Shown piece by piece: positions 1-64,000 of a stretch of 64,000 bases of DNA (position 1 is the first letter of the stretch; each line of letters begins with the position of its first letter). Below the pieces are notes generated by a model that saw only the letters and a program-made list of their open reading frames with translations, had not been told where the DNA came from and searched no databases. Origin of the DNA: Thermoproteota archaeon (GTDB lineage: Archaea > Asgardarchaeota > Njordarchaeia > Njordarchaeales > Panguiarchaeaceae). The DNA is taken from the NCBI GenBank assembly GCA_024720975.1, contig JANJXX010000001.1, positions 191,408 to 255,407 on the forward strand. Reading direction: 5' to 3'. The position numbers were made by a program, and so were the translations under genes.

Positions 1-1819
1 GTTGGATAAACTCTCTTTCCTGCTTAGAACCTCCAGCAATTATAGCTACCGAGGCTTCACCTACATCTACGCCTTCCTCGGCTTTGCGGATAATTACTAA
101 TGCTTGTAATAGGCACGATTTAAACTTCTCTATTATCTTTTCTTCCTCACTTTTCGAAGCCTCAGCTGTAAGTGCTGCCGCTGGGACTATCTTGTTAACT
201 TCTTTTGCTATGCTCTTGGCAAATTTTATGGTTGGTGCAAATATGAATATCTTCTCGTCCTTATGCTTTTTTACAATTTCCTTTATCACTTCAATTTTGG
301 CCGGGTTTTCCTGCGCTATTGCTATCATTCTGTTGACAAGAAGCTTACGTTTAATGTCATCGAGTTTTCCTTGGATCTCCCCTTCAACACTTCGATATTC
401 CAGCATTTTTTCGAGGGGAAGCGGAACATAAATTAGCCTATAGACCATTGGAGCCACGAGTCCACGCCTAACTAACTCTGGATATGATACTGAATGTACT
501 ATTTTACCAGCAAGCTTGAAGAGGAGGATCTCATTTTTATCCCTTCTCTTTGGAGTAGCTGAGAGAGCCATCTTGTATGGTGCTCGCATGTTCATTGCTA
601 CTTTTTTAAACGTACGAGCTGGTACGTGATGACATTCGTCGTAGATCACCAGCCAGAACCTGCCGCTTAGGCTCCCGATGTTTTTTACTCCTGACTGGTA
701 TGTTGCAACCGTTATATCTTTTATACTCTTCTCACCCCATCCTAACACTCCTATTTGATATTTTGGGATGCCAGTAAATTCAGCTATGCGCTCTCTCCAT
801 TGTTCAAGAAGCCACACATTTGGGACAAATACTATAGTTGGAACTTTTAGGCGTGCGATAGCCGCAATGCCGACGATAGTTTTTCCGCCTCCCGTTGGTA
901 GAACAATCGTACCCCTGCAGCCGTTTTCTATCCACTTTGCAAGGGCTTGTAGTTGATGAGGATATAGCTGAAAGTTCTCTTGCAAATTATCTAGTTTCTT
1001 ATCAGGCAGTTGGTAATCTACATTAATATCAACATTATACTTCCTAGCAACGTCCTCTACGAATCCTGCGGTGAATGGTGGTAAGTATATGTCTATGTAT
1101 TCGAACCTCTCAAAAAGTTTAAATGCTTCAGCTATGCGCTCTTCATGGCCACCTTCAGCAACTTCCACGAAGTAGTGTATAGTGCCAAGCTCCTTAAGAT
1201 CCTCCACAAGTTCACTTGGTATTGATTTCGGTACTCTAACTAGGATCCTGTTATTTTTCGTCACTTTCACGATAATCGTGGGCTTAGAGGGTTTCGGTTT
1301 AACCTCAAGTATGGCTTCTTTGAGTGCCGGGGGAAGTTTGTTTACTTCGCCTGAATTCACAACTTCAAGAATTTTTTTAGAATTCATTGCGAGGTATTTT
1401 ACAGTGATCTCTCCTATGTCATCAATGTGTACTTTCTTCTCTACTAATCTGATGGGTAAAATGCTCTTGTTCACTTGCTTAGATACTTCATATGAATCTA
1501 AATCTATTAGCAATGTATAGATTACACCATTCTCATCATCTACTATGTGTTTTGGCACTTTTTCAATAAGCTTTTCGATAATCTCCATGATCTTATAAGC
1601 GTATTGATTATCCGTGGTCATTAACTCTTTGTTTATGAATTCCAAAAATTCGCTTAGTCTGCTGAATATACGCCATGATACAATCCAAGTTCTTTGTTCG
1701 GGGTCCCATTTAGCTACCTTTTTCATATGCTCTGCGAGTTCCTTGATTTTACTCCATGGAAACTCCTTTGATGATTCTATTATTACATTTCCTATTTTCA
1801 CGCGCTGTTTCATATTCAT
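1..1819 (-). CDS. XPB/Rad25-like SF2 helicase with long N-terminal extension (runs off the window start; absent from ORF track)
   Basis: Manual translation from ATG at 1819 (MNMKQRVKIG...) is in frame with the Q motif LYPHQ, Walker A VLPTGGGKT, motif II YDECHH, motif III SATP and EEGVDV. No stop seen before base 1. Confidence 0.85.
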   Translation of the reverse strand, partial: MNMKQRVKIGNVIIESSKEFPWSKIKELAEHMKKVAKWDPEQRTWIVSWRIFSRLSEFLEFINKELMTTDNQYAYKIMEIIEKLIEKVPKHIVDDENGVIYTLLIDLDSYEVSKQVNKSILPIRLVEKKVHIDDIGEITVKYLAMNSKKILEVVNSGEVNKLPPALKEAILEVKPKPSKPTIIVKVTKNNRILVRVPKSIPSELVEDLKELGTIHYFVEVAEGGHEERIAEAFKLFERFEYIDIYLPPFTAGFVEDVARKYNVDINVDYQLPDKKLDNLQENFQLYPHQLQALAKWIENGCRGTIVLPTGGGKTIVGIAAIARLKVPTIVFVPNVWLLEQWRERIAEFTGIPKYQIGVLGWGEKSIKDITVATYQSGVKNIGSLSGRFWLVIYDECHHVPARTFKKVAMNMRAPYKMALSATPKRRDKNEILLFKLAGKIVHSVSYPELVRRGLVAPMVYRLIYVPLPLEKMLEYRSVEGEIQGKLDDIKRKLLVNRMIAIAQENPAKIEVIKEIVKKHKDEKIFIFAPTIKFAKSIAKEVNKIVPAAALTAEASKSEEEKIIEKFKSCLLQALVIIRKAEEGVDVGEASVAIIAGGSKQEREFIQ

Positions 1820-1908
1820 AGTTTTTTCTCCTATTAGATAAAGATTCCAAGCAGTAGTTAAACAAAGATATTAAAAGTGCATAAGGCATACCAATGATGC
1901 ACTGGATA

Positions 1909-3534
1909 CTACATTGTTACAGCGGGCGAGAGGCTAGAATACTTCTTTATGAATGCATATTTTATTTTATCCTCTACGTCGGTAAGCATTTGCAAGATTT
2001 TTCTCCTGAGAGTCTCAACACTTAAATTAGCTCTTTCCATAGCACTCTTTCTGATAAGAACTCTGAATACTGCTAGATCAGATATTCGCGCCCCGGAAAT
2101 TGCCCAGGCATTGGCTTCGCGGATACCTACAATCCTCTGTTTATCAACTTCCACTATTGGAAAAACGTTATGAGGCAAGTAAGGATTCAAAGGAAAGAAT
2201 TTTATTGGTGGAGAGTCTATTATGAGATCTTCCGAGGTTATTCCAAGACTATTTGCCATCTCTTCTCTAAACTTATTAACTATGCTGTCAAAATCTTCAA
2301 CACAAGCTATGCTTTTAGCCTCCGTTGGGTCAAGCGTTATTTCTAGGGAGAAGACTTCCCTTAGGTCAGGTCGACGGTAAAGAACGCGACTAGCAAGCTC
2401 AACTAGCTTTGGTTCTCTGCTTTCGAGAGCTTTGAACAGCAAGTAATTGTCATCTAATTTGGCTAGATGTTTCCGCGCTTCTTCTTCACCTCGAACCAAG
2501 CTAGTGATTATTTCCTCAAAGTCTATTATTCCGTATTCATACATACCTCGAATGAGATCCTTAACAGCGTAGTCCATAAGTCTTGAAAATTTGTGAAAGT
2601 ATACATTATTGAACAACCACACTCGAGAGTACAGGAAAGCCCTTAAGGCTCCTATAGCTTTCTTCTGAAGTCCTAGTACAATCCTCGATGAACCTGGGAC
2701 TATTCTTTCAAGAATTAGTGAAAATAGAAATAATCTATCAGCATCAATTTTACCATACTCCATAGCTCCGGTGAAGTATGAGTCCCTCAGACAAAAGTCG
2801 ACAATATCGGCTGGGTATAAAAATTCTCTCACAACGCTTCTCAGGGCAACATGTATTCTCTTTTTAGGTGCAGCGAATTTTTCACGTGGAAGCATTATCG
2901 CGTCAACTGTCTCGAGAAGTATATCTATATCCATGTACTTTTCATAGTTTTCCTTCTTTGCGAAGCTTCTTATGTCCTCACGAAGGTAATTCTTGTATAC
3001 GTAGTATCCAATGTCTTCATGTGAGTATATGCCGACACTTTTAACTTTCTTGCTATTGGCTATAATAGCCTCATCAAACGCGTGAGAAAAAGGCATGTGA
3101 CCAATGTCGTGTAGAAGTCCACCAATCCTGGTTGCAATCAAAACAGATAGTAGCGCAGAGGTTCCGTCTATTCCTAGATCCTCGAAGAATGGGACTCTGA
3201 ATATGACCTCCTCAGGAGCTCCTAGGACTTCTTGATTCTGAAGTGAATACGTTGATCGCAATAGAGCAAGGATAAATCTACCTGCTAGATGCATTACACC
3301 TATCGAGTGTAGAAATCTTGTGTGAGTCGCACCGGGGTATACAGTGTATGCTACTTGCAATTGATGAATTCTGCGTAGTCTCTGGAAAATGTCGCTATCG
3401 ACTATGAACTCTTCTAATCTCGTGAATGGTATGTAAGCATGAACTGGATCACGAATATATTTATGGATGAGCCTTGGCGGTAATCCGTGATCCTGAAGCT
3501 CAAGAATTTTTAAATCTTCTGCCATCGTCACCAC
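1909..3534 (-). CDS. HD-superfamily phosphohydrolase (dNTP triphosphohydrolase/SAMHD1-like)
   Basis: IRDPVH, FQRLRRIHQL, YPGATHTRFLHSIG, LLHDIGHMPFSH, ADIVDFCLRDSY motifs. Confidence 0.9.
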   Translation of the reverse strand: MVTMAEDLKILELQDHGLPPRLIHKYIRDPVHAYIPFTRLEEFIVDSDIFQRLRRIHQLQVAYTVYPGATHTRFLHSIGVMHLAGRFILALLRSTYSLQNQEVLGAPEEVIFRVPFFEDLGIDGTSALLSVLIATRIGGLLHDIGHMPFSHAFDEAIIANSKKVKSVGIYSHEDIGYYVYKNYLREDIRSFAKKENYEKYMDIDILLETVDAIMLPREKFAAPKKRIHVALRSVVREFLYPADIVDFCLRDSYFTGAMEYGKIDADRLFLFSLILERIVPGSSRIVLGLQKKAIGALRAFLYSRVWLFNNVYFHKFSRLMDYAVKDLIRGMYEYGIIDFEEIITSLVRGEEEARKHLAKLDDNYLLFKALESREPKLVELASRVLYRRPDLREVFSLEITLDPTEAKSIACVEDFDSIVNKFREEMANSLGITSEDLIIDSPPIKFFPLNPYLPHNVFPIVEVDKQRIVGIREANAWAISGARISDLAVFRVLIRKSAMERANLSVETLRRKILQMLTDVEDKIKYAFIKKYSSLSPAVTM

Positions 3535-3563
3535 TTTTGTGAGCTGCTAAGTTGTGGTTACTC

Positions 3564-4427
3564 CTATTCCTCAATAATCTCAGGTTGAACTTTCTCGCTA
3601 ATTATCGTTTCTAAGTATTCTCTTGACATCAGCGCACCTTCTTTGTCCGAAACTTCAAATATCAAGGGCTTTCTTATATCCAGATCAAACAGAATACTGA
3701 TGAACTCATTCCAGTTTATTATACCTTCTCCGCAAGCCAACATGTCTTTGCCTATCTGTGGATTAACATCGCGAATGTGAAAGGAGACTATTTTCTCTTT
3801 GAACCTACTTATAACATCTCTCATAGGAAGTCTCGGAAAACCGGCTAATTGTGCAGTATCTATGACAACAGCAAGGAACTCATCGTTGTTAAAGTGATTT
3901 AAAATCTTTTCCAGAAGCGTTGGATGTCCTAGGTCAAAGAACCCACTCCTTAGTTCCATACCTATAATTATCCCAACATCCCTTGCTAGGGTGAGTATCT
4001 GCTTAAGCGAGTCGCACAAGTTTTCAAAAGCTTTTTTCCAGAGAACCTTCGTGGGATAAAATTTGAAGCCAAGGTGGATCGTTAACCATTCAGCTGATAA
4101 AAGCTGGGCAAAATGCAGACCATTTATTATCTCATCGATAGCAAATTTCCTAATACTGTTACTAAGGCTTGCTAAGTCAATGGAGTAGTAAGGTGCATGA
4201 ACGGACAATGTTATCTTACTCTTCTGAGCAAGATCTTGAACTGCACTTATATGATCATCACTTATGTAGGCGACATGCTGAAGTCCATCTGCAATTATCT
4301 CAACATGCTCGAATTTATGTTTTGCCGCAAATTCTAAGACGTCCACTATGTTTTCATATCTTGGATTTAATATCGACGTTGAAACACCATATTTAAAAAC
4401 GAATGACAAAGACATACTCCACACCAA
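3564..4427 (-). CDS. Sugar phosphate isomerase/epimerase family (AP-endonuclease-2 TIM barrel)
   Basis: SVHAPY..DLAS, TIHLG, GME, IDTAQ, FHIRD, GEGIINW, IFEV pattern. Confidence 0.8.
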   Translation of the reverse strand: MVWSMSLSFVFKYGVSTSILNPRYENIVDVLEFAAKHKFEHVEIIADGLQHVAYISDDHISAVQDLAQKSKITLSVHAPYYSIDLASLSNSIRKFAIDEIINGLHFAQLLSAEWLTIHLGFKFYPTKVLWKKAFENLCDSLKQILTLARDVGIIIGMELRSGFFDLGHPTLLEKILNHFNNDEFLAVVIDTAQLAGFPRLPMRDVISRFKEKIVSFHIRDVNPQIGKDMLACGEGIINWNEFISILFDLDIRKPLIFEVSDKEGALMSREYLETIISEKVQPEIIEE

Positions 4428-4644
4428 TAGATATGCGGACCATTAATTAAAGTTAAACTGAGGATTAACTTTGTTTTCTGCAGCAATCTAACTGGCATTT
4501 AGAAGCCACTATACTGACCAACTATTGACCATTTTTTAATTAAATTAACTTGCAAACTCTGGACTCCAAGGGTAGAGCTTATCAAGGCATGTTTATTGAG
4601 TATATGTATGACTTAATCCAGAAGCATCATTTAAGTGAAAGAAT

Positions 4645-5901
4645 ATGCTGAGCGATGACTACGCAATTTGGAGGAAATTCATCCACGGAGCTAACCTAAG
4701 GCTTGATGAGTATAAAAATCTTTGCAATGCTATCATTAACAAAAAATACTCAAGCATAATGCTTGCAATGATCATTGCCAGAATTTATTACAGACCGCTT
4801 AATGCTAATGAAATTTATAAGGTTGTACAAGCGTTTGTTGAAACAGGATCGACACTAGAGTTCCGAGGAAAGTACATTGTTGACAAACACTCGATCGGCG
4901 GAGTGCCGGGGAATAAAGTTTCGTTAATTGTTGTACCAATAGTAGCCGCCGCCGGCTTAAAGATACCAAAAACATCAACGAAATCCATCACGACTATAGG
5001 AACCGCCGAGAGAATGTCCATATTCGCGCCTGTAGACTTAACTGCTGACGAAATAATTGAGGTTGTAGAAAAGACTAATGGATGCATAGCGTCATGTGAT
5101 AAGCTAAACTTAGCCCCTGTCGATGATATATTATTGAATATCCAAAGCGAGATACAATTGAACCCTGCCTCTCTCATGATTGCTTCAATTCTAGCAAAAA
5201 AGAAAGCGATGGGAATACGATATCTAGTTCTGGATATTCCCCAGGGACGCGGAACCAAAGTTAAAACAATGAAGGAAGCTATAGCACTGGCAAACAAATT
5301 CCTGATTGTAGCTAATCGCTTGGGACTAATGCTTAGGTGCGCCATAACATACGGCGATCAACCTGTTGGACATACAGTGGGTGTGGCGCTGGAGGCTCGA
5401 GAAGCTTTAGAAACACTAGAAGGTGGCAGGCCCTCAACATCACTTATTGAGAAATCTACTGGATTGGCGGGAATACTTTTGGAAATGTCGGGGATAACTG
5501 AAAATGGACAAAATTTAGCAAGAAGTTTACTGGAGTCCGGAAAGGCACTGAAGAAGTTTAGAGAAATAATCGAATCACAAGGAGGAAATCCTAATGTAAA
5601 AGCAGATGACATTCCTGTTGGACCATATACGGCTGAGGTATATGCGCAAGTTGATGGCTACATAACTCAAATAGATAATCAGTGCATTGTAGAAATTGCA
5701 AGGAGAGCTGGTGCTCCTCATGATATAGGCGCTGGAGTTGTTATACCATACAAGGGAGGCCGATATGTGAGACGCGGCGACACTATTCTCAGAATATACT
5801 CTAGTAATGAGGCGAGACTCGACGATGCTTTACATTTTGCTGAAGAAAATGCCCCGATTATAATAGAGGGCGCACTCCGAAAAGTAGTTTCGCTCCACTA
5901 A
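4645..5901 (+). CDS. deoA: AMP/thymidine phosphorylase family protein lacking the N-terminal extra domain
   Basis: VDKHSIGGVPGNK, IPKTS, ASILAKKKAMG, LDIP.G.GTKV, GDQPVG..VG.ALEAREAL, AGAP.D.GAG. In-frame TGA at 4636-4638 blocks any N-terminal extension. Confidence 0.85.
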   Translation: MLSDDYAIWRKFIHGANLRLDEYKNLCNAIINKKYSSIMLAMIIARIYYRPLNANEIYKVVQAFVETGSTLEFRGKYIVDKHSIGGVPGNKVSLIVVPIVAAAGLKIPKTSTKSITTIGTAERMSIFAPVDLTADEIIEVVEKTNGCIASCDKLNLAPVDDILLNIQSEIQLNPASLMIASILAKKKAMGIRYLVLDIPQGRGTKVKTMKEAIALANKFLIVANRLGLMLRCAITYGDQPVGHTVGVALEAREALETLEGGRPSTSLIEKSTGLAGILLEMSGITENGQNLARSLLESGKALKKFREIIESQGGNPNVKADDIPVGPYTAEVYAQVDGYITQIDNQCIVEIARRAGAPHDIGAGVVIPYKGGRYVRRGDTILRIYSSNEARLDDALHFAEENAPIIIEGALRKVVSLH

Positions 5902-6028
5902 TCGTAGACATCTAGATTTTCGATGATAATTTACAGTGACTGACGAAAATAACAAATAGATGCGCTTTCAAAGTTAGTTTACTCAAAAATGTTAGAGAAC
6001 ATGTTAGTTAAATTGCATAATCATTGAG

Positions 6029-7078
6029 CTAGCTTTCAGTACCACCGAACTCTACTTTTTCCCAGTATTCACCCCAAAGGCTGAATGGATCTACGTCTGC
6101 AAGATCCTCAGCAAAATGACAGAATACAACTCTGCCGTCAATGACATGGTACTCAGGTAGTTTTTCTCGGCAGATATCCTTGGCTACTGGACAGCGTTCA
6201 ACGAATGGACAATGGTTTATTGGGAATCTTAAGTCTGGCGGGAATCCGGGTATGGCGGCAATTTTGCCCTCCCCAATTTTTGTGTGAGATGGGACTGCGG
6301 CGATCAAGCCTTTAGTATAGGGGTGCACAGGATGCTTGTATATGCTAACAACATCCCCCTTTTCAACGGCATAACCTGCGTACATAACAACTACATTGTC
6401 TGACATTTCCGCGACGCATGCTAAATCATGCGAAACGTAAATCATAGCCATTCCATACCTCCTCTGCAATTTTTTCAGTAGATCCAAAATTTGGGCCTGT
6501 ATTGTCACATCGAGCGCTGTTGTAGGTTCGTCTGCAATGAGTAATGATGGATTTAATGCGATTGACATAGCTATGACTGCTCTTTGTTTCATTCCCCCAG
6601 AAAGTTGGTGCGGATAATCGTTCATTCGCGCGGGATCGAGACCAACTTCTAGAAACAGCTCACGTACAATTTCGTATGCTTCTTCCTTAGATATACCCTC
6701 GTGGTATATCAGAGGCTCTGCTACCTGATCACCAACTTTGAAGACTGGATTAAGTGAATTCATTGAACCCTGGAATATCATGCTTATTCCACTCCAGAGG
6801 ATCTTTCTCATGCGTACTTCAGGTACTTTTAGTAAATCTTCGCCTTTGAATATTATCTGACCCCTCTCTACATAACCATTAGAAGGGAGTAGTCTCATTA
6901 TGGCTAAGACACATGTAGACTTGCCACAACCACTTTCGCCTACAAGTCCTAGGGTTTCTCCTTCATGCACTTTTAGACTGACACCGTTGACAGCGTATAT
7001 TGTGTATGGCCCGAGCTTGTATCGCACATGTAAATCTCGTATATCTAGAATAACACCCTCTTCTGACAAGATGTTCAC
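6029..7078 (-). CDS. Oligopeptide/dipeptide ABC transporter ATP-binding subunit (OppD/DppD-like), no permease genes nearby
   Basis: GESGCGKS, LSGGMKQR, IADEPTTALD, HPYT..L, C-terminal CPF..RC..C..CH. Confidence 0.92.
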   Translation of the reverse strand: MNILSEEGVILDIRDLHVRYKLGPYTIYAVNGVSLKVHEGETLGLVGESGCGKSTCVLAIMRLLPSNGYVERGQIIFKGEDLLKVPEVRMRKILWSGISMIFQGSMNSLNPVFKVGDQVAEPLIYHEGISKEEAYEIVRELFLEVGLDPARMNDYPHQLSGGMKQRAVIAMSIALNPSLLIADEPTTALDVTIQAQILDLLKKLQRRYGMAMIYVSHDLACVAEMSDNVVVMYAGYAVEKGDVVSIYKHPVHPYTKGLIAAVPSHTKIGEGKIAAIPGFPPDLRFPINHCPFVERCPVAKDICREKLPEYHVIDGRVVFCHFAEDLADVDPFSLWGEYWEKVEFGGTES

Positions 7079-7217
7079 CCAGATATTAACTTCAGAGCAA
7101 ATTCCTCTTAAATTAAGTTTGAGTTACAATTTGTCATCTAAATATAGAATAAAATACAGCCGAAGGTATATATATGAAGAATGGGGTGAAACGCCATCTT
7201 TAGCATTTTTGAATACT

Positions 7218-8036
7218 CTAAAGCGCACTACTTGCTTTTAAGATTTTTCTAGCTCTTTCCAAATCGTCCTGTGAGTAACCTATTATCAACACGGTACCTA
7301 CGCTTGACTTTAATTTCTCTATAATGTCGATTGCAAAATTCAGATAACTCTTATATTGTTCGCCGTTTAGCTTGTGTGGATAGTCCCAAGGATTCATAAA
7401 CTCAGAGAAGTATAGAGCTTGTACGTATGATCGCACCAAATTAAGTTCTGCATTGAGGTCTATTCTTCGCATCCTGTATATATCATAAAAGTGAGCTATG
7501 TTGAGTGCTAAGTAGACCTTTCGCTTCAGTGCTCTTGCCAATTCAATTATGCCGGATGGAAGTGTTACAACATCAAAAGGATACGGATAATTTTCGGCTA
7601 GTACTTTTATACCTTTCGAATTTGCTTCTTCTACTATTGGATTAAGACCCTCTACAAGTGTCCTAAATGCTTTATCTCTAAACACTTTCTCAGAGAAGAA
7701 AAACATTCCCACCCGCATTATAATGCTTGAACATCCTATGCTTTCTGCCACCGTAAGCCAATTTTTGATTTCCTCAATACTCTTCTTTCTCAGATTCGGA
7801 TTTGTAGCTGCTGGATTTATGGTATATCCCTGAATCCTCAGAGAACATTCTAGGCCATAATCAAACAGAGCATTGCGTACTTTTTTTATAAAATCTTCGG
7901 AGTCCTCCTTAAAGTGCGGTGGGAACACAAATATGTTTATGTGCCTGAATCCCATTTCTGCAGCAAGTTTAATTGCTTTTGTCACGCTCTTAGGATAGAG
8001 AAATATGGAAGATACACCGAGAACTGGCATCATCAT
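7218..8036 (-). CDS. Degenerate sugar-phosphate isomerase/epimerase-type TIM-barrel protein
   Basis: INPAATNPNLRKKS and KVLAENYP resemble the AP2Ec family, but several metal ligands are replaced. Confidence 0.6.
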   Translation of the reverse strand: MMMPVLGVSSIFLYPKSVTKAIKLAAEMGFRHINIFVFPPHFKEDSEDFIKKVRNALFDYGLECSLRIQGYTINPAATNPNLRKKSIEEIKNWLTVAESIGCSSIIMRVGMFFFSEKVFRDKAFRTLVEGLNPIVEEANSKGIKVLAENYPYPFDVVTLPSGIIELARALKRKVYLALNIAHFYDIYRMRRIDLNAELNLVRSYVQALYFSEFMNPWDYPHKLNGEQYKSYLNFAIDIIEKLKSSVGTVLIIGYSQDDLERARKILKASSAL

Positions 8037-8872
8037 GCACCGGGTTCATCTTTGGATCCACACTCAAATTCACTAAATAATACTTTGCTAATCTTTTCAA
8101 GCGTTTTTTCTCCTATTCCCTCAACATCAATATCCCATCTGTTAACTTTCATAATTGCGTTGTAGGGGGTCTTATATACGCTCAGAATTTTGCTTGCTCT
8201 GCTAACACTAATTCCTGGCAAGCCAGCAAGGAAGAAAATCTGCTGCTCCCTTAGGCTTCTTAATCTTGGTTTAATTCGTATTACTGCCCGCTCGTGTTCC
8301 GTCTGCTCGATTTTTTTACCCTTAGACTCCAGATAAAGGTCCCAGAGAATTTGCGCTCCATGGAATATATCGTACGTCTCCTCTATTCTTACACCCATTT
8401 CCTCAATAGCATTTAAAGCCCCAAGGTATGCGTTTGGATGTATTCCTATTCTCTCCTCAATAACTGAGTATATCCGCCCTCTTATATTCTTCTTTGTTAT
8501 GGGAATGTATATGGCCTTGTCGTGATAGTCCATTCGGATGGATAAGGATCCCTCCAGTAGAAGTATTGGATTTTTATAAGTTTCAACCAAATTCTTAACT
8601 TGTTCAAAGATGCGAACTTTCCCGTTCTTATTACCAATTATGGAGTTTAGAAAATCCCTTATTGATTTTCGCTCAATTGCGTATTGATTCGGAAGGATAA
8701 GATCTCCGACTTCTAGCTTTTCAACTCTGTAAGGTATCTTATGCTGCTGAACTTTTTCGAGAAAGAGTGTTATCGAATTCTTCTTGTCTTTGTCTACTTC
8801 GTGTACGTCTATTATTACCTCCGGCGCTCTGCCAAGTAGGTCCAATTGAATTGTCTCCTTTGGTCTTTCCAT
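8033..8872 (-). CDS. xpf: Short XPF/ERCC4 structure-specific endonuclease
   Basis: IIDVHE, LEVGD, IERKSIRDF (ERKxxxD), RIFEQ, C-terminal HhH motifs LPGIS and VEGIGEK. Confidence 0.9.
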   Translation of the reverse strand: MERPKETIQLDLLGRAPEVIIDVHEVDKDKKNSITLFLEKVQQHKIPYRVEKLEVGDLILPNQYAIERKSIRDFLNSIIGNKNGKVRIFEQVKNLVETYKNPILLLEGSLSIRMDYHDKAIYIPITKKNIRGRIYSVIEERIGIHPNAYLGALNAIEEMGVRIEETYDIFHGAQILWDLYLESKGKKIEQTEHERAVIRIKPRLRSLREQQIFFLAGLPGISVSRASKILSVYKTPYNAIMKVNRWDIDVEGIGEKTLEKISKVLFSEFECGSKDEPGA

Positions 8873-9026
8873 AGCTTTTCCCTAGTTATGAGATATAACA
8901 AAACACAAGCTATTGAAGTAAGAAAAAAGTAACAGCAGTATTATCAGAATTATAGATTTAGTTTCTTGGGATTAAGCATTTGCCTTGTTAATTCGGTGTT
9001 TTATTCTTGGGTTATATTAAGTGGTT

Positions 9027-9220
9027 GCCCGTGTCGCTTACTTGAGTTTGTTCAGGTGTTTTCGATTATCCTGGGTATTGTCGACACGGGCTTCTCCCTC
9101 GTCACCTGCTCACCGTTCGCAGGGTCATCAGGAGCTACATCGACGGGCACCACTGAGCCCGCCTCGAGGTATACATATATCCCCCGCCTCTGATGGCTAC
9201 CCAGCCGTCATTGAGGCGGG
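9027..9220 (-). repeat. Two inverted repeats/hairpins in the IS right-end region
   Basis: GCCCGTGTCG (9027-9036) pairs with CGACACGGGC (9082-9091). CCCGCCTC-TGATGGCT-accc-AGCCGTCA-tt-GAGGCGGG spans 9183-9220. Confidence 0.85.
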
Positions 9221-9575
9221 AGAAGAGGTTTAGGCAAGTTACCACATCAACAACCTTGTATCCCCTAGCTGAACAGTAACTTCTTAGTCTTTCAATCTGC
9301 CGCTCTAAGTTACCATCTATTTTCTGCTTATGCGATGAAACCCTAGCGTATATAGCGGCTCTAATCTCTCTTCTTTCAACACCACTCAGAATCCTCTTGA
9401 CTTCGCTTTCTGGAACCATCCACAGCTTTCCAACTCTGAGAGCACGCAGTCTTCTTCCCTGCTTTATCCACTTTTTAACAGTAGAAACACTAATGTTCGG
9501 TAACTCAGCAACCTCACTAGTTCTATAGAGCTTCTCGGACACAGCATAGTACCTCTCTTGATTCCAAATACCCAT
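9135..9575 (-). pseudogene. tnpA: Truncated IS607 serine transposase TnpA
   Basis: Only the HTH and first part of the catalytic domain are present; the remainder of the resolvase domain is missing. Confidence 0.85.
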
Positions 9576-9600
9576 AGTAGCTAAAACAGCTTAAAAACTT

Positions 9601-10647
9601 TTACGACAGACACAGTCTAGTATAGCTAGATAAGATGCTTCCGTGGATTCTACCTCCTGTTATCTGCGCGTTGTTGCCTATAATGGAGTTTCGAATACTA
9701 CTACTATTGACTATAGAACCACTCATAATTAGCGAATTTCTAATCTCTGAGCCAGAGACTATTGTGTTCGCCCCAATAATTGCATATGGTCCCACAACAG
9801 ATTTAGAGTCCACCTTGGCATTTACCTCTATGTAGACGGGATTAATAATTTTGCCCTCTATTTGAGCGTCTGGGTTTACATAACTCTCAGAAAGTAACTT
9901 GTTAAGAGCTAAAAGGTAGCCTTCAAGTGAGCCAATGTCGAACCAATATCCATCGAATTTGTAAGCATACACATCATATCTTTTAGAAAGCCATTCAAAG
10001 AAATATCCAGGAGCATCTGGATTCCTACGCTCTTTCAAATACTTGCCGATTAGATGAGTCATGTCTTTAGGTAGTACGTATATGGCCGTTGCTGCCAATC
10101 TGGATTTTGGCTCCTTCGGTTTTTCAATGAAATCTATGATCTTATTATTTTCATCTAGGTGGACCTCTGCCAATCCCTTCATGGCTTCAAGTGAATTTAC
10201 CTCAAAAACTGCCACTACTGGATTTCGTACTCTTCTGTAGAATGCAAGAAATGACTCAAAATCTATGGATGCTATATTATCGCCTGCTACTATTAAAGTA
10301 TCTCTTGCCGGTGAGTTTCTAAGTATGCGTTTAAGGTCGTAGTGAATTCCACGAATTGCCCCAAACTTAGCGTCCTCTCGTATTGATGGTTCAATTATCA
10401 ATTGGTAGCGACTTTTGTCCTTCAGGCAATTACTGCTTGCGAACCAGTCTTTAAAGTATTTCTCAAATGCTCTGTTTGTCGAGATGTATATTTTTCCTAT
10501 GCACTGTAACCTGTCTATTTTCTCTAATGTAAACTCGATAATTCTCTTCTTTCCAAGGGGAAGTAAAGGCTTTGGAAAATCCCTCGTCACAGGCCATAGG
10601 CGCGTCGCAAATCCTCCGGCTAGTATAAGTGCATACATTTGAGGCAC
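9601..10647 (-). CDS. Sugar-1-phosphate nucleotidyltransferase (NDP-sugar synthase) with C-terminal left-handed beta-helix
   Basis: LAGGFATRLWP.T...PKPLL, IEKP, WFDIG, hexapeptide repeats. Confidence 0.92.
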   Translation of the reverse strand: MPQMYALILAGGFATRLWPVTRDFPKPLLPLGKKRIIEFTLEKIDRLQCIGKIYISTNRAFEKYFKDWFASSNCLKDKSRYQLIIEPSIREDAKFGAIRGIHYDLKRILRNSPARDTLIVAGDNIASIDFESFLAFYRRVRNPVVAVFEVNSLEAMKGLAEVHLDENNKIIDFIEKPKEPKSRLAATAIYVLPKDMTHLIGKYLKERRNPDAPGYFFEWLSKRYDVYAYKFDGYWFDIGSLEGYLLALNKLLSESYVNPDAQIEGKIINPVYIEVNAKVDSKSVVGPYAIIGANTIVSGSEIRNSLIMSGSIVNSSSIRNSIIGNNAQITGGRIHGSILSSYTRLCLS

Positions 10648-11787
10648 CTACAACTCACTTTTTATTGATGATATCTCTTCAATGTCAAATGTGCTTAGGT
10701 TTTTACTGTCTGCTAAAAAGACAGATAACACATCAGCAAATATTGTTGGTATCAGCAATGTTCTCCATGAAAACTTCTCGTCGTCAATCATGAAAATATA
10801 TGAGTCTATGTAAGCTAGCTTGTTTGTAACCACGTCAAGGTATCTTCTCATTAAGGGCTCCTCCGAATTTCTTCTCAGGATTATGTTGAATACTTTTTTT
10901 CTATCGAGCCCGCGAAGACCAACTATGAAATTATGCGCACCCTCGGGAATCTCAAAGTAAGTTGCAAAATGCTTGGCATTTTCGTTTAATTGGGCAATAA
11001 ATCTTCTAGCTACGGCAGCAAGTGTGCGCTCAGCGGCTATTATAACTATTTTGTCCCTAACTTTCATGACTAATTCATAAAGCTTTTGAAACGACTCCTT
11101 TGAGTTTAGTTTCGTGATATAGTCTCGAATTTTTGGATCCTTAAGTCCCTGAATCTCTTGTTCTAATCCGAGGATTCTAGCGAGTATAGAGAACGATATT
11201 GCTAGCCCGTATGGAAAGTGCGATCTAGACGTGTACCCGGCAGGTAGTTTAATGTGATAGACTCCTTTCTCTTTGGCCATACTTTCTAATTTTCCCCCTA
11301 GTGAAAGTGCTAATAGTACAGAGTTTTTATGCGGATTTTTTCTGCTCAAAATATTGAAAGCTTCTAGAGTCTCTAGAGTGTCTCCTGAGTAGCTATAGAA
11401 AATATAGACATCATACGGCATGCACAAAATTTGCTTAGACGGGATATCGCGGTAAACATTCATTATAACCTTGGGGCACAAGTTAGTGTAAAACAGATAA
11501 TTGGCTATATATTCCCCAATTAATGCTGATGCTCCCATGCCGAACCAAGCGACTTTAATGTACTCTTTATGCGCTATTCCCGCTTTTTCTGACAGATCGC
11601 AAACTTCTGGGTGTTTTTTCGAGGCGTCGATTCCCATATCTAGGAGATTACTAAACTCCAAAACTTGCCTCAACATTTCTATGTTGTCTCTTACTGCAAG
11701 TTGTTCATACAAGGGTCCACTATAGACTATAGCACACCACCGCGAAGATAAAAAGAATGAATTCTTCCCTGCCTTGTGATTGACCAC
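10648..11787 (-). CDS. Bifunctional phosphoglucose/phosphomannose isomerase-like SIS protein (true start probably downstream of the called one)
   Basis: GMGASA, SYSGDTLET, GGKL, QLNENAK, PEGAHN. Confidence 0.75.
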   Translation of the reverse strand: MVNHKAGKNSFFLSSRWCAIVYSGPLYEQLAVRDNIEMLRQVLEFSNLLDMGIDASKKHPEVCDLSEKAGIAHKEYIKVAWFGMGASALIGEYIANYLFYTNLCPKVIMNVYRDIPSKQILCMPYDVYIFYSYSGDTLETLEAFNILSRKNPHKNSVLLALSLGGKLESMAKEKGVYHIKLPAGYTSRSHFPYGLAISFSILARILGLEQEIQGLKDPKIRDYITKLNSKESFQKLYELVMKVRDKIVIIAAERTLAAVARRFIAQLNENAKHFATYFEIPEGAHNFIVGLRGLDRKKVFNIILRRNSEEPLMRRYLDVVTNKLAYIDSYIFMIDDEKFSWRTLLIPTIFADVLSVFLADSKNLSTFDIEEISSIKSEL

Positions 11788-11824
11788 GAGTGACTTATTA
11801 GTTAGTTATCAGAAATATGCGCAA

Positions 11825-12922
11825 TCATCTTCGCCTTAGGTATGCCTCCTTGAGGATGTTTAGCCAATTTTTAAGCAGCTCTCTAGCCGCCATGTCCTCC
11901 CTACATTTTTCGATGAATCTTGCTATAGTCCATTTAGGAAACAGTAACTTGTATGTAGGATCAAAGAGCATAACATAGTCTCCTCCGAATTCAACAATAA
12001 TGCCCTCGGCTCTTAATTTTTCAGCAATAGTTTGCTCATCCTGGGATAAACTATCTTTTTTTATTAGACCTTCATTTCTGAATCTCTGTATGAGATTGTA
12101 TACATCACTTCTACCAATGAGTTCCGGTATTTTTTCAGCCTCAGCTTCCCATGTGGATATATACTCTGAGACGCGCTGGGAGTATAGCTCTTTTAGTGCC
12201 GGAACTCTCATGATAATATCAAACTTTGTAGGTTTTCTTTTATAGAAAACTACGTCCGATATTAAATATACCCTCTCTACAAGAGCTTTTTCGTCGAATC
12301 TTATCTCTAATACTCCTAGCGCCGAGAGTGCATATGCATAACTGATTAGGAGGTCTCGTGTAGTTGGAAAAGATATTTTTTCTCGTGCCTTTCTAACGAG
12401 ATCATCTAGCGTAAGCACACCTTCATCTACCATTGTTGAAAGAATTACTCTGGCCTCCACATCCCTAAATATGTCTGCAATCCGCTGTTCTATTGGCATC
12501 TTTGTATATGCTAACATCTGTGTCCATATATCCTCCCATTCTTCTTCTGCAGTTGGAATTTCACCTCTCCTGAATAATCTTAAAGCGATTCTTACCAGAG
12601 CTCCACGGTAGGGCTCAGGTTCTTCTTTTTCTTCGAGGATTAGTCCTACAAGTTGTTTGAGCTCTAGTCCAGAGAAGTAGCATACAAAGTTGCGCCCCGC
12701 GTATTTTTCGGAAAAAATTGCATTTTCGGGATAACTAACAATGTAGAATCCTTCATGAGGTTCTTCTTCCTCCCTTAGTATCAGACCAAATATATCTACA
12801 ATAAGGTTCGGGTCAAGATTTTTTTGCGGGTATGAGGCTAGAAGTCTAGGCACTCCTCTGGCCACCCACTGACTGACGAAAATTGTCTCCGGCATTATAT
12901 TCACACCTTTAAGCACATACAA
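11825..12922 (-). CDS. Uncharacterised protein with putative longin/uDENN-like N-terminus and winged-helix region (Asgard-type family); likely start MPET at 12895
   Basis: N-terminal hhhhW...G.P.h...YP pattern (FVSQWVARGVPRLLASYP); central wHTH-like segment ARVILSTMVDEGVLTLDDL...ALSALGVLEI. Confidence 0.5.
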   Translation of the reverse strand: MYVLKGVNIMPETIFVSQWVARGVPRLLASYPQKNLDPNLIVDIFGLILREEEEPHEGFYIVSYPENAIFSEKYAGRNFVCYFSGLELKQLVGLILEEKEEPEPYRGALVRIALRLFRRGEIPTAEEEWEDIWTQMLAYTKMPIEQRIADIFRDVEARVILSTMVDEGVLTLDDLVRKAREKISFPTTRDLLISYAYALSALGVLEIRFDEKALVERVYLISDVVFYKRKPTKFDIIMRVPALKELYSQRVSEYISTWEAEAEKIPELIGRSDVYNLIQRFRNEGLIKKDSLSQDEQTIAEKLRAEGIIVEFGGDYVMLFDPTYKLLFPKWTIARFIEKCREDMAARELLKNWLNILKEAYLRRR

Positions 12923-13117
12923 AACGTAGAAAAATACTTAAAAATTGCTACCATCGCCTTTGCGTAAATTCAGACCGTCCGAGGCTTGTTTCATTCTTAT
13001 GGGACCAAATGGAAATTTTAATTAAATTACCGTAGGGGCATGCAACACAATCTTATTTATATGTCCTCCTTTCTTTACTTAAGAATTTGGTAAGTTGCTA
13101 ATCAAAAGGTCTGTTGC

Positions 13118-14401
13118 ATGAGACTAGTTGGTCTTAATTCTGATCGCGCTTGCATTGCTGACATTGAAAATGACAATATTGAAGAGCTTGTGTATACAAA
13201 ACTTTCGGATATAATTATCTTAGACACTATTAGCAACAAAATCAAGCGCCAGATACATATAAAACCCCGAGCCATGAAGCAGAGGGCGGAATTCGATCAA
13301 GAAATCTACAGAGATATATCTACCGAAGATCACATAGACTTGCAAAGAACACCAAGCATTGCTGGAGAAGTTATATTAAAAATGCATGTGGAGGATGTTA
13401 ACGGCGATGGAAAACCTGAGATCGTGATACTTAGGGTGGATGGGATTATTGCATGCTATGATGTTGATGGACACGAAAAATGGTCCTTCTTTCTTGATCC
13501 ACACATTGTAGACTTGGCAACTACTGATAGAGGCGAACTTAGAGTAGTAGTGATTTCTGGATACGGATTTTTGTATGCAATTTCCATCGATGGTAAACTT
13601 TATAAGGTTGATCTAAAGGACTTCTCTGGCTCCCCCTTGGCATTAACTAGTGTAGATTCAAATGCAGGTTTATACGCAATACTTTCTCGGGAGGGAACTA
13701 TTCATTTAGTTAGGATAGAGCTTGCAAAGGAGGTCTTTAAGAAAGTTATTAAAGTGTCTTATATCGCAAATCTAGATTTACCCAAGCATGCAGAATCCAC
13801 ATCACTACATGCCATGAGTCTTAGTGGAGGCTCTACAAAAGAGGCACTTATTGCTGGATTGTCCGATGGAACAGTCCTAGTTATAGATCTCAAAAGTATG
13901 GAGATTAGAGCAAGAATAAAACTACCAGATAGAATAAGCCGCATATTCGAATTACCAGGAGCTGCAGATAACATTGGTATCGCTCTCGATTGGCTTGGCA
14001 ATTTAGCGATTATAAGAGACTACGATAAGATTGAAATGTATGAGGCACCAACAAGGAGAAGACTTGTTGACCTCGATTGCGACGGCACCGAGGAGGAGGT
14101 ATCAGTCTCTACGAAGAGTCTACGCATAAAAAAGCGTGGAGAATTGATAAATGAAATCGAGGGATATAGCTATATTTCATCCTATGCTGTCGATGATGTC
14201 AATCTGGACGGAAAGAGAGAGATAATTGTTGCTTGGAACTCCAAATCTGTAACAATATATGATTATTCAGGCCGTGTTCTAGATTCAACGAAAACTCTAG
14301 CAATTCCTAGGGCTCTCATGATCCTTGATATTAATAAAGATAACAAAAAGGAAATAATTGTTTGCAGCAACGACTCAATCGAAGTTTTTCTTATTGATTA
14401 G
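13118..14401 (+). CDS. FG-GAP/VCBS-repeat beta-propeller protein, no signal peptide
   Basis: Four DxxxDG-type loops: DVNGDGKPEI, DLDCDGTEE, DVNLDGKREI, DINKDNKKEI; WD-like blade LIAGLSDGTVLVID. Confidence 0.7.
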   Translation: MRLVGLNSDRACIADIENDNIEELVYTKLSDIIILDTISNKIKRQIHIKPRAMKQRAEFDQEIYRDISTEDHIDLQRTPSIAGEVILKMHVEDVNGDGKPEIVILRVDGIIACYDVDGHEKWSFFLDPHIVDLATTDRGELRVVVISGYGFLYAISIDGKLYKVDLKDFSGSPLALTSVDSNAGLYAILSREGTIHLVRIELAKEVFKKVIKVSYIANLDLPKHAESTSLHAMSLSGGSTKEALIAGLSDGTVLVIDLKSMEIRARIKLPDRISRIFELPGAADNIGIALDWLGNLAIIRDYDKIEMYEAPTRRRLVDLDCDGTEEEVSVSTKSLRIKKRGELINEIEGYSYISSYAVDDVNLDGKREIIVAWNSKSVTIYDYSGRVLDSTKTLAIPRALMILDINKDNKKEIIVCSNDSIEVFLID

Positions 14402-14422
14402 CTACCTCTAGTTCTTAATCAA

Positions 14423-17400
14423 TCAGACACCATCCCTAATGGCGCCCTCTTTTGCCAGGGATTCTAATAATTTTTCTGCTGATATAATCTGTCTTTCCCT
14501 GACTTTGTTAATAACCCTCTTAATGATAAAGGCTGCGCACGTGATAGCAATGATGCTTATTATCGCGTAAATAATGTGTCCTCCTAAAGAGCCTAAACTG
14601 GCACCACTAGACAGAGCCTGCATACTTCCACTCTGCTCGGATATTAGCAGAAGATAACTTGGACGTGTCTTGTTAGAATCAACTAATAAAGCTGTTGTAT
14701 TTAACAAGATGTTGTTATCTACGAAGACTCGAATGTCATAGCGCATATTTGTCTTTAACAATACTGTGATATAAGATTTCCTTTGAATCGAAGTAACTAA
14801 AGATGTTGACTCATTCGAGTATATCTCAACCAAGACCTCCTTCTCTAAATCATTTAGGATATTTATGGATCCCAACTTTACTAGGAGTCTAGTACTGCTC
14901 TCTATGAAAGCCACATTGCCTTCCAGTAAATTGCCCATCATATCCCAAACACTAATGAAAACTGTTGCTCCTGAAAGCGTCCAAAACTCAATAAGGCTTC
15001 TTTCCGTTGATACAGTGTTGTTTATCTTCACTTTGACAAGTCCATTATTAAGAGAGTTCGACGAGTAGTAATCAATAATCTCAATGACCCTCTTACTAAT
15101 TAGCGCTCTGTAAGCTGCCAAGACGGCGCCTTTATCCCGGAGACTTTCAAATCTCTGTCCATTTAGTAAGCAGTCTCTCACGGAAAGCAGCATCTTTTGT
15201 TTAAAATCGATATTTTTCCCGCATATCAGTAGTGTACCACTGAGCGCATTAAAGCTTATGGTCGCTCCACTGATGTCAGGCCTTGAAATTGTGACTAAGT
15301 AAGCACTTAGATCTATAAATAGATGCTCTAGTTCTAACTTTGTTGGATGAACTATTTTCAAAGCTGCATCTAAACTCCTGTTATTTATAGTAGCCTCGAA
15401 ATATAACCCGCTAAGAATTGTCACATTATGTAAGGCTGGTTTGAGACCTCCTATAATATGCATTAAATCAAAGCATACCGTTAAAAACTTCAGGTAACTA
15501 TTCACGCAGCCCCAAGAGCTCGTTAAGCATATCTCACCCGTCGCGAAGTTTATGACTATATTTAATAAGTTGCTAGCATACTTGATAGCAACAATTTTTC
15601 GGGAATGGTCAAATATAACTTCGTGTAGGAATTTATACATACAGCCAGTAAGAAAATCGAGTACGCGTATCGAATGCCTGAATATTTGGGACGCTTCCAT
15701 GAGTGCATTAACTATAGCCATTTGAGACTGATTTAGCTTAATGTAGTTTGGGCCGGAATCGTCTACATAGCTCAACCATCCCTCAGAAAAATTTATGCGG
15801 ACTAAAGTCACTGTTCCATAAAGCTTTACGTCCCCTACTAACTTAGTCACAAGTTCATCTAATTTGCTGAATTCGTATGCTAAGTAGTCACTTAGAGCTC
15901 TGTTACAGAGAGCGATTAAAGTTTCTGAGAATTGTATGGTGACCTTTGCTATGTCAGAGTAATTACAGGCACACAACATGATGACGCTCCTGTTCGGAAG
16001 ACCTGGATTGTCTAGTTCTCTATTCTCGACTAAACCAACAAATTTGATGCTGTCACACGACATGACACTTTCCAGGAAAGTCTCTAACGAGGTAACATCT
16101 ATCATAAACACTCCTGGCTCTAAGAAGTCAAGGATCATTATACTGAAGTTTCTTGAATCTGCTTCTAGGCAGCTTACAAGATAGGAGCCAGGCGATAATA
16201 CCAGGATCTTATTTCCAATTGTTTCTGATTCAAGCTTAAGACTTCTGTTCGGTGTTGATATGTAGAGCTCTTTCTTCGTGTTCCTACTATTCAGTAGTTT
16301 TATCACAGGTGTGCCTATATCGATAGTTACGTTAAAGCTACTCAGATTATTTAGGTCATTTTTAAGATAGAATGCTTCACTACCAAACTCATCAAAAATT
16401 CTGATCTCTACTATCGAATTTGGAGAAACAGTTATTTTTGACTCATTGAGTTTTCGCCAGGGAGTATCTATTAACTGGTATGTTATATTACATATCAGTG
16501 TACTTTCACTGATCTCAAGCGGGAAAATTTGTTGATCAATACTTTGGCTCCAGGACGCTACTGATATCTCGATGCCTGTTATGTTGCCAGCTGCTAGAGC
16601 CATATGCCAGCCAGATTTCATGAGATCAAAATCCACATCGACACTTGCTGTTAAACGCAAATTATCACTGCAAAAGAATGTATCAACATAAAGCTTAGCT
16701 AAGAGAGGCACAGCCTTAAAGGCTAGTATGTGATCAAGAGGATATCTAACATTTTCGTCGTAGTTCACATAGAGTAGTTTATCTGACCCATATCTCCTCT
16801 GTACGATCCTGATTTCAACCATACCTGACTGAATATCTTTCCTTAGAGTTAACTTTACGAAGTTTCCGCCATCTACATAAATAGGGTAGTACTCTACGAA
16901 CCAATATTCATTGAAGACCAGATACGAAGAAACACGGAAAACTCCTTCTGTAGTGCCACTGATACAGCCCAAGAAGATTGCCTTGGAGTATACAGGACTT
17001 ACTGAGTCCTGAAGAAATACTGCAGCAGTTCCCGAGTACTCATAGAATCTTGTAGATACGGATCCTTCAATTGCCATCCACAAGGATGAGCTTGCTATAT
17101 CTCTTAGTGAGTACCCAAAGCTACTTGCTGATAAGTTCTCGTGGGAGTTTATTGGCGCTCCTCCATAGCGAATCAATACAGGTTGCTTAGAAAAAGCCTG
17201 CATATGTGGGATTTTTAGGTAAAACGTTGCATCTCTTCCATCCCAACTTCGAAGATAGCTGCTAAGTTTTACTATTTGCGTTCCATTAATTATATAAAAG
17301 CACACGTCACCTAGGGTTTTATCAACTGAGAGCATGTTTATCCAACTGTTATTCACAACTACTTTAACGGGAGCACTAAATAGATCGTAAGGGTTAGGAT

Positions 17401-18427
17401 TGTGTAATGTAATCCAACACTCGTACAAAGGTGCTTCCGTGTTCACGTTAACAGGTTTTCGATAAGTTAACCTGTAGGAGGCGTTAACATCCTTAATATC
17501 GATCTTATTTGCCCCTGAGAATAGATTCAATGTGAGCTCCAAGTTATTTTCAACGCAGTTCCAAACATCATACCCGGTGAAGTATACCTCTAATGCGCCC
17601 TCACCTAATACATGCATCGAATGCTCTGAGAAATTCCAAGTTGTCGGTGGACCATAAACCCCCTCTAACTTCATAAACTTCGTCAAGTTTTCCATAACTA
17701 CTTTAGTTGCTGACCAGATATGGTCTATTGCTAGCTTATAACGAAGTTTATCCGGTGTCTCCAGACGATAATAAAGGGGTAAACTCAGGGAATGCGTTAT
17801 CCCAACTAAGTGATATAAGCTCACACTGAAGTACTCCGAGGATCTGAATTCTATCTTCATATTCAACTTTGTGACTCTATCTGTGAAATTGAAGACAGAC
17901 CCATTGAAGTAGCCGCTGAAGGTTATGTTTATTACATCAATGTATATTCCATAACTTGAATTGTACACTTTAACACTCAGATATGAACAATTACCTGAGC
18001 AACAGAGTACTATTTGCCCTTTGTAAATCAAGAGGAAATCAACTACTATCTCTACTAGATAATTTCCAGAGCGATTTTCTGAGGCAAATAAAATTGTTTT
18101 ATTGTCAAATCTATGGGCGCTCAGTATGTCACCGCCTAGTATACGCCCAGTTTTTACCGTCAAATTCTTTGGACACAACTCATAATGCAAGGCAAGCCAT
18201 CTATCTTTTGATCCAACCTCTTTGTGTAGGGAACAGTGTACATCTGAGGTTGATTTGGAGTAAAATCCTGTTGCCGAATTTCCTTGTATCAAAGACTTTT
18301 CAATCAAATTTTCTTGGCCTTTTGAATCTTTCTCTATATCACCTAAAGAGCACTTACACTTGCAAAACGCACTTAAGAGCAGCAATTGAATTAATAAGGT
18401 AAACAGAAAAACCTTTCGAAAATACAT
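14423..18427 (-). CDS. Large secreted, C-terminally membrane-anchored surface protein with DUF2341-like domain
   Basis: Hydrophobic N-terminal signal, many NxS/T sequons, segment ITLHNPN...GDVCFY...LSSYLRSWD...FYLKIP...IRYG, C-terminal TM (IIYAIISIIAITCAAFII) followed by basic residues. Confidence 0.65.
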   Translation of the reverse strand: MYFRKVFLFTLLIQLLLLSAFCKCKCSLGDIEKDSKGQENLIEKSLIQGNSATGFYSKSTSDVHCSLHKEVGSKDRWLALHYELCPKNLTVKTGRILGGDILSAHRFDNKTILFASENRSGNYLVEIVVDFLLIYKGQIVLCCSGNCSYLSVKVYNSSYGIYIDVINITFSGYFNGSVFNFTDRVTKLNMKIEFRSSEYFSVSLYHLVGITHSLSLPLYYRLETPDKLRYKLAIDHIWSATKVVMENLTKFMKLEGVYGPPTTWNFSEHSMHVLGEGALEVYFTGYDVWNCVENNLELTLNLFSGANKIDIKDVNASYRLTYRKPVNVNTEAPLYECWITLHNPNPYDLFSAPVKVVVNNSWINMLSVDKTLGDVCFYIINGTQIVKLSSYLRSWDGRDATFYLKIPHMQAFSKQPVLIRYGGAPINSHENLSASSFGYSLRDIASSSLWMAIEGSVSTRFYEYSGTAAVFLQDSVSPVYSKAIFLGCISGTTEGVFRVSSYLVFNEYWFVEYYPIYVDGGNFVKLTLRKDIQSGMVEIRIVQRRYGSDKLLYVNYDENVRYPLDHILAFKAVPLLAKLYVDTFFCSDNLRLTASVDVDFDLMKSGWHMALAAGNITGIEISVASWSQSIDQQIFPLEISESTLICNITYQLIDTPWRKLNESKITVSPNSIVEIRIFDEFGSEAFYLKNDLNNLSSFNVTIDIGTPVIKLLNSRNTKKELYISTPNRSLKLESETIGNKILVLSPGSYLVSCLEADSRNFSIMILDFLEPGVFMIDVTSLETFLESVMSCDSIKFVGLVENRELDNPGLPNRSVIMLCACNYSDIAKVTIQFSETLIALCNRALSDYLAYEFSKLDELVTKLVGDVKLYGTVTLVRINFSEGWLSYVDDSGPNYIKLNQSQMAIVNALMEASQIFRHSIRVLDFLTGCMYKFLHEVIFDHSRKIVAIKYASNLLNIVINFATGEICLTSSWGCVNSYLKFLTVCFDLMHIIGGLKPALHNVTILSGLYFEATINNRSLDAALKIVHPTKLELEHLFIDLSAYLVTISRPDISGATISFNALSGTLLICGKNIDFKQKMLLSVRDCLLNGQRFESLRDKGAVLAAYRALISKRVIEIIDYYSSNSLNNGLVKVKINNTVSTERSLIEFWTLSGATVFISVWDMMGNLLEGNVAFIESSTRLLVKLGSINILNDLEKEVLVEIYSNESTSLVTSIQRKSYITVLLKTNMRYDIRVFVDNNILLNTTALLVDSNKTRPSYLLLISEQSGSMQALSSGASLGSLGGHIIYAIISIIAITCAAFIIKRVINKVRERQIISAEKLLESLAKEGAIRDGV

Positions 18428-18586
18428 AAGTTTACCCCTCTGATGATCAACTAGAAAGTTTCAGCAGAAGGTTTAAGAGCCAGGGTTTCGGTCAGTTCAG
18501 CAAGATCCACTGACTCAATAAACTTCATGGCAATGAGTTCTCAATTTTATTTAGTCTTTTTCCTAAGCGATTTATGGTGGTATAGT

Positions 18587-19210
18587 ATGATATATAACAT
18601 AGTGATAAGCGGCGTTGGCGGATTAGGAATACTCACTTTAGGAAGAATTCTATGCCAAGCAGCACTGCTTAGTAATAAAAATGCATACATGAGTGAAATC
18701 CATGGTCTATCTCAAAGGTATGGAAGTGTAGTTGTAGATGTTCGCATAAGCGATAGCAAGTTACTAGCGCCGGTAGTTTCACCAGGCGAAGCTCACCTCT
18801 TAATAGGATTAGAACCGATTGAATGCCTACGCGTGATAAATTTCTCTGGTCCGAATACTGACATCATACTCAACACGAGCGCTATACCCCCGCCTACAGT
18901 AACGTTAGGCGTCGCAAAATACCCGCCATTGGGAGAGATAATAGAAACCCTGAGAAAAGTCTCAAAGCGAATTTTAGCCTGCGATATATTAGAAGAAGCC
19001 AGGAAGCTTGGCGATCCAAGACTGCAGAACACCATAATCCTAGGAATTGCTGCCAACATACCGGAGATACCAATTACCTCCAACTCACTTGAAGAAGCAA
19101 TCAAGCTTGCCTTCTCACGTGATAAAAGAGTACAAGAGCTTAATCTGAAGGCGTTTCAGAGGGGACTCGAGATAGGAAAGTTGCTTCTTGACGGCGTGAA
19201 GAGTTGCTGA
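18587..19210 (+). CDS. iorB: Indolepyruvate:ferredoxin oxidoreductase beta subunit
   Basis: YNIVISGVGGLG, SEIHGLSQRYGSV, LEPIE.LR, NLKAF..G; start moved to ATG 18587. Confidence 0.9.
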   Translation: MIYNIVISGVGGLGILTLGRILCQAALLSNKNAYMSEIHGLSQRYGSVVVDVRISDSKLLAPVVSPGEAHLLIGLEPIECLRVINFSGPNTDIILNTSAIPPPTVTLGVAKYPPLGEIIETLRKVSKRILACDILEEARKLGDPRLQNTIILGIAANIPEIPITSNSLEEAIKLAFSRDKRVQELNLKAFQRGLEIGKLLLDGVKSC

Positions 19211-19491
19211 ACACCGATAAAATTTTGAAGAAGTTGAGGACTGCTAGAAAAGCGTCCCTACGCAAACTTCTAAAAGATAAAATGGAAATCAACTCCCCAA
19301 AAGGATCCTTTTCTAGTAGAAGTTGTAACACATTCATGCCATTAACACTTACAATAACCGCGCTTTTACTAGATGAAATTTCAATAAGCTCTGATTTGAG
19401 TAAATATTTGAGATAGTTTTCAATGACCACCAATAACTCCCGAAAATTCCAGATATTCATACGGAGCCTCGCTATGAGAATCCACTCACTT

Positions 19492-20856
19492 TTAGCCGCT
19501 CCAGAGGTTTTCTCTTCTGAGAATTGCTCTAGCAACCGCGACCCCTGACGCTGAAGATTGTGCTAGACCTCTAGTTATTCCGGCTCCATCCCCACACACG
19601 AATACATTTTTTATCCCTTCGACTTCTAAGTCCTCATTTACACTCACTCTTGATGAGTAGAATTTTGCCTCAACAGCGTATAGCAATGTATCATCTGAAT
19701 ATACACCAGGAGCTATTTTGTCAAGTGTCTGAAGGAACTCAAGTATGCTAACGAGATGTCTATGTGGAAGTGCGAATGATATGTCTCCCGGAACGGCATC
19801 CTCTAACGTTGGCTCTACAATAGATCTAGCGATACGGTCCTTCGTTGAGCGACGTCCCCTCCTAAGGTCGCCAAGACGCTGTATCAATACTGATCCACCA
19901 GCAAGAAGATTTGCTAAGCGTGCAATATGCTTGCCATAAGCAATCGGATCCTTGAACGGTTCCGTGAAGAAACTACTGACTAAGACTGCGAAATTTGTAT
20001 TTAGGCTCTTCTTATTAGTGTATGAATGACCATTAGTTGTTATTACGTCCTCATATTGCTCCTTTATCACATACCCTCTAGGGTTGACGCAGAAAGTTCT
20101 TACCCTCTCGTCGTATGTTGGAGCAGCGTAAACGAATTTAGGATCATAGAGAATATCTGTTATGTCCTTAAGTGTCTCATATGTTGCCTCAACTCGGACA
20201 CCTATGTCAACGGGATTTATTGACATTTTTGCGCCTAATTTCTCCAGTTCGTCTTTAAGCCAGTTAGAGCCGGTTCTACCCGGTGCCAACACCAGGTAGC
20301 GCGCAACAAACTCATCGTTATTTTCAGTAACCGCGACCCTTCCCATATTGTTAATTAGAATGTTCTTTACGGTGGTTTTAAGGTATATGTCGACATGAGA
20401 GTTAAGCAAATCATGAATTCTTCTTAGCACTCTGATAGTGTTATCAGAGCCCACATGACGAACACGATAAGGTATAAGATGCATATGGTATGTTCTGGCC
20501 CTACTTATGAGATCCTCAACAGCATCTCTATCGGGCTCAATGACTTTTGATTCCGGACAAAGTTCACTCCAAATTTTATCAACATACTCAATAAGTTGAT
20601 GAGTTTTCCTTTCTCCAATAATTTCTGAGAGCCATCCCCCAACTTGCGTGGATACTGTAATTTTACCGTCTGCAAATAAACCAGCACCACCCCATCCTTT
20701 TACATAATCACTATTTCTTAAACGCTCATCAATAAAACCTCCCTGCTCGATTATAGCCACTTTCAATTTATTTTTGGAGTTTTTTACGAGCTCGAAGGCT
20801 GCAAAAAGCCCTGCGGGACCGGCTCCAACTATGACAACGTCATAATAATGCCTCAT
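19492..20856 (-). CDS. FAD-dependent oxidoreductase (COG2509-like)
   Basis: GAGPAG, GWGGAGLFADGK, DIGVRVE, RTFCVNP.G, NGHS, GDGAGITRG. Confidence 0.88.
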   Translation of the reverse strand: MRHYYDVVIVGAGPAGLFAAFELVKNSKNKLKVAIIEQGGFIDERLRNSDYVKGWGGAGLFADGKITVSTQVGGWLSEIIGERKTHQLIEYVDKIWSELCPESKVIEPDRDAVEDLISRARTYHMHLIPYRVRHVGSDNTIRVLRRIHDLLNSHVDIYLKTTVKNILINNMGRVAVTENNDEFVARYLVLAPGRTGSNWLKDELEKLGAKMSINPVDIGVRVEATYETLKDITDILYDPKFVYAAPTYDERVRTFCVNPRGYVIKEQYEDVITTNGHSYTNKKSLNTNFAVLVSSFFTEPFKDPIAYGKHIARLANLLAGGSVLIQRLGDLRRGRRSTKDRIARSIVEPTLEDAVPGDISFALPHRHLVSILEFLQTLDKIAPGVYSDDTLLYAVEAKFYSSRVSVNEDLEVEGIKNVFVCGDGAGITRGLAQSSASGVAVARAILRRENLWSG

Positions 20857-21192
20857 CTGAACACCATCTGTATGATTCTTATAATGTACCTGGTACTAAA
20901 AGGAAGGACTCAGTAATAAGACATCAGGGCGGTTTTATTCTTAACTTCACCAATATATATCATGTGTTTACAAATTGGTCCATTAGGACTATATGAAAAC
21001 GAACCAAAGATACAAAGTCAGCAGCATTTAACATTAAAACCTTAAATAGCTCGGTGGAGATGCAAAAGTCTAAACGCTAAAGACCAGAAAGATGTAACAA
21101 GAGTCAAGTTATCCAGAGCTAAAAAAGTCTGTCGGATTAATAACTAACAGATAATTTAACTTTTCTCCTCAAAATAATGTTGGTGTCCAAAC

Positions 21193-23091
21193 TTGTCATC
21201 AATAATCGGAGAACCCGGCGAAAAAAGGTTTTTACTTGGAAATGAAGCAATTGCTAGAGGCCTCATAGAGGCTGGAGTTGGATTCTCGGCAGGATACCCA
21301 GGAACACCTGCTTCTGAAATCATTGACACGCTTCTCCAAGCAAAACACATTGGTAAGTTTGAATACTACGTTGAGATAAGTACCAACGAAAAAGTAGCTT
21401 ATGAGGCTGCTTTTTCGGCCTGCTTGGCGGGCGTAAGAAGTTTTACCGCCGCTAAGCATGTCGGCATAAACGTTGCAGCAGATGCTATAGCCACATCCGC
21501 ATACATAGGAACAAATGCTGGTTTCGCTTTTGTGAGCGCAGATGATCCCAACTGCTGGAGCTCCCAAAACGAGCAAGATAATCGATGGTACGCTCGTATA
21601 TTCGGGCTGGTAATGATAGAGCCATCAACTCCGATGGAAGCCAAAGAAATGACAAAAATTGCATATGAAATCTCAGAAAAAGTACGCCTACCTGTCATTA
21701 TCAGGACGACTACTAGAGTAGCTCATATGAGAGGCTTAGTTGAGCTTGGTGAAATTCCTTCAACAATCAAAACTAAGGGTAAATTCGAAAGAGACATTTC
21801 CAGGTATGTCGTAGTACCGGCAAATGCGCGTAGAAATCACAAGCTTTTGCTAGATAGGATAGAAACTGCAGAAAAAATCAGCGAGGAGAGCAAATTAAAC
21901 TTCATCACAAGCACATCCGGAGCTCTCAAAAAGAAACTTGGGATAATAACCTCTGGTGTGAGTTACTTGTACGTTATTGAAGCTGCAGAAAAACTCGGCG
22001 TCGGCGTTGATATTCTAAAGTTGGGGTTTACTTATCCACTTCCTAGGAGGAAAATCGTGGACTTCCTGTCGAACAAAGACGCTGTATTAATTGTAGAGGA
22101 GGTCGACGGTATTCTCGAGAAGGAAATCAAGGCAATTGCTCATGAAAACGACCTGAGGATCCCAATACATGGAAAGGACTTAATCCCAAAACTTTATGAG
22201 TTAAATACTGCAATCGTTGACGGTGCTATAGCAAAGATTCTTGGACTTCCGTATAGTCCATACTCAGTGCAAATTAAGGCTCCAGATATTCCCTCAAGAC
22301 CTCCAATTCTATGTCCTGGTTGCCCTCACAGAGCTACATATTTCGCACTAAAGATGGCTTTAATCCGTGAGAAAATAAAACCAGAGGACGTTATCTACAC
22401 AACTGACATAGGTTGCTACACGCTAGGAATTAACCCACCGTACCAAATGGGCGATTTGCTGCTTTGTATGGGGAGCTCAATTGGAACGCTAAATGGACTC
22501 GCTGAGACAACTGACCAACTAATAATAGCTCTTATTGGCGATTCTACATTTTACCATGCGGGAATTCCAGCATTGATTAACATTGTATTTAATAAGCACC
22601 GGGCCTTTGTCATTGTACTTGATAACAGGATTACAGCCATGACCGGCTTTCAACCAAGTCCGTCTACTGGACTGACTGGCATGCTTGAAAGGACAAAGGT
22701 TGTTCCAATAGAGGACATTGCAAGAGCGATAGGTATCGACTACGTCAGCGTTATTGACCCTGTACTAAACATCAATGATGCCATAGAGAAACTCCAAGAA
22801 TCCATAAGACAGTACAGAATTGGTAAAACTGTTACAATTATATCGCGCTCACCGTGCGCACTTTATAATCTTAGAGTACAGGGCTATACAGGAAAAGGAG
22901 GGGTATATAATATAGACTCAGGTATATGCATAAATTGCGGAGTTTGTTATAAGCAATTCAATTGTCCTGCAATTCAATTCGATCCTGAACAAAATAAGCC
23001 ATTCATTCGATCAGACATATGCACTGGTTGCGGGGTATGCATGGACATATGTCCTGTTAAGGCAATTAAACGTGCAGATAAAAGTGTTTAG
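21193..23091 (+). CDS. iorA: Indolepyruvate:ferredoxin oxidoreductase alpha subunit
   Basis: LGNEAIARG, YPGTP, KHVG.NVAAD, SQNEQD, CPGCPH, DIGC, GDSTF.H, two C-terminal 4Fe-4S motifs. Confidence 0.95.
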   Translation: MSSIIGEPGEKRFLLGNEAIARGLIEAGVGFSAGYPGTPASEIIDTLLQAKHIGKFEYYVEISTNEKVAYEAAFSACLAGVRSFTAAKHVGINVAADAIATSAYIGTNAGFAFVSADDPNCWSSQNEQDNRWYARIFGLVMIEPSTPMEAKEMTKIAYEISEKVRLPVIIRTTTRVAHMRGLVELGEIPSTIKTKGKFERDISRYVVVPANARRNHKLLLDRIETAEKISEESKLNFITSTSGALKKKLGIITSGVSYLYVIEAAEKLGVGVDILKLGFTYPLPRRKIVDFLSNKDAVLIVEEVDGILEKEIKAIAHENDLRIPIHGKDLIPKLYELNTAIVDGAIAKILGLPYSPYSVQIKAPDIPSRPPILCPGCPHRATYFALKMALIREKIKPEDVIYTTDIGCYTLGINPPYQMGDLLLCMGSSIGTLNGLAETTDQLIIALIGDSTFYHAGIPALINIVFNKHRAFVIVLDNRITAMTGFQPSPSTGLTGMLERTKVVPIEDIARAIGIDYVSVIDPVLNINDAIEKLQESIRQYRIGKTVTIISRSPCALYNLRVQGYTGKGGVYNIDSGICINCGVCYKQFNCPAIQFDPEQNKPFIRSDICTGCGVCMDICPVKAIKRADKSV

Positions 23092-23911
23092 AAAAGGAAG
23101 AGAAACATTCTTTGGTTTCTATTATACCGAACCTGATACTGTCTCCAGAGACACGATAGCTATCATAGGATCACTCTGCATATCGAAAAGCATACACCCC
23201 GCACTAGGCCAGGGGAGAGCTACTCAAGTTCTGAGAAAGCTATCTAGAGAGTTTTGCACACATGGTCTTCATGCGAAGGTCCTATTAGAGGACTATGACA
23301 TAGTTGACCTCGGCGACTTCTGTAACAAGAAATTGACTTCTGTTGTTACCCAAGTTCTAAGAAAGGGAGCTCGAGTGCTTGTTATTGGAGGAGATCACAC
23401 AACAACCCTATATGCGCTAAGAGACATCAATGTGGCTAATTTAACGGTCTTTGATGCTCACTTAGATTCAGAGGAGTGCAAAGAAGGAGTTCATCACGGG
23501 TGCGTCATCCGAAAGTTGATAGAGGAGAAAGACAGACTAGAAGTGACTCTTGTTGGAATGCGCGGATACTCAACATTGAAAGGTGAGATTGAATTCTTGA
23601 AACAACGAAGTCAGCGAATCTTTGCTTGGCCTGTAAGCGAGGAAACTGTTAAATTATGCTTCAGAGAGAGTGAGTATATCTCAATAGACTTAGACTTCTT
23701 CAATCCTAGCAGTTTCTGGGCTGTTCGTGCTCCCGAACCTTTGGGTTTTGATATAAATCACTTTATCTCAATCATTAATGAAGTCAGAAAAACCAACGCT
23801 AGGTATATTGATGTAGTCGAATATTCACCAGAAGCTGATCCCGGATACGTTTGTGGTAAACTATTACTCCAGTTAGTACTCGAGATTTTGTCGACTCTAA
23901 CGCAAAACTAG
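23072..23911 (+). CDS. Arginase/agmatinase (ureohydrolase) family protein
   Basis: GGDHTT, FDAHLD, SIDLDFF, PEPLG, DVVEYSP. Confidence 0.85.
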   Translation: MQIKVFRKGRETFFGFYYTEPDTVSRDTIAIIGSLCISKSIHPALGQGRATQVLRKLSREFCTHGLHAKVLLEDYDIVDLGDFCNKKLTSVVTQVLRKGARVLVIGGDHTTTLYALRDINVANLTVFDAHLDSEECKEGVHHGCVIRKLIEEKDRLEVTLVGMRGYSTLKGEIEFLKQRSQRIFAWPVSEETVKLCFRESEYISIDLDFFNPSSFWAVRAPEPLGFDINHFISIINEVRKTNARYIDVVEYSPEADPGYVCGKLLLQLVLEILSTLTQN

Positions 23912-24079
23912 ACGTTTTGAGCCTCACTTGTTAGGGCGAGAAATTCGGCACTAGTATAAGCAACTTTATTTTTTGTTGATAATCTACTGTAGAACCTCAA
24001 TCCACGACGCAAGCTCTACTAGTAGAAACGCGCACATGGCACTATACGTAGTACATAATTTCATTCCTTTACATTTGCT

Positions 24080-25069
24080 CTAACCTGATTTACAGTCAAT
24101 TAGCTCATTATATATGCTCAGTAGCCTTTCTACAACTCTATCAGGACTATGGTATTTCTCAAAGTATTCATACTCTTTCCTCCAGAGATTAATATCTGCT
24201 CCCATTATCGCCTCAGCTAGCTCTTCCTCCTCAATAAGATCCTTTAGGGGAAAGTCCCTGTATTCAGGGTATTTGGATGAAACATATGCTATAACTGGCC
24301 TACCGCATGCAATAGCCTCTAACGGAACAATTGGCAAATAGCCAACGAATGTACTCACTACAACATCTGCATTCCAATAATATTCACGAACTTTTTCATG
24401 CGGAACTTTTGGAAGTATATTTAAGCGCAAACCTAGAGAATTGGCTAGAGCTAAGGTTCTATCAAAATCTACTCCATATCTAATAATTGAGACTTCAACG
24501 TCGTCTCTGATTTTACTTAAAGCCCTTATCGCCTTGTCTGTACCCTTTGTAATCCAATTACACGCATCTGCTATGAGCACTCTCTTTTTTCCACTGTGCT
24601 CAATAGGAGGCTTCGGATAGAATACCTGAGTATCTACGGGATTCGGTAGGTATAACACGTCATCTCTAAATCTCCTAGCTATGGGTAATAGATCTGGTGT
24701 ACTAACTATAACCCTGTCACAATTCATTAGGTTATATCTAACTATTCTGCCCCAGACGCGATGCTTCATCGTCGTCCTTAAGTCACTACCATGGGCATGT
24801 CCAATTATAGGGCCCTTCTTAAGACGCAGCGTAAGGTAGCAATCTTGGAGAAGATAATGCACATGATAAATATCACTCTGTGTTCTTAGAATCTTATATA
24901 GTATACCAAAGGTTTTATCCCAAAGGCTTCTTGTTCGCTTGATATGCTGCTTTCTTATAGAGTTCGGCATATATTTGAGCAGAGTCTCACCAACGAATGA
25001 ACAATCATTTATCATAACTACTCTCATAAACTGCACCAAAGTTAATAGAACTTTGCTAAGTAAAATCAC
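24080..25069 (-). CDS. Glycosyltransferase family 4 (likely start MRVVM at 25027)
   Basis: HAHGSD, PNPVD, KGTD, VPLEAIACGRPVI. Confidence 0.85.
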   Translation of the reverse strand: MILLSKVLLTLVQFMRVVMINDCSFVGETLLKYMPNSIRKQHIKRTRSLWDKTFGILYKILRTQSDIYHVHYLLQDCYLTLRLKKGPIIGHAHGSDLRTTMKHRVWGRIVRYNLMNCDRVIVSTPDLLPIARRFRDDVLYLPNPVDTQVFYPKPPIEHSGKKRVLIADACNWITKGTDKAIRALSKIRDDVEVSIIRYGVDFDRTLALANSLGLRLNILPKVPHEKVREYYWNADVVVSTFVGYLPIVPLEAIACGRPVIAYVSSKYPEYRDFPLKDLIEEEELAEAIMGADINLWRKEYEYFEKYHSPDRVVERLLSIYNELIDCKSG

Positions 25070-25090
25070 TGATATCTAGATTAATCACTG

Positions 25091-26905
25091 TTAATGCTCT
25101 TTTTGCATCGTAGCTACGTACTTAGTCAACTTTGGTGGATAATCAATAGTTTTTCCTCTAAGCATGCCTAGTTTTAGAGCCAGTCGTTGTAGTGGTAATG
25201 TATATAAAATCGGTTCAAGGAGGTCATGTATTCTGGGCACCCGCACAATATGTTTCGCAAATTTGCTTCCTAGCGTATCCTCTTCATCTGTTATTACCAG
25301 TATTTCACTGGCAAAATCTTTAATCTCATTCATCAACTCGTATGTATCTTCTCGTGCCTCTGGGTCCTGTGGCATTAGAAATATTACTGGATACCTGTAC
25401 TCCATAAGCGTTTTTGTTCCATGTCTAAATTCCCCAGAATCTAATCCTTCGGCGTGTATCTGAGCTACTTCCTTTAATTTGAGTGCTCCCTCTAGTGCTA
25501 TTGGATAATTTGCTGCACGCCCTAGAACGAATGCATTGTTAAATTTAAATACCCTCGAAGCAAAATCATCCACAACTGCCGAGCACGCGACCATTGTTTT
25601 TGCTGCTAGAGAAGGTAAGTTCTCAAGTTGATCCTCAAGTTCTTTCTTTACACTTTTTGATTCATCTAGAAGCTCAATAGTAAGCCTGGCAAAAGTTGCT
25701 AATTGAGCTATAAATGTTTTCGTAGCGGGGACAGCAACTTCTATACCTGCAGCAATGTGAAGGTAGACATTAGAAGCAAACATTAATGGCGTGCCCAATC
25801 GATTAATTAAACCTATTATTATTGCACCCCTCATTCTTGATTGAGTCACTGCTCTCATAACATCTGTAGTCATCCCGCTTTGTGAGTTTGCAATTACTAC
25901 ATCTCCTGGATTGACCTTTTGCAAATAGAAGTATATGAATTCCACAGCATTTTGAACGATATGTTGAATTTCCAGGAGCTCGCTTATAATGTATCCACCA
26001 TAGAGGGCTGAGTTAAATGACGAACCAGAGCCTATCACAAATAATTTCTCAGAACTCTTAATTAATCTCGCAGCAATCGCTAGATACTCTGGCGGTTGGG
26101 CATACTTCTGTGCAGCCAATACGAGTGGAATTTCAGATATCTCACGCTCCATGTGGTAGTCAAAACCACCAGGTATCTTTCCTAACCGAATTTGTGGCTT
26201 AATTAGTTCACCTGATATCACGTTTATTTTTCCATCAGAAATTTTGATAAGACCGTCTGCGATTGCGTACAGCTGCAGATTATGTCTAGCTATTACATCG
26301 GGCTCCGATGATATTATCAATTTCCCTGGTTCTCCCTCACTAATTCCTATATACTCCATTAAATTCTTCGTGAGGAGGTATACACTGCCGTCCTGTGCGT
26401 CACGCAGTAATACTGAAAAGACACCTTTGATGGAGTTATGCATATTTGCTAGAACCTTATCTACGCTTGACAAGTGCTTTGTATCCTCTTCAATTCTGTG
26501 TACTAATAATTCCGAGGGATCTTTCCCCTCAATCAGATGACCGATCTTTATCAATTCAAAATAGAGTTTAGTGGGATTGCAAACTAGTCCACGTGCTATT
26601 AGTAGAAATCTTTGCGTGCAATCTAAGGAAGGTGGCGTATTTTGTATGGCAGGACGTCCATGAATAGCATATCTGCAGACACCCATTGCAAGGTCAAACG
26701 AATCGGCTTCTCTTCGAAATTTGCCTATGATTTCATCAAGGTCCAAGTCCTTCCAAATTCTCACGTTTGAATCGAAACATATCGCTAAACCAAAGCCTTC
26801 GTTACCATAGTGTGAGAGTATTCTAAAGCAGTCCGTAATAGTTTCAAATGCGCCTTTTTCCCTCGTCGGATTTGTTATGAGAAAAAGCCCTCCGTATCCT
26901 ACCAG
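25091..26905 (-). CDS. GlmS paralog with degenerate glutaminase domain and intact SIS isomerase domains; probable CTG start
   Basis: SQSG.T.D, AVPATKTF, EGALKLKE, EFRHG, PPKLTK. The frame is open upstream of the called GTG to CTG at 26905, preceded by GGGTGA. No N-terminal Cys. Confidence 0.75.
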   Translation of the reverse strand: MVGYGGLFLITNPTREKGAFETITDCFRILSHYGNEGFGLAICFDSNVRIWKDLDLDEIIGKFRREADSFDLAMGVCRYAIHGRPAIQNTPPSLDCTQRFLLIARGLVCNPTKLYFELIKIGHLIEGKDPSELLVHRIEEDTKHLSSVDKVLANMHNSIKGVFSVLLRDAQDGSVYLLTKNLMEYIGISEGEPGKLIISSEPDVIARHNLQLYAIADGLIKISDGKINVISGELIKPQIRLGKIPGGFDYHMEREISEIPLVLAAQKYAQPPEYLAIAARLIKSSEKLFVIGSGSSFNSALYGGYIISELLEIQHIVQNAVEFIYFYLQKVNPGDVVIANSQSGMTTDVMRAVTQSRMRGAIIIGLINRLGTPLMFASNVYLHIAAGIEVAVPATKTFIAQLATFARLTIELLDESKSVKKELEDQLENLPSLAAKTMVACSAVVDDFASRVFKFNNAFVLGRAANYPIALEGALKLKEVAQIHAEGLDSGEFRHGTKTLMEYRYPVIFLMPQDPEAREDTYELMNEIKDFASEILVITDEEDTLGSKFAKHIVRVPRIHDLLEPILYTLPLQRLALKLGMLRGKTIDYPPKLTKYVATMQKEH

Positions 26906-26932
26906 TTTTATTCACCCTAGCCCCTTCTTTCT

Positions 26933-28747
26933 TTATTTGACAGTAACACTCTTAGCCAAATTTCTAGGCTTATCCGGATCTAGACCTTTGCAAACTGCGG
27001 TGTGATACGCTAAAAGTTGTAGCGGAACCACATAAAGCATAGGAGCAACTTCTGGATCTAACCTTGGAATTTCTATCGTCAAGTCGGATAACTCTTGCGC
27101 TTCGGTATCGCCAGCCGGTATTAAGGATATGATCTTACCACCACGACATTTCATTTCTTGAATATTTGCAATTACAGCACTATGATTTTTATCCTCAAGT
27201 ACGATCACAACTACAGGAAATCCCTCCTCGACCAATGCTATGGGGCCATGTTTTGATTCGCCTGCGGGATACGATTCACTGTGAATGTACGCTATTTCCT
27301 TCAGTTTAAGCGCTCCTTCTAATGCTATGGGTTGGCCTAAACCTCGCCCGAGGTAGAATGCGTTTGTCTTTACCTTTATCCAGTTGGCTATAAAGAGGGC
27401 TCTGTTATTGAAATACTCCATATTCTCCGAGAGTACTCTTGGAACAGTTTGGAGTGATTGTATTTGTCTTTCGTAGTCTATACCTTGCAATTCAAGTACT
27501 TTCTTTAGAATTACGATAAAGCTAGCTATTTGCGTAGTGAAAGTCTTTGTTGCTGCGACGCCTATCTCTGGGCCCGCACCCATTACAATGGACTTGTCGC
27601 TAATCATCCTCAATGTACTTCCCATGTTATTAACTAGGCTAATAATCCTAGCTCCTTTACTTTTAGCAATCTTAACCGCTTGAATCGTGTCAAAAGTTTC
27701 ACCCGATTGCGAAACAGCAAGGATCACGTCATTCGGCTCTATCGCGCCTCCGACAAGATCTTCGAATTCTGAAGCAATAACTGCCATCGATTTTAGACCC
27801 CATTTTGCATACAAGTATTGAGCATATAGTGATGAATAATACGAAGAGCCTGCTCCGACAATATATAAAAAGTTTGCATTGAGGAGATCCGCTGCTACTT
27901 CACTAGCTTTATGCGACACTGATATTATTGTCCTCTGTATAGCATCTGGTTGCTCATAAATTTCTTTTAGCATAAAGAAGGGGAAGTTTCCCTTCCGGGC
28001 TTGATCAATATTCCATGGAACTTCAAAGAGTTCCGGGGGTTTCAGATTAGGATCCATGTAATTTTCGATATGTAATTCACTTCGAGACACGAAGCCTATG
28101 TCACCATCTCTCAGGACCAAAGCCTTTTTAGTCCACTCTAGAAATGCCGGTATGTCGCTAGCTACATAAAATTCATTATCACCAATACCAATGATTAGTG
28201 GTTGTCCATTCCTTGCAAAGAAAATTTTTTCGCTGTCATAGCTCGTCAAAATCGCGACTGCGTAGGTTCCCTTAAGCCTTTTTAAAGCTTTCTTCAACGC
28301 ATCTAGAATATTCCGCGATTCTCGATAGTAATGCTCTAGTAAATGCGGAATAACCTCAGTGTCTGTTTCGGATCTAAAAACATGTCCTTTGAGTTCTAGT
28401 TCCTCGCGGAGCTCTAGGTAATTATCAATTATGCCGTTGTGGACTACTGCAATAGTTCCGTGACAATCTACATGGGGATGCGCATTTATATCATTAACAA
28501 CACCATGCGTTGCCCAGCGTGTGTGAGCTATTCCGATCTCAGAGTTCTTTTCTTGAATTCGCGAATTCGCTAGAAAGTTATCTATGGTGCCCTTCGCTTT
28601 CATAACGGTTATAGACTTGCTATTGCAATCGAAAAATGCAAAGCCACAAGAATCATAGCCGCGGTATTCTAAGTTTTTGAGCATCTTGATGAGCTTAGGA
28701 ATGATGTTAAAGTAATTCTTAGAGACGATCCCAGCAATGCCGCACAT
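26933..28747 (-). CDS. glmS: Glutamine-fructose-6-phosphate transaminase
   Basis: MCGI, LEYRGYDS, HTRWATHG, HNGII, SETDTE, PRNLAKSVTV. Confidence 0.97.
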   Translation of the reverse strand: MCGIAGIVSKNYFNIIPKLIKMLKNLEYRGYDSCGFAFFDCNSKSITVMKAKGTIDNFLANSRIQEKNSEIGIAHTRWATHGVVNDINAHPHVDCHGTIAVVHNGIIDNYLELREELELKGHVFRSETDTEVIPHLLEHYYRESRNILDALKKALKRLKGTYAVAILTSYDSEKIFFARNGQPLIIGIGDNEFYVASDIPAFLEWTKKALVLRDGDIGFVSRSELHIENYMDPNLKPPELFEVPWNIDQARKGNFPFFMLKEIYEQPDAIQRTIISVSHKASEVAADLLNANFLYIVGAGSSYYSSLYAQYLYAKWGLKSMAVIASEFEDLVGGAIEPNDVILAVSQSGETFDTIQAVKIAKSKGARIISLVNNMGSTLRMISDKSIVMGAGPEIGVAATKTFTTQIASFIVILKKVLELQGIDYERQIQSLQTVPRVLSENMEYFNNRALFIANWIKVKTNAFYLGRGLGQPIALEGALKLKEIAYIHSESYPAGESKHGPIALVEEGFPVVVIVLEDKNHSAVIANIQEMKCRGGKIISLIPAGDTEAQELSDLTIEIPRLDPEVAPMLYVVPLQLLAYHTAVCKGLDPDKPRNLAKSVTVK

Positions 28748-28884
28748 TTACTTCGCCCCGTCCACATATAATTAGGAGAAAATTGTTGAAAATTCAAATA
28801 TTCTTATGAATATCGTGCAACTGAGTGCTCTACCTCCACATTTAAAATAATCAAAATGCAATGATAAGACGAATATGAAGCTAG

Positions 28885-29160
28885 GTGAATGATTTGCAGG
28901 TGCGCTCAAAACTTATCCTAAAGCTGATTTCAGAGGAGAAATTAAAACCAGTTGAGGAAAGCTCAAGATCATCCATAAAGGATTTGCCACTCAAACCCAT
29001 TAGATGTACCAGTTGCAACAAATTCATAGACTATACAGAGGAGGGTAACGTCATCTTCTTATGTCCAGTATGTAGGGAATCCATTATAGTACGCTGCAAG
29101 AAATGCCGTAGGATAGGAAGGAGGGTTAAATGTCCAACTTGTGGTACTGAATATCCATGA
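28885..29160 (+). CDS. Small archaeal double zinc-ribbon protein (DUF1610-like)
   Basis: Four CxxC motifs (CTSC, CPVC, CKKC, CPTC) with F.CP.C...I.RC..CR..G pattern. Confidence 0.75.
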   Translation: MNDLQVRSKLILKLISEEKLKPVEESSRSSIKDLPLKPIRCTSCNKFIDYTEEGNVIFLCPVCRESIIVRCKKCRRIGRRVKCPTCGTEYP

Positions 29161-29183
29161 CTACAAGTCAATAGTGGCAAAAA

Positions 29184-30170
29184 ATGACTAAGCTAACCTC
29201 AAAACTGAAGGTAGTAGAAGATCTAAAGTTAGACGAAAATATAACAGTAGCTGAACTTGTTGATAGGTTCTACCTCGAATCCGGTTTTACTGCACGTAAG
29301 TTAGCAATGGCAGCCAAAATTTTGGAGAAAATGCTTAGAGACGATAAATGCATCAACATGCTCTCTTTCCCAGCGGCAATTATAGCAACTGGCATACGCG
29401 GAATTTTCGTTGAACTTATTAAACGTGGATACTTTGACATTGTTATTACCACATGCGGAACGATAGATCATGATCTAGCTAGAAGCTTTAAGGAGTACTA
29501 TCATGGATGGTTTGAGGCTGATGATAAGTTTCTCCATAGGAGCAATATTCACCGTATTGGAAACATATTCGTCCCCGCTGAAAGCTATGGATTGATTATA
29601 GAAGAGAAAACAAAAGCCCTTCTCGAGTATCTGTGGAATGAGGGAATAAGGTCTATATCTACGAGGGAACTTCTATGGAAACTAGCTGAGGTCATTATCG
29701 ATAAAAGCCCAAAGAAGGAAAACAGCATTCTGTGGTGGTGCTGGAGGAAAAAAATTCCGATTTATGTTCCGGGCATCGTAGATGGAGCATTTGGTTTTCA
29801 ATTGTTTATGTTTTATCAGGATCACAAATTCAACATCGACTTATTGAAGGACGAGAAAGAGCTCGCTGATATTGTCTGGTCATCAAAAAAGATTGGAGGA
29901 TTAATCATTGGGGGAGGCATTTCAAAGCACCATCTTATATGGTGGGCTCAGTTTGCAGGTGGATTACGCTATGCGATATATCTAACAACTGCCCCTGAGT
30001 ATGACGGCTCTCTTAGCGGGGCTAGACCAAAGGAGGCCATATCCTGGGGTAAAATTGCTGAGGAAGCAAAGCATATAGTTGTCGAAGGCGATGCCTCTAT
30101 TTTACTTCCGCTAATAGCCGCTTATGCTATCAATCGTATTCCAGAAAGAAAAAATAAGACTTTTTTCTAA
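29184..30170 (+). CDS. dys: Deoxyhypusine synthase
   Basis: GGGISKHH, DGSLSGARPKEAISWGK (active Lys), EGDA. Confidence 0.95.
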   Translation: MTKLTSKLKVVEDLKLDENITVAELVDRFYLESGFTARKLAMAAKILEKMLRDDKCINMLSFPAAIIATGIRGIFVELIKRGYFDIVITTCGTIDHDLARSFKEYYHGWFEADDKFLHRSNIHRIGNIFVPAESYGLIIEEKTKALLEYLWNEGIRSISTRELLWKLAEVIIDKSPKKENSILWWCWRKKIPIYVPGIVDGAFGFQLFMFYQDHKFNIDLLKDEKELADIVWSSKKIGGLIIGGGISKHHLIWWAQFAGGLRYAIYLTTAPEYDGSLSGARPKEAISWGKIAEEAKHIVVEGDASILLPLIAAYAINRIPERKNKTFF

Positions 30171-30218
30171 CATTCAAAGATTAATGCTAAAGAAATTCGA
30201 TTTGACTGGCGGATTCCT

Positions 30219-31310
30219 ATGAAGCACCAATTAAAATTGTTTACAGCGGGACCCGTAGCTTGTTTTCCTGAAGTTTTGCAAGTAATGTCTAGCCAAATGT
30301 TTAGTCATAGAAGCCCAGAATACCAAGAACTTCACTCAGAAACCGTTGAGCTACTCAAAGAATTCCTAGAAACAAAACAAACCGTGCTTCTTGTTCCAAG
30401 CTCAGGCACGGGGCTCATGGAAGCATCAATTCGCAATGCGGTATCACCGAACGGTAAGGTCCTAGTGACAGTTATCGGGGAATTTGGAGAGCGATACGCC
30501 AAAGTTGTAGAATCAAACGGAAGGACAGCTATAAGGCTTAAGTTCGATCTTGGGGACCCTGTTAACGAGGAGAAACTAAAGGAAGCGCTTGATAAATATC
30601 AGGATGTAGAAGCCGTCACAATAACTCATAATGAAACCTCAACCGGCGTTTTAAATGACCTACCTAGACTTGCTCAAATAGTGCATAAATACGGCAAGCT
30701 ATGCTTTGTTGACGCTGTGAGTTCCTGCGGCGGTACGGAGATAAAATTCGACGAGTGGAAAATTGATTTCCTATTTACAAGCTCCCAGAAAGCGCTAGGG
30801 ATTCCACCCGGACTAGCATTCTGCGCTGTGAGTGATAAAGTACTAGAAGTCGCCGAAAAAATACCCAATCGAGGATACTATTTCGATCTGCTACTCTACG
30901 TTAAGGAGCAAAAAGAAAGAAAGAGCACTCCAACAACTCCACCTATTCCCCAAATCATGGGCTTAAACGTTATGTTGAAGAAGATAAAGAGTATGGGCAA
31001 AGAGAATTGGTTTCACATTTATAAAAGAAGGGCAGAAAAAATCAGAAAGGGTGTCTTAGATATGGGCCTTAGACTTCTGGCAAAACCGGGATACGAGAGT
31101 CCAACAATAACTTGCGTTCTAACACCAGAAGGCGTTGGCCCCAAAATTTATGAGAAGATGCGAGATCGTGGATTTGAGCTAGCTGCTGGTTATGGTGAAT
31201 TGAAGAATCGCAGTTTCAGAATAGGACATATGGGATACATACTAGACGAAGACATTGATGCTATGTTAAATACTCTTGAGAGCGTCCTAAGAGAATTGAA
31301 TGTTATATAA
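30219..31310 (+). CDS. Class V PLP aminotransferase (serine-pyruvate/alanine-glyoxylate type)
   Basis: HNETSTG, VDAVSS, SSQKALGIPPG, FRIGHMG. Confidence 0.92.
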   Translation: MKHQLKLFTAGPVACFPEVLQVMSSQMFSHRSPEYQELHSETVELLKEFLETKQTVLLVPSSGTGLMEASIRNAVSPNGKVLVTVIGEFGERYAKVVESNGRTAIRLKFDLGDPVNEEKLKEALDKYQDVEAVTITHNETSTGVLNDLPRLAQIVHKYGKLCFVDAVSSCGGTEIKFDEWKIDFLFTSSQKALGIPPGLAFCAVSDKVLEVAEKIPNRGYYFDLLLYVKEQKERKSTPTTPPIPQIMGLNVMLKKIKSMGKENWFHIYKRRAEKIRKGVLDMGLRLLAKPGYESPTITCVLTPEGVGPKIYEKMRDRGFELAAGYGELKNRSFRIGHMGYILDEDIDAMLNTLESVLRELNVI

Positions 31311-31443
31311 ACACTCTCTACTTGCTCTGAATAGCGACTCCTACTTTTTCTTAATTTCGCTGATCCGAGGAAGTAAAGTACATATCCCTTAAATAGAATA
31401 CACAATCAAGAAAATCCGCTAAAACTTTCTATTAGTATGTCTA

Positions 31444-32529
31444 GTGATTGTTATGGAGCCGATTATTATTGATGGAAGCTATGGAGAAGGAGGCGGTCAG
31501 ATTTTTAGGAGCTCCCTCGCCTACGCTTCTGTTGTACTTAAGCCGGTGAGAATAATAAACATTCGCGCTAAGAGGGATAACCCCGGCCTTCGACCCCAAC
31601 ATCTGACTGTACTCAAGGCTTTAGCTGAAATAACGGATGCTAAAGTGCATGGTGCACAGATAGGGAGCATGAATGTAACATTTGAACCAAGACAAATTAA
31701 AGGTGGTAATCACAGATTCGATGTTGGAACGGCTGGCTCCATCTCGCTCGTACTTCAGGGGATATTACCCGTACTCTTATTTGCTGATAAGGAGTCACAA
31801 GTAGAAATACGTGGGGGTACCGACGTTCCTCTAGCCCCACCAATTGACGCCATTAGATTCGTTCTAAATCAAGGACTTAAATTAATGGGAGCTAACATTG
31901 AGATTGAACTCATTAGACGTGGACACTATCCCCGCGGAGGGGGCCTAGTCCGCGTTTATGTTGATCCAATAGACCACCTAAAACCTATAGTTCTCACAGA
32001 ACAGGGCAAGGTAAATATTATTCGCGGAATAAGTCATTGCGTGAAGCTACCTGATCATGTTGCAAAGAGGCAAGCAGCTGCAGTTGAGAGATTCTTTAAA
32101 GAAAAGAATTATCGCACGGATATAGAACTCGAATACTACAAACCAGATGAAGATCCTCACTTAGGGCCAGGTTCTGGTATCGTTTGCTGGGCAAAAACAA
32201 GCACAAAAGCGCTACTTTCTGGAGACTCTCTGGGTGAAAGGGGAAAACCAGCAGAGGATGTTGGAACAGAGGCTGCTCGTGAGTTATGGGATCAAATAAC
32301 TAAGGGCGGCGCCGTTGATAAACACCACACTGATCAATTAATTATATTCATGGCCCTTGCAAAAGGAGTTTCTATAATTAGAAGCTCCGAAATTTCCCTG
32401 CACACACTGACTGCGATACACGTTGCTAGCAAGATCGTCGGCGCTGAGTTTAAGGTGGAGGGAAATTTGAATACTTCCGGAATCATACAGGCTAGTGGTA
32501 TAGGCTTTACTGGTGGCAAGCTATATTAA
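31444..32529 (+). CDS. rtcA: RNA 3'-terminal phosphate cyclase
   Basis: IDGSYGEGGGQ, PGLRPQH, GGTDV, RGHYPRGGG, DQLI, H..T. Confidence 0.95.
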   Translation: MIVMEPIIIDGSYGEGGGQIFRSSLAYASVVLKPVRIINIRAKRDNPGLRPQHLTVLKALAEITDAKVHGAQIGSMNVTFEPRQIKGGNHRFDVGTAGSISLVLQGILPVLLFADKESQVEIRGGTDVPLAPPIDAIRFVLNQGLKLMGANIEIELIRRGHYPRGGGLVRVYVDPIDHLKPIVLTEQGKVNIIRGISHCVKLPDHVAKRQAAAVERFFKEKNYRTDIELEYYKPDEDPHLGPGSGIVCWAKTSTKALLSGDSLGERGKPAEDVGTEAARELWDQITKGGAVDKHHTDQLIIFMALAKGVSIIRSSEISLHTLTAIHVASKIVGAEFKVEGNLNTSGIIQASGIGFTGGKLY

Positions 32530-32571
32530 AAATGTTTATTTACCTCTATATGACCTTCAGGGGGATTCTAC

Positions 32572-33036
32572 ATGCAAGCAGCCAGTTCAAGATCACAAAA
32601 GACCCGCTTCTACGTACCCTGGATCTTTAAGTACGGCCTGCGACTACACAAGCCCAGATACAGAATAACTAAGGTGTATTTGGGACTCGAGAAAGAATCC
32701 AATCGACTGCTGATCTATGGCCTCTTGATTATTGTTCTTGCTATATTCTTTGGCGGCATATTTATGATTATCTACGAATTTACACCACCGTTAATTGAAA
32801 TCGGTCAAAGACCAGCTCTAATTTACCCTGGACTCTCCCGTGAAACTTTAACTGAGTTTCTATTTATGATCATGATATTCCTGATGGCAGGAATAGGTAC
32901 ATATTTGCTTAGAACCGCAGTTAGAACTGCTGAGGAGGAGTGGAGTACTGTCATATCTATTGGTTTAGTATTGACTCTATTTGCAGTGTTTGGCTTGTGG
33001 GCAATTTTCTCTATGAAGGTCGGCTTATTGAGATAG
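32572..33036 (+). CDS. OSTC/DC2 (OST3/OST6 family) oligosaccharyltransferase subunit-like membrane protein
   Basis: Three TM helices; FFGGIFMIIYEFTPP...QRP...E.L...IFLMAGIG...IG.VL...MK follows the OSTC layout recalled from memory. Confidence 0.7.
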   Translation: MQAASSRSQKTRFYVPWIFKYGLRLHKPRYRITKVYLGLEKESNRLLIYGLLIIVLAIFFGGIFMIIYEFTPPLIEIGQRPALIYPGLSRETLTEFLFMIMIFLMAGIGTYLLRTAVRTAEEEWSTVISIGLVLTLFAVFGLWAIFSMKVGLLR

Positions 33037-33039
33037 TAG

Positions 33040-33888
33040 GTGTTCCTTTTGGAGTACATATACTTTTTCGAAACTGAAGAGCCTCTTATCTTAAAGTTCG
33101 ACTTAGTACCCCTAGACGAACTGCTATTGCATGAAGAGGTTATCGAGGATCATCTTAAAAAACTATCTTGCGCAATTAAGGAAAGTGGTGTTATATCCGA
33201 CCCAGTCATTATTGATGATTACTCCAAGGTTGTTCTAGACGGAACTCACAGAGTTTGCGTACTTAAGGAAATGCATCTAGAATTTGCACCAGTAGTACGC
33301 GTGAATTATGCACACAACGCAATACAACTCAAACGATGGTTCCGTATTTTAGATGGATCTGAAAAGGACATCATCAGCGTTCTAAATAACCTGAACTATG
33401 AGCAAGTTGATCTCCCAAGCATAAACTCGGACCTGCTGGATAGAGAAATTGTGATAGCGAAGAAGAATTCAGCATTTATAATCGAAGCTGGTAAAAATGT
33501 TTTCGAAAAATACTCAGCCCTACGTGAATTTGAAAAGCTGTTACGCAAAAAATGCGTTAGAATTGACTATGTTACTGAAAATGAAGCATTAGAGTCCCTG
33601 TCGCAGGGGAAAATAATAATCATGACGCCGAGAATAGAAAAGCAGGACGTTATCAACTTCGCAAAGAAGAATTTAGTTTTCCCACCAAAGTCAACACGCC
33701 ATGTTTTTAAATTAAGACCCGTGTTTCTCAATTTTCCTCTTAGTTTACTCAAGGAACTTAAAGCTGCGCCAGAAGCCCGCAAAGAAGTTCTAAGGGAGTT
33801 TTTGCTGGAAAGAATACCCCTAGAGATCGAGGGATACCTAACAATAGACAGATTCTATGAGGAGGACTACCTATTGCTGTTTGTTTGA
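33040..33888 (+). CDS. ParB/Srx-fold protein, SerK-like free serine kinase
   Basis: LLLHEE, G.I.DP.I, VLDGTHR, W.R, FPPKSTRH. Confidence 0.7.
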   Translation: MFLLEYIYFFETEEPLILKFDLVPLDELLLHEEVIEDHLKKLSCAIKESGVISDPVIIDDYSKVVLDGTHRVCVLKEMHLEFAPVVRVNYAHNAIQLKRWFRILDGSEKDIISVLNNLNYEQVDLPSINSDLLDREIVIAKKNSAFIIEAGKNVFEKYSALREFEKLLRKKCVRIDYVTENEALESLSQGKIIIMTPRIEKQDVINFAKKNLVFPPKSTRHVFKLRPVFLNFPLSLLKELKAAPEARKEVLREFLLERIPLEIEGYLTIDRFYEEDYLLLFV

Positions 33889-33900
33889 GTTGATTATCGT

Positions 33901-34845
33901 ATGCTGCATGTGATTATATACATTGTTGATGCACTTTCAGTTGATTCAGCATTACAAATAGAAAATGCATTAAAAGAGCTTAAGTCAAACCATCCCTATG
34001 AAATTTTATCGTTTAGAGTAATTCCAGGAAAGGGAGAGATCACAATCCTTGTAAGAGAAAATACACGAGAAGTTATTGACCGCATTAAAAATGAATCAGA
34101 CCGAATCCTGGAGAGGCTTAATCTAAAAATTCAGCAGAGGATATATAGAACTGCTAATTGCCAGTATAATGACACAAAAATTTTGGCTTTAATGTTGATA
34201 CTAGAGGCGTTAATAAACGGCGCTTTGTATAATCCGAGTGAAATAACATCCCGAGGAACTTTCAAACTAATTCGCAGTCTTTTTGAAAAAGATACAAACT
34301 TTCGCATGGCAGCGTTTAAAATTAAGAAGATTGGCCTGTCGAAAGAAGAATTTTTAACTGCTATGACATTATACATGATGGGAAGAAGTGATGTAAGATC
34401 TATCGTTAAACTATGCAGTTGGACACTTAACATTGACTCAGAAGGAGTTATCAAACATCTCAGAAGCTTAGAGTCCCGAGGATTGCTTGAAATTCAAGGC
34501 AAGGATACGGTTTCTCTGCTGCCAGTGTTCAACACAGAAATGGATGAGATTCTATCCATTCTAAAGGACTCATTCAGGAATTTCCACAAGATCGCTGAGG
34601 GAGTAAACTTTGATGAAGTACTCAAAGAAAAGAATGATGAGAGTATATACATTCTAGATCAGGGCTCTATAAAAAAGCTTAGGCTTTCGAAAGTAACTGA
34701 TGCAATTACACTGAACCCCGAGGCCAGTTCACTGAGGGAGGTTCTTCCGCTGATACTTTATCTACTTACTGAAAGTCGAGGCAAGGTCATAAGTAAAAGG
34801 CTTTTTGAAAATATTGTCTCACTCCTTGCAGAGCTAATAAAGTGA
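33901..34845 (+). CDS. Uncharacterised protein with winged-helix and possible C-terminal ATP-cone-like region
   Basis: GLSKEE...L..LESRGLLEI resembles a wHTH; co-directional with neighbours. Confidence 0.45.
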   Translation: MLHVIIYIVDALSVDSALQIENALKELKSNHPYEILSFRVIPGKGEITILVRENTREVIDRIKNESDRILERLNLKIQQRIYRTANCQYNDTKILALMLILEALINGALYNPSEITSRGTFKLIRSLFEKDTNFRMAAFKIKKIGLSKEEFLTAMTLYMMGRSDVRSIVKLCSWTLNIDSEGVIKHLRSLESRGLLEIQGKDTVSLLPVFNTEMDEILSILKDSFRNFHKIAEGVNFDEVLKEKNDESIYILDQGSIKKLRLSKVTDAITLNPEASSLREVLPLILYLLTESRGKVISKRLFENIVSLLAELIK

Positions 34846-34917
34846 ATCTGGTGAGGGATGAGATTATTAATTATTATAAATCCTCATACGTGTCGATCTT
34901 TGTCTTAAGATATTCCG

Positions 34918-36084
34918 GTGAATGAAATGAACTCCCAAAGCACATTAGATAAAACTAGTGCTGATAATGAAGAGCTAGAACAAATCAAAGAGACAATAGA
35001 GATTTCCGCTGACGATCTCTTGAAACAAATAGGAATTAATATGAATGCCTTGACTTCTTTATCAGAAGAAGCAAAAGCTGCTCTCGATGGCAGTCCAGAA
35101 ACTCTACTGCGCTTGCCTCACGATAAAGTCCTTGAAGATCTCAACAAAAAGCTGAAGGAGATCGAAGAGGCATTCGATAAAATAGTATCTGTTAGAAACG
35201 AGATACTATCGAAGCTTAAAGAAGAAAAAAGTAAAAGAGATGAATTTAATGCAAAAGTTAAAGAAATTGTAGCAAAGATCAGAGAACTCAATGAGAAGCG
35301 TAATGAACTCCAGAAATATATCGACGCAAGGAGACAAGAATTAGATGCACAACGACAAACATACCGAGAATTGAGCAACACACTCGAAACACTACAGAAG
35401 AGTCTTGAAGGATTCAGCCTTGGAAAAGAAAGAGCTATAAGGAGCCAAATAAAAAAGTACGAAGGCATACTGGAGAGATTTAATATCCCTCCAGAGCTCG
35501 AGGCAAAATTGACCACAAAGATAGAGGAACTCTCGAGCCAGCTGCAGGGCTTGAAAGAGAAAGAGAAAAAATGGAAAGAACTGAATAAGCTAAAGCGGGA
35601 AAGAGAGAATCTTAGGGATTCCATCGGAACGCTTAGGAGGGCATTAGTCTTATACATCCAAGAACTTAATAAAACAAGAAACGAAATCCGAGAACTTCGC
35701 AAAGAGAGAGATTTCTATAAGTCGAAGGCAGATGAACACCACAAAAATGTTCAAAGACACGCAAAAGAGCTAGAGATTATCAGAGAAATACTCGATAACA
35801 TTAGGGAGATGCGATACACTATATCCAAAACATTAAACAAACTTAGGAAGCTTAAACATCAAATGAAGCAATTCAGAGCCGAAGAAGAGTTTAGAGAGGT
35901 TGTCTTGAAACGGCTGGGTGAGATAAAGTCAAAAATTGAGCACCGCGAGTTAGATCTTCCAGACTTGCAATTTCTCGTGAACTTTGGATTTCTAGCTGAG
36001 GATATATTCGAAACACTGACAGAAACAGCGAGTCCGGAGGAAATAGCAAAACGCGTGGCAAAAGAGCTAGGTTATCAGGTGTAG
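34918..36084 (+). CDS. Archaeal long coiled-coil protein (COG1340-like)
   Basis: E/K/R-rich heptads with KRDEFNAKVKE, KRNEL, ADEHH motifs. Confidence 0.7.
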   Translation: MNEMNSQSTLDKTSADNEELEQIKETIEISADDLLKQIGINMNALTSLSEEAKAALDGSPETLLRLPHDKVLEDLNKKLKEIEEAFDKIVSVRNEILSKLKEEKSKRDEFNAKVKEIVAKIRELNEKRNELQKYIDARRQELDAQRQTYRELSNTLETLQKSLEGFSLGKERAIRSQIKKYEGILERFNIPPELEAKLTTKIEELSSQLQGLKEKEKKWKELNKLKRERENLRDSIGTLRRALVLYIQELNKTRNEIRELRKERDFYKSKADEHHKNVQRHAKELEIIREILDNIREMRYTISKTLNKLRKLKHQMKQFRAEEEFREVVLKRLGEIKSKIEHRELDLPDLQFLVNFGFLAEDIFETLTETASPEEIAKRVAKELGYQV

Positions 36085-36099
36085 CAACTTACGTTGTTT

Positions 36100-36837
36100 T
36101 TATCTTAATTTGAGAGATTTCCTTAGCATTCTGATAGTCTCTAATTTTGACTTTCTAGGTGTTATTTTAAGTGCATTCTCCATGATGTGCTTTACTAGTG
36201 TGAGTAGTCTAGGTATCAACTCGCTATAATTCCTATCATTTATTTCGAAATATACCTCCATCTGGGGAGCAAAATAATCAATTATAAGGTATGCTAAAAA
36301 CCTCTTGAGATTAGCTAGCTCGTAGATAATAAACGAATTTATTAATTTTTGCACAGCAAGAATGTTATCAGTTAATATAAGATAATCTTTATCTAGGTCT
36401 GCAATCCTCACGACTTCTAAACCCTCAGATAGTGTCAATATTTTTTCCAGAAGCTTGCGTCTTCTCTTTGGTACAATTATTAGGGAACATCCGGGCGATT
36501 CCTGCGTTACCAGTTCAACAAGTATGCCATCATTTACCCCTCCGAAGAGTCTAGCAAAGTAATAGCCATAAAACCTACGATCAAACAAAAATGTTTTCCC
36601 TGAGACAGCTAATTGGTTTTTCCCTTCGAAAACCGCTTCAAGAGGATTTTTTATCGAGTATTCTAAGTTAAAACCGAACAATCGCAAGAAGACGAGCTTA
36701 AGTGCACGTTCGTATTTCCTGTGGGTTCTCTGGAGATTCTTCGCACCTCTCCACCAAGCAAGAAAGAACGGTAGTAAGAGTATTAGCGGTGGGATCGATA
36801 GTGCAAGTAAACTTATAATCAGATCTACTATTTGCAT
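36100..36837 (-). CDS. CCDC47 (PAT complex subunit, DUF1682)-like membrane-anchored protein
   Basis: N-terminal TM then RGAKN; colinear segments resembling CCDC47 (see findings). Confidence 0.6.
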   Translation of the reverse strand: MQIVDLIISLLALSIPPLILLLPFFLAWWRGAKNLQRTHRKYERALKLVFLRLFGFNLEYSIKNPLEAVFEGKNQLAVSGKTFLFDRRFYGYYFARLFGGVNDGILVELVTQESPGCSLIIVPKRRRKLLEKILTLSEGLEVVRIADLDKDYLILTDNILAVQKLINSFIIYELANLKRFLAYLIIDYFAPQMEVYFEINDRNYSELIPRLLTLVKHIMENALKITPRKSKLETIRMLRKSLKLR

Positions 36838-36982
36838 ATCATCCCACCTTAACGGACACGGTTAATCTTTCTATAACACAAATTTTGTTCACAAAGACAA
36901 TACTAGTAGATCAATTTTTAGGTTCTCTCGTAGTGGAAAACTGGTCAATTGCTAATTACTACGAAATCGCGATTTCTGATGG

Positions 36983-37525
36983 CTATTGAAGCCCAAAGAC
37001 ATTACTAGCTAGGAACTCATAGAGTTGTGTCCAGCATTCCTCTAAGTTAGAGCCGCTAATGAGCTTATCGAGACTCTTTAGTTTCGATTCCTTTATTTTT
37101 TCCGGCTCTTTGTCTAGTGCAACAAATACAGCTAAGGCGCCCGGGAATAAGTTTTTAAGAACTCGGGAAGCATTTTCTGCATTCATTATGAGTGCCTGCT
37201 TGAAATGAAATTCTGCATATATGAAGCAGACAGGTTTTGGATTCGGTTGAGCCTTTCTATATAATATTATCGCTGGCATTTCTGAAGCGCGTCTTATTTC
37301 ACCGCGGTTGAGCTCTAGATCTAGTGTATCCAATAGAGGCTCTATTGCTGCCTTTAGTAACTTGCCACGATCAACATCAAAACGTTCATCAAGTTCCTGA
37401 TATTTCTTTAGAAAATCCCGTTTGATTAATTGCACGAGGTCTTTCTCGAAATCATTTTTCGTATATTCAACATGCTTGGATTTTTTCTTTGAAACCTTTA
37501 TCACCGGAGCAAACACTAAATGCAT
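36983..37525 (-). CDS. Hypothetical protein (possibly inactive PD-(D/E)XK fold)
   Basis: Unopposed 180-aa ORF; weak MPAIILY...FIYAEF pattern. Confidence 0.5.
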   Translation of the reverse strand: MHLVFAPVIKVSKKKSKHVEYTKNDFEKDLVQLIKRDFLKKYQELDERFDVDRGKLLKAAIEPLLDTLDLELNRGEIRRASEMPAIILYRKAQPNPKPVCFIYAEFHFKQALIMNAENASRVLKNLFPGALAVFVALDKEPEKIKESKLKSLDKLISGSNLEECWTQLYEFLASNVFGLQ

Positions 37526-37643
37526 AGATGTGTATAAATGCTTTTTAATTGTGTATCTTAAGATGAGCTAACTTAACTAAGCAAATATTAAAAATTTTAC
37601 TCCTAAAGTCATAAGAATACGACTATTTCATGACTCACTGGGG

Positions 37644-38876
37644 ATGAACTTGTGGTTGATTTCGACAATAGTAGGCCCTGTAATTCTTGATGACAATGGA
37701 AACGTGATCTCATATAAAATCTACGGTAAGGAAAAACCATCCTTATCGGAGGTCATCGAAGGAATAAAGAAGCTAGAAAAAAAGGAATGTCCTTCAGAAT
37801 TTGAGACACTCATTAAAGAGCAAAACATAGATAGAATAAAAACCGATAGTGAAATCATAGCCGAAATCCTGAAGGGCACTTTTTCCAAGTTGAAGATAGA
37901 AGTTGTGTACGACGGCCCTGAACTTACTGAAGTTCGAAATGGTGTGCACAAATTCCTGGAGAGGTTATTTGGAACTTACGAGAAATACGTTGAATTCGCT
38001 AACGCTACTTTAGTTGAAATAACTCGCGATAAGCTACGCGAAGTAGGCGAAGAACCAGATAAGATGATTATCCAAGCAATAACAATGATTGAGGAACTCA
38101 CTGAAGCAACAAATGCACTAATGGCACATTTAAGAGAATGGTTTGGGATAGTGTTTCCAGAGCTTGGAAAAATTATTGACGATCACCGAAAATTCGCAAC
38201 TATAGTTTACGAAATAGGAAACCCGAGTAGGTTATCTGCTGAGTCAAAAGACAGAGAGGAATATGTCAAAAAACTCGAACAGATACTAGGAAATAAGAAG
38301 ACCGTTGACAGAATTTTGGAAGCCTTAGAAACATCAGCTCCAGTCAAAATAACGGACAAGGACGAGAAAGAGTTACGCTCAGTTGCAAAGTTAGTTCTAG
38401 ATATGTTCAACTTGAGAGACGATCTCGAGACTTACTTGCAAGAACTCATGGAGGATACATGTCCAAACTTGACTAAGTTAGCCGGACCAACTATAGGCGC
38501 TAAGCTTATAAGAAAAACCGGTGGACTCCGACAATTAGCACTTAAGCCTGCTAGTACAATCCAAGTCCTGGGAGCCGAAAAGGCCCTTTTCAGGGCTCTA
38601 CGTGGTAAGGGGACACCCCCAAAACATGGGATACTTTTCACACATCCATTTGTTTTCAGAGCCCCTTGGTGGCAGAGGGGAAAAATTGCCAGAACATTAG
38701 CATCTAAGCTAGCTATTGCTGCAAGAGTCGACTACTTCTCGAAAGAATACATTGGAGATGAACTTTGGAATGAATTACTTCAAAGGGTAGAGGAGATAAA
38801 AAAGAAGTACGCTAAACCACCCCCTGAAAAAATGAAAAGGCCAAAGCCGCGTTTGAGGGAAAAGAAAAGAAAGTAA
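37644..38876 (+). CDS. nop5: C/D box RNP protein Nop5 (Nop56/58)
   Basis: REWFG..FPEL, PASTIQVLGAEKALF, PKHG, RGKIAR.LA.KLAIAARVD. Confidence 0.96.
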   Translation: MNLWLISTIVGPVILDDNGNVISYKIYGKEKPSLSEVIEGIKKLEKKECPSEFETLIKEQNIDRIKTDSEIIAEILKGTFSKLKIEVVYDGPELTEVRNGVHKFLERLFGTYEKYVEFANATLVEITRDKLREVGEEPDKMIIQAITMIEELTEATNALMAHLREWFGIVFPELGKIIDDHRKFATIVYEIGNPSRLSAESKDREEYVKKLEQILGNKKTVDRILEALETSAPVKITDKDEKELRSVAKLVLDMFNLRDDLETYLQELMEDTCPNLTKLAGPTIGAKLIRKTGGLRQLALKPASTIQVLGAEKALFRALRGKGTPPKHGILFTHPFVFRAPWWQRGKIARTLASKLAIAARVDYFSKEYIGDELWNELLQRVEEIKKKYAKPPPEKMKRPKPRLREKKRK

Positions 38877-38979
38877 ACCCCTCTTATCCTTGTATGAAAA
38901 AATTAATCTGAGATTGAGTTTATATTTATTGGTTTTCTGTTATCTCATTTTCGAATTGTACATTGAGATCATCTGTTGA

Positions 38980-40410
38980 GTGGTAGAGATGCCTAGTACC
39001 TTCGTAGAGCTAGTGAGACCATTTGCAAGACTGGTTCCTATAGTAAAGAAGCCTGAGCGAAGCCCAAGTTTCAAACTGAGATTCCTTTACACCGTACTCG
39101 GTGTTCTGATATACCTGCTACTGATGAGTATACCTATCTGGGGAATTGATGTCTCTCAGGGTTACGATATATTCTGGTCCTTAAGAGTTATTTTAGCTTC
39201 ATCAAGAGGAACTCTAGCGGAACTCGGGATAGGCCCCATAGTAACAGGAGGCCTGATACTTGAAATTCTTGCAGGATCTAAGATGATAAATATCGATCTG
39301 TCAGATCCACAGGACCGACGTGCATTCAACGAAGCTATGAGGGGAATGGCTGTAATCATGATCCTGTTTGAAAGCTTAGTCTATATCTCGGGAGGAGCAT
39401 ACGGTTACCTACCTGCAAGTAAGGCATTTGCTGTATTCATGCAATTAGTTTTAGCTAGTGCATTAATACTTATGCTTGATGAAACATTGAGACACTACGG
39501 CATCGGCTCAGGAATATCGCTGTTCATTCTTGCAGGCGTCGCCCAACAAATCTTTTGGGCATTATTCTGGCCCTACGCGGCATCTGATGGACTTCCAATA
39601 GGATTTATTTCAGCTTTAGTGACAGTATTATATGGAAGTGGAAGGATCGAGGAACTACTACTAAGATGGAATAGTCCTGATCTTATAGGCCTAGTCGTTA
39701 CTATCTTCATTTTCATGCTTATTGTATATTTGGAGAATGTTCGTATTGATATACCAGTGGAACATGTACGATTAAAATACAGAGTAACCTATCCAATAAA
39801 ACTCATGTACAGTAGCAATATTCCCGTAATCTTAACCGGTGCCCTTTTCGCTAACATAATGCTATTTTCACAAATCCTCTGGTCACGATTCCCTGGTAAT
39901 TTCTTTGTCGGCTTATTGGGATCGTGGACAGTGCAAGAAACATCACAAGGAGGCAGACCCGTTCCAGTGGGTGGATTAGCACGGTTTACCGTCGCACCCC
40001 AGAGCCTTTTAGCAAGCCTGCATGAACCAGTTCGTGCACTTGGATACACACTCATTATGATACTCTCATGTTGGATGTTTGCTGTCATGTGGGTGGATGT
40101 AGCTGGTCTGGATCCCAAGAATATTGCCAGGCAGCTTTTATCATCTGAGCTTAAAATACCAGGTATAAGAGCGAACATCAACGAAATAGCTGACTACATA
40201 CGTCCTTATATATACACCTCAGCATCCCTCTCCGGCGTCTTAATTGGTCTAATTGCAGCTATTGCAGATTGTCTAGGTGCGTTCGCGACAGGTCCTGGAC
40301 TACTATTGGCTACAAGCATATCGATAGGTATATACCAAGAGATTGCGAGAAGATATCTAGAGGAAGTTCCCGGCGCCTTTAGAAAGTTCCTGTTCGGTCG
40401 AGGCTTTTAG
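38980..40410 (+). CDS. secY: Protein translocase SecY/Sec61-alpha
   Basis: GTLAELGIGPIVT, GIGSGISLFI, YPIKLMYSSNIPVIL, multiple TMs. Confidence 0.96.
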   Translation: MVEMPSTFVELVRPFARLVPIVKKPERSPSFKLRFLYTVLGVLIYLLLMSIPIWGIDVSQGYDIFWSLRVILASSRGTLAELGIGPIVTGGLILEILAGSKMINIDLSDPQDRRAFNEAMRGMAVIMILFESLVYISGGAYGYLPASKAFAVFMQLVLASALILMLDETLRHYGIGSGISLFILAGVAQQIFWALFWPYAASDGLPIGFISALVTVLYGSGRIEELLLRWNSPDLIGLVVTIFIFMLIVYLENVRIDIPVEHVRLKYRVTYPIKLMYSSNIPVILTGALFANIMLFSQILWSRFPGNFFVGLLGSWTVQETSQGGRPVPVGGLARFTVAPQSLLASLHEPVRALGYTLIMILSCWMFAVMWVDVAGLDPKNIARQLLSSELKIPGIRANINEIADYIRPYIYTSASLSGVLIGLIAAIADCLGAFATGPGLLLATSISIGIYQEIARRYLEEVPGAFRKFLFGRGF

Positions 40411-40495
40411 TGATTCTTATTACTAGATCATACACTCCCGTAATCACACCCTTTAAAAAATTTTAGAAGGTTCTTAGGTAAGAGAAGGGTCCAAG

Positions 40496-41416
40496 ATGGT
40501 CAGGGTTCTCATCACGGACAGCGTCTCCAATAGACTGATTGATATACTAAGGTCTGCGGGAATTGGCGTTGACTACTATCCCGATATAGATCCCACGGAG
40601 CTTAGAAGAATCGTAGGTTCATATGAAGCACTTACTGTTAGGTCTCGCACTAGGGTCACGAAAGATATCATCGAAGCTGGAAAGAATTTACGTGTAATCG
40701 CTAGGGTAGGCGTAGGACTGGATAACATTGACGTCGAATACGCCACAAAAAAAGGAATCACTGTAATAAATGCCGGGGAAGCAACAGCAGAAAGTGTTGC
40801 TGAACTCACTATGGGTCTAATACTGGCCATCATAAGGAAGATACATCATGGGTACGTAAAGCTGAGAGAAAAAAGCTGGGCTAAAAACGAGTGTTTTGGA
40901 ATGGAATTACATGGAAAAACACTGGGCATTATTGGAGCTGGTAACATAGGAACAGCACTTGGTAAAATTGCATATTATGGCTTCGGAATGCGCGTTCTTG
41001 GTTATAGAAGGAGGTTAGAACTAGTGCAACCACCGCTTATCCCCACCCCACTTGATGAGTTGTTATCCAACTCCGACATTATCAGCATACATTTGCCGTT
41101 AAATAACGAAACTGAGAGATTCTTCGGGCGTGAATTATTCTCAAAATTGAGAAGAGGAGCATATGTTATAAATACATCTAGAATGGGTGTTATAGATCTC
41201 GATGCTTTAATAGAGGCGTTAGAAAGCAAGTTAATTGGAGGATTCGCTGCTGACACTGATTTGAAGCCCACTGATGACCCACGAATATCGAAGCTTCTAT
41301 CATTCGAGAACGTACTGTTAACACCGCACATAGGTGCTCAAACTGGGGAGGCTCAAGATAGAGCCGCCGAATACATCGCTCGCAAATTGATCGAACTACT
41401 AGGGAGAACACAATAA
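40496..41416 (+). CDS. serA: D-3-phosphoglycerate dehydrogenase-like D-2-hydroxyacid dehydrogenase
   Basis: VRSRT, GVGLDNID, GIIGAGNIG, INTSR, TPHIGAQT. Confidence 0.75.
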   Translation: MVRVLITDSVSNRLIDILRSAGIGVDYYPDIDPTELRRIVGSYEALTVRSRTRVTKDIIEAGKNLRVIARVGVGLDNIDVEYATKKGITVINAGEATAESVAELTMGLILAIIRKIHHGYVKLREKSWAKNECFGMELHGKTLGIIGAGNIGTALGKIAYYGFGMRVLGYRRRLELVQPPLIPTPLDELLSNSDIISIHLPLNNETERFFGRELFSKLRRGAYVINTSRMGVIDLDALIEALESKLIGGFAADTDLKPTDDPRISKLLSFENVLLTPHIGAQTGEAQDRAAEYIARKLIELLGRTQ

Positions 41417-41452
41417 ATCGAACACGCGCAAAAGAAACAAGTTCTTGATTTT

Positions 41453-41671
41453 TCACTTATCAATTTTTCCCGCATTCTCTGAAGACTTTTCCGATCGAGG
41501 TTCCTGAAGCTTAAGCTCAATTTTTGCCTGTACTCGATAATGGGCATATTTGTCTGTGGGCGACCAGCGCGGTGGATGGGCTGATTTGACCTCACTTCTA
41601 CATGCTGGACATCGCGTTCTGTTTAAGGTGTATCTTCCGCAAGAGGTACACTTAAAAATTCGTCTGGGCAT
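41453..41671 (-). CDS. nop10: H/ACA RNP protein Nop10
   Basis: KC..CGRYTL...CP.C....SAHPPRWSP.DKY..YR. Confidence 0.93.
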   Translation of the reverse strand: MPRRIFKCTSCGRYTLNRTRCPACRSEVKSAHPPRWSPTDKYAHYRVQAKIELKLQEPRSEKSSENAGKIDK

Positions 41672-41784
41672 TTTTCAACACTCAAAACTATCAGATAGAT
41701 AACGAAGTAAATCAGCTGAATACTTAGGTTATTGTATTATGCACTTATACATATACATATCCAGTTAGTCTCCATTTTAAACGG

Positions 41785-42243
41785 GTGGAAAAAATGGAGA
41801 ACTCCGAAGTTCGGGACAAGAGCCCAACCGTTGCAGGTCTATCCTATTCACAAATGTTGGAAAGAGCCCTAGAAGCAATTCCTAAAGCAACTAAGGTCTC
41901 TGAAAGCTCTGAGATGCCTCAATTTGAGATCGAAAGAGAAACTCATAGAACGATAGTACTCAATTGGGGAGAAATTATCGATAAATATAAGATTGATGAA
42001 AAACTACTTTTGAGATTTCTCCAAAAGAGACTAGGAACAATAGGAATGCCACAGCATGGAAGGCTATACTTGCAGGGATCATTTACAAAGGCCAGACTTA
42101 ATAAGCTACTCGAAACTTTTATAAAAGAATATGTGGTATGCGACGTCTGCGGACGACCACACGGCATCATTATTAAGGAAGGCGGCCGATTAATAAAGAA
42201 GTGCACTGCCTGTGGTGCATGGCGTGCTATAGAAAAACCATAG
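41785..42243 (+). CDS. eif2b: Translation initiation factor aIF2 beta
   Basis: Y..ML.RA, T.V.NW, L.LQG.F, YV.C..C..P, C.ACGA. Confidence 0.88.
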   Translation: MEKMENSEVRDKSPTVAGLSYSQMLERALEAIPKATKVSESSEMPQFEIERETHRTIVLNWGEIIDKYKIDEKLLLRFLQKRLGTIGMPQHGRLYLQGSFTKARLNKLLETFIKEYVVCDVCGRPHGIIIKEGGRLIKKCTACGAWRAIEKP

Positions 42244-42255
42244 TGGTGCTATCTA

Positions 42256-43770
42256 TTGCTTAAGTCAAAGGATGTTTATCGTTTGGATATAAATTCACGT
42301 TGGTTAGGAGTTAATACAGAACTCCTCATGGAAAATGCGGGAAAGAGTGTAGCTGACGTTATTTTTGAAAAATATCCAACTGCAAAGAAAATCGTGTGCA
42401 TCTGTTCTCGAACCAATAATGGGGGGGATGGCTTAGTAGCGGCAAGGCATTTAAGCGCGAGATACGATGTTATAGTTATCTTTATAGGCGATCCGGAAAC
42501 TATTAAGACAGCTGAGACAAGAAAAAACTGGCAAAGAGTGTATAATCTACATACTGTAAAGAAAGTTATAATTAAGTACCCAGAAGATCTAAAAATCCTA
42601 GAAGATATTATAAAAGACGCTGACATCATAATCGATGCTATATTTGGCGTTGGTGTTAAGGGCAAACCAAAAGGCTTGGAAGGTGAAACCATAGCCAAAA
42701 TAAATGCTCTGAAGGAGAAGTATGGATTCAAAATCATAAGTGTTGACGTTCCCAGTGGATTCGATACCGAGGAGGGTAAACCCTCCGAATTAATGATTAA
42801 TGCCGATGTTATAACTACATTTCATGCCATGAAGCATGGCCTTGAAAAACTGGGAAGAGAAGTTATAATTAAGCATATTGGTATTCCAAAAGACTCTGAA
42901 ATCTTTGTAGGACCGGGTGACTTTATAGAATTCATTAGAGAAAGGGATCCCTGGTCGCATAAAGGCGATTTCGGACGCATACTAGTTATTGGAGGCTCCG
43001 AACACTACACAGGAGCACCTGCACTTTCTGCCATGGCAGCTTTAAGAACAGGTGCAGATCTGTCTATAATATACGCCCCAGAAGCCGTGGCATCAACCAT
43101 CCGCTCTTTCTCACCTAACGTTATTGCCGAGTCTTATCCGGGAAAATTCTTCAATGAGGATTCCATGAAAAGAGCGTTAGAACTTTCCGAAAAAGCCTCA
43201 GTAGTAATAGTTGGTCCTGGACTTGGCTCAGAATCTGAGACTCTCAAAACTACATACAAATTTATTACTGAGCTCGCAGGTAAGAAGCCATTAGTTGTTG
43301 ATGCTGATGCTCTTAAATCGCTGGCAATATATGGCATCCCAAGAAGCAGAGACATCATAATAACCCCCCACGCGGGAGAGTTCAAATTAATATTCGGCGA
43401 AGAACCTTCAAAAGATTTATACATGCGAGGCGAACTCGTTAAGAAGCATGCAAAGGCGCTGGATAATGTAACCATACTTCTCAAAGGGCATATTGATGTA
43501 ATAAGCGATGGAGATCGACTGCTGTTCAATAGAACTGGAAATCCGGGAATGACTGTTGGTGGTACAGGTGACGTTTTAACGGGCATTGTAGCCGCTATAC
43601 GAGCGCAGTGTTCTGACTCGTTCAAGAGTGCGGCTATGGGTGCCTTCTTATGCGGCTTTGCCGGTGACTTAGCATTTGAAAAATACGGATACTGTCTAAC
43701 TGCAACTGATGTGATAGAGCAAATACCAGTTGCAATTAGAGAAATCAGGAGGATAATTTATCAGGAATAA
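42256..43770 (+). CDS. nnr: Bifunctional NAD(P)H-hydrate epimerase/dehydratase
   Basis: LMENAG, NNGGDG, DVPSG, HKGDFG, GPGLG, VDADAL, TPHAGEF, GGTGDVL. Confidence 0.95.
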   Translation: MLKSKDVYRLDINSRWLGVNTELLMENAGKSVADVIFEKYPTAKKIVCICSRTNNGGDGLVAARHLSARYDVIVIFIGDPETIKTAETRKNWQRVYNLHTVKKVIIKYPEDLKILEDIIKDADIIIDAIFGVGVKGKPKGLEGETIAKINALKEKYGFKIISVDVPSGFDTEEGKPSELMINADVITTFHAMKHGLEKLGREVIIKHIGIPKDSEIFVGPGDFIEFIRERDPWSHKGDFGRILVIGGSEHYTGAPALSAMAALRTGADLSIIYAPEAVASTIRSFSPNVIAESYPGKFFNEDSMKRALELSEKASVVIVGPGLGSESETLKTTYKFITELAGKKPLVVDADALKSLAIYGIPRSRDIIITPHAGEFKLIFGEEPSKDLYMRGELVKKHAKALDNVTILLKGHIDVISDGDRLLFNRTGNPGMTVGGTGDVLTGIVAAIRAQCSDSFKSAAMGAFLCGFAGDLAFEKYGYCLTATDVIEQIPVAIREIRRIIYQE

Positions 43771-43822
43771 TCAGATACCTCAGGGTTCATCAGTTTTCAG
43801 ACTGGGACGGCATCATCCTCTC
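43769..43822 (-). ncRNA. C/D box methylation guide sRNA
   Basis: Minus strand reads C AGGATGA, 12-nt guide TGCCGTCCCAGT, D' CTGA, aaa, C' CTGATGA, 12-nt guide ACCCTGAGGTAT, D CTGA. Confidence 0.88.
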
Positions 43823-43846
43823 TGTTTATCTTACTGACTTCTTTTT

Positions 43847-43860
43847 TATTTAAAGTTTTT
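43847..43860 (-). promoter_or_regulatory. BRE/TATA box for the C/D sRNA
   Basis: AAAAAC-TTTAAATA about 28 nt upstream of box C. Confidence 0.6.
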
Positions 43861-43957
43861 GATTTCATCGCTCCTGAACTTACCAAAACTATTGGAAAGT
43901 TGATCGAAGTCATCACTATCATTGAGTCAAATTGAAAACTCAAAATAGCTCCTTGAC

Positions 43958-44653
43958 TTAGGGCTTCCATCTACCAATGAACATTATATGATCTTTAGCG
44001 TATGGGTCAAGGCGTATTTCCTCTTCTATCCTGAAACCGTTTGACTCGAGAATCTTCTTTTGTTCCTCAAATATTTTTTCGGGAGGACGCGCTACATCTA
44101 TACTTCTAGCTTTTATAGCAATAAAGCCATAGCCGTTGGTTCTAACAAACATTCTACAGTTTCTTATGAATATCTCGCTTTGATCTGGTTGTGCTATATC
44201 AGCATAAATACCATCGACGGATTCTCCTATAATATAGGCATACTCGTATGGTTTTCTAGCATCCTTAAGTAGGGGAATGATGTTTTTTCTCTTCTGAGCC
44301 ACAGCAACAAGGTCCCGCATTGGCCTTGGAGCAAATTCGATACCATATATTATCCCTTTTGGACCTATGATATCTGAGATATGTGATGACGTCGTTCCTG
44401 ATGCTATACCTAAATAGAGTATCCTGTCTCCCTCGGATATTCTAATGTCCTTCAAACCATTGATTATTGCTGCAGCCAGCTTGGATCTATAAGGTACCCA
44501 CTCTCGATACTCAACTCCTTGAAAGTTCATTAGTCTCTCTCCATAAACGCTAACGCCAGCTACGAGATTCCTAGTGGCTAATCTCTCTGTTCCCAGTTCA
44601 TCAGTTACAACAAAAACTCCCTTGAATATCTCCTTTACACTTACTATTTTCAT
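43958..44653 (-). CDS. flpA: Fibrillarin-like rRNA/tRNA 2'-O-methyltransferase
   Basis: VYGE, YREW.PYRSKLAAA, LYLGIASGTT.SH.SD, DIAQPDQ, KARSID; start moved to ATG 44653 (MKIVSV). Confidence 0.96.
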   Translation of the reverse strand: MKIVSVKEIFKGVFVVTDELGTERLATRNLVAGVSVYGERLMNFQGVEYREWVPYRSKLAAAIINGLKDIRISEGDRILYLGIASGTTSSHISDIIGPKGIIYGIEFAPRPMRDLVAVAQKRKNIIPLLKDARKPYEYAYIIGESVDGIYADIAQPDQSEIFIRNCRMFVRTNGYGFIAIKARSIDVARPPEKIFEEQKKILESNGFRIEEEIRLDPYAKDHIMFIGRWKP

Positions 44654-44715
44654 TTCAAGACACCATCTAAAGTATATCACCGACAATGCAATTATTAATA
44701 GAGAACAAACTTGAG

Positions 44716-45186
44716 TCAAACACTAAAATATCTCTCAATAGCGCCTCTGGTCCAGTTCTTTATTGCCAATCGTCCCTCTGCCAGAATACTTCCGATATTC
44801 TCGAGCTTTTGGATGATTGCTGTAATGATGCTAGGATTTGCACTTGGATCGCTATGAAGTATAAAAAGCGTCATGTCATAACCGCTCTCAGGTTCATCTG
44901 CTACGAAACGATATTTGGCCGAAAGCTGCCGTACAATTTCAGCTGCTAGTGCCCTGTTGATGGGATCTTCCCCAATCGCTATAAGTTTTATGTTGATTTG
45001 CATGGAATTCTTCGTTACTTTAACCACACCATCTTCGTACTCTAGTTCTCTGTATCCAGCTTTGTCGCATTCAAGGCAAAATAAACATGCTAGGTCAACC
45101 TTTTTGGGACAATCAGAGACCTTTCTAAGGGATCTAATTAAACTTAATATGTTCGGCAAATCTTCTGTTATTCGCACAATATACAC
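44716..45186 (-). CDS. ARPC4 (Arp2/3 complex 20-kDa subunit)-like protein
   Basis: NSMQINI...DPINRAL...PESGYDMTLFI...LENI...RLAIKNWTR follows ARPC4 NSVRVSI...DEIEKIL...PVEGYDISFLI...MEEI...KLSVNARAR (recalled). Confidence 0.7.
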   Translation of the reverse strand: MYIVRITEDLPNILSLIRSLRKVSDCPKKVDLACLFCLECDKAGYRELEYEDGVVKVTKNSMQINIKLIAIGEDPINRALAAEIVRQLSAKYRFVADEPESGYDMTLFILHSDPSANPSIITAIIQKLENIGSILAEGRLAIKNWTRGAIERYFSV

Positions 45187-45209
45187 CCCCAGCTAAGGCA
45201 ATAAATAAC

Positions 45210-46403
45210 GTGCACATATATGTTAATACAAATTATGATAGTGATTATATTCGTGATATTATGCTTCGATTATCTCCTAAAGCATACAAAAAGAGCTGCG
45301 CAATTTGCAAGAATGAGAAACTGTTAAGCTCGGTGTTGTCGGTCTGTCGAGATTGCATCATAAATAGGTTTGAGGACGCTAAGGATTACATAATTAATGC
45401 ACACAGAAAAGTCAGAGCGCGCTACCTTCTTCCCTACCCTGCACCTTCTGATGGTAATATCATATGCTCATTATGTTCTAACAACTGCAAAATGAAAAAT
45501 GGTGACATAAGTTTCTGCGGTTTAAGATGGGTTGAAGAAAATAAACTCAGATCTTACGTATCACCGAACCAGGCTCTTGCTTACGTCTATTTAGATCCGC
45601 ATATAACAAATTGCTGTGCAGCCTGGTTCTGCCCGGCTGGAACTGGATTAGGCTATCCAGAGTATTCTGTCACAAAGGGTCCTGAGTATGGATATAGTAA
45701 CTTGGCTGTGTTCTTTTATGGCTGCAATTTTAATTGTCTCTTTTGCCAGAACTGGGAACATAAAGATGTTTCGGGAGCCCCTGTAGTACAAACAGAGGAT
45801 CTAGTTCAAGCAGTTATTAAAAATGACAAGATCACTTGTATCTGTTACTTTGGTGGGAGTCCAGAGCCTCATGCTCCATTTTTCTTGAAAGTTAATGAGG
45901 AATTGCTTGAGAGAAAAGGCAAGAGAATAGTTAGGATATGCTATGAATGGAATGGTGCAGGAAATTCCACGATCGTAAGAAAAGCTGCAGAGTCAGCATT
46001 GCTGACGGGCGGAGTAATAAAGTTTGACTTGAAGGCTCCGCCGGGTTCACCTTTATCAATGGCATTGTCTGGCGTTGACAACAAGAGAGTTTATGAAAAT
46101 TTTGAGATGGTTTATAGAGAGTTTTGGTCTGAGGCAAAAATTCCAATTTTGACAGCAACTACTCTCCTGGTTCCTGGATACATTATGCCAGAGGATGTGG
46201 AAGAAATTGCACAATTCATCGCAAGTCTAAATCCTGAAATTCCATACTCTATTTTAGTATTTCATCCGGATGGTGCCATGACTGACTTACCAATTACACC
46301 AAGACAAATCGCCGAGGAGTCAGAAAGACGCGCGCGAAAGTATCTAAAGCACGTAAATGTTGGAAATAAGTTCCTTCTGACAATGGCACCGGAGAGAATT
46401 TAG
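45210..46403 (+). CDS. Radical SAM protein (PFL-activase-like) with extra Cys clusters
   Basis: GCNFNCLFCQNW (CxxxCxxC), CYFGG.PEP, KFDLK, TLLVPGY. Confidence 0.88.
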   Translation: MHIYVNTNYDSDYIRDIMLRLSPKAYKKSCAICKNEKLLSSVLSVCRDCIINRFEDAKDYIINAHRKVRARYLLPYPAPSDGNIICSLCSNNCKMKNGDISFCGLRWVEENKLRSYVSPNQALAYVYLDPHITNCCAAWFCPAGTGLGYPEYSVTKGPEYGYSNLAVFFYGCNFNCLFCQNWEHKDVSGAPVVQTEDLVQAVIKNDKITCICYFGGSPEPHAPFFLKVNEELLERKGKRIVRICYEWNGAGNSTIVRKAAESALLTGGVIKFDLKAPPGSPLSMALSGVDNKRVYENFEMVYREFWSEAKIPILTATTLLVPGYIMPEDVEEIAQFIASLNPEIPYSILVFHPDGAMTDLPITPRQIAEESERRARKYLKHVNVGNKFLLTMAPERI

Positions 46404-46463
46404 GACTAGAAAAATGCTAGATAGTTTTGGATTATTAGCTAAAATTGGTACACGTCTCTACGA

Positions 46464-49400
46464 TTACATCATTTCTGACGTTTTTAGTTGAACCTTAATA
46501 CCAAGGCTTTGGAGTTCTCTGATTAATAGAACAAATGCATATGGAACTGTGATGCGAGCAAGTGAGCTGGTTTTTTCTTTGCAGAACGGGCAGATCCAGC
46601 GTTTGAGTCGCGGGTCATAGTGCGCTATTGCACCGTGTTCTTCGCAAACGAAAATTTCAATTCCATCACTAGAGTCAACAAAGCGTTCGCGCAAGAATAG
46701 ACTCAATCCGTGGCCTACTAGAGCATCTTTTTCCATTTCTCCCAGTCTAAGGCCACCTCCATGTGCCCTTCCCCCTGGTGGTTGCAATGTAAGAAGCGTA
46801 TATTTCCCTGAAGATCTTACGTGGATCTTGTCTCGAGCTAGATGTTTGAGTCTCTGATAATACATTGGACCAACTAATATGTGTGCCTTATACATCCTTC
46901 CTGTTTTACCATCGTACAGCGTTTTCTCACCATAATAATTCAACCCTAGCTCTTTCGCCTTCTTTATCAGGTATTCCATCCAATTTTCAGATTCGAATGT
47001 AGTCCCGTCAACCGGGTGTCCAAGCTTACATGCTATGCTTCCAGCGAGAGCTTCGAGTATGAATCCAACTGTCATCCTGCTTGGAATTCCGTGCGGGTTG
47101 AATATTATGTCTGGGATTATTCCATCTTCAGTAAATGGCATGTCCTCTTGCGGAATTATCAAGCTTACTACGCCTTTTTGTCCACTGCGACTGGCGAATT
47201 TATCTCCTAACTCTACCGGTCTTGGTTGCCTTAGTTTTACGTAAACTTTGATTCCTTTTTGTCCAAGTTCACCTAATGATGATATAACTATTGAATCTAT
47301 GTATCCTGCTTCTCCAGGTCTAACTTTCTCTGACGTTTCCTCTTTAACTCGAAAAGCTCTCAGAGAGGCACCCTTTATTGGTGTCAGTCTTCCTACGATC
47401 TCCTCCCCTTCTTGCACGGATAAGCCTTCCCAAGTCAAGCCATCTTCCGCTAGAGTTTCTAACTTTCCTTTGATAATATCCCTCTGCTCTACTGGTAGCT
47501 TTATTTCGTCTTTTGCTCCTCCTGTGTGCGTTCTTTCAAGAACTTCGTAGATTCTTATTAGTGCTCCATTAAATAGGCCACGCTCTATTGCCGCTTTGTT
47601 TATTATTATCGCATCCTCTATATTAAACCCTTCGTATGAGAGGACGGCTACTATGGCGTTCTGTCCAAAGCCTCTTTCTGATATGCCCAGGAATTCTAGA
47701 GGTCGGGTAGTAACTATTGGCCGTTGAGGATAATACATTAGGTAAGTTGAAGTTTCTGGCCGGATCCTATAATTAAGTCTGGGTATAGTTAAAGCCTGTT
47801 TCGCCATTGAGGTCTCATGTATTATTTTCGGTGCCTGGTTTGTATCTGCAAATGGTATCAGGTTAGGTATGAGATCCAAGGTGGCCGCGGGTGCTATCTC
47901 CAAGTGCGTATGGGCGGGCGAGAGATCCTTTTCCCAGATAGCTATGTATGCGTCTTCCTCTTCCTCTGCATCAAGCATTTCTATTATTCCATTTTTTATG
48001 AGATCAGTGAACTTCATTTCCCCTTCGAGTAGTTTCTTTGCATGCGCCTTTGTGAGCTTAGGTTTGCCATTTTCAACTATTATCAGTGGTCTTAATATTC
48101 TGCCAGAGTCCGCATTTATGTGGACCTCATTCCATTCTTCCCAGTATTTTATGTTAGCTTCCCAAGGCACTATACCTTTCCTCCTATATTCTCTGAACCT
48201 TCTTACGAAATCTTTGGGATTCCTACAAACTCCTACTATCACACCATCTATAAACACCGGTGTGAGGCCTACCGGGAACCAGCCAGTTTTTATTTCTACT
48301 GCTTCAAGTCCTATCTTGGGGAGTATTTCTTTGATCAGTTGTTCTCGTTCTTGCTTCCTAAGACCAACACTTACATATGCCGAAAGAGCTAATTGTTTCG
48401 TTAAACCACACATGGTACCTTCAGATGTTGTAGTTATGCATATGCGTCCCCATTGGGTTGGATGTAAGTCTCGAGCTTCTGGTTTACCGTGTTTTGCTTG
48501 AACTCTCGAGATAAGTATATTTTTGACACGCCTTAGATGACTTATCATCTCTATTTGGTTAAGTTGTCCGAATGTTTCAGTAACTCCGGTCACCCTCGTG
48601 GGCCATGTTCCAGTGGCGAGTGATCTATTAACAACCTCTGAGATTTTCTCGGTCTTCAGGATGTCTTTGTGAGAAAATCTTCCTGCTTCAAAATCCGCTG
48701 CTCTTGTTGCAAGAGCTGTTCTTGAAGCCCTTATGAATTCTCTCCAGGCAAAACTAAAGAGTTCTCGAAGAAAGTCTCCTACCATTTTAAGGCGCTTGTT
48801 TTTATAGTGATCTCTATCATCCGCTTGCGCGTAGCCTAGATAAACCATCGCTGCGCGCCTAACTATGCGCGCTAGATAGTATGCTTTGAGGTAATATGAA
48901 TCCTCAGATGTTCCTAGATGTGAGAGGAAGTATCTATTCAAAACGTCCTTTACAAGTGCTATCTTTTGTGCATCGGTTGCGACTCGTATTAGTCTACTCA
49001 AGCCTACTCTTTGAATGTACTTGAAAAGTTCTTTCAGCGCTTCTTCCTGGGATTTAAGAGCTTCCGTAGGCGCCATTTTGATGTTAAGGAACAGTAATTG
49101 AACGATATCGTGATATTTGCCTTCACTAAAATATTCTGGAACCACCAGCCTTATGAAATCCCCTATAGTCAGTCCCAGAGCTCTAACGAGAACCATGAGT
49201 GGTACATATTTATTCAGTGATACTTGCGGGAACCTCACAACCACTTGCATGTCTTTTCGAGAGATGTATACACTTACTCTGTTTCTATATATACCTGGCG
49301 TTGTTATCCAAGCTGATACTTTGAACTTGCTTGAAACTGCGGATGTTCCCTTGAGTTCTTCAACAATGATTCTGCCTCTAACGGTCTCTTCTCTCGGTAA

Positions 49401-50063
49401 GAATACTCTCTCAGAACCGTTTATGATAGCATAGCCGTCCGGTATTGTGGGATCCTCTCCTATTGAGAGCATCCATGCAAAGTCCTTTCTCATGTACTCA
49501 TTTAGGTATGGATCATGCCTAGAACCTATTATTAGCGGGAGATCACACAGTTTGATAACGTCCCTTTTAATGTCCTCCTCAATAGTTTCTGGTCCATAAG
49601 GAGTTTCTTGGAAACGTAATTTTTTAACAACAAACTCTACACGAAGGGGAATTGAGTATGTGATCTCCATCCACCGGCATTCTTGTGGTGTGAAAATTAA
49701 ATCTTCACCTACCTGAGGCTTAGTATCAATTTTTACTTGGCCGTCAACTTTAAAATCCACATATACCCCTACTTGGGCGTCGACTCGACTATTTTGCTCA
49801 ATTATTGAGACAAGGTCTTCGTCTATGAATCTATCAAAGGAGTGGACATGAAATCTCGTAAGTCCGAGTTCTTTTAACATCGCCTCTATTACTGCCCATC
49901 GAGAATTAGCATCAAGGCTTATATCTCCCGGACCCTTCTCTGTAAACATTGGGTCTATTTTTATTCGCTCTAGTCCGTAAGTTTTTTTATCTGTGGATTC
50001 TGACAGCTCTTTCTTGGGAGTCTTTCGTGTTCCATGACTAGACAATTTAACCACATTAAGCAA
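46464..50063 (-). CDS. rpoB: DNA-directed RNA polymerase subunit B (Rpo2, unsplit), sequence-divergent
   Basis: DDRDHY.NKRL, GFNIEDA, GDKFASRSGQKG, PSRMT, YYQRLKH, GGLRLGEME.D, C-terminal Zn site. Confidence 0.95.
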   Translation of the reverse strand: MLNVVKLSSHGTRKTPKKELSESTDKKTYGLERIKIDPMFTEKGPGDISLDANSRWAVIEAMLKELGLTRFHVHSFDRFIDEDLVSIIEQNSRVDAQVGVYVDFKVDGQVKIDTKPQVGEDLIFTPQECRWMEITYSIPLRVEFVVKKLRFQETPYGPETIEEDIKRDVIKLCDLPLIIGSRHDPYLNEYMRKDFAWMLSIGEDPTIPDGYAIINGSERVFLPREETVRGRIIVEELKGTSAVSSKFKVSAWITTPGIYRNRVSVYISRKDMQVVVRFPQVSLNKYVPLMVLVRALGLTIGDFIRLVVPEYFSEGKYHDIVQLLFLNIKMAPTEALKSQEEALKELFKYIQRVGLSRLIRVATDAQKIALVKDVLNRYFLSHLGTSEDSYYLKAYYLARIVRRAAMVYLGYAQADDRDHYKNKRLKMVGDFLRELFSFAWREFIRASRTALATRAADFEAGRFSHKDILKTEKISEVVNRSLATGTWPTRVTGVTETFGQLNQIEMISHLRRVKNILISRVQAKHGKPEARDLHPTQWGRICITTTSEGTMCGLTKQLALSAYVSVGLRKQEREQLIKEILPKIGLEAVEIKTGWFPVGLTPVFIDGVIVGVCRNPKDFVRRFREYRRKGIVPWEANIKYWEEWNEVHINADSGRILRPLIIVENGKPKLTKAHAKKLLEGEMKFTDLIKNGIIEMLDAEEEEDAYIAIWEKDLSPAHTHLEIAPAATLDLIPNLIPFADTNQAPKIIHETSMAKQALTIPRLNYRIRPETSTYLMYYPQRPIVTTRPLEFLGISERGFGQNAIVAVLSYEGFNIEDAIIINKAAIERGLFNGALIRIYEVLERTHTGGAKDEIKLPVEQRDIIKGKLETLAEDGLTWEGLSVQEGEEIVGRLTPIKGASLRAFRVKEETSEKVRPGEAGYIDSIVISSLGELGQKGIKVYVKLRQPRPVELGDKFASRSGQKGVVSLIIPQEDMPFTEDGIIPDIIFNPHGIPSRMTVGFILEALAGSIACKLGHPVDGTTFESENWMEYLIKKAKELGLNYYGEKTLYDGKTGRMYKAHILVGPMYYQRLKHLARDKIHVRSSGKYTLLTLQPPGGRAHGGGLRLGEMEKDALVGHGLSLFLRERFVDSSDGIEIFVCEEHGAIAHYDPRLKRWICPFCKEKTSSLARITVPYAFVLLIRELQSLGIKVQLKTSEMM

Positions 50064-50161
50064 CTAGAAAAGAATCTAAGCTGTATGTAGTTATTAAGTT
50101 TTTTCCTTCATTTTTAAAGCTATTACCTTAACTTTGAAAACTTTGAACACTACTGGAGATT

Positions 50162-53002
50162 TCACTTAGAGAGCTTTGCATAATTGATTTCTGCTTCAAG
50201 AAGTTTTTGAAGTAGAATATCGAGACTATTATACCTATTCAATAAAGAAACCGCAAGCTCTAAATTCGCCATCGAACTCACGGCATAAAGCGTCTCCAAT
50301 GGTCTAAACTTTAAAAATCTACTTATCGCATATAGCAAATCAAGACGTCTCGACTCATTTCTATCAAGTTGAAGCCTCTTTTTAATTTTCTCAAGTATGA
50401 ATTCTGTTGAATCGCGAGGCTTTGTTACTGACAATAAATGAGATCCACAATTGGGGCATTTCTCAAGAACACCGTCAGATATACACCTTATTTCCCAGTG
50501 TCCGCAATGAAGGCACACCCATTTTATTCGACGCTTGTTTAGCCTTTCTTTGTAGTGCTGAATTGTATCATGTTGCAGTCTCTCCTTTTCTTCAGTGCTA
50601 ACTATCTGCATTTCTGGATTAACTAATATTGATATTCCTCTTCGAATCAACAATTTTATGTCCCCAGAAAATATTCCATCAAGCACCCTAGTTAAGTTTG
50701 CTAAGTCACCTCGCAGCGCTAAAAATTCGTTTATGGCCTCTTCCATGACTATTGTGTCCTTGTATTTATCCATCACCGTGAAAATGTACCTCTTGGGATA
50801 GCTCTCTTCTCCAAGTACACCGAATCTTCTTGCTACACTAAGGAAGTACCATGCTAACTCTCCGAAGCTTCTCTTAATTGTTTCTCTAACATAACTTTCC
50901 AACATACCCGTGACTCGAAGTTCTTTGAGTCTTTGGATGGCTTTTTGAATGGCCTTCTCTACAATCTCGGGCCTGTGGATTCCAGGATAAAGTTCAACTA
51001 TGATGCGATATGCATCAGATGAATATCCCAAAACCGGTAGGCTTGTCTCCTCTAAAAAGATCCTAAACAAAACCATAGAAAGCAGTTTATTGACTTGATT
51101 ACCCGCGCACAGATGCACGATTAGTAGACCTTTTTCGAATAATTGGTAGCTTGATTCAAAGATTATATGCTCGTCATCAGGAATTACATCGATGCTACTT
51201 AACAAGTTTTTTATTCTTTCTATATCGCTTGCAGATTTTTCATCCACGAGCTCACCAAGTACATCCTCGATTTTAATGTCACTTGCGATAGTTCTTCTAA
51301 GCACGCCAACTTGCTTGGCGGTTGTGTTCGAGACAGGCATTAATTCTCCAACCCATGATGGAGCCTGTGATATTTCGCTTGCTTGGCATACTAGTACCTT
51401 CTGCAGGCTGTAATCTACGCTAATAACTTCCCAACTCCGGCCTGCGAGCACAAATTTATCCCCAACATTTAAATCTAGGACGAATTTCTCATCCAACTCA
51501 CCCAGTTGTTTGTTAGAAGCCATATCAATAACTTTGTACTTTGGCGATGTTGGTATCATAGAAATGTTATTGAAGTAGAATTTCACTCCTCCCCTACCAA
51601 TTTTAAGGACGTTATTTTCTATCTTTATCACTCTAGACTTCTCGCTTAGGAATTTGCATAATGCTGTGAATTCATTTTCCTTCAGATCTCTATATGGATA
51701 CGCCCTAGTAGTAATACTATATACAGTTTCCATCGTTGGATATTGCTTACCATCGAGTGCAAAATCTCTTATTATCCCCACTATTTGGTGTGCTAAAACG
51801 TCAAAACTTTTTGCTAGAGCAGTCGTGGATTCCACTTCCCATTTTTTTCCAAGCGATACTATTGCTAGGGATTCGAGAAAGTCGTCGATTGTTAAAGCAT
51901 AAATTTTTCCTTTGGATACTTTGCTTATAAAATGCCCGGCTCTACCCATTCTTTGAAGCATTGTCTCTATTCTTCTCGGAGAGGAAACTTGAATTACGTA
52001 TTCTACGTCTCCTATATCTATTCCTAACTCGAGGGAGCTAGTCGCTATTACTGCTTTTATCTCACCTTTCCGAAGTCTTTCCTCAATATTTATCCTCAGC
52101 TCTTTTGATATTGACGAATGATGTACAGGAACATCCAAATTATGCAACTTCCTCAATAAAATGGCTATTATCTCCGCCATTTCTCTAGTGTTGGTGAAGA
52201 CTATTAGTTTACCATCAGATGTTGTTATATCCTCATAAAGTCTCCTAACGAGTTCTTTCATGTCGGGTTTTATGATTAGGGTATTTCCAACGGCTTCTAT
52301 TTTTGGAGGTATATAACGCACTTGCACATCATAAATCTTTTGTTGGCTGGCGTTGATGACTTTCCCGCCAATACCTCCCGTGAAGTATTTTAAGATGAGA
52401 TCTGGATCAGCTACTGTTGCACTTAATAAAACTACCTGCGGTGAACCACAGAGTATTTTCAAGCGTTCAAGAGCCAAGGCAAGCTGAACTCCTCGTTTGT
52501 TATCAACAAGACTATGGACTTCGTCAATTATCACGTATCGGACGTTTTTAAGGTGGCGCCTAATTTTTGGACTCCATAGCAAAACGTTTAAAGTTTCAGG
52601 AGTAGTTATCAGAGCTACTGGTGGTTCTTTTGCTTGCTTTTTTCGCAAGGATTGAGGTGTGTCTCCGTGTCTGACATCAACCGAAACACCGATTTGATGA
52701 AAAATCTTCAGCAGCCTACTTAGAAGGTCCCTATTTAGGGCTCTGAGAGGTGTTATGTATATGAGAGTTATTGGCTTTAACTCTGATCTATCAAGCATTT
52801 TGGATAGAATAGGAAGTACTGCTGCTTCAGTTTTTCCAGCCCCTGTAGGTGCAACTAGTATAGCGTTCTCATTTGATCTTAGAATAAAGTCTACAGCTAA
52901 TTTTTGGACGAGCGTTGGTTGTTTTAATCCGATTTTATTCAGTATGCGCACTATTCTCTCGTTTAATCTAGAAAAGACGTTATCACGTTCCATTATAAAC
53001 AC
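50162..53002 (-). CDS. lhr: Lhr-like SF2 helicase
   Basis: APTGAGKT, PLRALNRD, RHGDT, TTPE, IDEVH, LSAT, TSSLELGID, QRMGRAGH, C-terminal CxxC/CPNC. Confidence 0.92.
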   Translation of the reverse strand: MFIMERDNVFSRLNERIVRILNKIGLKQPTLVQKLAVDFILRSNENAILVAPTGAGKTEAAVLPILSKMLDRSELKPITLIYITPLRALNRDLLSRLLKIFHQIGVSVDVRHGDTPQSLRKKQAKEPPVALITTPETLNVLLWSPKIRRHLKNVRYVIIDEVHSLVDNKRGVQLALALERLKILCGSPQVVLLSATVADPDLILKYFTGGIGGKVINASQQKIYDVQVRYIPPKIEAVGNTLIIKPDMKELVRRLYEDITTSDGKLIVFTNTREMAEIIAILLRKLHNLDVPVHHSSISKELRINIEERLRKGEIKAVIATSSLELGIDIGDVEYVIQVSSPRRIETMLQRMGRAGHFISKVSKGKIYALTIDDFLESLAIVSLGKKWEVESTTALAKSFDVLAHQIVGIIRDFALDGKQYPTMETVYSITTRAYPYRDLKENEFTALCKFLSEKSRVIKIENNVLKIGRGGVKFYFNNISMIPTSPKYKVIDMASNKQLGELDEKFVLDLNVGDKFVLAGRSWEVISVDYSLQKVLVCQASEISQAPSWVGELMPVSNTTAKQVGVLRRTIASDIKIEDVLGELVDEKSASDIERIKNLLSSIDVIPDDEHIIFESSYQLFEKGLLIVHLCAGNQVNKLLSMVLFRIFLEETSLPVLGYSSDAYRIIVELYPGIHRPEIVEKAIQKAIQRLKELRVTGMLESYVRETIKRSFGELAWYFLSVARRFGVLGEESYPKRYIFTVMDKYKDTIVMEEAINEFLALRGDLANLTRVLDGIFSGDIKLLIRRGISILVNPEMQIVSTEEKERLQHDTIQHYKERLNKRRIKWVCLHCGHWEIRCISDGVLEKCPNCGSHLLSVTKPRDSTEFILEKIKKRLQLDRNESRRLDLLYAISRFLKFRPLETLYAVSSMANLELAVSLLNRYNSLDILLQKLLEAEINYAKLSK

Positions 53003-53035
53003 AAAAAAGCAGCGTATTCGCTGAAGTTTTTGATA

Positions 53036-53560
53036 CTATTCGGATACCGGTTCTACATCTTCAGGTTTAACTTCTATTATCAGAGTAGCACCAACCATCA
53101 GGTCTAGGAATAACTTCGTCTTTGAGACGCTAACTATTCTTGCAGTCCTATCTTTAAAGGGACCATGTATAATACGTACTATTTGCCCTACCTTGAATTC
53201 TATTTCTTTCTTTTCTTCAACCTCCCTAGAGTGTTTAATCGCATCTTCGATCGATCTTCTCAGCTCATCAAATTCGAGCGCATCAAGGGGAGTCTCGAAA
53301 GCACGTGCATAGCGGAAGTACGCTATAGCTTGAGCTACAGCGCTGTAATCATCAGCTTCAACATATATCAAGTCTGGATGTTTGTCGATGATAATTGCCG
53401 AGTAAATTGGCAAGTTAAGGATTTGCGCCCTTTGTTTTATGAGGATTAGTGCGTCTATTGCCCGATTTTTAGGAACACTAACTATAAATATTGGTTTTCT
53501 ATCTCTTTCCGGACTCCCTGATGCCTCCGTAAATTTCTTCACTTCATTCTCTTTGTCCAT
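53036..53560 (-). CDS. spt5: Transcription elongation factor Spt5/NusG
   Basis: NGN-like IYSAII...IYVEA plus KOW motif GQIVRIIHGPFK. Confidence 0.85.
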   Translation of the reverse strand: MDKENEVKKFTEASGSPERDRKPIFIVSVPKNRAIDALILIKQRAQILNLPIYSAIIIDKHPDLIYVEADDYSAVAQAIAYFRYARAFETPLDALEFDELRRSIEDAIKHSREVEEKKEIEFKVGQIVRIIHGPFKDRTARIVSVSKTKLFLDLMVGATLIIEVKPEDVEPVSE

Positions 53561-53563
53561 GCA

Positions 53564-53776
53564 CTATCCGCCTGGTCTTATTATCGTTTGTGTGATTATT
53601 CTTACTCCGAAACCAAGAAGACCTAGCATAACTATCAGTATGAGTACTATCTTGAGTACTAAGAAGAACTCTCGTGTGGAGGGTTTTGTTGATAGTTTAG
53701 TTAATTTCCAGGCTCCCATAAAGAAGCCTTCAAGTCTTGCACCTAAACTCTTCTTGTTTGACACAACTACCACCAA
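53564..53776 (-). CDS. secE: SecE/Sec61-gamma
   Basis: KPSTREF followed by one TM with G..GF; directly upstream of spt5. Confidence 0.88.
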   Translation of the reverse strand: MVVVVSNKKSLGARLEGFFMGAWKLTKLSTKPSTREFFLVLKIVLILIVMLGLLGFGVRIITQTIIRPGG

Positions 53777-54064
53777 TATCTATGCTACTATAATCCTATG
53801 TTCAGACTACTTATTCAAAGGAAAGGATTCTGCTAATAAGATGGTTTACTAGTTTTTTGAGTTTTAATTGCAAGTGATATAATGCTCAATTGGATAGTCC
53901 TATGCGGTTACTTCTTGTTCCTTCAAAGAATTATTCACTATTCGCTTGATGCTGTCTCACTATTAACATCAGCTGATCTTGTTACCAGGATTTTAACTAT
54001 CTGCATTATAATCAGTCAAATCAATTGTCTATTTAGTGCCTTAGAATTTTTTGGTGCTTTAAAA

Positions 54065-55129
54065 TTGAGCGACCAAAGCGTGAACTTAAAGTGCATAGGT
54101 GTCGATTTAGGAACTTCTACTATTAAGGTTTCGTTTGGAGATAAGAGGTACAGAATACCATCAATTATAGGCGAACCGAATCCGGGTGGATTTGCAGGAA
54201 TTACTCAGGACACCAGTTGGGAGAACAACTTGGTTGCTATAATTGACAATCAAGAGTGGTATGTCGGTGAGTTGGCTCGAGTTCAAAGTGTGCTGAAAAT
54301 ACCTCTCGCTCGTGAAGGCAAAGTAAAGAGTACGAAAGAAGCAAAAATCGCAGTACTTTCTGCACTAGGAATAATACACGAACCGCATCAAGATATCAAG
54401 TATGTAGTAGGTACAGGTGTTCCTGTCGCTACTGGTACATCCGAAATGCAAGAACTTAGTAAAGCTATCGTAGGGAAACATAAGTTTACACTTAAAAATG
54501 ATGCTACTGGAGAGGTAAAAACAATAAATTTACATGTGGTAGCGGCCCCTGTGTTACCAGAGCCCTATGGATGCTATTACTATGTACTCAAAAGTAGGGG
54601 TATCGAAAAAGCATTTGATGCTGTCATTATAGATGTCGGCTTTGGAACGACAGACATACTTTCGATTCATAGAGGTACTATAGTGAGACCTGCTAGTGGA
54701 TCCACGCCTGACGCAATAGATACCCTGGCTGAGAAGTTAGCATCATTTCTAGAGGAACACACTGGCTATATAGTAAAGCTTGAAAGCCTGGCTGCTGCCC
54801 TTGAGAAAGGAACAAAAATCACGATTGGTGGCGTAGTATATGACATAAAACCTCAGTTGGAGAGAGTCGCACAAATTGTCGCAGAATCAATACTCGATAC
54901 ACTAGATCGATTAATAAGAAATCTACCACCTCAGGCCTCAGTGAAATACTACATCCTGACAGGAGGAGGCATCTACATACTTGGGAAATATTTGAAGGAT
55001 GCGTTAATAGAAAGAAAACTTGCAACGAAAGAGCAAATACTCATTCCAGATGATCCTGTGATGGCCAATAGTATTGGCTTTGAGCTTGTAGCGAGATACT
55101 TTGCCGAGAAGAAGCTTCCCTCGACTTAA
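54065..55129 (+). CDS. ParM/StbA-like actin-fold ATPase
   Basis: Phosphate-1 GVDLGTSTIK, YVGELA, connect PEPYG, phosphate-2 IDVGFGTTD, adenosine LTGGG, DPVMAN..G. Start moved to TTG 54065 after GGTG. Confidence 0.88.
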   Translation: MSDQSVNLKCIGVDLGTSTIKVSFGDKRYRIPSIIGEPNPGGFAGITQDTSWENNLVAIIDNQEWYVGELARVQSVLKIPLAREGKVKSTKEAKIAVLSALGIIHEPHQDIKYVVGTGVPVATGTSEMQELSKAIVGKHKFTLKNDATGEVKTINLHVVAAPVLPEPYGCYYYVLKSRGIEKAFDAVIIDVGFGTTDILSIHRGTIVRPASGSTPDAIDTLAEKLASFLEEHTGYIVKLESLAAALEKGTKITIGGVVYDIKPQLERVAQIVAESILDTLDRLIRNLPPQASVKYYILTGGGIYILGKYLKDALIERKLATKEQILIPDDPVMANSIGFELVARYFAEKKLPST

Positions 55130-55175
55130 TGACTAAAATGTTATTCCCTAGGGATTCATTAATGGAATGATAAGG

Positions 55176-56510
55176 CTAGGTTAATAGCTCATACCTGAAC
55201 TTTATTTCATTGGCAATATCTCTAAGCAGTTCTCCCCAATGCAATACGATATCCCTCTCTGAGACATCCGCGATCTTGATACCCCTTCTCTGAACTCTAC
55301 TGAAGACACCATCAAGTATCTCTTTAGCCGATGAATACCTGATAGACAATGAACTAGAAATCAATTTGCGTAGAAAGTCATTCCTTTTCTCTAGCACTGC
55401 CGGGGATACCTTTAAAGCTCCTAGAACTAGCCCGTATAGCATACATGATGAAACTACGTACTCCATTGGAATGACCCCGTTTTCTCCCAAGTCTACTGCT
55501 ATTGATGTGCGCAAGAAAGCTTGCAACAAATCTAGGTTAAGTAACTTATATACTGAGCTACTTTCGCTAATCCTCCTAACGCACCGCAGAACTTGAACTA
55601 AGCTTTTTCTTAGCGGATATATAAGCAGAGTATTTTTTCTGTCGGCAAAATATCCCATTGTGGAAAAAATGTCACTAATTGCCAGCTCAGTATCACCCTC
55701 ATACATAAAAATAGCGAACTTACACATGTCTAAGAGTTTCTCGAGAGAGCGTGTTAACCGTATATTGAGACTGAATTCTTCTCCATTAAATTCGTACAGT
55801 ATCTTTAGCTCTTCTTCGGAGCTGATAGCGACGTTCTTAATGGTGATCTCGTGATCTAAATCTAACGGAAATACCAAGCCACAAACCTTGCTGAGAATGC
55901 TTAGTACGCCTCTCACCACAGGTAACAATTCCTCCGAAAGGTCTTTATGAATTCCTACAAGAAACCCCCACGTTCTTAATATGTTATTTATACACCCAAA
56001 TTTTTCGCTTGATAATAGGTCCATCGAATTTCTAATGAGTGTCTTAGCCACGCTTTTATTCACACCATGTTTAATGAGATTTAGAGTATACATGCGCTGA
56101 GCCTTTTTCTTAATGATCTCACACTCACTAGCTGATAATACAACTCTCGCAGCAATGTTTTCGCGGAGATCTATGGGAATATCTTGAGCGGAACCGCAGA
56201 CAAAAGCAATTACCTTGGACGTTGGAAGCTCCAAGAATTGACGAAATTTATCCCAATCAGCAGCTGCACTAACAGCAATGATAATACTGTATTTAGATAC
56301 AGCATCGCTGAGTTCTCTAGTACCAACCAGCTTGCATGAAACATTCCACCTGTTTAGAGCGTCACTTACAAGTTTTGAGAGGACGAGAAGATGCCTGTCT
56401 TTGACTACGACAATTCCCAGTGACTTGTCCCATTTTAGTATCTTCCTTGCAACGGTAGTAGTTCTACGTTTGAGAAGATTATTCAGGATGCTACTGTTGC
56501 GATTGCCCAT
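55176..56510 (-). CDS. Hypothetical protein (444 aa)
   Basis: Long ORF overlapping the upstream gene by 20 nt; no motif recognised. Confidence 0.65.
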   Translation of the reverse strand: MGNRNSSILNNLLKRRTTTVARKILKWDKSLGIVVVKDRHLLVLSKLVSDALNRWNVSCKLVGTRELSDAVSKYSIIIAVSAAADWDKFRQFLELPTSKVIAFVCGSAQDIPIDLRENIAARVVLSASECEIIKKKAQRMYTLNLIKHGVNKSVAKTLIRNSMDLLSSEKFGCINNILRTWGFLVGIHKDLSEELLPVVRGVLSILSKVCGLVFPLDLDHEITIKNVAISSEEELKILYEFNGEEFSLNIRLTRSLEKLLDMCKFAIFMYEGDTELAISDIFSTMGYFADRKNTLLIYPLRKSLVQVLRCVRRISESSSVYKLLNLDLLQAFLRTSIAVDLGENGVIPMEYVVSSCMLYGLVLGALKVSPAVLEKRNDFLRKLISSSLSIRYSSAKEILDGVFSRVQRRGIKIADVSERDIVLHWGELLRDIANEIKFRYELLT

Positions 56511-56958
56511 CGGCAGCTTTATCCTCCTTTTTCTTTAGCTCTGATGAGTCTATTTCAGCAACAATAATTGAATCAAGCACACTCTCAAGGGGAAGCGGCT
56601 CCTCGTAGCTCTCGGCGGCTTTAGTTACTTGAACTGGAGGCATCTCAAGCTCGATCTTTTTTGGCTCTACTGATGCACTAGCAGGACTCATTGTTAAAAG
56701 TCCGGTCAACTTTTGTTCAATGGCTTGTATGAGTTCATTTACATTAATTTGTGGGGATTGTTCCTTTAAGGATTCACCACCAAATAATTGAGCATGCTCT
56801 CTCTGAATGGCTTTAGTTATAGCTTCATCAATTGAACCTACTACATCAGCGATGTCTTCAAGCATCAAAAAAGTTTCAAGATCTAGGTACACGACAATAC
56901 CCACGAAGTTTTTCTGACCTTTCTTTTTTGTGCCTAAAATTCTTGCGGACAAGTCCAA
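56491..56958 (-). CDS. Hypothetical protein, possible N-terminal ribbon-helix-helix with low-complexity tail
   Basis: Strand-helix-helix pattern IVVYLDLETFLMLEDIA...SIDEAITKAI; P/E/S-rich C-terminus; GGTG before TTG start. Confidence 0.55.
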   Translation of the reverse strand: MDLSARILGTKKKGQKNFVGIVVYLDLETFLMLEDIADVVGSIDEAITKAIQREHAQLFGGESLKEQSPQINVNELIQAIEQKLTGLLTMSPASASVEPKKIELEMPPVQVTKAAESYEEPLPLESVLDSIIVAEIDSSELKKKEDKAADGQSQQ

Positions 56959-56978
56959 CTTCTACACCAAAGCAGTAG

Positions 56979-57070
56979 CGGGCCCGGCGGGATTTGAACC
57001 CGCGACAATGCCCTTTGAAGTTAAATTGGGCTCCGGAGGCCCACGTGCTATCCTACTACACAACGGGCCC
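56979..57070 (-). tRNA. tRNA-Arg(CCG) with 18-nt intron at non-canonical position 44/45 (57008-57025); CCA not encoded
   Basis: Acceptor GGGCCCG/CGGGCCC, anticodon arm TGGGC-CTCCGGA-GCCCA, T arm GCGGG-TTCAAAT-CCCGC. Removing the intron restores a 5-nt variable loop ATGTC. Confidence 0.9.
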
Positions 57071-57592
57071 CTGGATAGTTAACTAGATGGTAGAATAAAA
57101 TTTAAGTGATGATACTTAAAGTCTTCTAGAAAAATGACCAACAATAGCATAAGCTCTTTCTGTATAAAATTGGATAAGCAATTAATATGAACACAGACAA
57201 ACTCATCTAGCAGATGATCACGATGAACTTTATTGCTTAGAATTTCTGCCAGAGGTCTTTTAAGGATGAAGCTAAAACTTTTTGTTAATGTTCATATTGA
57301 GGGATTAGATTGTGTTTTTGAACCAATACCACTCCAAGATCACGTGCTTCTAAAGTAAGAGTTTTAAGAAAGCCGGCTGATAAAATCTCCTTGATATTTG
57401 CTCGAATTCTTTTATGCGGCTTTTCTCTTTTCAGAGTTAAAGAGTTATTAGCATACTAATTCTTAGTCTTGCGAGTACTTCAAATCTATTCGATAAGGCA
57501 TTGTGTGAGGTAATGTATGTTTTTATTACAGGGTATGCTTCGTGTTACCTCAAAGTTAAGCGAATTTATCGTTCTGACAGGAGGAGAATTAG

Positions 57593-57706
57593 TGGTAGCG
57601 GGGGGTGGATTTGAACCACCGACCTCCGGGTGTCTCATCCGCCAGTGATTCTTGTAGAGGCCAGATTATGAGCCCGGCGGGCTCGACCTAACTACCCTAC
57701 CCCGCT
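57593..57706 (-). tRNA. Initiator tRNA-Met(CAT) with 35-nt canonical 37/38 intron (57632-57666); CCA encoded
   Basis: A1-U72 pair, GGG/CCC in anticodon stem, BHB CTCA-TAA / TGAG-ACA, T arm GGTGG-TTCAAAT-CCACC. Confidence 0.95.
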
Positions 57707-57989
57707 TTGATGAATTGACTCTATTACTAGTACTCCTATGTCGCTATGGCATTTTTTAAAGTTTACATTTTTATCTCTAATTCAAGTCGCTTTGAATGCA
57801 ACTTTAATCGACTTTCTATTGAACATTAATTGGTCAGAGTTTACGCTTTGGTTGGTATTGAGAACTGCTTGCTTATCAAATCAATCTATGACACTTGGAT
57901 ATCGTTTCATTTAAATTGATCCTATCATTGTACTCGCTTGCTGGTTGGTCTGTCAAATATGAAATCATGCAAATCCTGGTATGATTTCA

Positions 57990-58838
57990 CTAGACTTTAC
58001 TTATATCTATTACTACTATCTCGTTCTTTCCCGTAAGTTTTGCTATTTTTGGCTCTAGTATTCGACCTACGTATTCTGTTGGTGAAAATAAGCTCAGAAG
58101 CCTCCTCTTAAAGTACCATCTTGCCCCCTGGGGTAAAAATGTATGGGCTCTGATTATCTTCTTGAGTCCCTCTTTCTCTATAAATTCTTCAAATGCTTTT
58201 TCTCCGAATATGTATATGTTCGCGCCTCTGTAGGATGGTGCAAAGTAATCTATACCTTCTTCGGGGTCATTCCAAAGTACTTGCATTAGCACCATATTCA
58301 TTCCTTCGAGATCTCCCTTGGGTATTCTCCTTATGTCACTAAATGTCGCATCTTTCGGTACGCCGCCATGTAGACATAGTATCTCAGAGTTTATTATTGC
58401 TGCTACTGGCATCTGAGAAAATACCTTGTTGAATTCTCGATATAGTGTATTCGTATGGGTTGGGTATTTGTAGTGGAGCTCGTCAAGGAATCCATATACC
58501 TCATTGACTGGTGCTGTTTCGTGATTTCCCCTGAGCATTACTATCCTATCTGGTTCGCTTAATTTTAATCTAAGTATACCTACCATAACCTCAACGCTAA
58601 AAGGACCTCGGTCTATGTAGTCACCTAGAAATACAAACTTTGCATTGGTTTGCTGAATTATTTGAAATATCTTCGTCGCGGATTTTAGATCTCCATGAAT
58701 ATCCCCTATAAAGAATGCCTCCTTTGCGTCAATATCTAGTACTATCTCCTCATCTTTGAAAACTTCTTCAGCTTTTTCCAGAATATCAATGATTTCCTCG
58801 ACAGGTATTGGTTTTAGGCGGAACATAATTAACACCAC
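57990..58838 (-). CDS. PPP-family Ser/Thr protein phosphatase
   Basis: GDIHG, GDYIDRG, RGNHE, HGG, LWNDP, IRAH, SLFS. Confidence 0.93.
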   Translation of the reverse strand: MVLIMFRLKPIPVEEIIDILEKAEEVFKDEEIVLDIDAKEAFFIGDIHGDLKSATKIFQIIQQTNAKFVFLGDYIDRGPFSVEVMVGILRLKLSEPDRIVMLRGNHETAPVNEVYGFLDELHYKYPTHTNTLYREFNKVFSQMPVAAIINSEILCLHGGVPKDATFSDIRRIPKGDLEGMNMVLMQVLWNDPEEGIDYFAPSYRGANIYIFGEKAFEEFIEKEGLKKIIRAHTFLPQGARWYFKRRLLSLFSPTEYVGRILEPKIAKLTGKNEIVVIDISKV

Positions 58839-58882
58839 TTGTTTATTCTTAAGAATTATGAAGATCGTTTTTATTCAACTAT

Positions 58883-59536
58883 GTGATTCCAATATGCATT
58901 AGGGTGGGTTCAATGGAAACAATAACCCCTGGACTAATCACAGGCCTAACCATTGGGCTCCGCGGAAAGGACTTCGTGATCATCGGTTCTTCTAAACGAG
59001 AGTTATACGGATCCTTAGTAATCTCAGATAAAGGAAGCTTAATGAAGTTCTTCAATAACAGAATTATTGTTTGTTTCTCAGGTCATGTGCCGGATATACA
59101 ACACATATTCCGAGAGTTAAATTGGTTCTTACGTACAGAACAACTCCAGCGAGAGAGGGAACTTAGTATCGCCGAAGTCATTGGTTTTCTGGGTATACTC
59201 ATGTTCTCATACAAGCTATTTCCAAACATCGCTTGGGGAGTTGTTGGAGGATTTGAATTAACAGGCGAGACTAAACTATACGATTTGGATCCTTTAGGTT
59301 CAGTTTTAGAGGAAGACTATGTTGCCTCTGGAATCTCTGCCGAGGTCGCATACGGTCTTTTAGAGAAGGAGTATAGACCAGATATAAGTTTTGACAATGG
59401 AAAAGATTTAATTACTAGAACGCTTAGAAGCGTAGCTAAGAGAGACGTGATAGTAGGTAAATACGCAGATATAGCGTACATCCGCATGATTAATGGAGTA
59501 AAAGAATGCAAAATCGAAACCATTGCATTGTTGTAG
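58883..59536 (+). CDS. psmB: Proteasome beta-type subunit, predicted non-catalytic (likely start ATG 58913)
   Basis: TIGLRGKDFVII, SG...D.Q, GG.....LY.LDPLGS, A.G.LE..Y, RD; catalytic Thr1 motif absent. Confidence 0.85.
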   Translation: MIPICIRVGSMETITPGLITGLTIGLRGKDFVIIGSSKRELYGSLVISDKGSLMKFFNNRIIVCFSGHVPDIQHIFRELNWFLRTEQLQRERELSIAEVIGFLGILMFSYKLFPNIAWGVVGGFELTGETKLYDLDPLGSVLEEDYVASGISAEVAYGLLEKEYRPDISFDNGKDLITRTLRSVAKRDVIVGKYADIAYIRMINGVKECKIETIALL

Positions 59537-59550
59537 CAGAGAGAGGCTAA

Positions 59551-60183
59551 TTATTCCTCTTCCGGCCTAGCACCAGGTTTTACTGTAACTCCCATTTCCC
59601 TTAGGAAAATTATTACATCTTCTCTAGTTAATCTGTGTCTTAATGGAATCTTACTAGTTTTCAGTCTTCGCCTCATAACACGATATCCGTTTCGACAGAA
59701 TGTAACACAAACATCAAAGCCTATTGTGCCGAGTTCGGGAATATACTTAACTCCAGGTATTTCGATGTGCTCTTTAACACCGAAGGAAAAGTTGCCATAT
59801 TTGTCTATTTGTTCTTCATAAACTGTGTAATCGATAACTTTCATTAGACGCTTTAGCCATTGATATGCCTCTTCACCACGGAGAGTTAATTTCCAACCAT
59901 GAGTTTTTCCACGTCTTATGCCCCATGTATGTATTGTTTTTTTAGCCCTCACTAGAGCTAACTTTTTGCCGAAAATTCCTTCTAGTATAGTCTTAGCGCG
60001 TTCTAATTTCGATTCATCTGGACCACACGAGTAATTTATTACCACTTTCTCAAGGCGTGGTATTAGGTTGGGATTTGGGTATCTATCCTTATACTTTTTT
60101 ATAATAGCTTCGGTTATCTCGCTGAGACTTTTAGCCAACGTCACCTCTTTCTTCTCTTCTACCCTTCTAGCTCTCTTGCTCAT
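59551..60183 (-). CDS. rpl5: 50S ribosomal protein uL5
   Basis: PRLEKVVIN, WGIRRG, LRGEEA, GNFSFGVKEHI, GFDV; start moved to ATG 60183. Confidence 0.95.
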   Translation of the reverse strand: MSKRARRVEEKKEVTLAKSLSEITEAIIKKYKDRYPNPNLIPRLEKVVINYSCGPDESKLERAKTILEGIFGKKLALVRAKKTIHTWGIRRGKTHGWKLTLRGEEAYQWLKRLMKVIDYTVYEEQIDKYGNFSFGVKEHIEIPGVKYIPELGTIGFDVCVTFCRNGYRVMRRRLKTSKIPLRHRLTREDVIIFLREMGVTVKPGARPEEE

Positions 60184-60196
60184 CAGAATCACCAAA

Positions 60197-60955
60197 CTAT
60201 GGTAAAGATATTTCTGGGCGGTCTCTTCCAACGACTAGGATGTACCTAAGGCTCGTCGAAATTGTTTCTTCAGTTTGTGTTTTAATCATTGCCGTATGAT
60301 ACTTTCTCATAAGTTGCTTAGATATCTTGAGAATTTTGCCATGTTCACCTGCATGAGCTCCGCCTACTATGAGGCCATAGGCGCCTTCTTCTAGTTTGAA
60401 GTGATCGAGTATCTTTTGTTCAGGCAATGTTATTTTCAATGCATCCCAAGTTTTATATGTATCAAGTACCTTCTTTCTATCGTCTTCTTTACTCACCTTG
60501 AAGAGAATATTGCGACCATCCTCCAGATTTAACTGTATCCACCCATTGTTGACATAGCGCTTCCCAATAATTCTCACGATCTTTATATTTGCTTCTGTGG
60601 GGGCTATCTCGTGAAGAATTATTCTTCGCTTGTGTGGGAACACCCTCCAATATTTCTCAGCACCTTTTATGTACAGGACATCCATTATTCCCACTGGGAA
60701 TTTATAATCAGTAATCACGCGACCATCTACGTAGATAAGTCGCTGAGCTAAGATTTTACGAGCTTCTCGCAATGATTTAGCGTAATTCAAAATGTCCCGT
60801 AGAATCACTGCTATCGGAATTGAATATTCCATTGGATGCGGTCCGGGACTGGGGCGTATGGTATACTTACCATGTCGACGCTTTCTTGATATCGGAAAGA
60901 CCGGAGGGGCGGCCAGCCTTTTGATGTGACGAGTTCCACCTAGTTTCATGCACAA
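60197..60955 (-). CDS. rps4e: 30S ribosomal protein eS4
   Basis: HIKRLAAP, PSPGPH, VDGRV..DYKFPVGIMDV, DGRN, GG.H.G. Confidence 0.96.
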   Translation of the reverse strand: MCMKLGGTRHIKRLAAPPVFPISRKRRHGKYTIRPSPGPHPMEYSIPIAVILRDILNYAKSLREARKILAQRLIYVDGRVITDYKFPVGIMDVLYIKGAEKYWRVFPHKRRIILHEIAPTEANIKIVRIIGKRYVNNGWIQLNLEDGRNILFKVSKEDDRKKVLDTYKTWDALKITLPEQKILDHFKLEEGAYGLIVGGAHAGEHGKILKISKQLMRKYHTAMIKTQTEETISTSLRYILVVGRDRPEISLP

Positions 60956-60966
60956 ATCACCTCAGA

Positions 60967-61374
60967 CTACTCTGTTTTCGTAGCTTCTTCACTTTTAGAC
61001 ACTTTCTTCCTTTCTATCATCTCCTTCCTTCGTGAATCAGAGAGATCAAGCTCAATTATTTTAACATTCCACGGATATATTGGGTAATATCTGGTAGCTC
61101 CTCCAGCACGCTTGATAGTAACCCCTTCAACGTACACTCTAAGCTTCTTTGGAAGGAGTTCCACGACCTTGCCTACTACGCCTTTGAATCTGCCCTTTTG
61201 AATTATAACCGTATCTCCTTTCCTTATTGGAATCCTTTTTATGCCATACTTTTCCCTGGCCTCCTTGGTTAATGGTGCTACCATCATTTTGAGCCTCATA
61301 TGATGTGGAAGGTTGTATAAATATTTACGCATCTTTCTTGGCTGAGATGAAATTCTGGAATTTAGCTTCATCAA
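60967..61374 (-). CDS. rpl24: 50S ribosomal protein uL24
   Basis: SSQPRK.RK, PIRKGD.V....G.FKG, L.L.D..R. Confidence 0.95.
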   Translation of the reverse strand: MMKLNSRISSQPRKMRKYLYNLPHHMRLKMMVAPLTKEAREKYGIKRIPIRKGDTVIIQKGRFKGVVGKVVELLPKKLRVYVEGVTIKRAGGATRYYPIYPWNVKIIELDLSDSRRKEMIERKKVSKSEEATKTE

Positions 61375-61435
61375 TATCCCCAGCGACTATGCGAATTCAC
61401 ATGATTAAAATTTTTACTACAATAAAAGTAAAAGG

Positions 61436-61732
61436 TTATTCATCCAAAACCTCAAGCCAAGCCAACGGTATTAGCTGGTACTCACCAGTAGGCAAATAGC
61501 GACATATTGTTAGAGGAACTTTCTTCTTACTTATCTCCATTTTTGCGATCTGAATGGGATTCGATGAATCTATCATTTTCAATTCATCTTTCGAGAGGAA
61601 AGCGGGAGCTCCATATGCTATTTGAATGGCCCTAATGGCAACAAGTGTTGCGTATTCATATCTAGTGAGATGGGGTGGTCCAATAACGACGTGATTATCT
61701 GAAATTCGTTTCTTGAGGGCCATAAAAATCAC
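61436..61732 (-). CDS. rpoK: RNA polymerase subunit K (Rpo6)
   Basis: LTRYE.A.L...RA.QI..GAP, IA..E....PL.I.R.LP.G. Confidence 0.94.
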   Translation of the reverse strand: MIFMALKKRISDNHVVIGPPHLTRYEYATLVAIRAIQIAYGAPAFLSKDELKMIDSSNPIQIAKMEISKKKVPLTICRYLPTGEYQLIPLAWLEVLDE

Positions 61733-61736
61733 CTAG

Positions 61737-62483
61737 TTACTTCTTGAATCCTAGCTCATGAAGGTACTGTAAGATTTCATTGAATTTATCAGGAAGCCTT
61801 TCCTTAACGAAATTTAGTATGTCCTCCACTTCGCCACTACTTGCAAATTTACAGTATATTCTTAGTGCTTTTTTAAGTTCCCCAACGGCACGGTTAGTTT
61901 CACCCATCGTTACATATATTTCCGCAAGAAAGAGCAGTAACTCAGCGTATTGAGGATCATCACTTAAATTTGAATACTTTCCAACTAATTCAGTTAAAAC
62001 ACTTTCAACGCGTTTTATGTCAGTTTTTGCTATTTCTGGACCCCAGAGAATTAGGATGAATGCGATGTAGTATCTCAAAATGTCAAGTCTATTGTTACTT
62101 TCGAGCAGAAGCCTCTCAAAGTCACTGCGGATTCTTTCGAGCTCATCTAATAAGTCTCGCCCCTGTGCAAGTCCTAACTTTACCTTTTCCGATCTTAAGA
62201 TCAATTTATAGAGCGCATAGTCCGTTGAATTTTTGTCCTTGAGTTCCTCGTAGATTGAATCAAGCAATTCCATCGATTTATTCGAATCCCCAATTAGTGT
62301 ATAAGCCCTTGCAAGTTGAATGAAGGCAGCAGATTTCTTTTTTGGATCCTCAATGGAATCCGCCAACTCAAGAGCGGCATCTAATGTGTACTTAGCTTTC
62401 AGAATTTCGCCTTTCTTTGCCAACTCAATTGCATGACTAACAGCAATGACCAGTAGATTATAATTGGATAATTCGCTGCTCAC
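61737..62483 (-). CDS. TPR-like alpha-solenoid protein
   Basis: Helical repeats A...LA.AY...G and LAEIY..MG....A.....KAL. Confidence 0.7.
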   Translation of the reverse strand: MSSELSNYNLLVIAVSHAIELAKKGEILKAKYTLDAALELADSIEDPKKKSAAFIQLARAYTLIGDSNKSMELLDSIYEELKDKNSTDYALYKLILRSEKVKLGLAQGRDLLDELERIRSDFERLLLESNNRLDILRYYIAFILILWGPEIAKTDIKRVESVLTELVGKYSNLSDDPQYAELLLFLAEIYVTMGETNRAVGELKKALRIYCKFASSGEVEDILNFVKERLPDKFNEILQYLHELGFKK

Positions 62484-63015
62484 GCGTTATCACTTGATCC
62501 TCAGTTAATTCATAAATGACTATTTGAAGGCACCTATCCTCAATAGTTATTTTTCCCCACGTAGGAATTTCGTAGCCGCCCGCTCCTCCCCAGACACCAC
62601 AAACCGAGCCTGGATTTAATATAATTGCATCATGGTACGCAAGTATAGCAGGACTATGTGTATGACCAGTGATTATGACCCTGGCGGATCTTTTCCTTGC
62701 AATGCTTAATAATTGCTCGGGATCACCTCGGGGGTATATGCCGTGACCGTGGAATACACTAAACTTTATATCACCTATGGTGAAATCAGCCACCAATGGC
62801 AGTTTCATAGCGTCGCCCTCATCCATATTACCTCTCACGGCATAAACGTTTTTTGCTAGATGTCTTACAGAATCAAGCACGCTGTATATCACTAGATCGC
62901 CCGTTACGACCATTATATCAGGCCGCTCTTGTATAAGAAATTCGATAAATCTCTTTGGTAGCCTGTTTGATCGATAAGGAATATGAGAATCTCCCCAAAA
63001 AACTATCTTCGTCAA
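62458..63015 (-). CDS. Vps29/MJ0936-type metallophosphoesterase
   Basis: GDSHIP.R...LP, TGDL, VRGNMD, HGH.IYP.GD, GHTH, NPGS..G; start moved to TTG 63015 after GGTGG. Confidence 0.88.
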   Translation of the reverse strand: MTKIVFWGDSHIPYRSNRLPKRFIEFLIQERPDIMVVTGDLVIYSVLDSVRHLAKNVYAVRGNMDEGDAMKLPLVADFTIGDIKFSVFHGHGIYPRGDPEQLLSIARKRSARVIITGHTHSPAILAYHDAIILNPGSVCGVWGGAGGYEIPTWGKITIEDRCLQIVIYELTEDQVITREQRIIQL

Positions 63016-63062
63016 AATGTCCACCGGATGACTAGAAAAGTGAGAGTGATGAGTGAAAAATG

Positions 63063-63527
63063 CTATTGAGATTTGCCTTTGGGTGTCCATCCAAGTAATC
63101 TGCACAAGGCTTCGAGGTATATAAATTTGTATTTGCCAGATTGCGGATCTATCATAGCATCTCTAATTGTTATTTTCTGAACATTTTTAAATTCATCTGG
63201 AACGCCAATGTATACTTTAAGACGCCTGAATAATATTCTAGAACGTTTTCGCTTCCAATACGAAGGCAGCATCCCTCTTATTCTTCGCTTAAGAAATAGA
63301 TCCGGGCGGACATTGTGGAATGGCCCCCTTCTCGGATTGGTTAGAGTTCTCAGTTCCATCCAGCTTCTCCACTTTTCGATTATTCTCTTTGGTTCACCAA
63401 CGAAGACTGCCTTCTCTGCATTCACGATGATGACACTTTTATTTTCTAGGAGCATTTTTGCAACTCTAGTCGCCAATCGTCCAACTTTATGATTTGTCGC
63501 ATCTATGAACACTGTATCAATACTCAC
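63063..63527 (-). CDS. rpl13: 50S ribosomal protein uL13
   Basis: GRLA..VAK.LL, NAEK, GPFH..RPD, IRGMLP, LKVYIGVP. Confidence 0.96.
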   Translation of the reverse strand: MSIDTVFIDATNHKVGRLATRVAKMLLENKSVIIVNAEKAVFVGEPKRIIEKWRSWMELRTLTNPRRGPFHNVRPDLFLKRRIRGMLPSYWKRKRSRILFRRLKVYIGVPDEFKNVQKITIRDAMIDPQSGKYKFIYLEALCRLLGWTPKGKSQ

Positions 63528-63537
63528 AGCGGCTCAC

Positions 63538-63915
63538 CTATAGCAGAATTTTTACGTTAGAGCCTTTTGGATTTCTCTCAATGAGTTCTTTGATACTCAT
63601 TACCGTTCCTCCAGCATCAAGTATCTTCTTTTTTGCCGTGTCGCTAAATGCAAATGCTGCAACGTTAACCTTGTGTTTTAATATTCCTGCGCCTAAGACT
63701 TTTCCGGGGACTAATACTGTGTCTCCTTCCTGTGTGTATCTGGATATTTTCGAAATATTGACTTGCGCTCTTAGCCTGCGAGGCTTTCCTAGTAGTTCCG
63801 CGGCGCGTCTCCATATACTAGCTTCATTTTCTCTCGCTTTCTTCTTCAGGAATTTGATTAGTGCAAGTAGTTGAACATTGGTTATCCTTTCATATCTGCG
63901 AGTCACGATCATCAC
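63538..63915 (-). CDS. rpl18e: 50S ribosomal protein eL18
   Basis: IW...A..L..PRR....VN.SKI, VPGKVLG.G, FS..A..KI..AGG, NPKG. Confidence 0.96.
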   Translation of the reverse strand: MMIVTRRYERITNVQLLALIKFLKKKARENEASIWRRAAELLGKPRRLRAQVNISKISRYTQEGDTVLVPGKVLGAGILKHKVNVAAFAFSDTAKKKILDAGGTVMSIKELIERNPKGSNVKILL

Positions 63916-64000
63916 CGTGCCTTAGAGGTACTTTTGGATTTTATTCAAGATATAAATAGCTTTATTTGGCTTGTTTCTTGCAATCGAGAAATTACTTTGT

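Follow-up and report, generated by a model that had tools for sequence, protein, structure and literature searches.

Do a translocon channel gene and two genes for eukaryote-like accessory proteins lie within 8 kb of each other in an archaeon because their products act together, or because the genome has been reshuffled? The question arises from a 64,000-nucleotide stretch of DNA (hereafter, the window) from a Njordarchaeales-like Asgard archaeon whose habitat is hot springs (hot-spring metagenomes); one homolog carries the name Candidatus Njordarchaeota. In mammals, OSTC/DC2 is a small subunit of the OST-A (STT3A) complex and docks OST-A on Sec61. CCDC47 (Pfam PF07946, formerly DUF1682) is a subunit of the PAT complex and multipass translocon, and its coiled-coil/latch region reaches the ribosome tunnel exit and Sec61. 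A sequence-only reading of the window had recognized an OSTC-like and a CCDC47-like ORF near a stand-alone secY, and had proposed that their loose clustering could reflect an ER-like ribosome-translocon supercomplex. We favor another answer, with a probability of roughly 65%: these are three real membrane-protein-biogenesis genes that became neighbors by recent rearrangement and do not form a module.

A stand-alone secY and its surroundings

Positions 31,000–41,364 are covered without joints by a 13.4-kb Logan contig from the probable source sample, base composition is uniform over the region, and contigs from independent studies back only two junctions, those between RtcA and the OSTC-like gene and between nop5 and secY. 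The metagenome-assembled genome is 81% complete and the genomes of related archaea of the Njord order are fragmented assemblies, so that some of the "different contig" assignments given below could hide moderate distances.

The product of 38,980–40,410 (+ strand) is, judging from its domains, clearly SecY/Sec61-alpha: both the Pfam SecY match (PF00344, 201.2 bits, E = 3.2e-59) and the Sec61 plug match (PF10559, 31.5 bits, E = 1.5e-07) exceed their cut-offs. In the archaeal spc operon, secY stands in the order uL30-uL15-secY-adk. Here, the orthologous gene is instead placed between nop5 (37,644–38,876, +; PF01798, 3.3e-62) and a 2-hydroxyacid dehydrogenase gene (HADH; 40,496–41,416, +; PF02826/PF00389), with no ribosomal genes flanking it, and the uL15 homolog of the same genome maps to a separate contig (C27). 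Orthologs of secY were found in 11 of the 14 genomes of the order. The sister family f3 keeps uL15 directly 5' of secY (NUDIX, uL15, secY, proteasome alpha and beta), while the nop5-secY adjacency is also present in genome G042. The departure of secY from the spc ribosomal operon, as first read from the sequence, thus stands for this genus. The distances given in that reading also hold, the CCDC47-like ORF ending 2.1 kb and the OSTC-like ORF 5.9 kb before secY. The secE gene (Sec61-gamma; 53,564–53,776, −; PF00584, 24.9 bits against a cut-off of 22.7), placed about 13 kb further on, lies 13.2 kb after secY and occupies its usual place, directly upstream of the Spt5-NGN/KOW gene (spt5/nusG; 53,036–53,560).

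Identity of the two accessory proteins

The OSTC-like ORF (32,572–33,036, +) encodes 154 aa with three predicted TM helices and was recognized by profile homology. Taken alone, it scores 13.7 bits against PF04756 (E = 0.041, profile positions 179–288) and misses the gathering cut-off of 27 bits, as does a six-frame search of its own genome. No PF04756 match at E ≤ 0.001 was obtained in any of the four other genomes of the genus, nor in G000. Across Asgard archaea, PF04756 matches occur in 184 of 201 genomes, nearly all at profile positions about 165–290 and in frames of 140–200 aa. A profile of the Njord family (A2) matched 27 of these short PF04756-positive proteins at 20–44 bits and no other ORF in their loci. 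The joint profile of the Asgard and Njord families (A8) matched human OSTC (6s7o_H) with E = 8e-17 and 64 bits over residues 12–144 of 149, that is nearly the whole chain with its loop motifs, and MAGT1 with E = 0.023 and 17 bits. Structure prediction agreed, the ESM Atlas search giving 0.92 for features and a TM score of 0.64 to eukaryotic OST3/6. Our own AlphaFold model of the protein shows helices, and Foldseek ranked OSTC chains (6S7O, 8B6L, 8PN9, 9N9J) at the top, at non-significant scores.

The architecture of the protein fits the OSTC/DC2 subtype, which has about 150 aa, three TM helices and a cytoplasmic N-terminus and lacks a lumenal thioredoxin domain. Its hydrophobic stretches span residues 42–75, 91–117 and 123–154, the N-terminal tail (residues 1–41) is basic, with 10 K+R, and predicted to be cytoplasmic, and no thioredoxin match was obtained. 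With OSTC/DC2 (6S7O chain H) it also has in common an extracytoplasmic loop carrying a P-P motif and a conserved acidic/Gly motif. The Njord copy differs in being divergent and in belonging to a cell that has no ER, where it would pair with AglB in the cell membrane; its gene lies away from aglB, and docking to SecY is only putative. With the Asgard/TACK "OST3/OST6" proteins it shares family, length and the absence of a thioredoxin domain, while the copies of its own genus fall under Pfam detection and the Njord copy is 20–26% identical to other Asgard members. We conclude from these comparisons that the 154-aa ORF is a divergent Njord ortholog of the short Asgard "OST3/OST6" protein, that the latter resembles OSTC/DC2 in size, topology and sequence, and that a much closer relationship of the ORF to OSTC/DC2 than to MAGT1 is supported. 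The OSTC-like label of the sequence-only reading is supported.

The presence of OST3/6 in Asgard archaea is not new. Asgard homologs of OST1, OST3, OST5, WBP1 and TRAP have been published (Eme et al. 2023, PMC10307638; Carilo et al. 2024, PMC11417166), and the OST3/6 protein of MK-D1 localizes to the ER in HeLa cells (PMC11417166). The literature label is OST3/6, whereas our PDB search places the family far nearer to OSTC. We hold with moderate confidence, on the basis of this homology, that the OSTC-like protein would act as a membrane accessory subunit of the AglB/STT3 oligosaccharyltransferase.

The CCDC47-like ORF (36,100–36,837, −; 245 aa) was more difficult to place. Searched with PF07946 it returned no row even at E ≤ 10 (gathering cut-off 27.7 bits), and the search of its own genome gave no match. 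The cut-off was passed by three relatives (P0028, 28.2 bits; L043, 31.8; L050, 31.2), of which P0028 falls within the Njord-order clade (tree support 100/99). Matches collinear with PF07946 were obtained for 5 of 15 relatives and then for 10 of 23, running over Pfam positions about 8–270, mostly the soluble domain, and ending near positions 256–271 of 326. The Njord-order profile (A6) aligned with that of the PF07946-positive Asgard relatives (A7) at a probability of 100% (hhalign, E = 1.7e-51), and the top PDB matches of A7 were CCDC47 (7tm3_4 and 6w6l_7, E = 0.002), aligned to human residues 141–282. The ESM Atlas model of the protein (pTM 0.72) matched a eukaryotic CCDC47 cluster with a TM score of 0.74 over 220 residues, both being predictions, and bacterial DUF3137/TtfA clusters with 0.55–0.60. 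Our own AlphaFold models of the two proteins were poor (pLDDT 64, and 46 for the CCDC47-like protein), and the ESM Atlas models therefore carry the evidence on the fold; a PDB search with the model of pLDDT 46 found nothing. We consider the homology of the ORF to the CCDC47 core to be remote but real, and the label given in the sequence-only reading is retained in this sense. The link runs through relatives or through structure, and the best E-value of a direct PDB match is only 0.002. Our literature search found no paper on CCDC47 in Asgard archaea.

The protein is a minimal CCDC47-core homolog. Its sole hydrophobic stretch (residues 1–29) is followed by a K/R-rich segment, from which the positive-inside rule predicts an N-out TM and a cytoplasmic globular domain. 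Like CCDC47 (calumin; 7TM3 chain 4, 6W6L chain 7), it has a single TM followed directly by a G-K-N-type motif and an alpha/beta domain. In contrast to the 483 aa of CCDC47, it has neither signal peptide nor acidic lumenal N-terminal domain, and since the TM starts at residue 1–3 there is no extracytoplasmic segment. The long C-terminal coiled coil and latch helices are also missing; in the model, the globular domain is followed by only about 40 residues forming two short helices, and the last 25 residues contain 9 K+R. We propose, tentatively, that the CCDC47-like protein may be a membrane-anchored cytoplasmic scaffold at or near ribosome-SecYEG sites, possibly together with the coiled-coil protein encoded next to it.

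Conservation and origin of the gene neighborhood

Absence of the linkage in relatives had been named in the sequence-only reading as an outcome that would speak against it, and outside the genus this outcome was observed. Among the 14 genomes of the order, only G000 and G021 have secY and the CCDC47-like gene no more than 10 kb apart. In family f3 secY is found on other contigs or, in G100, 69 kb away, and the OSTC-like gene of families f3 and f4 is on other contigs. The order of the genes is already rearranged within the genus. As the sequence-only reading had recognized, the genes are not one operon; they lie on different strands, with RtcA, a SerK-like gene, an HTH gene, nop5 and genes without assignment interspersed. 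Under uniform random placement, a post hoc estimate, three of eight translocon-related genes would fall within 7.8 kb with P of about 0.005, rising to 0.09 when 20 genes are allowed.

The RNA 3'-phosphate cyclase gene RtcA (31,444–32,529, +; PF01137, 1.5e-83) ends 42 nt 5' of the OSTC-like gene in a same-direction run. A gene for a SerK/SbnI-like, ParB-fold protein (33,040–33,888, +; NCBIfam SerK, 81.5 bits, under the equivalog cut-off) begins 3 nt past the OSTC-like stop and adjoins that gene in most genomes of the order. In 9 of 13 loci of the order, HADH, here 3' of secY, is the direct neighbor of the OSTC-like gene (family f3 and 3 of 5 genomes of the own genus, G000 and G042 being the exceptions); the adjacency is found in both larger families, and HADH is the ancestral neighbor of the OSTC-like gene. 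A gene for a 388-aa coiled-coil protein with only generic coiled-coil matches (34,918–36,084, +) lies tail-to-tail with the CCDC47-like gene, with 15 nt between the stops. This convergent pair is kept in 9 of the 10 order genomes with enough flanking sequence, and the coiled-coil gene is the only order-wide conserved neighbor of the CCDC47-like gene.

These patterns suggest that the 8-kb proximity arose in the stem of one genus. In this genus secY, encoding the Sec61-alpha-type channel, has moved from uL15 to behind nop5; the block of HADH, OSTC-like and SerK-like genes, together with secY, would have joined an older block of RtcA, coiled-coil and CCDC47-like genes; and the order would then have been inverted again among congeners. 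The closeness of secY and the OSTC-like and CCDC47-like genes has the look of a side effect of reshuffling, not of a functional cluster. The suggestion that the loose clustering reflects function is not borne out by the synteny comparison, given that the linkage is absent outside the genus and the order varies within it.

Competing explanations

The similarities of both ORFs might be spurious, drawn by hydrophobic or low-complexity sequence, in which case the two would be unrelated lineage-specific membrane proteins. Such a reading would account for direct Pfam scores that are below cut-off or absent, for the many weak matches seen, as TM proteins draw them, and for the failure of our CCDC47-like model to match anything in the PDB. 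It is contradicted by the extent of the OSTC match, by CCDC47 matches that fall largely within the soluble domain, keep a collinear order in many members and exceed a curated cut-off in three, and by an independent structural match (ESM Atlas) that agrees with the profile matches. With E = 1.7e-51 (hhalign), 8e-17 (OSTC) and 0.002 (CCDC47 in the PDB), it is largely refuted and we regard it as hardly credible. Possible, if rather unlikely, is that the 245-aa protein is one of a widespread prokaryotic family of membrane-anchored proteins that has only ancestry and fold in common with the CCDC47 core, with a job unrelated to SecY; it might serve, together with the coiled-coil protein, as a membrane tether or receptor, or in other lineages assist CstA transporter/ArsA-Get3 ATPase modules. 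Its structural neighbors include clusters from bacteria and Thermoproteota, along with the DUF3137/TtfA families, and a further profile (A3) matches prokaryotic mini-CCDC47 proteins at 33–49 bits. One Asgard relative stands beside CstA and two ArsA-type ATPases, a context whose gene sizes recur in three others (L046, L047, L051), and another adjoins a Ras-family GTPase gene. The family profile matches only 34 of 201 Asgard genomes, no Asterix was found, and the conserved neighbor is the coiled-coil gene. Against this, convergent neighbors are not co-transcribed, the top PDB match and the only recurrent Pfam match are CCDC47, and the N-out TM, G-K-N-type motif and basic C-terminal helix are in keeping with a scaffold that faces the ribosome. 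The mini-CCDC47 proteins of the CstA/ArsA modules have the same size and topology and detectable homology, but the Njord clade is separated from the clade with CstA-context members by a long, fully supported branch and has no CstA or ArsA nearby.

In the supercomplex proposed initially, the OSTC-like protein would dock AglB on SecY and the CCDC47-like protein would scaffold a multipass-type translocon, selection keeping the genes close. In its favor, the homology of each accessory protein is real, the Asgard proteins resemble OSTC, mammalian OSTC docks OST-A on Sec61 (6S7O, 8B6L), and the nominal P of the cluster is low. The search of the genome for partners had a mixed outcome: aglB/STT3 (on contig C19, beside a TRAP-beta-like gene) and Sec61-beta lie on a contig other than that of the window, and an EMC3/TMCO1-family gene is about 100 kb away. 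Searches of the 81%-complete genome found neither Asterix (PF03669, no match at E ≤ 1; a small protein that could be too divergent) nor ribophorin I. Several observations make such a supercomplex improbable: the linkage is missing in sister families and variable in the genus, the genes are interleaved with others on different strands, aglB is on another contig, the OSTC-like gene adjoins aglB at just 1 of the 43 Asgard loci inspected, and the coiled-coil and latch region through which eukaryotic CCDC47 touches the ribosome and Sec61 is absent from the CCDC47-like protein. Neighbors by recent rearrangement thus remains our preferred reading. In a single lineage, secY and the OSTC-like block both came to lie beside the CCDC47-like gene through two relocations, which could hint at selection.

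Homology of the OSTC-like and CCDC47-like proteins

Direct scans of the 154-aa OSTC-like ORF (32572–33036, +) gave no Pfam or NCBIfam match above cut-off; alone, the ORF reached Pfam OST3_OST6 (PF04756) at E=0.041, aligned to the C-terminal transmembrane (TM) part of the profile. Its close homologs form a small family, one of them carrying the NCBI name Candidatus Njordarchaeota. Of 201 genomes sampled from the phylum, 184 contain a PF04756 match. With few exceptions, the matching Asgard frames are 140–200 aa long and cover only profile positions ~165–290, so the published Asgard "OST3/OST6" is itself short and lacks the thioredoxin domain. An HMM of the Njord family matched exactly these short PF04756-positive proteins (20–44 bits) and no other ORF in their loci, and the alignment revealed motifs common to Njord and other Asgard members (P-W-I-F ... 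K-P; G-x-I-Y ... P-P; E-G/E-F). When a joint Asgard and Njord profile (A8) was searched against the PDB, human OSTC/DC2 (6s7o_H; also in 8B6L, 8PN9, and 9N9J) was matched over residues 12–144 of 149 with E=8e-17, compared to only E=0.023 for MAGT1, a true Ost3/6-type subunit. The PF04756 distribution, the Njord HMM matches, and the joint-profile match show that the label "OSTC/DC2-like", proposed in the sequence-only reading, is right.

The OSTC-like protein adds a new member to a family whose presence in Asgard and TACK archaea is on record (PMC10307638; PMC11417166). A closer relation of the Asgard "OST3/OST6" to OSTC than to Ost3/6 was not found stated in the searchable papers. Since the short Asgard protein scores 64 bits against OSTC/DC2 and 17 bits against MAGT1, our comparison suggests that the ancestor may have had the OSTC-type architecture. 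The protein has a basic N-terminal tail and three TM stretches. Its AlphaFold2 model, built on a shallow alignment, was poor (pLDDT 64), and Foldseek ranked OSTC chains first without reaching significance (E=0.58). In the ESM Atlas, its features reached 0.92 to short archaeal clusters, with a TM-score of 0.64 to eukaryotic OST3/6.

The 245-aa CCDC47-like ORF (36100–36837, −) had no direct Pfam match, and nothing exceeded the cut-off in Pfam and NCBIfam scans. Its four closest homologs retrieved only 14 representative proteins in an exhaustive HMMER search. Collinear matches to PF07946 (Pfam CCDC47, formerly DUF1682) were obtained for 5 of 15 relatives scanned singly and for 10 of 23 in a wider Asgard set, and P0028 (28.2 bits), L043 (31.8), and L050 (31.2) passed the curated cut-off of 27.7 bits. 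In a tree, P0028 and the other representatives fall inside the order-level clade of the window protein (support 100/99), and hhalign joined the order-only profile to the PF07946-positive Asgard proteins with a probability of 100% (E=1.7e-51). Using a profile of these relatives (A7), we found that the best two of 177,635 PDB sequences were CCDC47 chains (7tm3_4 and 6w6l_7; E=0.002); the alignment paired the TM end, a G-K-N-type motif, and a D-R-R/K-R-Q block with human residues 141–282. In the PDB searches, success came with the wider profiles A8 and A7 alone; sequence searches with A1, A2 (the Njord OSTC-like HMM), A3 (the CCDC47-like protein), A4, P0005, and P0028 returned nothing relevant.

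An ESM Atlas model of the exact CCDC47-like protein (pTM 0.72) had a TM-score of 0.74 over 220 residues to a eukaryotic CCDC47 cluster; it also matched Heimdall, Chloroflexota, and Thermoproteota clusters and, more weakly, bacterial DUF3137/TtfA proteins. Our own AlphaFold2 model was poor (shallow alignment, pLDDT 46) and gave only noise in Foldseek. A single TM segment (residues 1–29) precedes a cytoplasmic domain, and the C-terminal helix is basic; the protein would be anchored in the cell membrane and serve as a scaffold facing the cytoplasm. Eukaryotic CCDC47 has a long coiled coil of its own; the archaeal protein, in contrast, lacks both this coiled coil and the lumenal acidic domain. We conclude that the ORF is genuinely homologous to the CCDC47 core, in minimal form, and the earlier "CCDC47-like" label holds: it is a pared-down variant of a known family. 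The searchable literature does not report the family from this lineage; we found no paper in it linking CCDC47 or DUF1682 to Asgard archaea.

A weak match that recurred between the CCDC47-like family and the eukaryotic ribosomal protein eL22 (E 0.05–0.07) was set aside as probably due to chance. The block involved, L-x-D-R-R-x-Y-x-Y-Y ... D (residues ~84–103 of the window protein), is the most conserved in the family.

Gene order around secY

The 29–56 kb region of the window has an even base composition (~40% G+C) and carries ordinary housekeeping genes. Deoxyhypusine synthase and an aminotransferase are followed by RtcA (31444–32529), the OSTC-like ORF, a SerK/SbnI-like gene, an HTH gene, a gene for a 388-aa coiled-coil protein (34918–36084, +), the CCDC47-like ORF, a 180-aa gene of unknown identity (−), nop5 (37644–38876), and secY (38980–40410, +; Pfam SecY, 201 bits, plus Sec61 plug). 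Next come a 2-hydroxyacid dehydrogenase (HADH) gene, aIF2-beta, the bifunctional NAD(P)HX epimerase/dehydratase gene Nnr (42256–43770), fibrillarin (43958–44719, −), rpoB (46464–50063, −), an Lhr helicase gene, spt5, secE (53564–53776, −; PF00584, 24.9 bits), and an actin-family gene with ALP_N and MreB-like C-terminal domains (53882–55129, +). RNA polymerase subunit B is encoded by one undivided 1199-aa gene.

The window belongs to a metagenome-assembled genome of 1.36 Mb that is 81% complete. A sequencing-run search located its DNA in hot-spring metagenomes of several studies, with no RNA dataset among the runs. One 13.4-kb contig, from the probable source sample, spans the entire stretch from 31000 to 41364 and supports its contiguity; the support from independent studies is piecewise only, as none of their contigs bridges 36928–38207, between the CCDC47-like gene and nop5.

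The distances reported earlier, about 2.1 kb from secY to the CCDC47-like gene, about 6 kb to the OSTC-like gene, and about 13 kb on to secE, are correct, and secY does stand alone outside the ribosomal operon in this genus, where it follows nop5, whereas sister family f3 keeps it after uL15 (NUDIX, uL15, secY, proteasome alpha and beta). The three genes were also rightly described as not forming one operon. The suggestion that their loose clustering reflects function did not hold: in f3 they lie on different contigs or, in G100, 69 kb apart, and the order is reshuffled within the genus. Genome G000 has the same gene order as the window. In G021 the order is fibrillarin, secY, RtcA (−), HADH, and the OSTC-like gene, continuing to the coiled-coil gene, an aminotransferase gene (−), and the CCDC47-like gene. 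In G042 the segment from RtcA to the CCDC47-like gene is inverted, and nop5-secY is on a separate contig. Across the order, the OSTC-like gene is usually beside HADH, with this adjacency found at 9 of 13 loci (f3 and three of five own-genus genomes, not G000 or G042), and often beside a SerK-like gene.

Under uniform placement, a simulation gave P ~0.005 for three of eight translocon genes falling within 7.8 kb, and 0.09 with 20 candidate genes, in a test that was post hoc. Because of this post hoc character, the failure of the phylogenetic test, the different strands, and the unrelated interleaved genes, we read the proximity of the three genes as a genus-specific by-product of rearrangement, in which gene blocks were first joined and later reshuffled within the genus. 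It should not serve as evidence for translocon coupling. The observation is therefore confirmed and its interpretation partly supported, in that the homologies hold and functional clustering does not.

In most archaea nop5 adjoins fibrillarin, as it does in G100 (L038). In the window fibrillarin is inverted, and secY, HADH, aIF2-beta, and Nnr occupy the 5 kb that part it from nop5.

Neighbours, candidate partners, and a possible early translocon

A profile search detected the CCDC47-like gene in 14 of 14 genomes of the order and 34 of 201 of the phylum. Within the order its sole constant neighbour is the coiled-coil gene, placed tail to tail in nine of the ten genomes with enough flank. The stop-to-stop gap in these genomes is 11–25 nt, and the convergent pair is kept although the proteins are 25–38% identical and the other neighbours all differ.

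By homology, the CCDC47-like protein may work at ribosome-SecYEG sites, a possibility we consider less likely than not. A complex prediction with SecY, run without controls, scored 0.00 and counts neither for nor against binding. Alternatively, the protein could be one of a wider prokaryotic family whose partners are different, and the gene neighbourhoods of related Asgard members lend this reading real support. In other Asgard families (L045 in G046, L046, L047, and L051), the gene lies beside a 205–221-aa unknown gene, a CstA transporter gene, and two ArsA/Get3-type ATPase genes (the Pfam families of the CstA and ArsA neighbours being confirmed for L045 only), and in G156 (L042) it adjoins a Ras-family GTPase gene.

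Several candidate partners are encoded outside the window. The aglB/STT3 gene (700 aa) is on contig C19 (C19:96650–99144; loci L082 and L109), as is Sec61-beta, and a 210-aa TRAP-beta-like ORF starts 26 nt downstream of aglB (Pfam TRAP_beta, 23.8 bits; cut-off 22.4). An EMC3/TMCO1-family (YidC-like) gene lies on the window's contig, ~100 kb away. The search for translocon partners proposed earlier was partly productive: it yielded the TRAP-beta-like and EMC3/TMCO1-family genes, whereas ribophorin I, Asterix, TRAP-alpha, and Ost5 produced no significant match in this genome. Their absence is not implied, since the genome is incomplete and the Asgard versions of these proteins are divergent. Asgard archaea are already reported to encode OST and TRAP subunits (PMC10307638; PMC11417166).

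The OSTC-like protein would accompany AglB in the membrane as an accessory, the role that its eukaryotic relatives have with STT3. The eukaryotic ER translocon comprises a Sec61 core and surrounding accessory complexes whose origins are only partly traced; OSTC/DC2 is the subunit coupling OST-A to Sec61, and CCDC47 is the ribosome-docking scaffold of the PAT complex and the multipass translocon. An Asgard proto-ER translocon could already have existed, a reading to which we assign a probability of roughly 0.15. In it, the OSTC-type protein would dock AglB onto SecYE-beta for co-translational N-glycosylation. A TMCO1/EMC3-type insertase would be found at the ribosome-SecY junction together with the minimal CCDC47 core, to which the neighbouring coiled-coil protein perhaps adds an extension. 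If so, both the scaffold of the multipass translocon and the docking mode of OST-A would be older than eukaryotes, and that OST subunit would originally have been of the OSTC form, not Ost3/6. With a minimal CCDC47 core present in Asgard archaea, those of the Njord group among them, it becomes testable whether part of the multipass machinery existed before the ER, and the much closer relation of the Asgard "OST3/6" to OSTC/DC2 is relevant to the question of whether glycosylation at the channel during translation is ancestral.

Among the 43 loci examined, aglB is next to the OSTC-like gene in one (L063, G014:C119), divergently oriented and ~380 nt apart. A second, weaker TRAP-beta-like match (E=0.006) lies at C11:257865–258200, 2.5 kb past the window end. 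Three distant Asgard genomes (L042, L043, and L044) have Nnr within 0–2 kb of the CCDC47-like gene; the spacing in the window is 5.4 kb.
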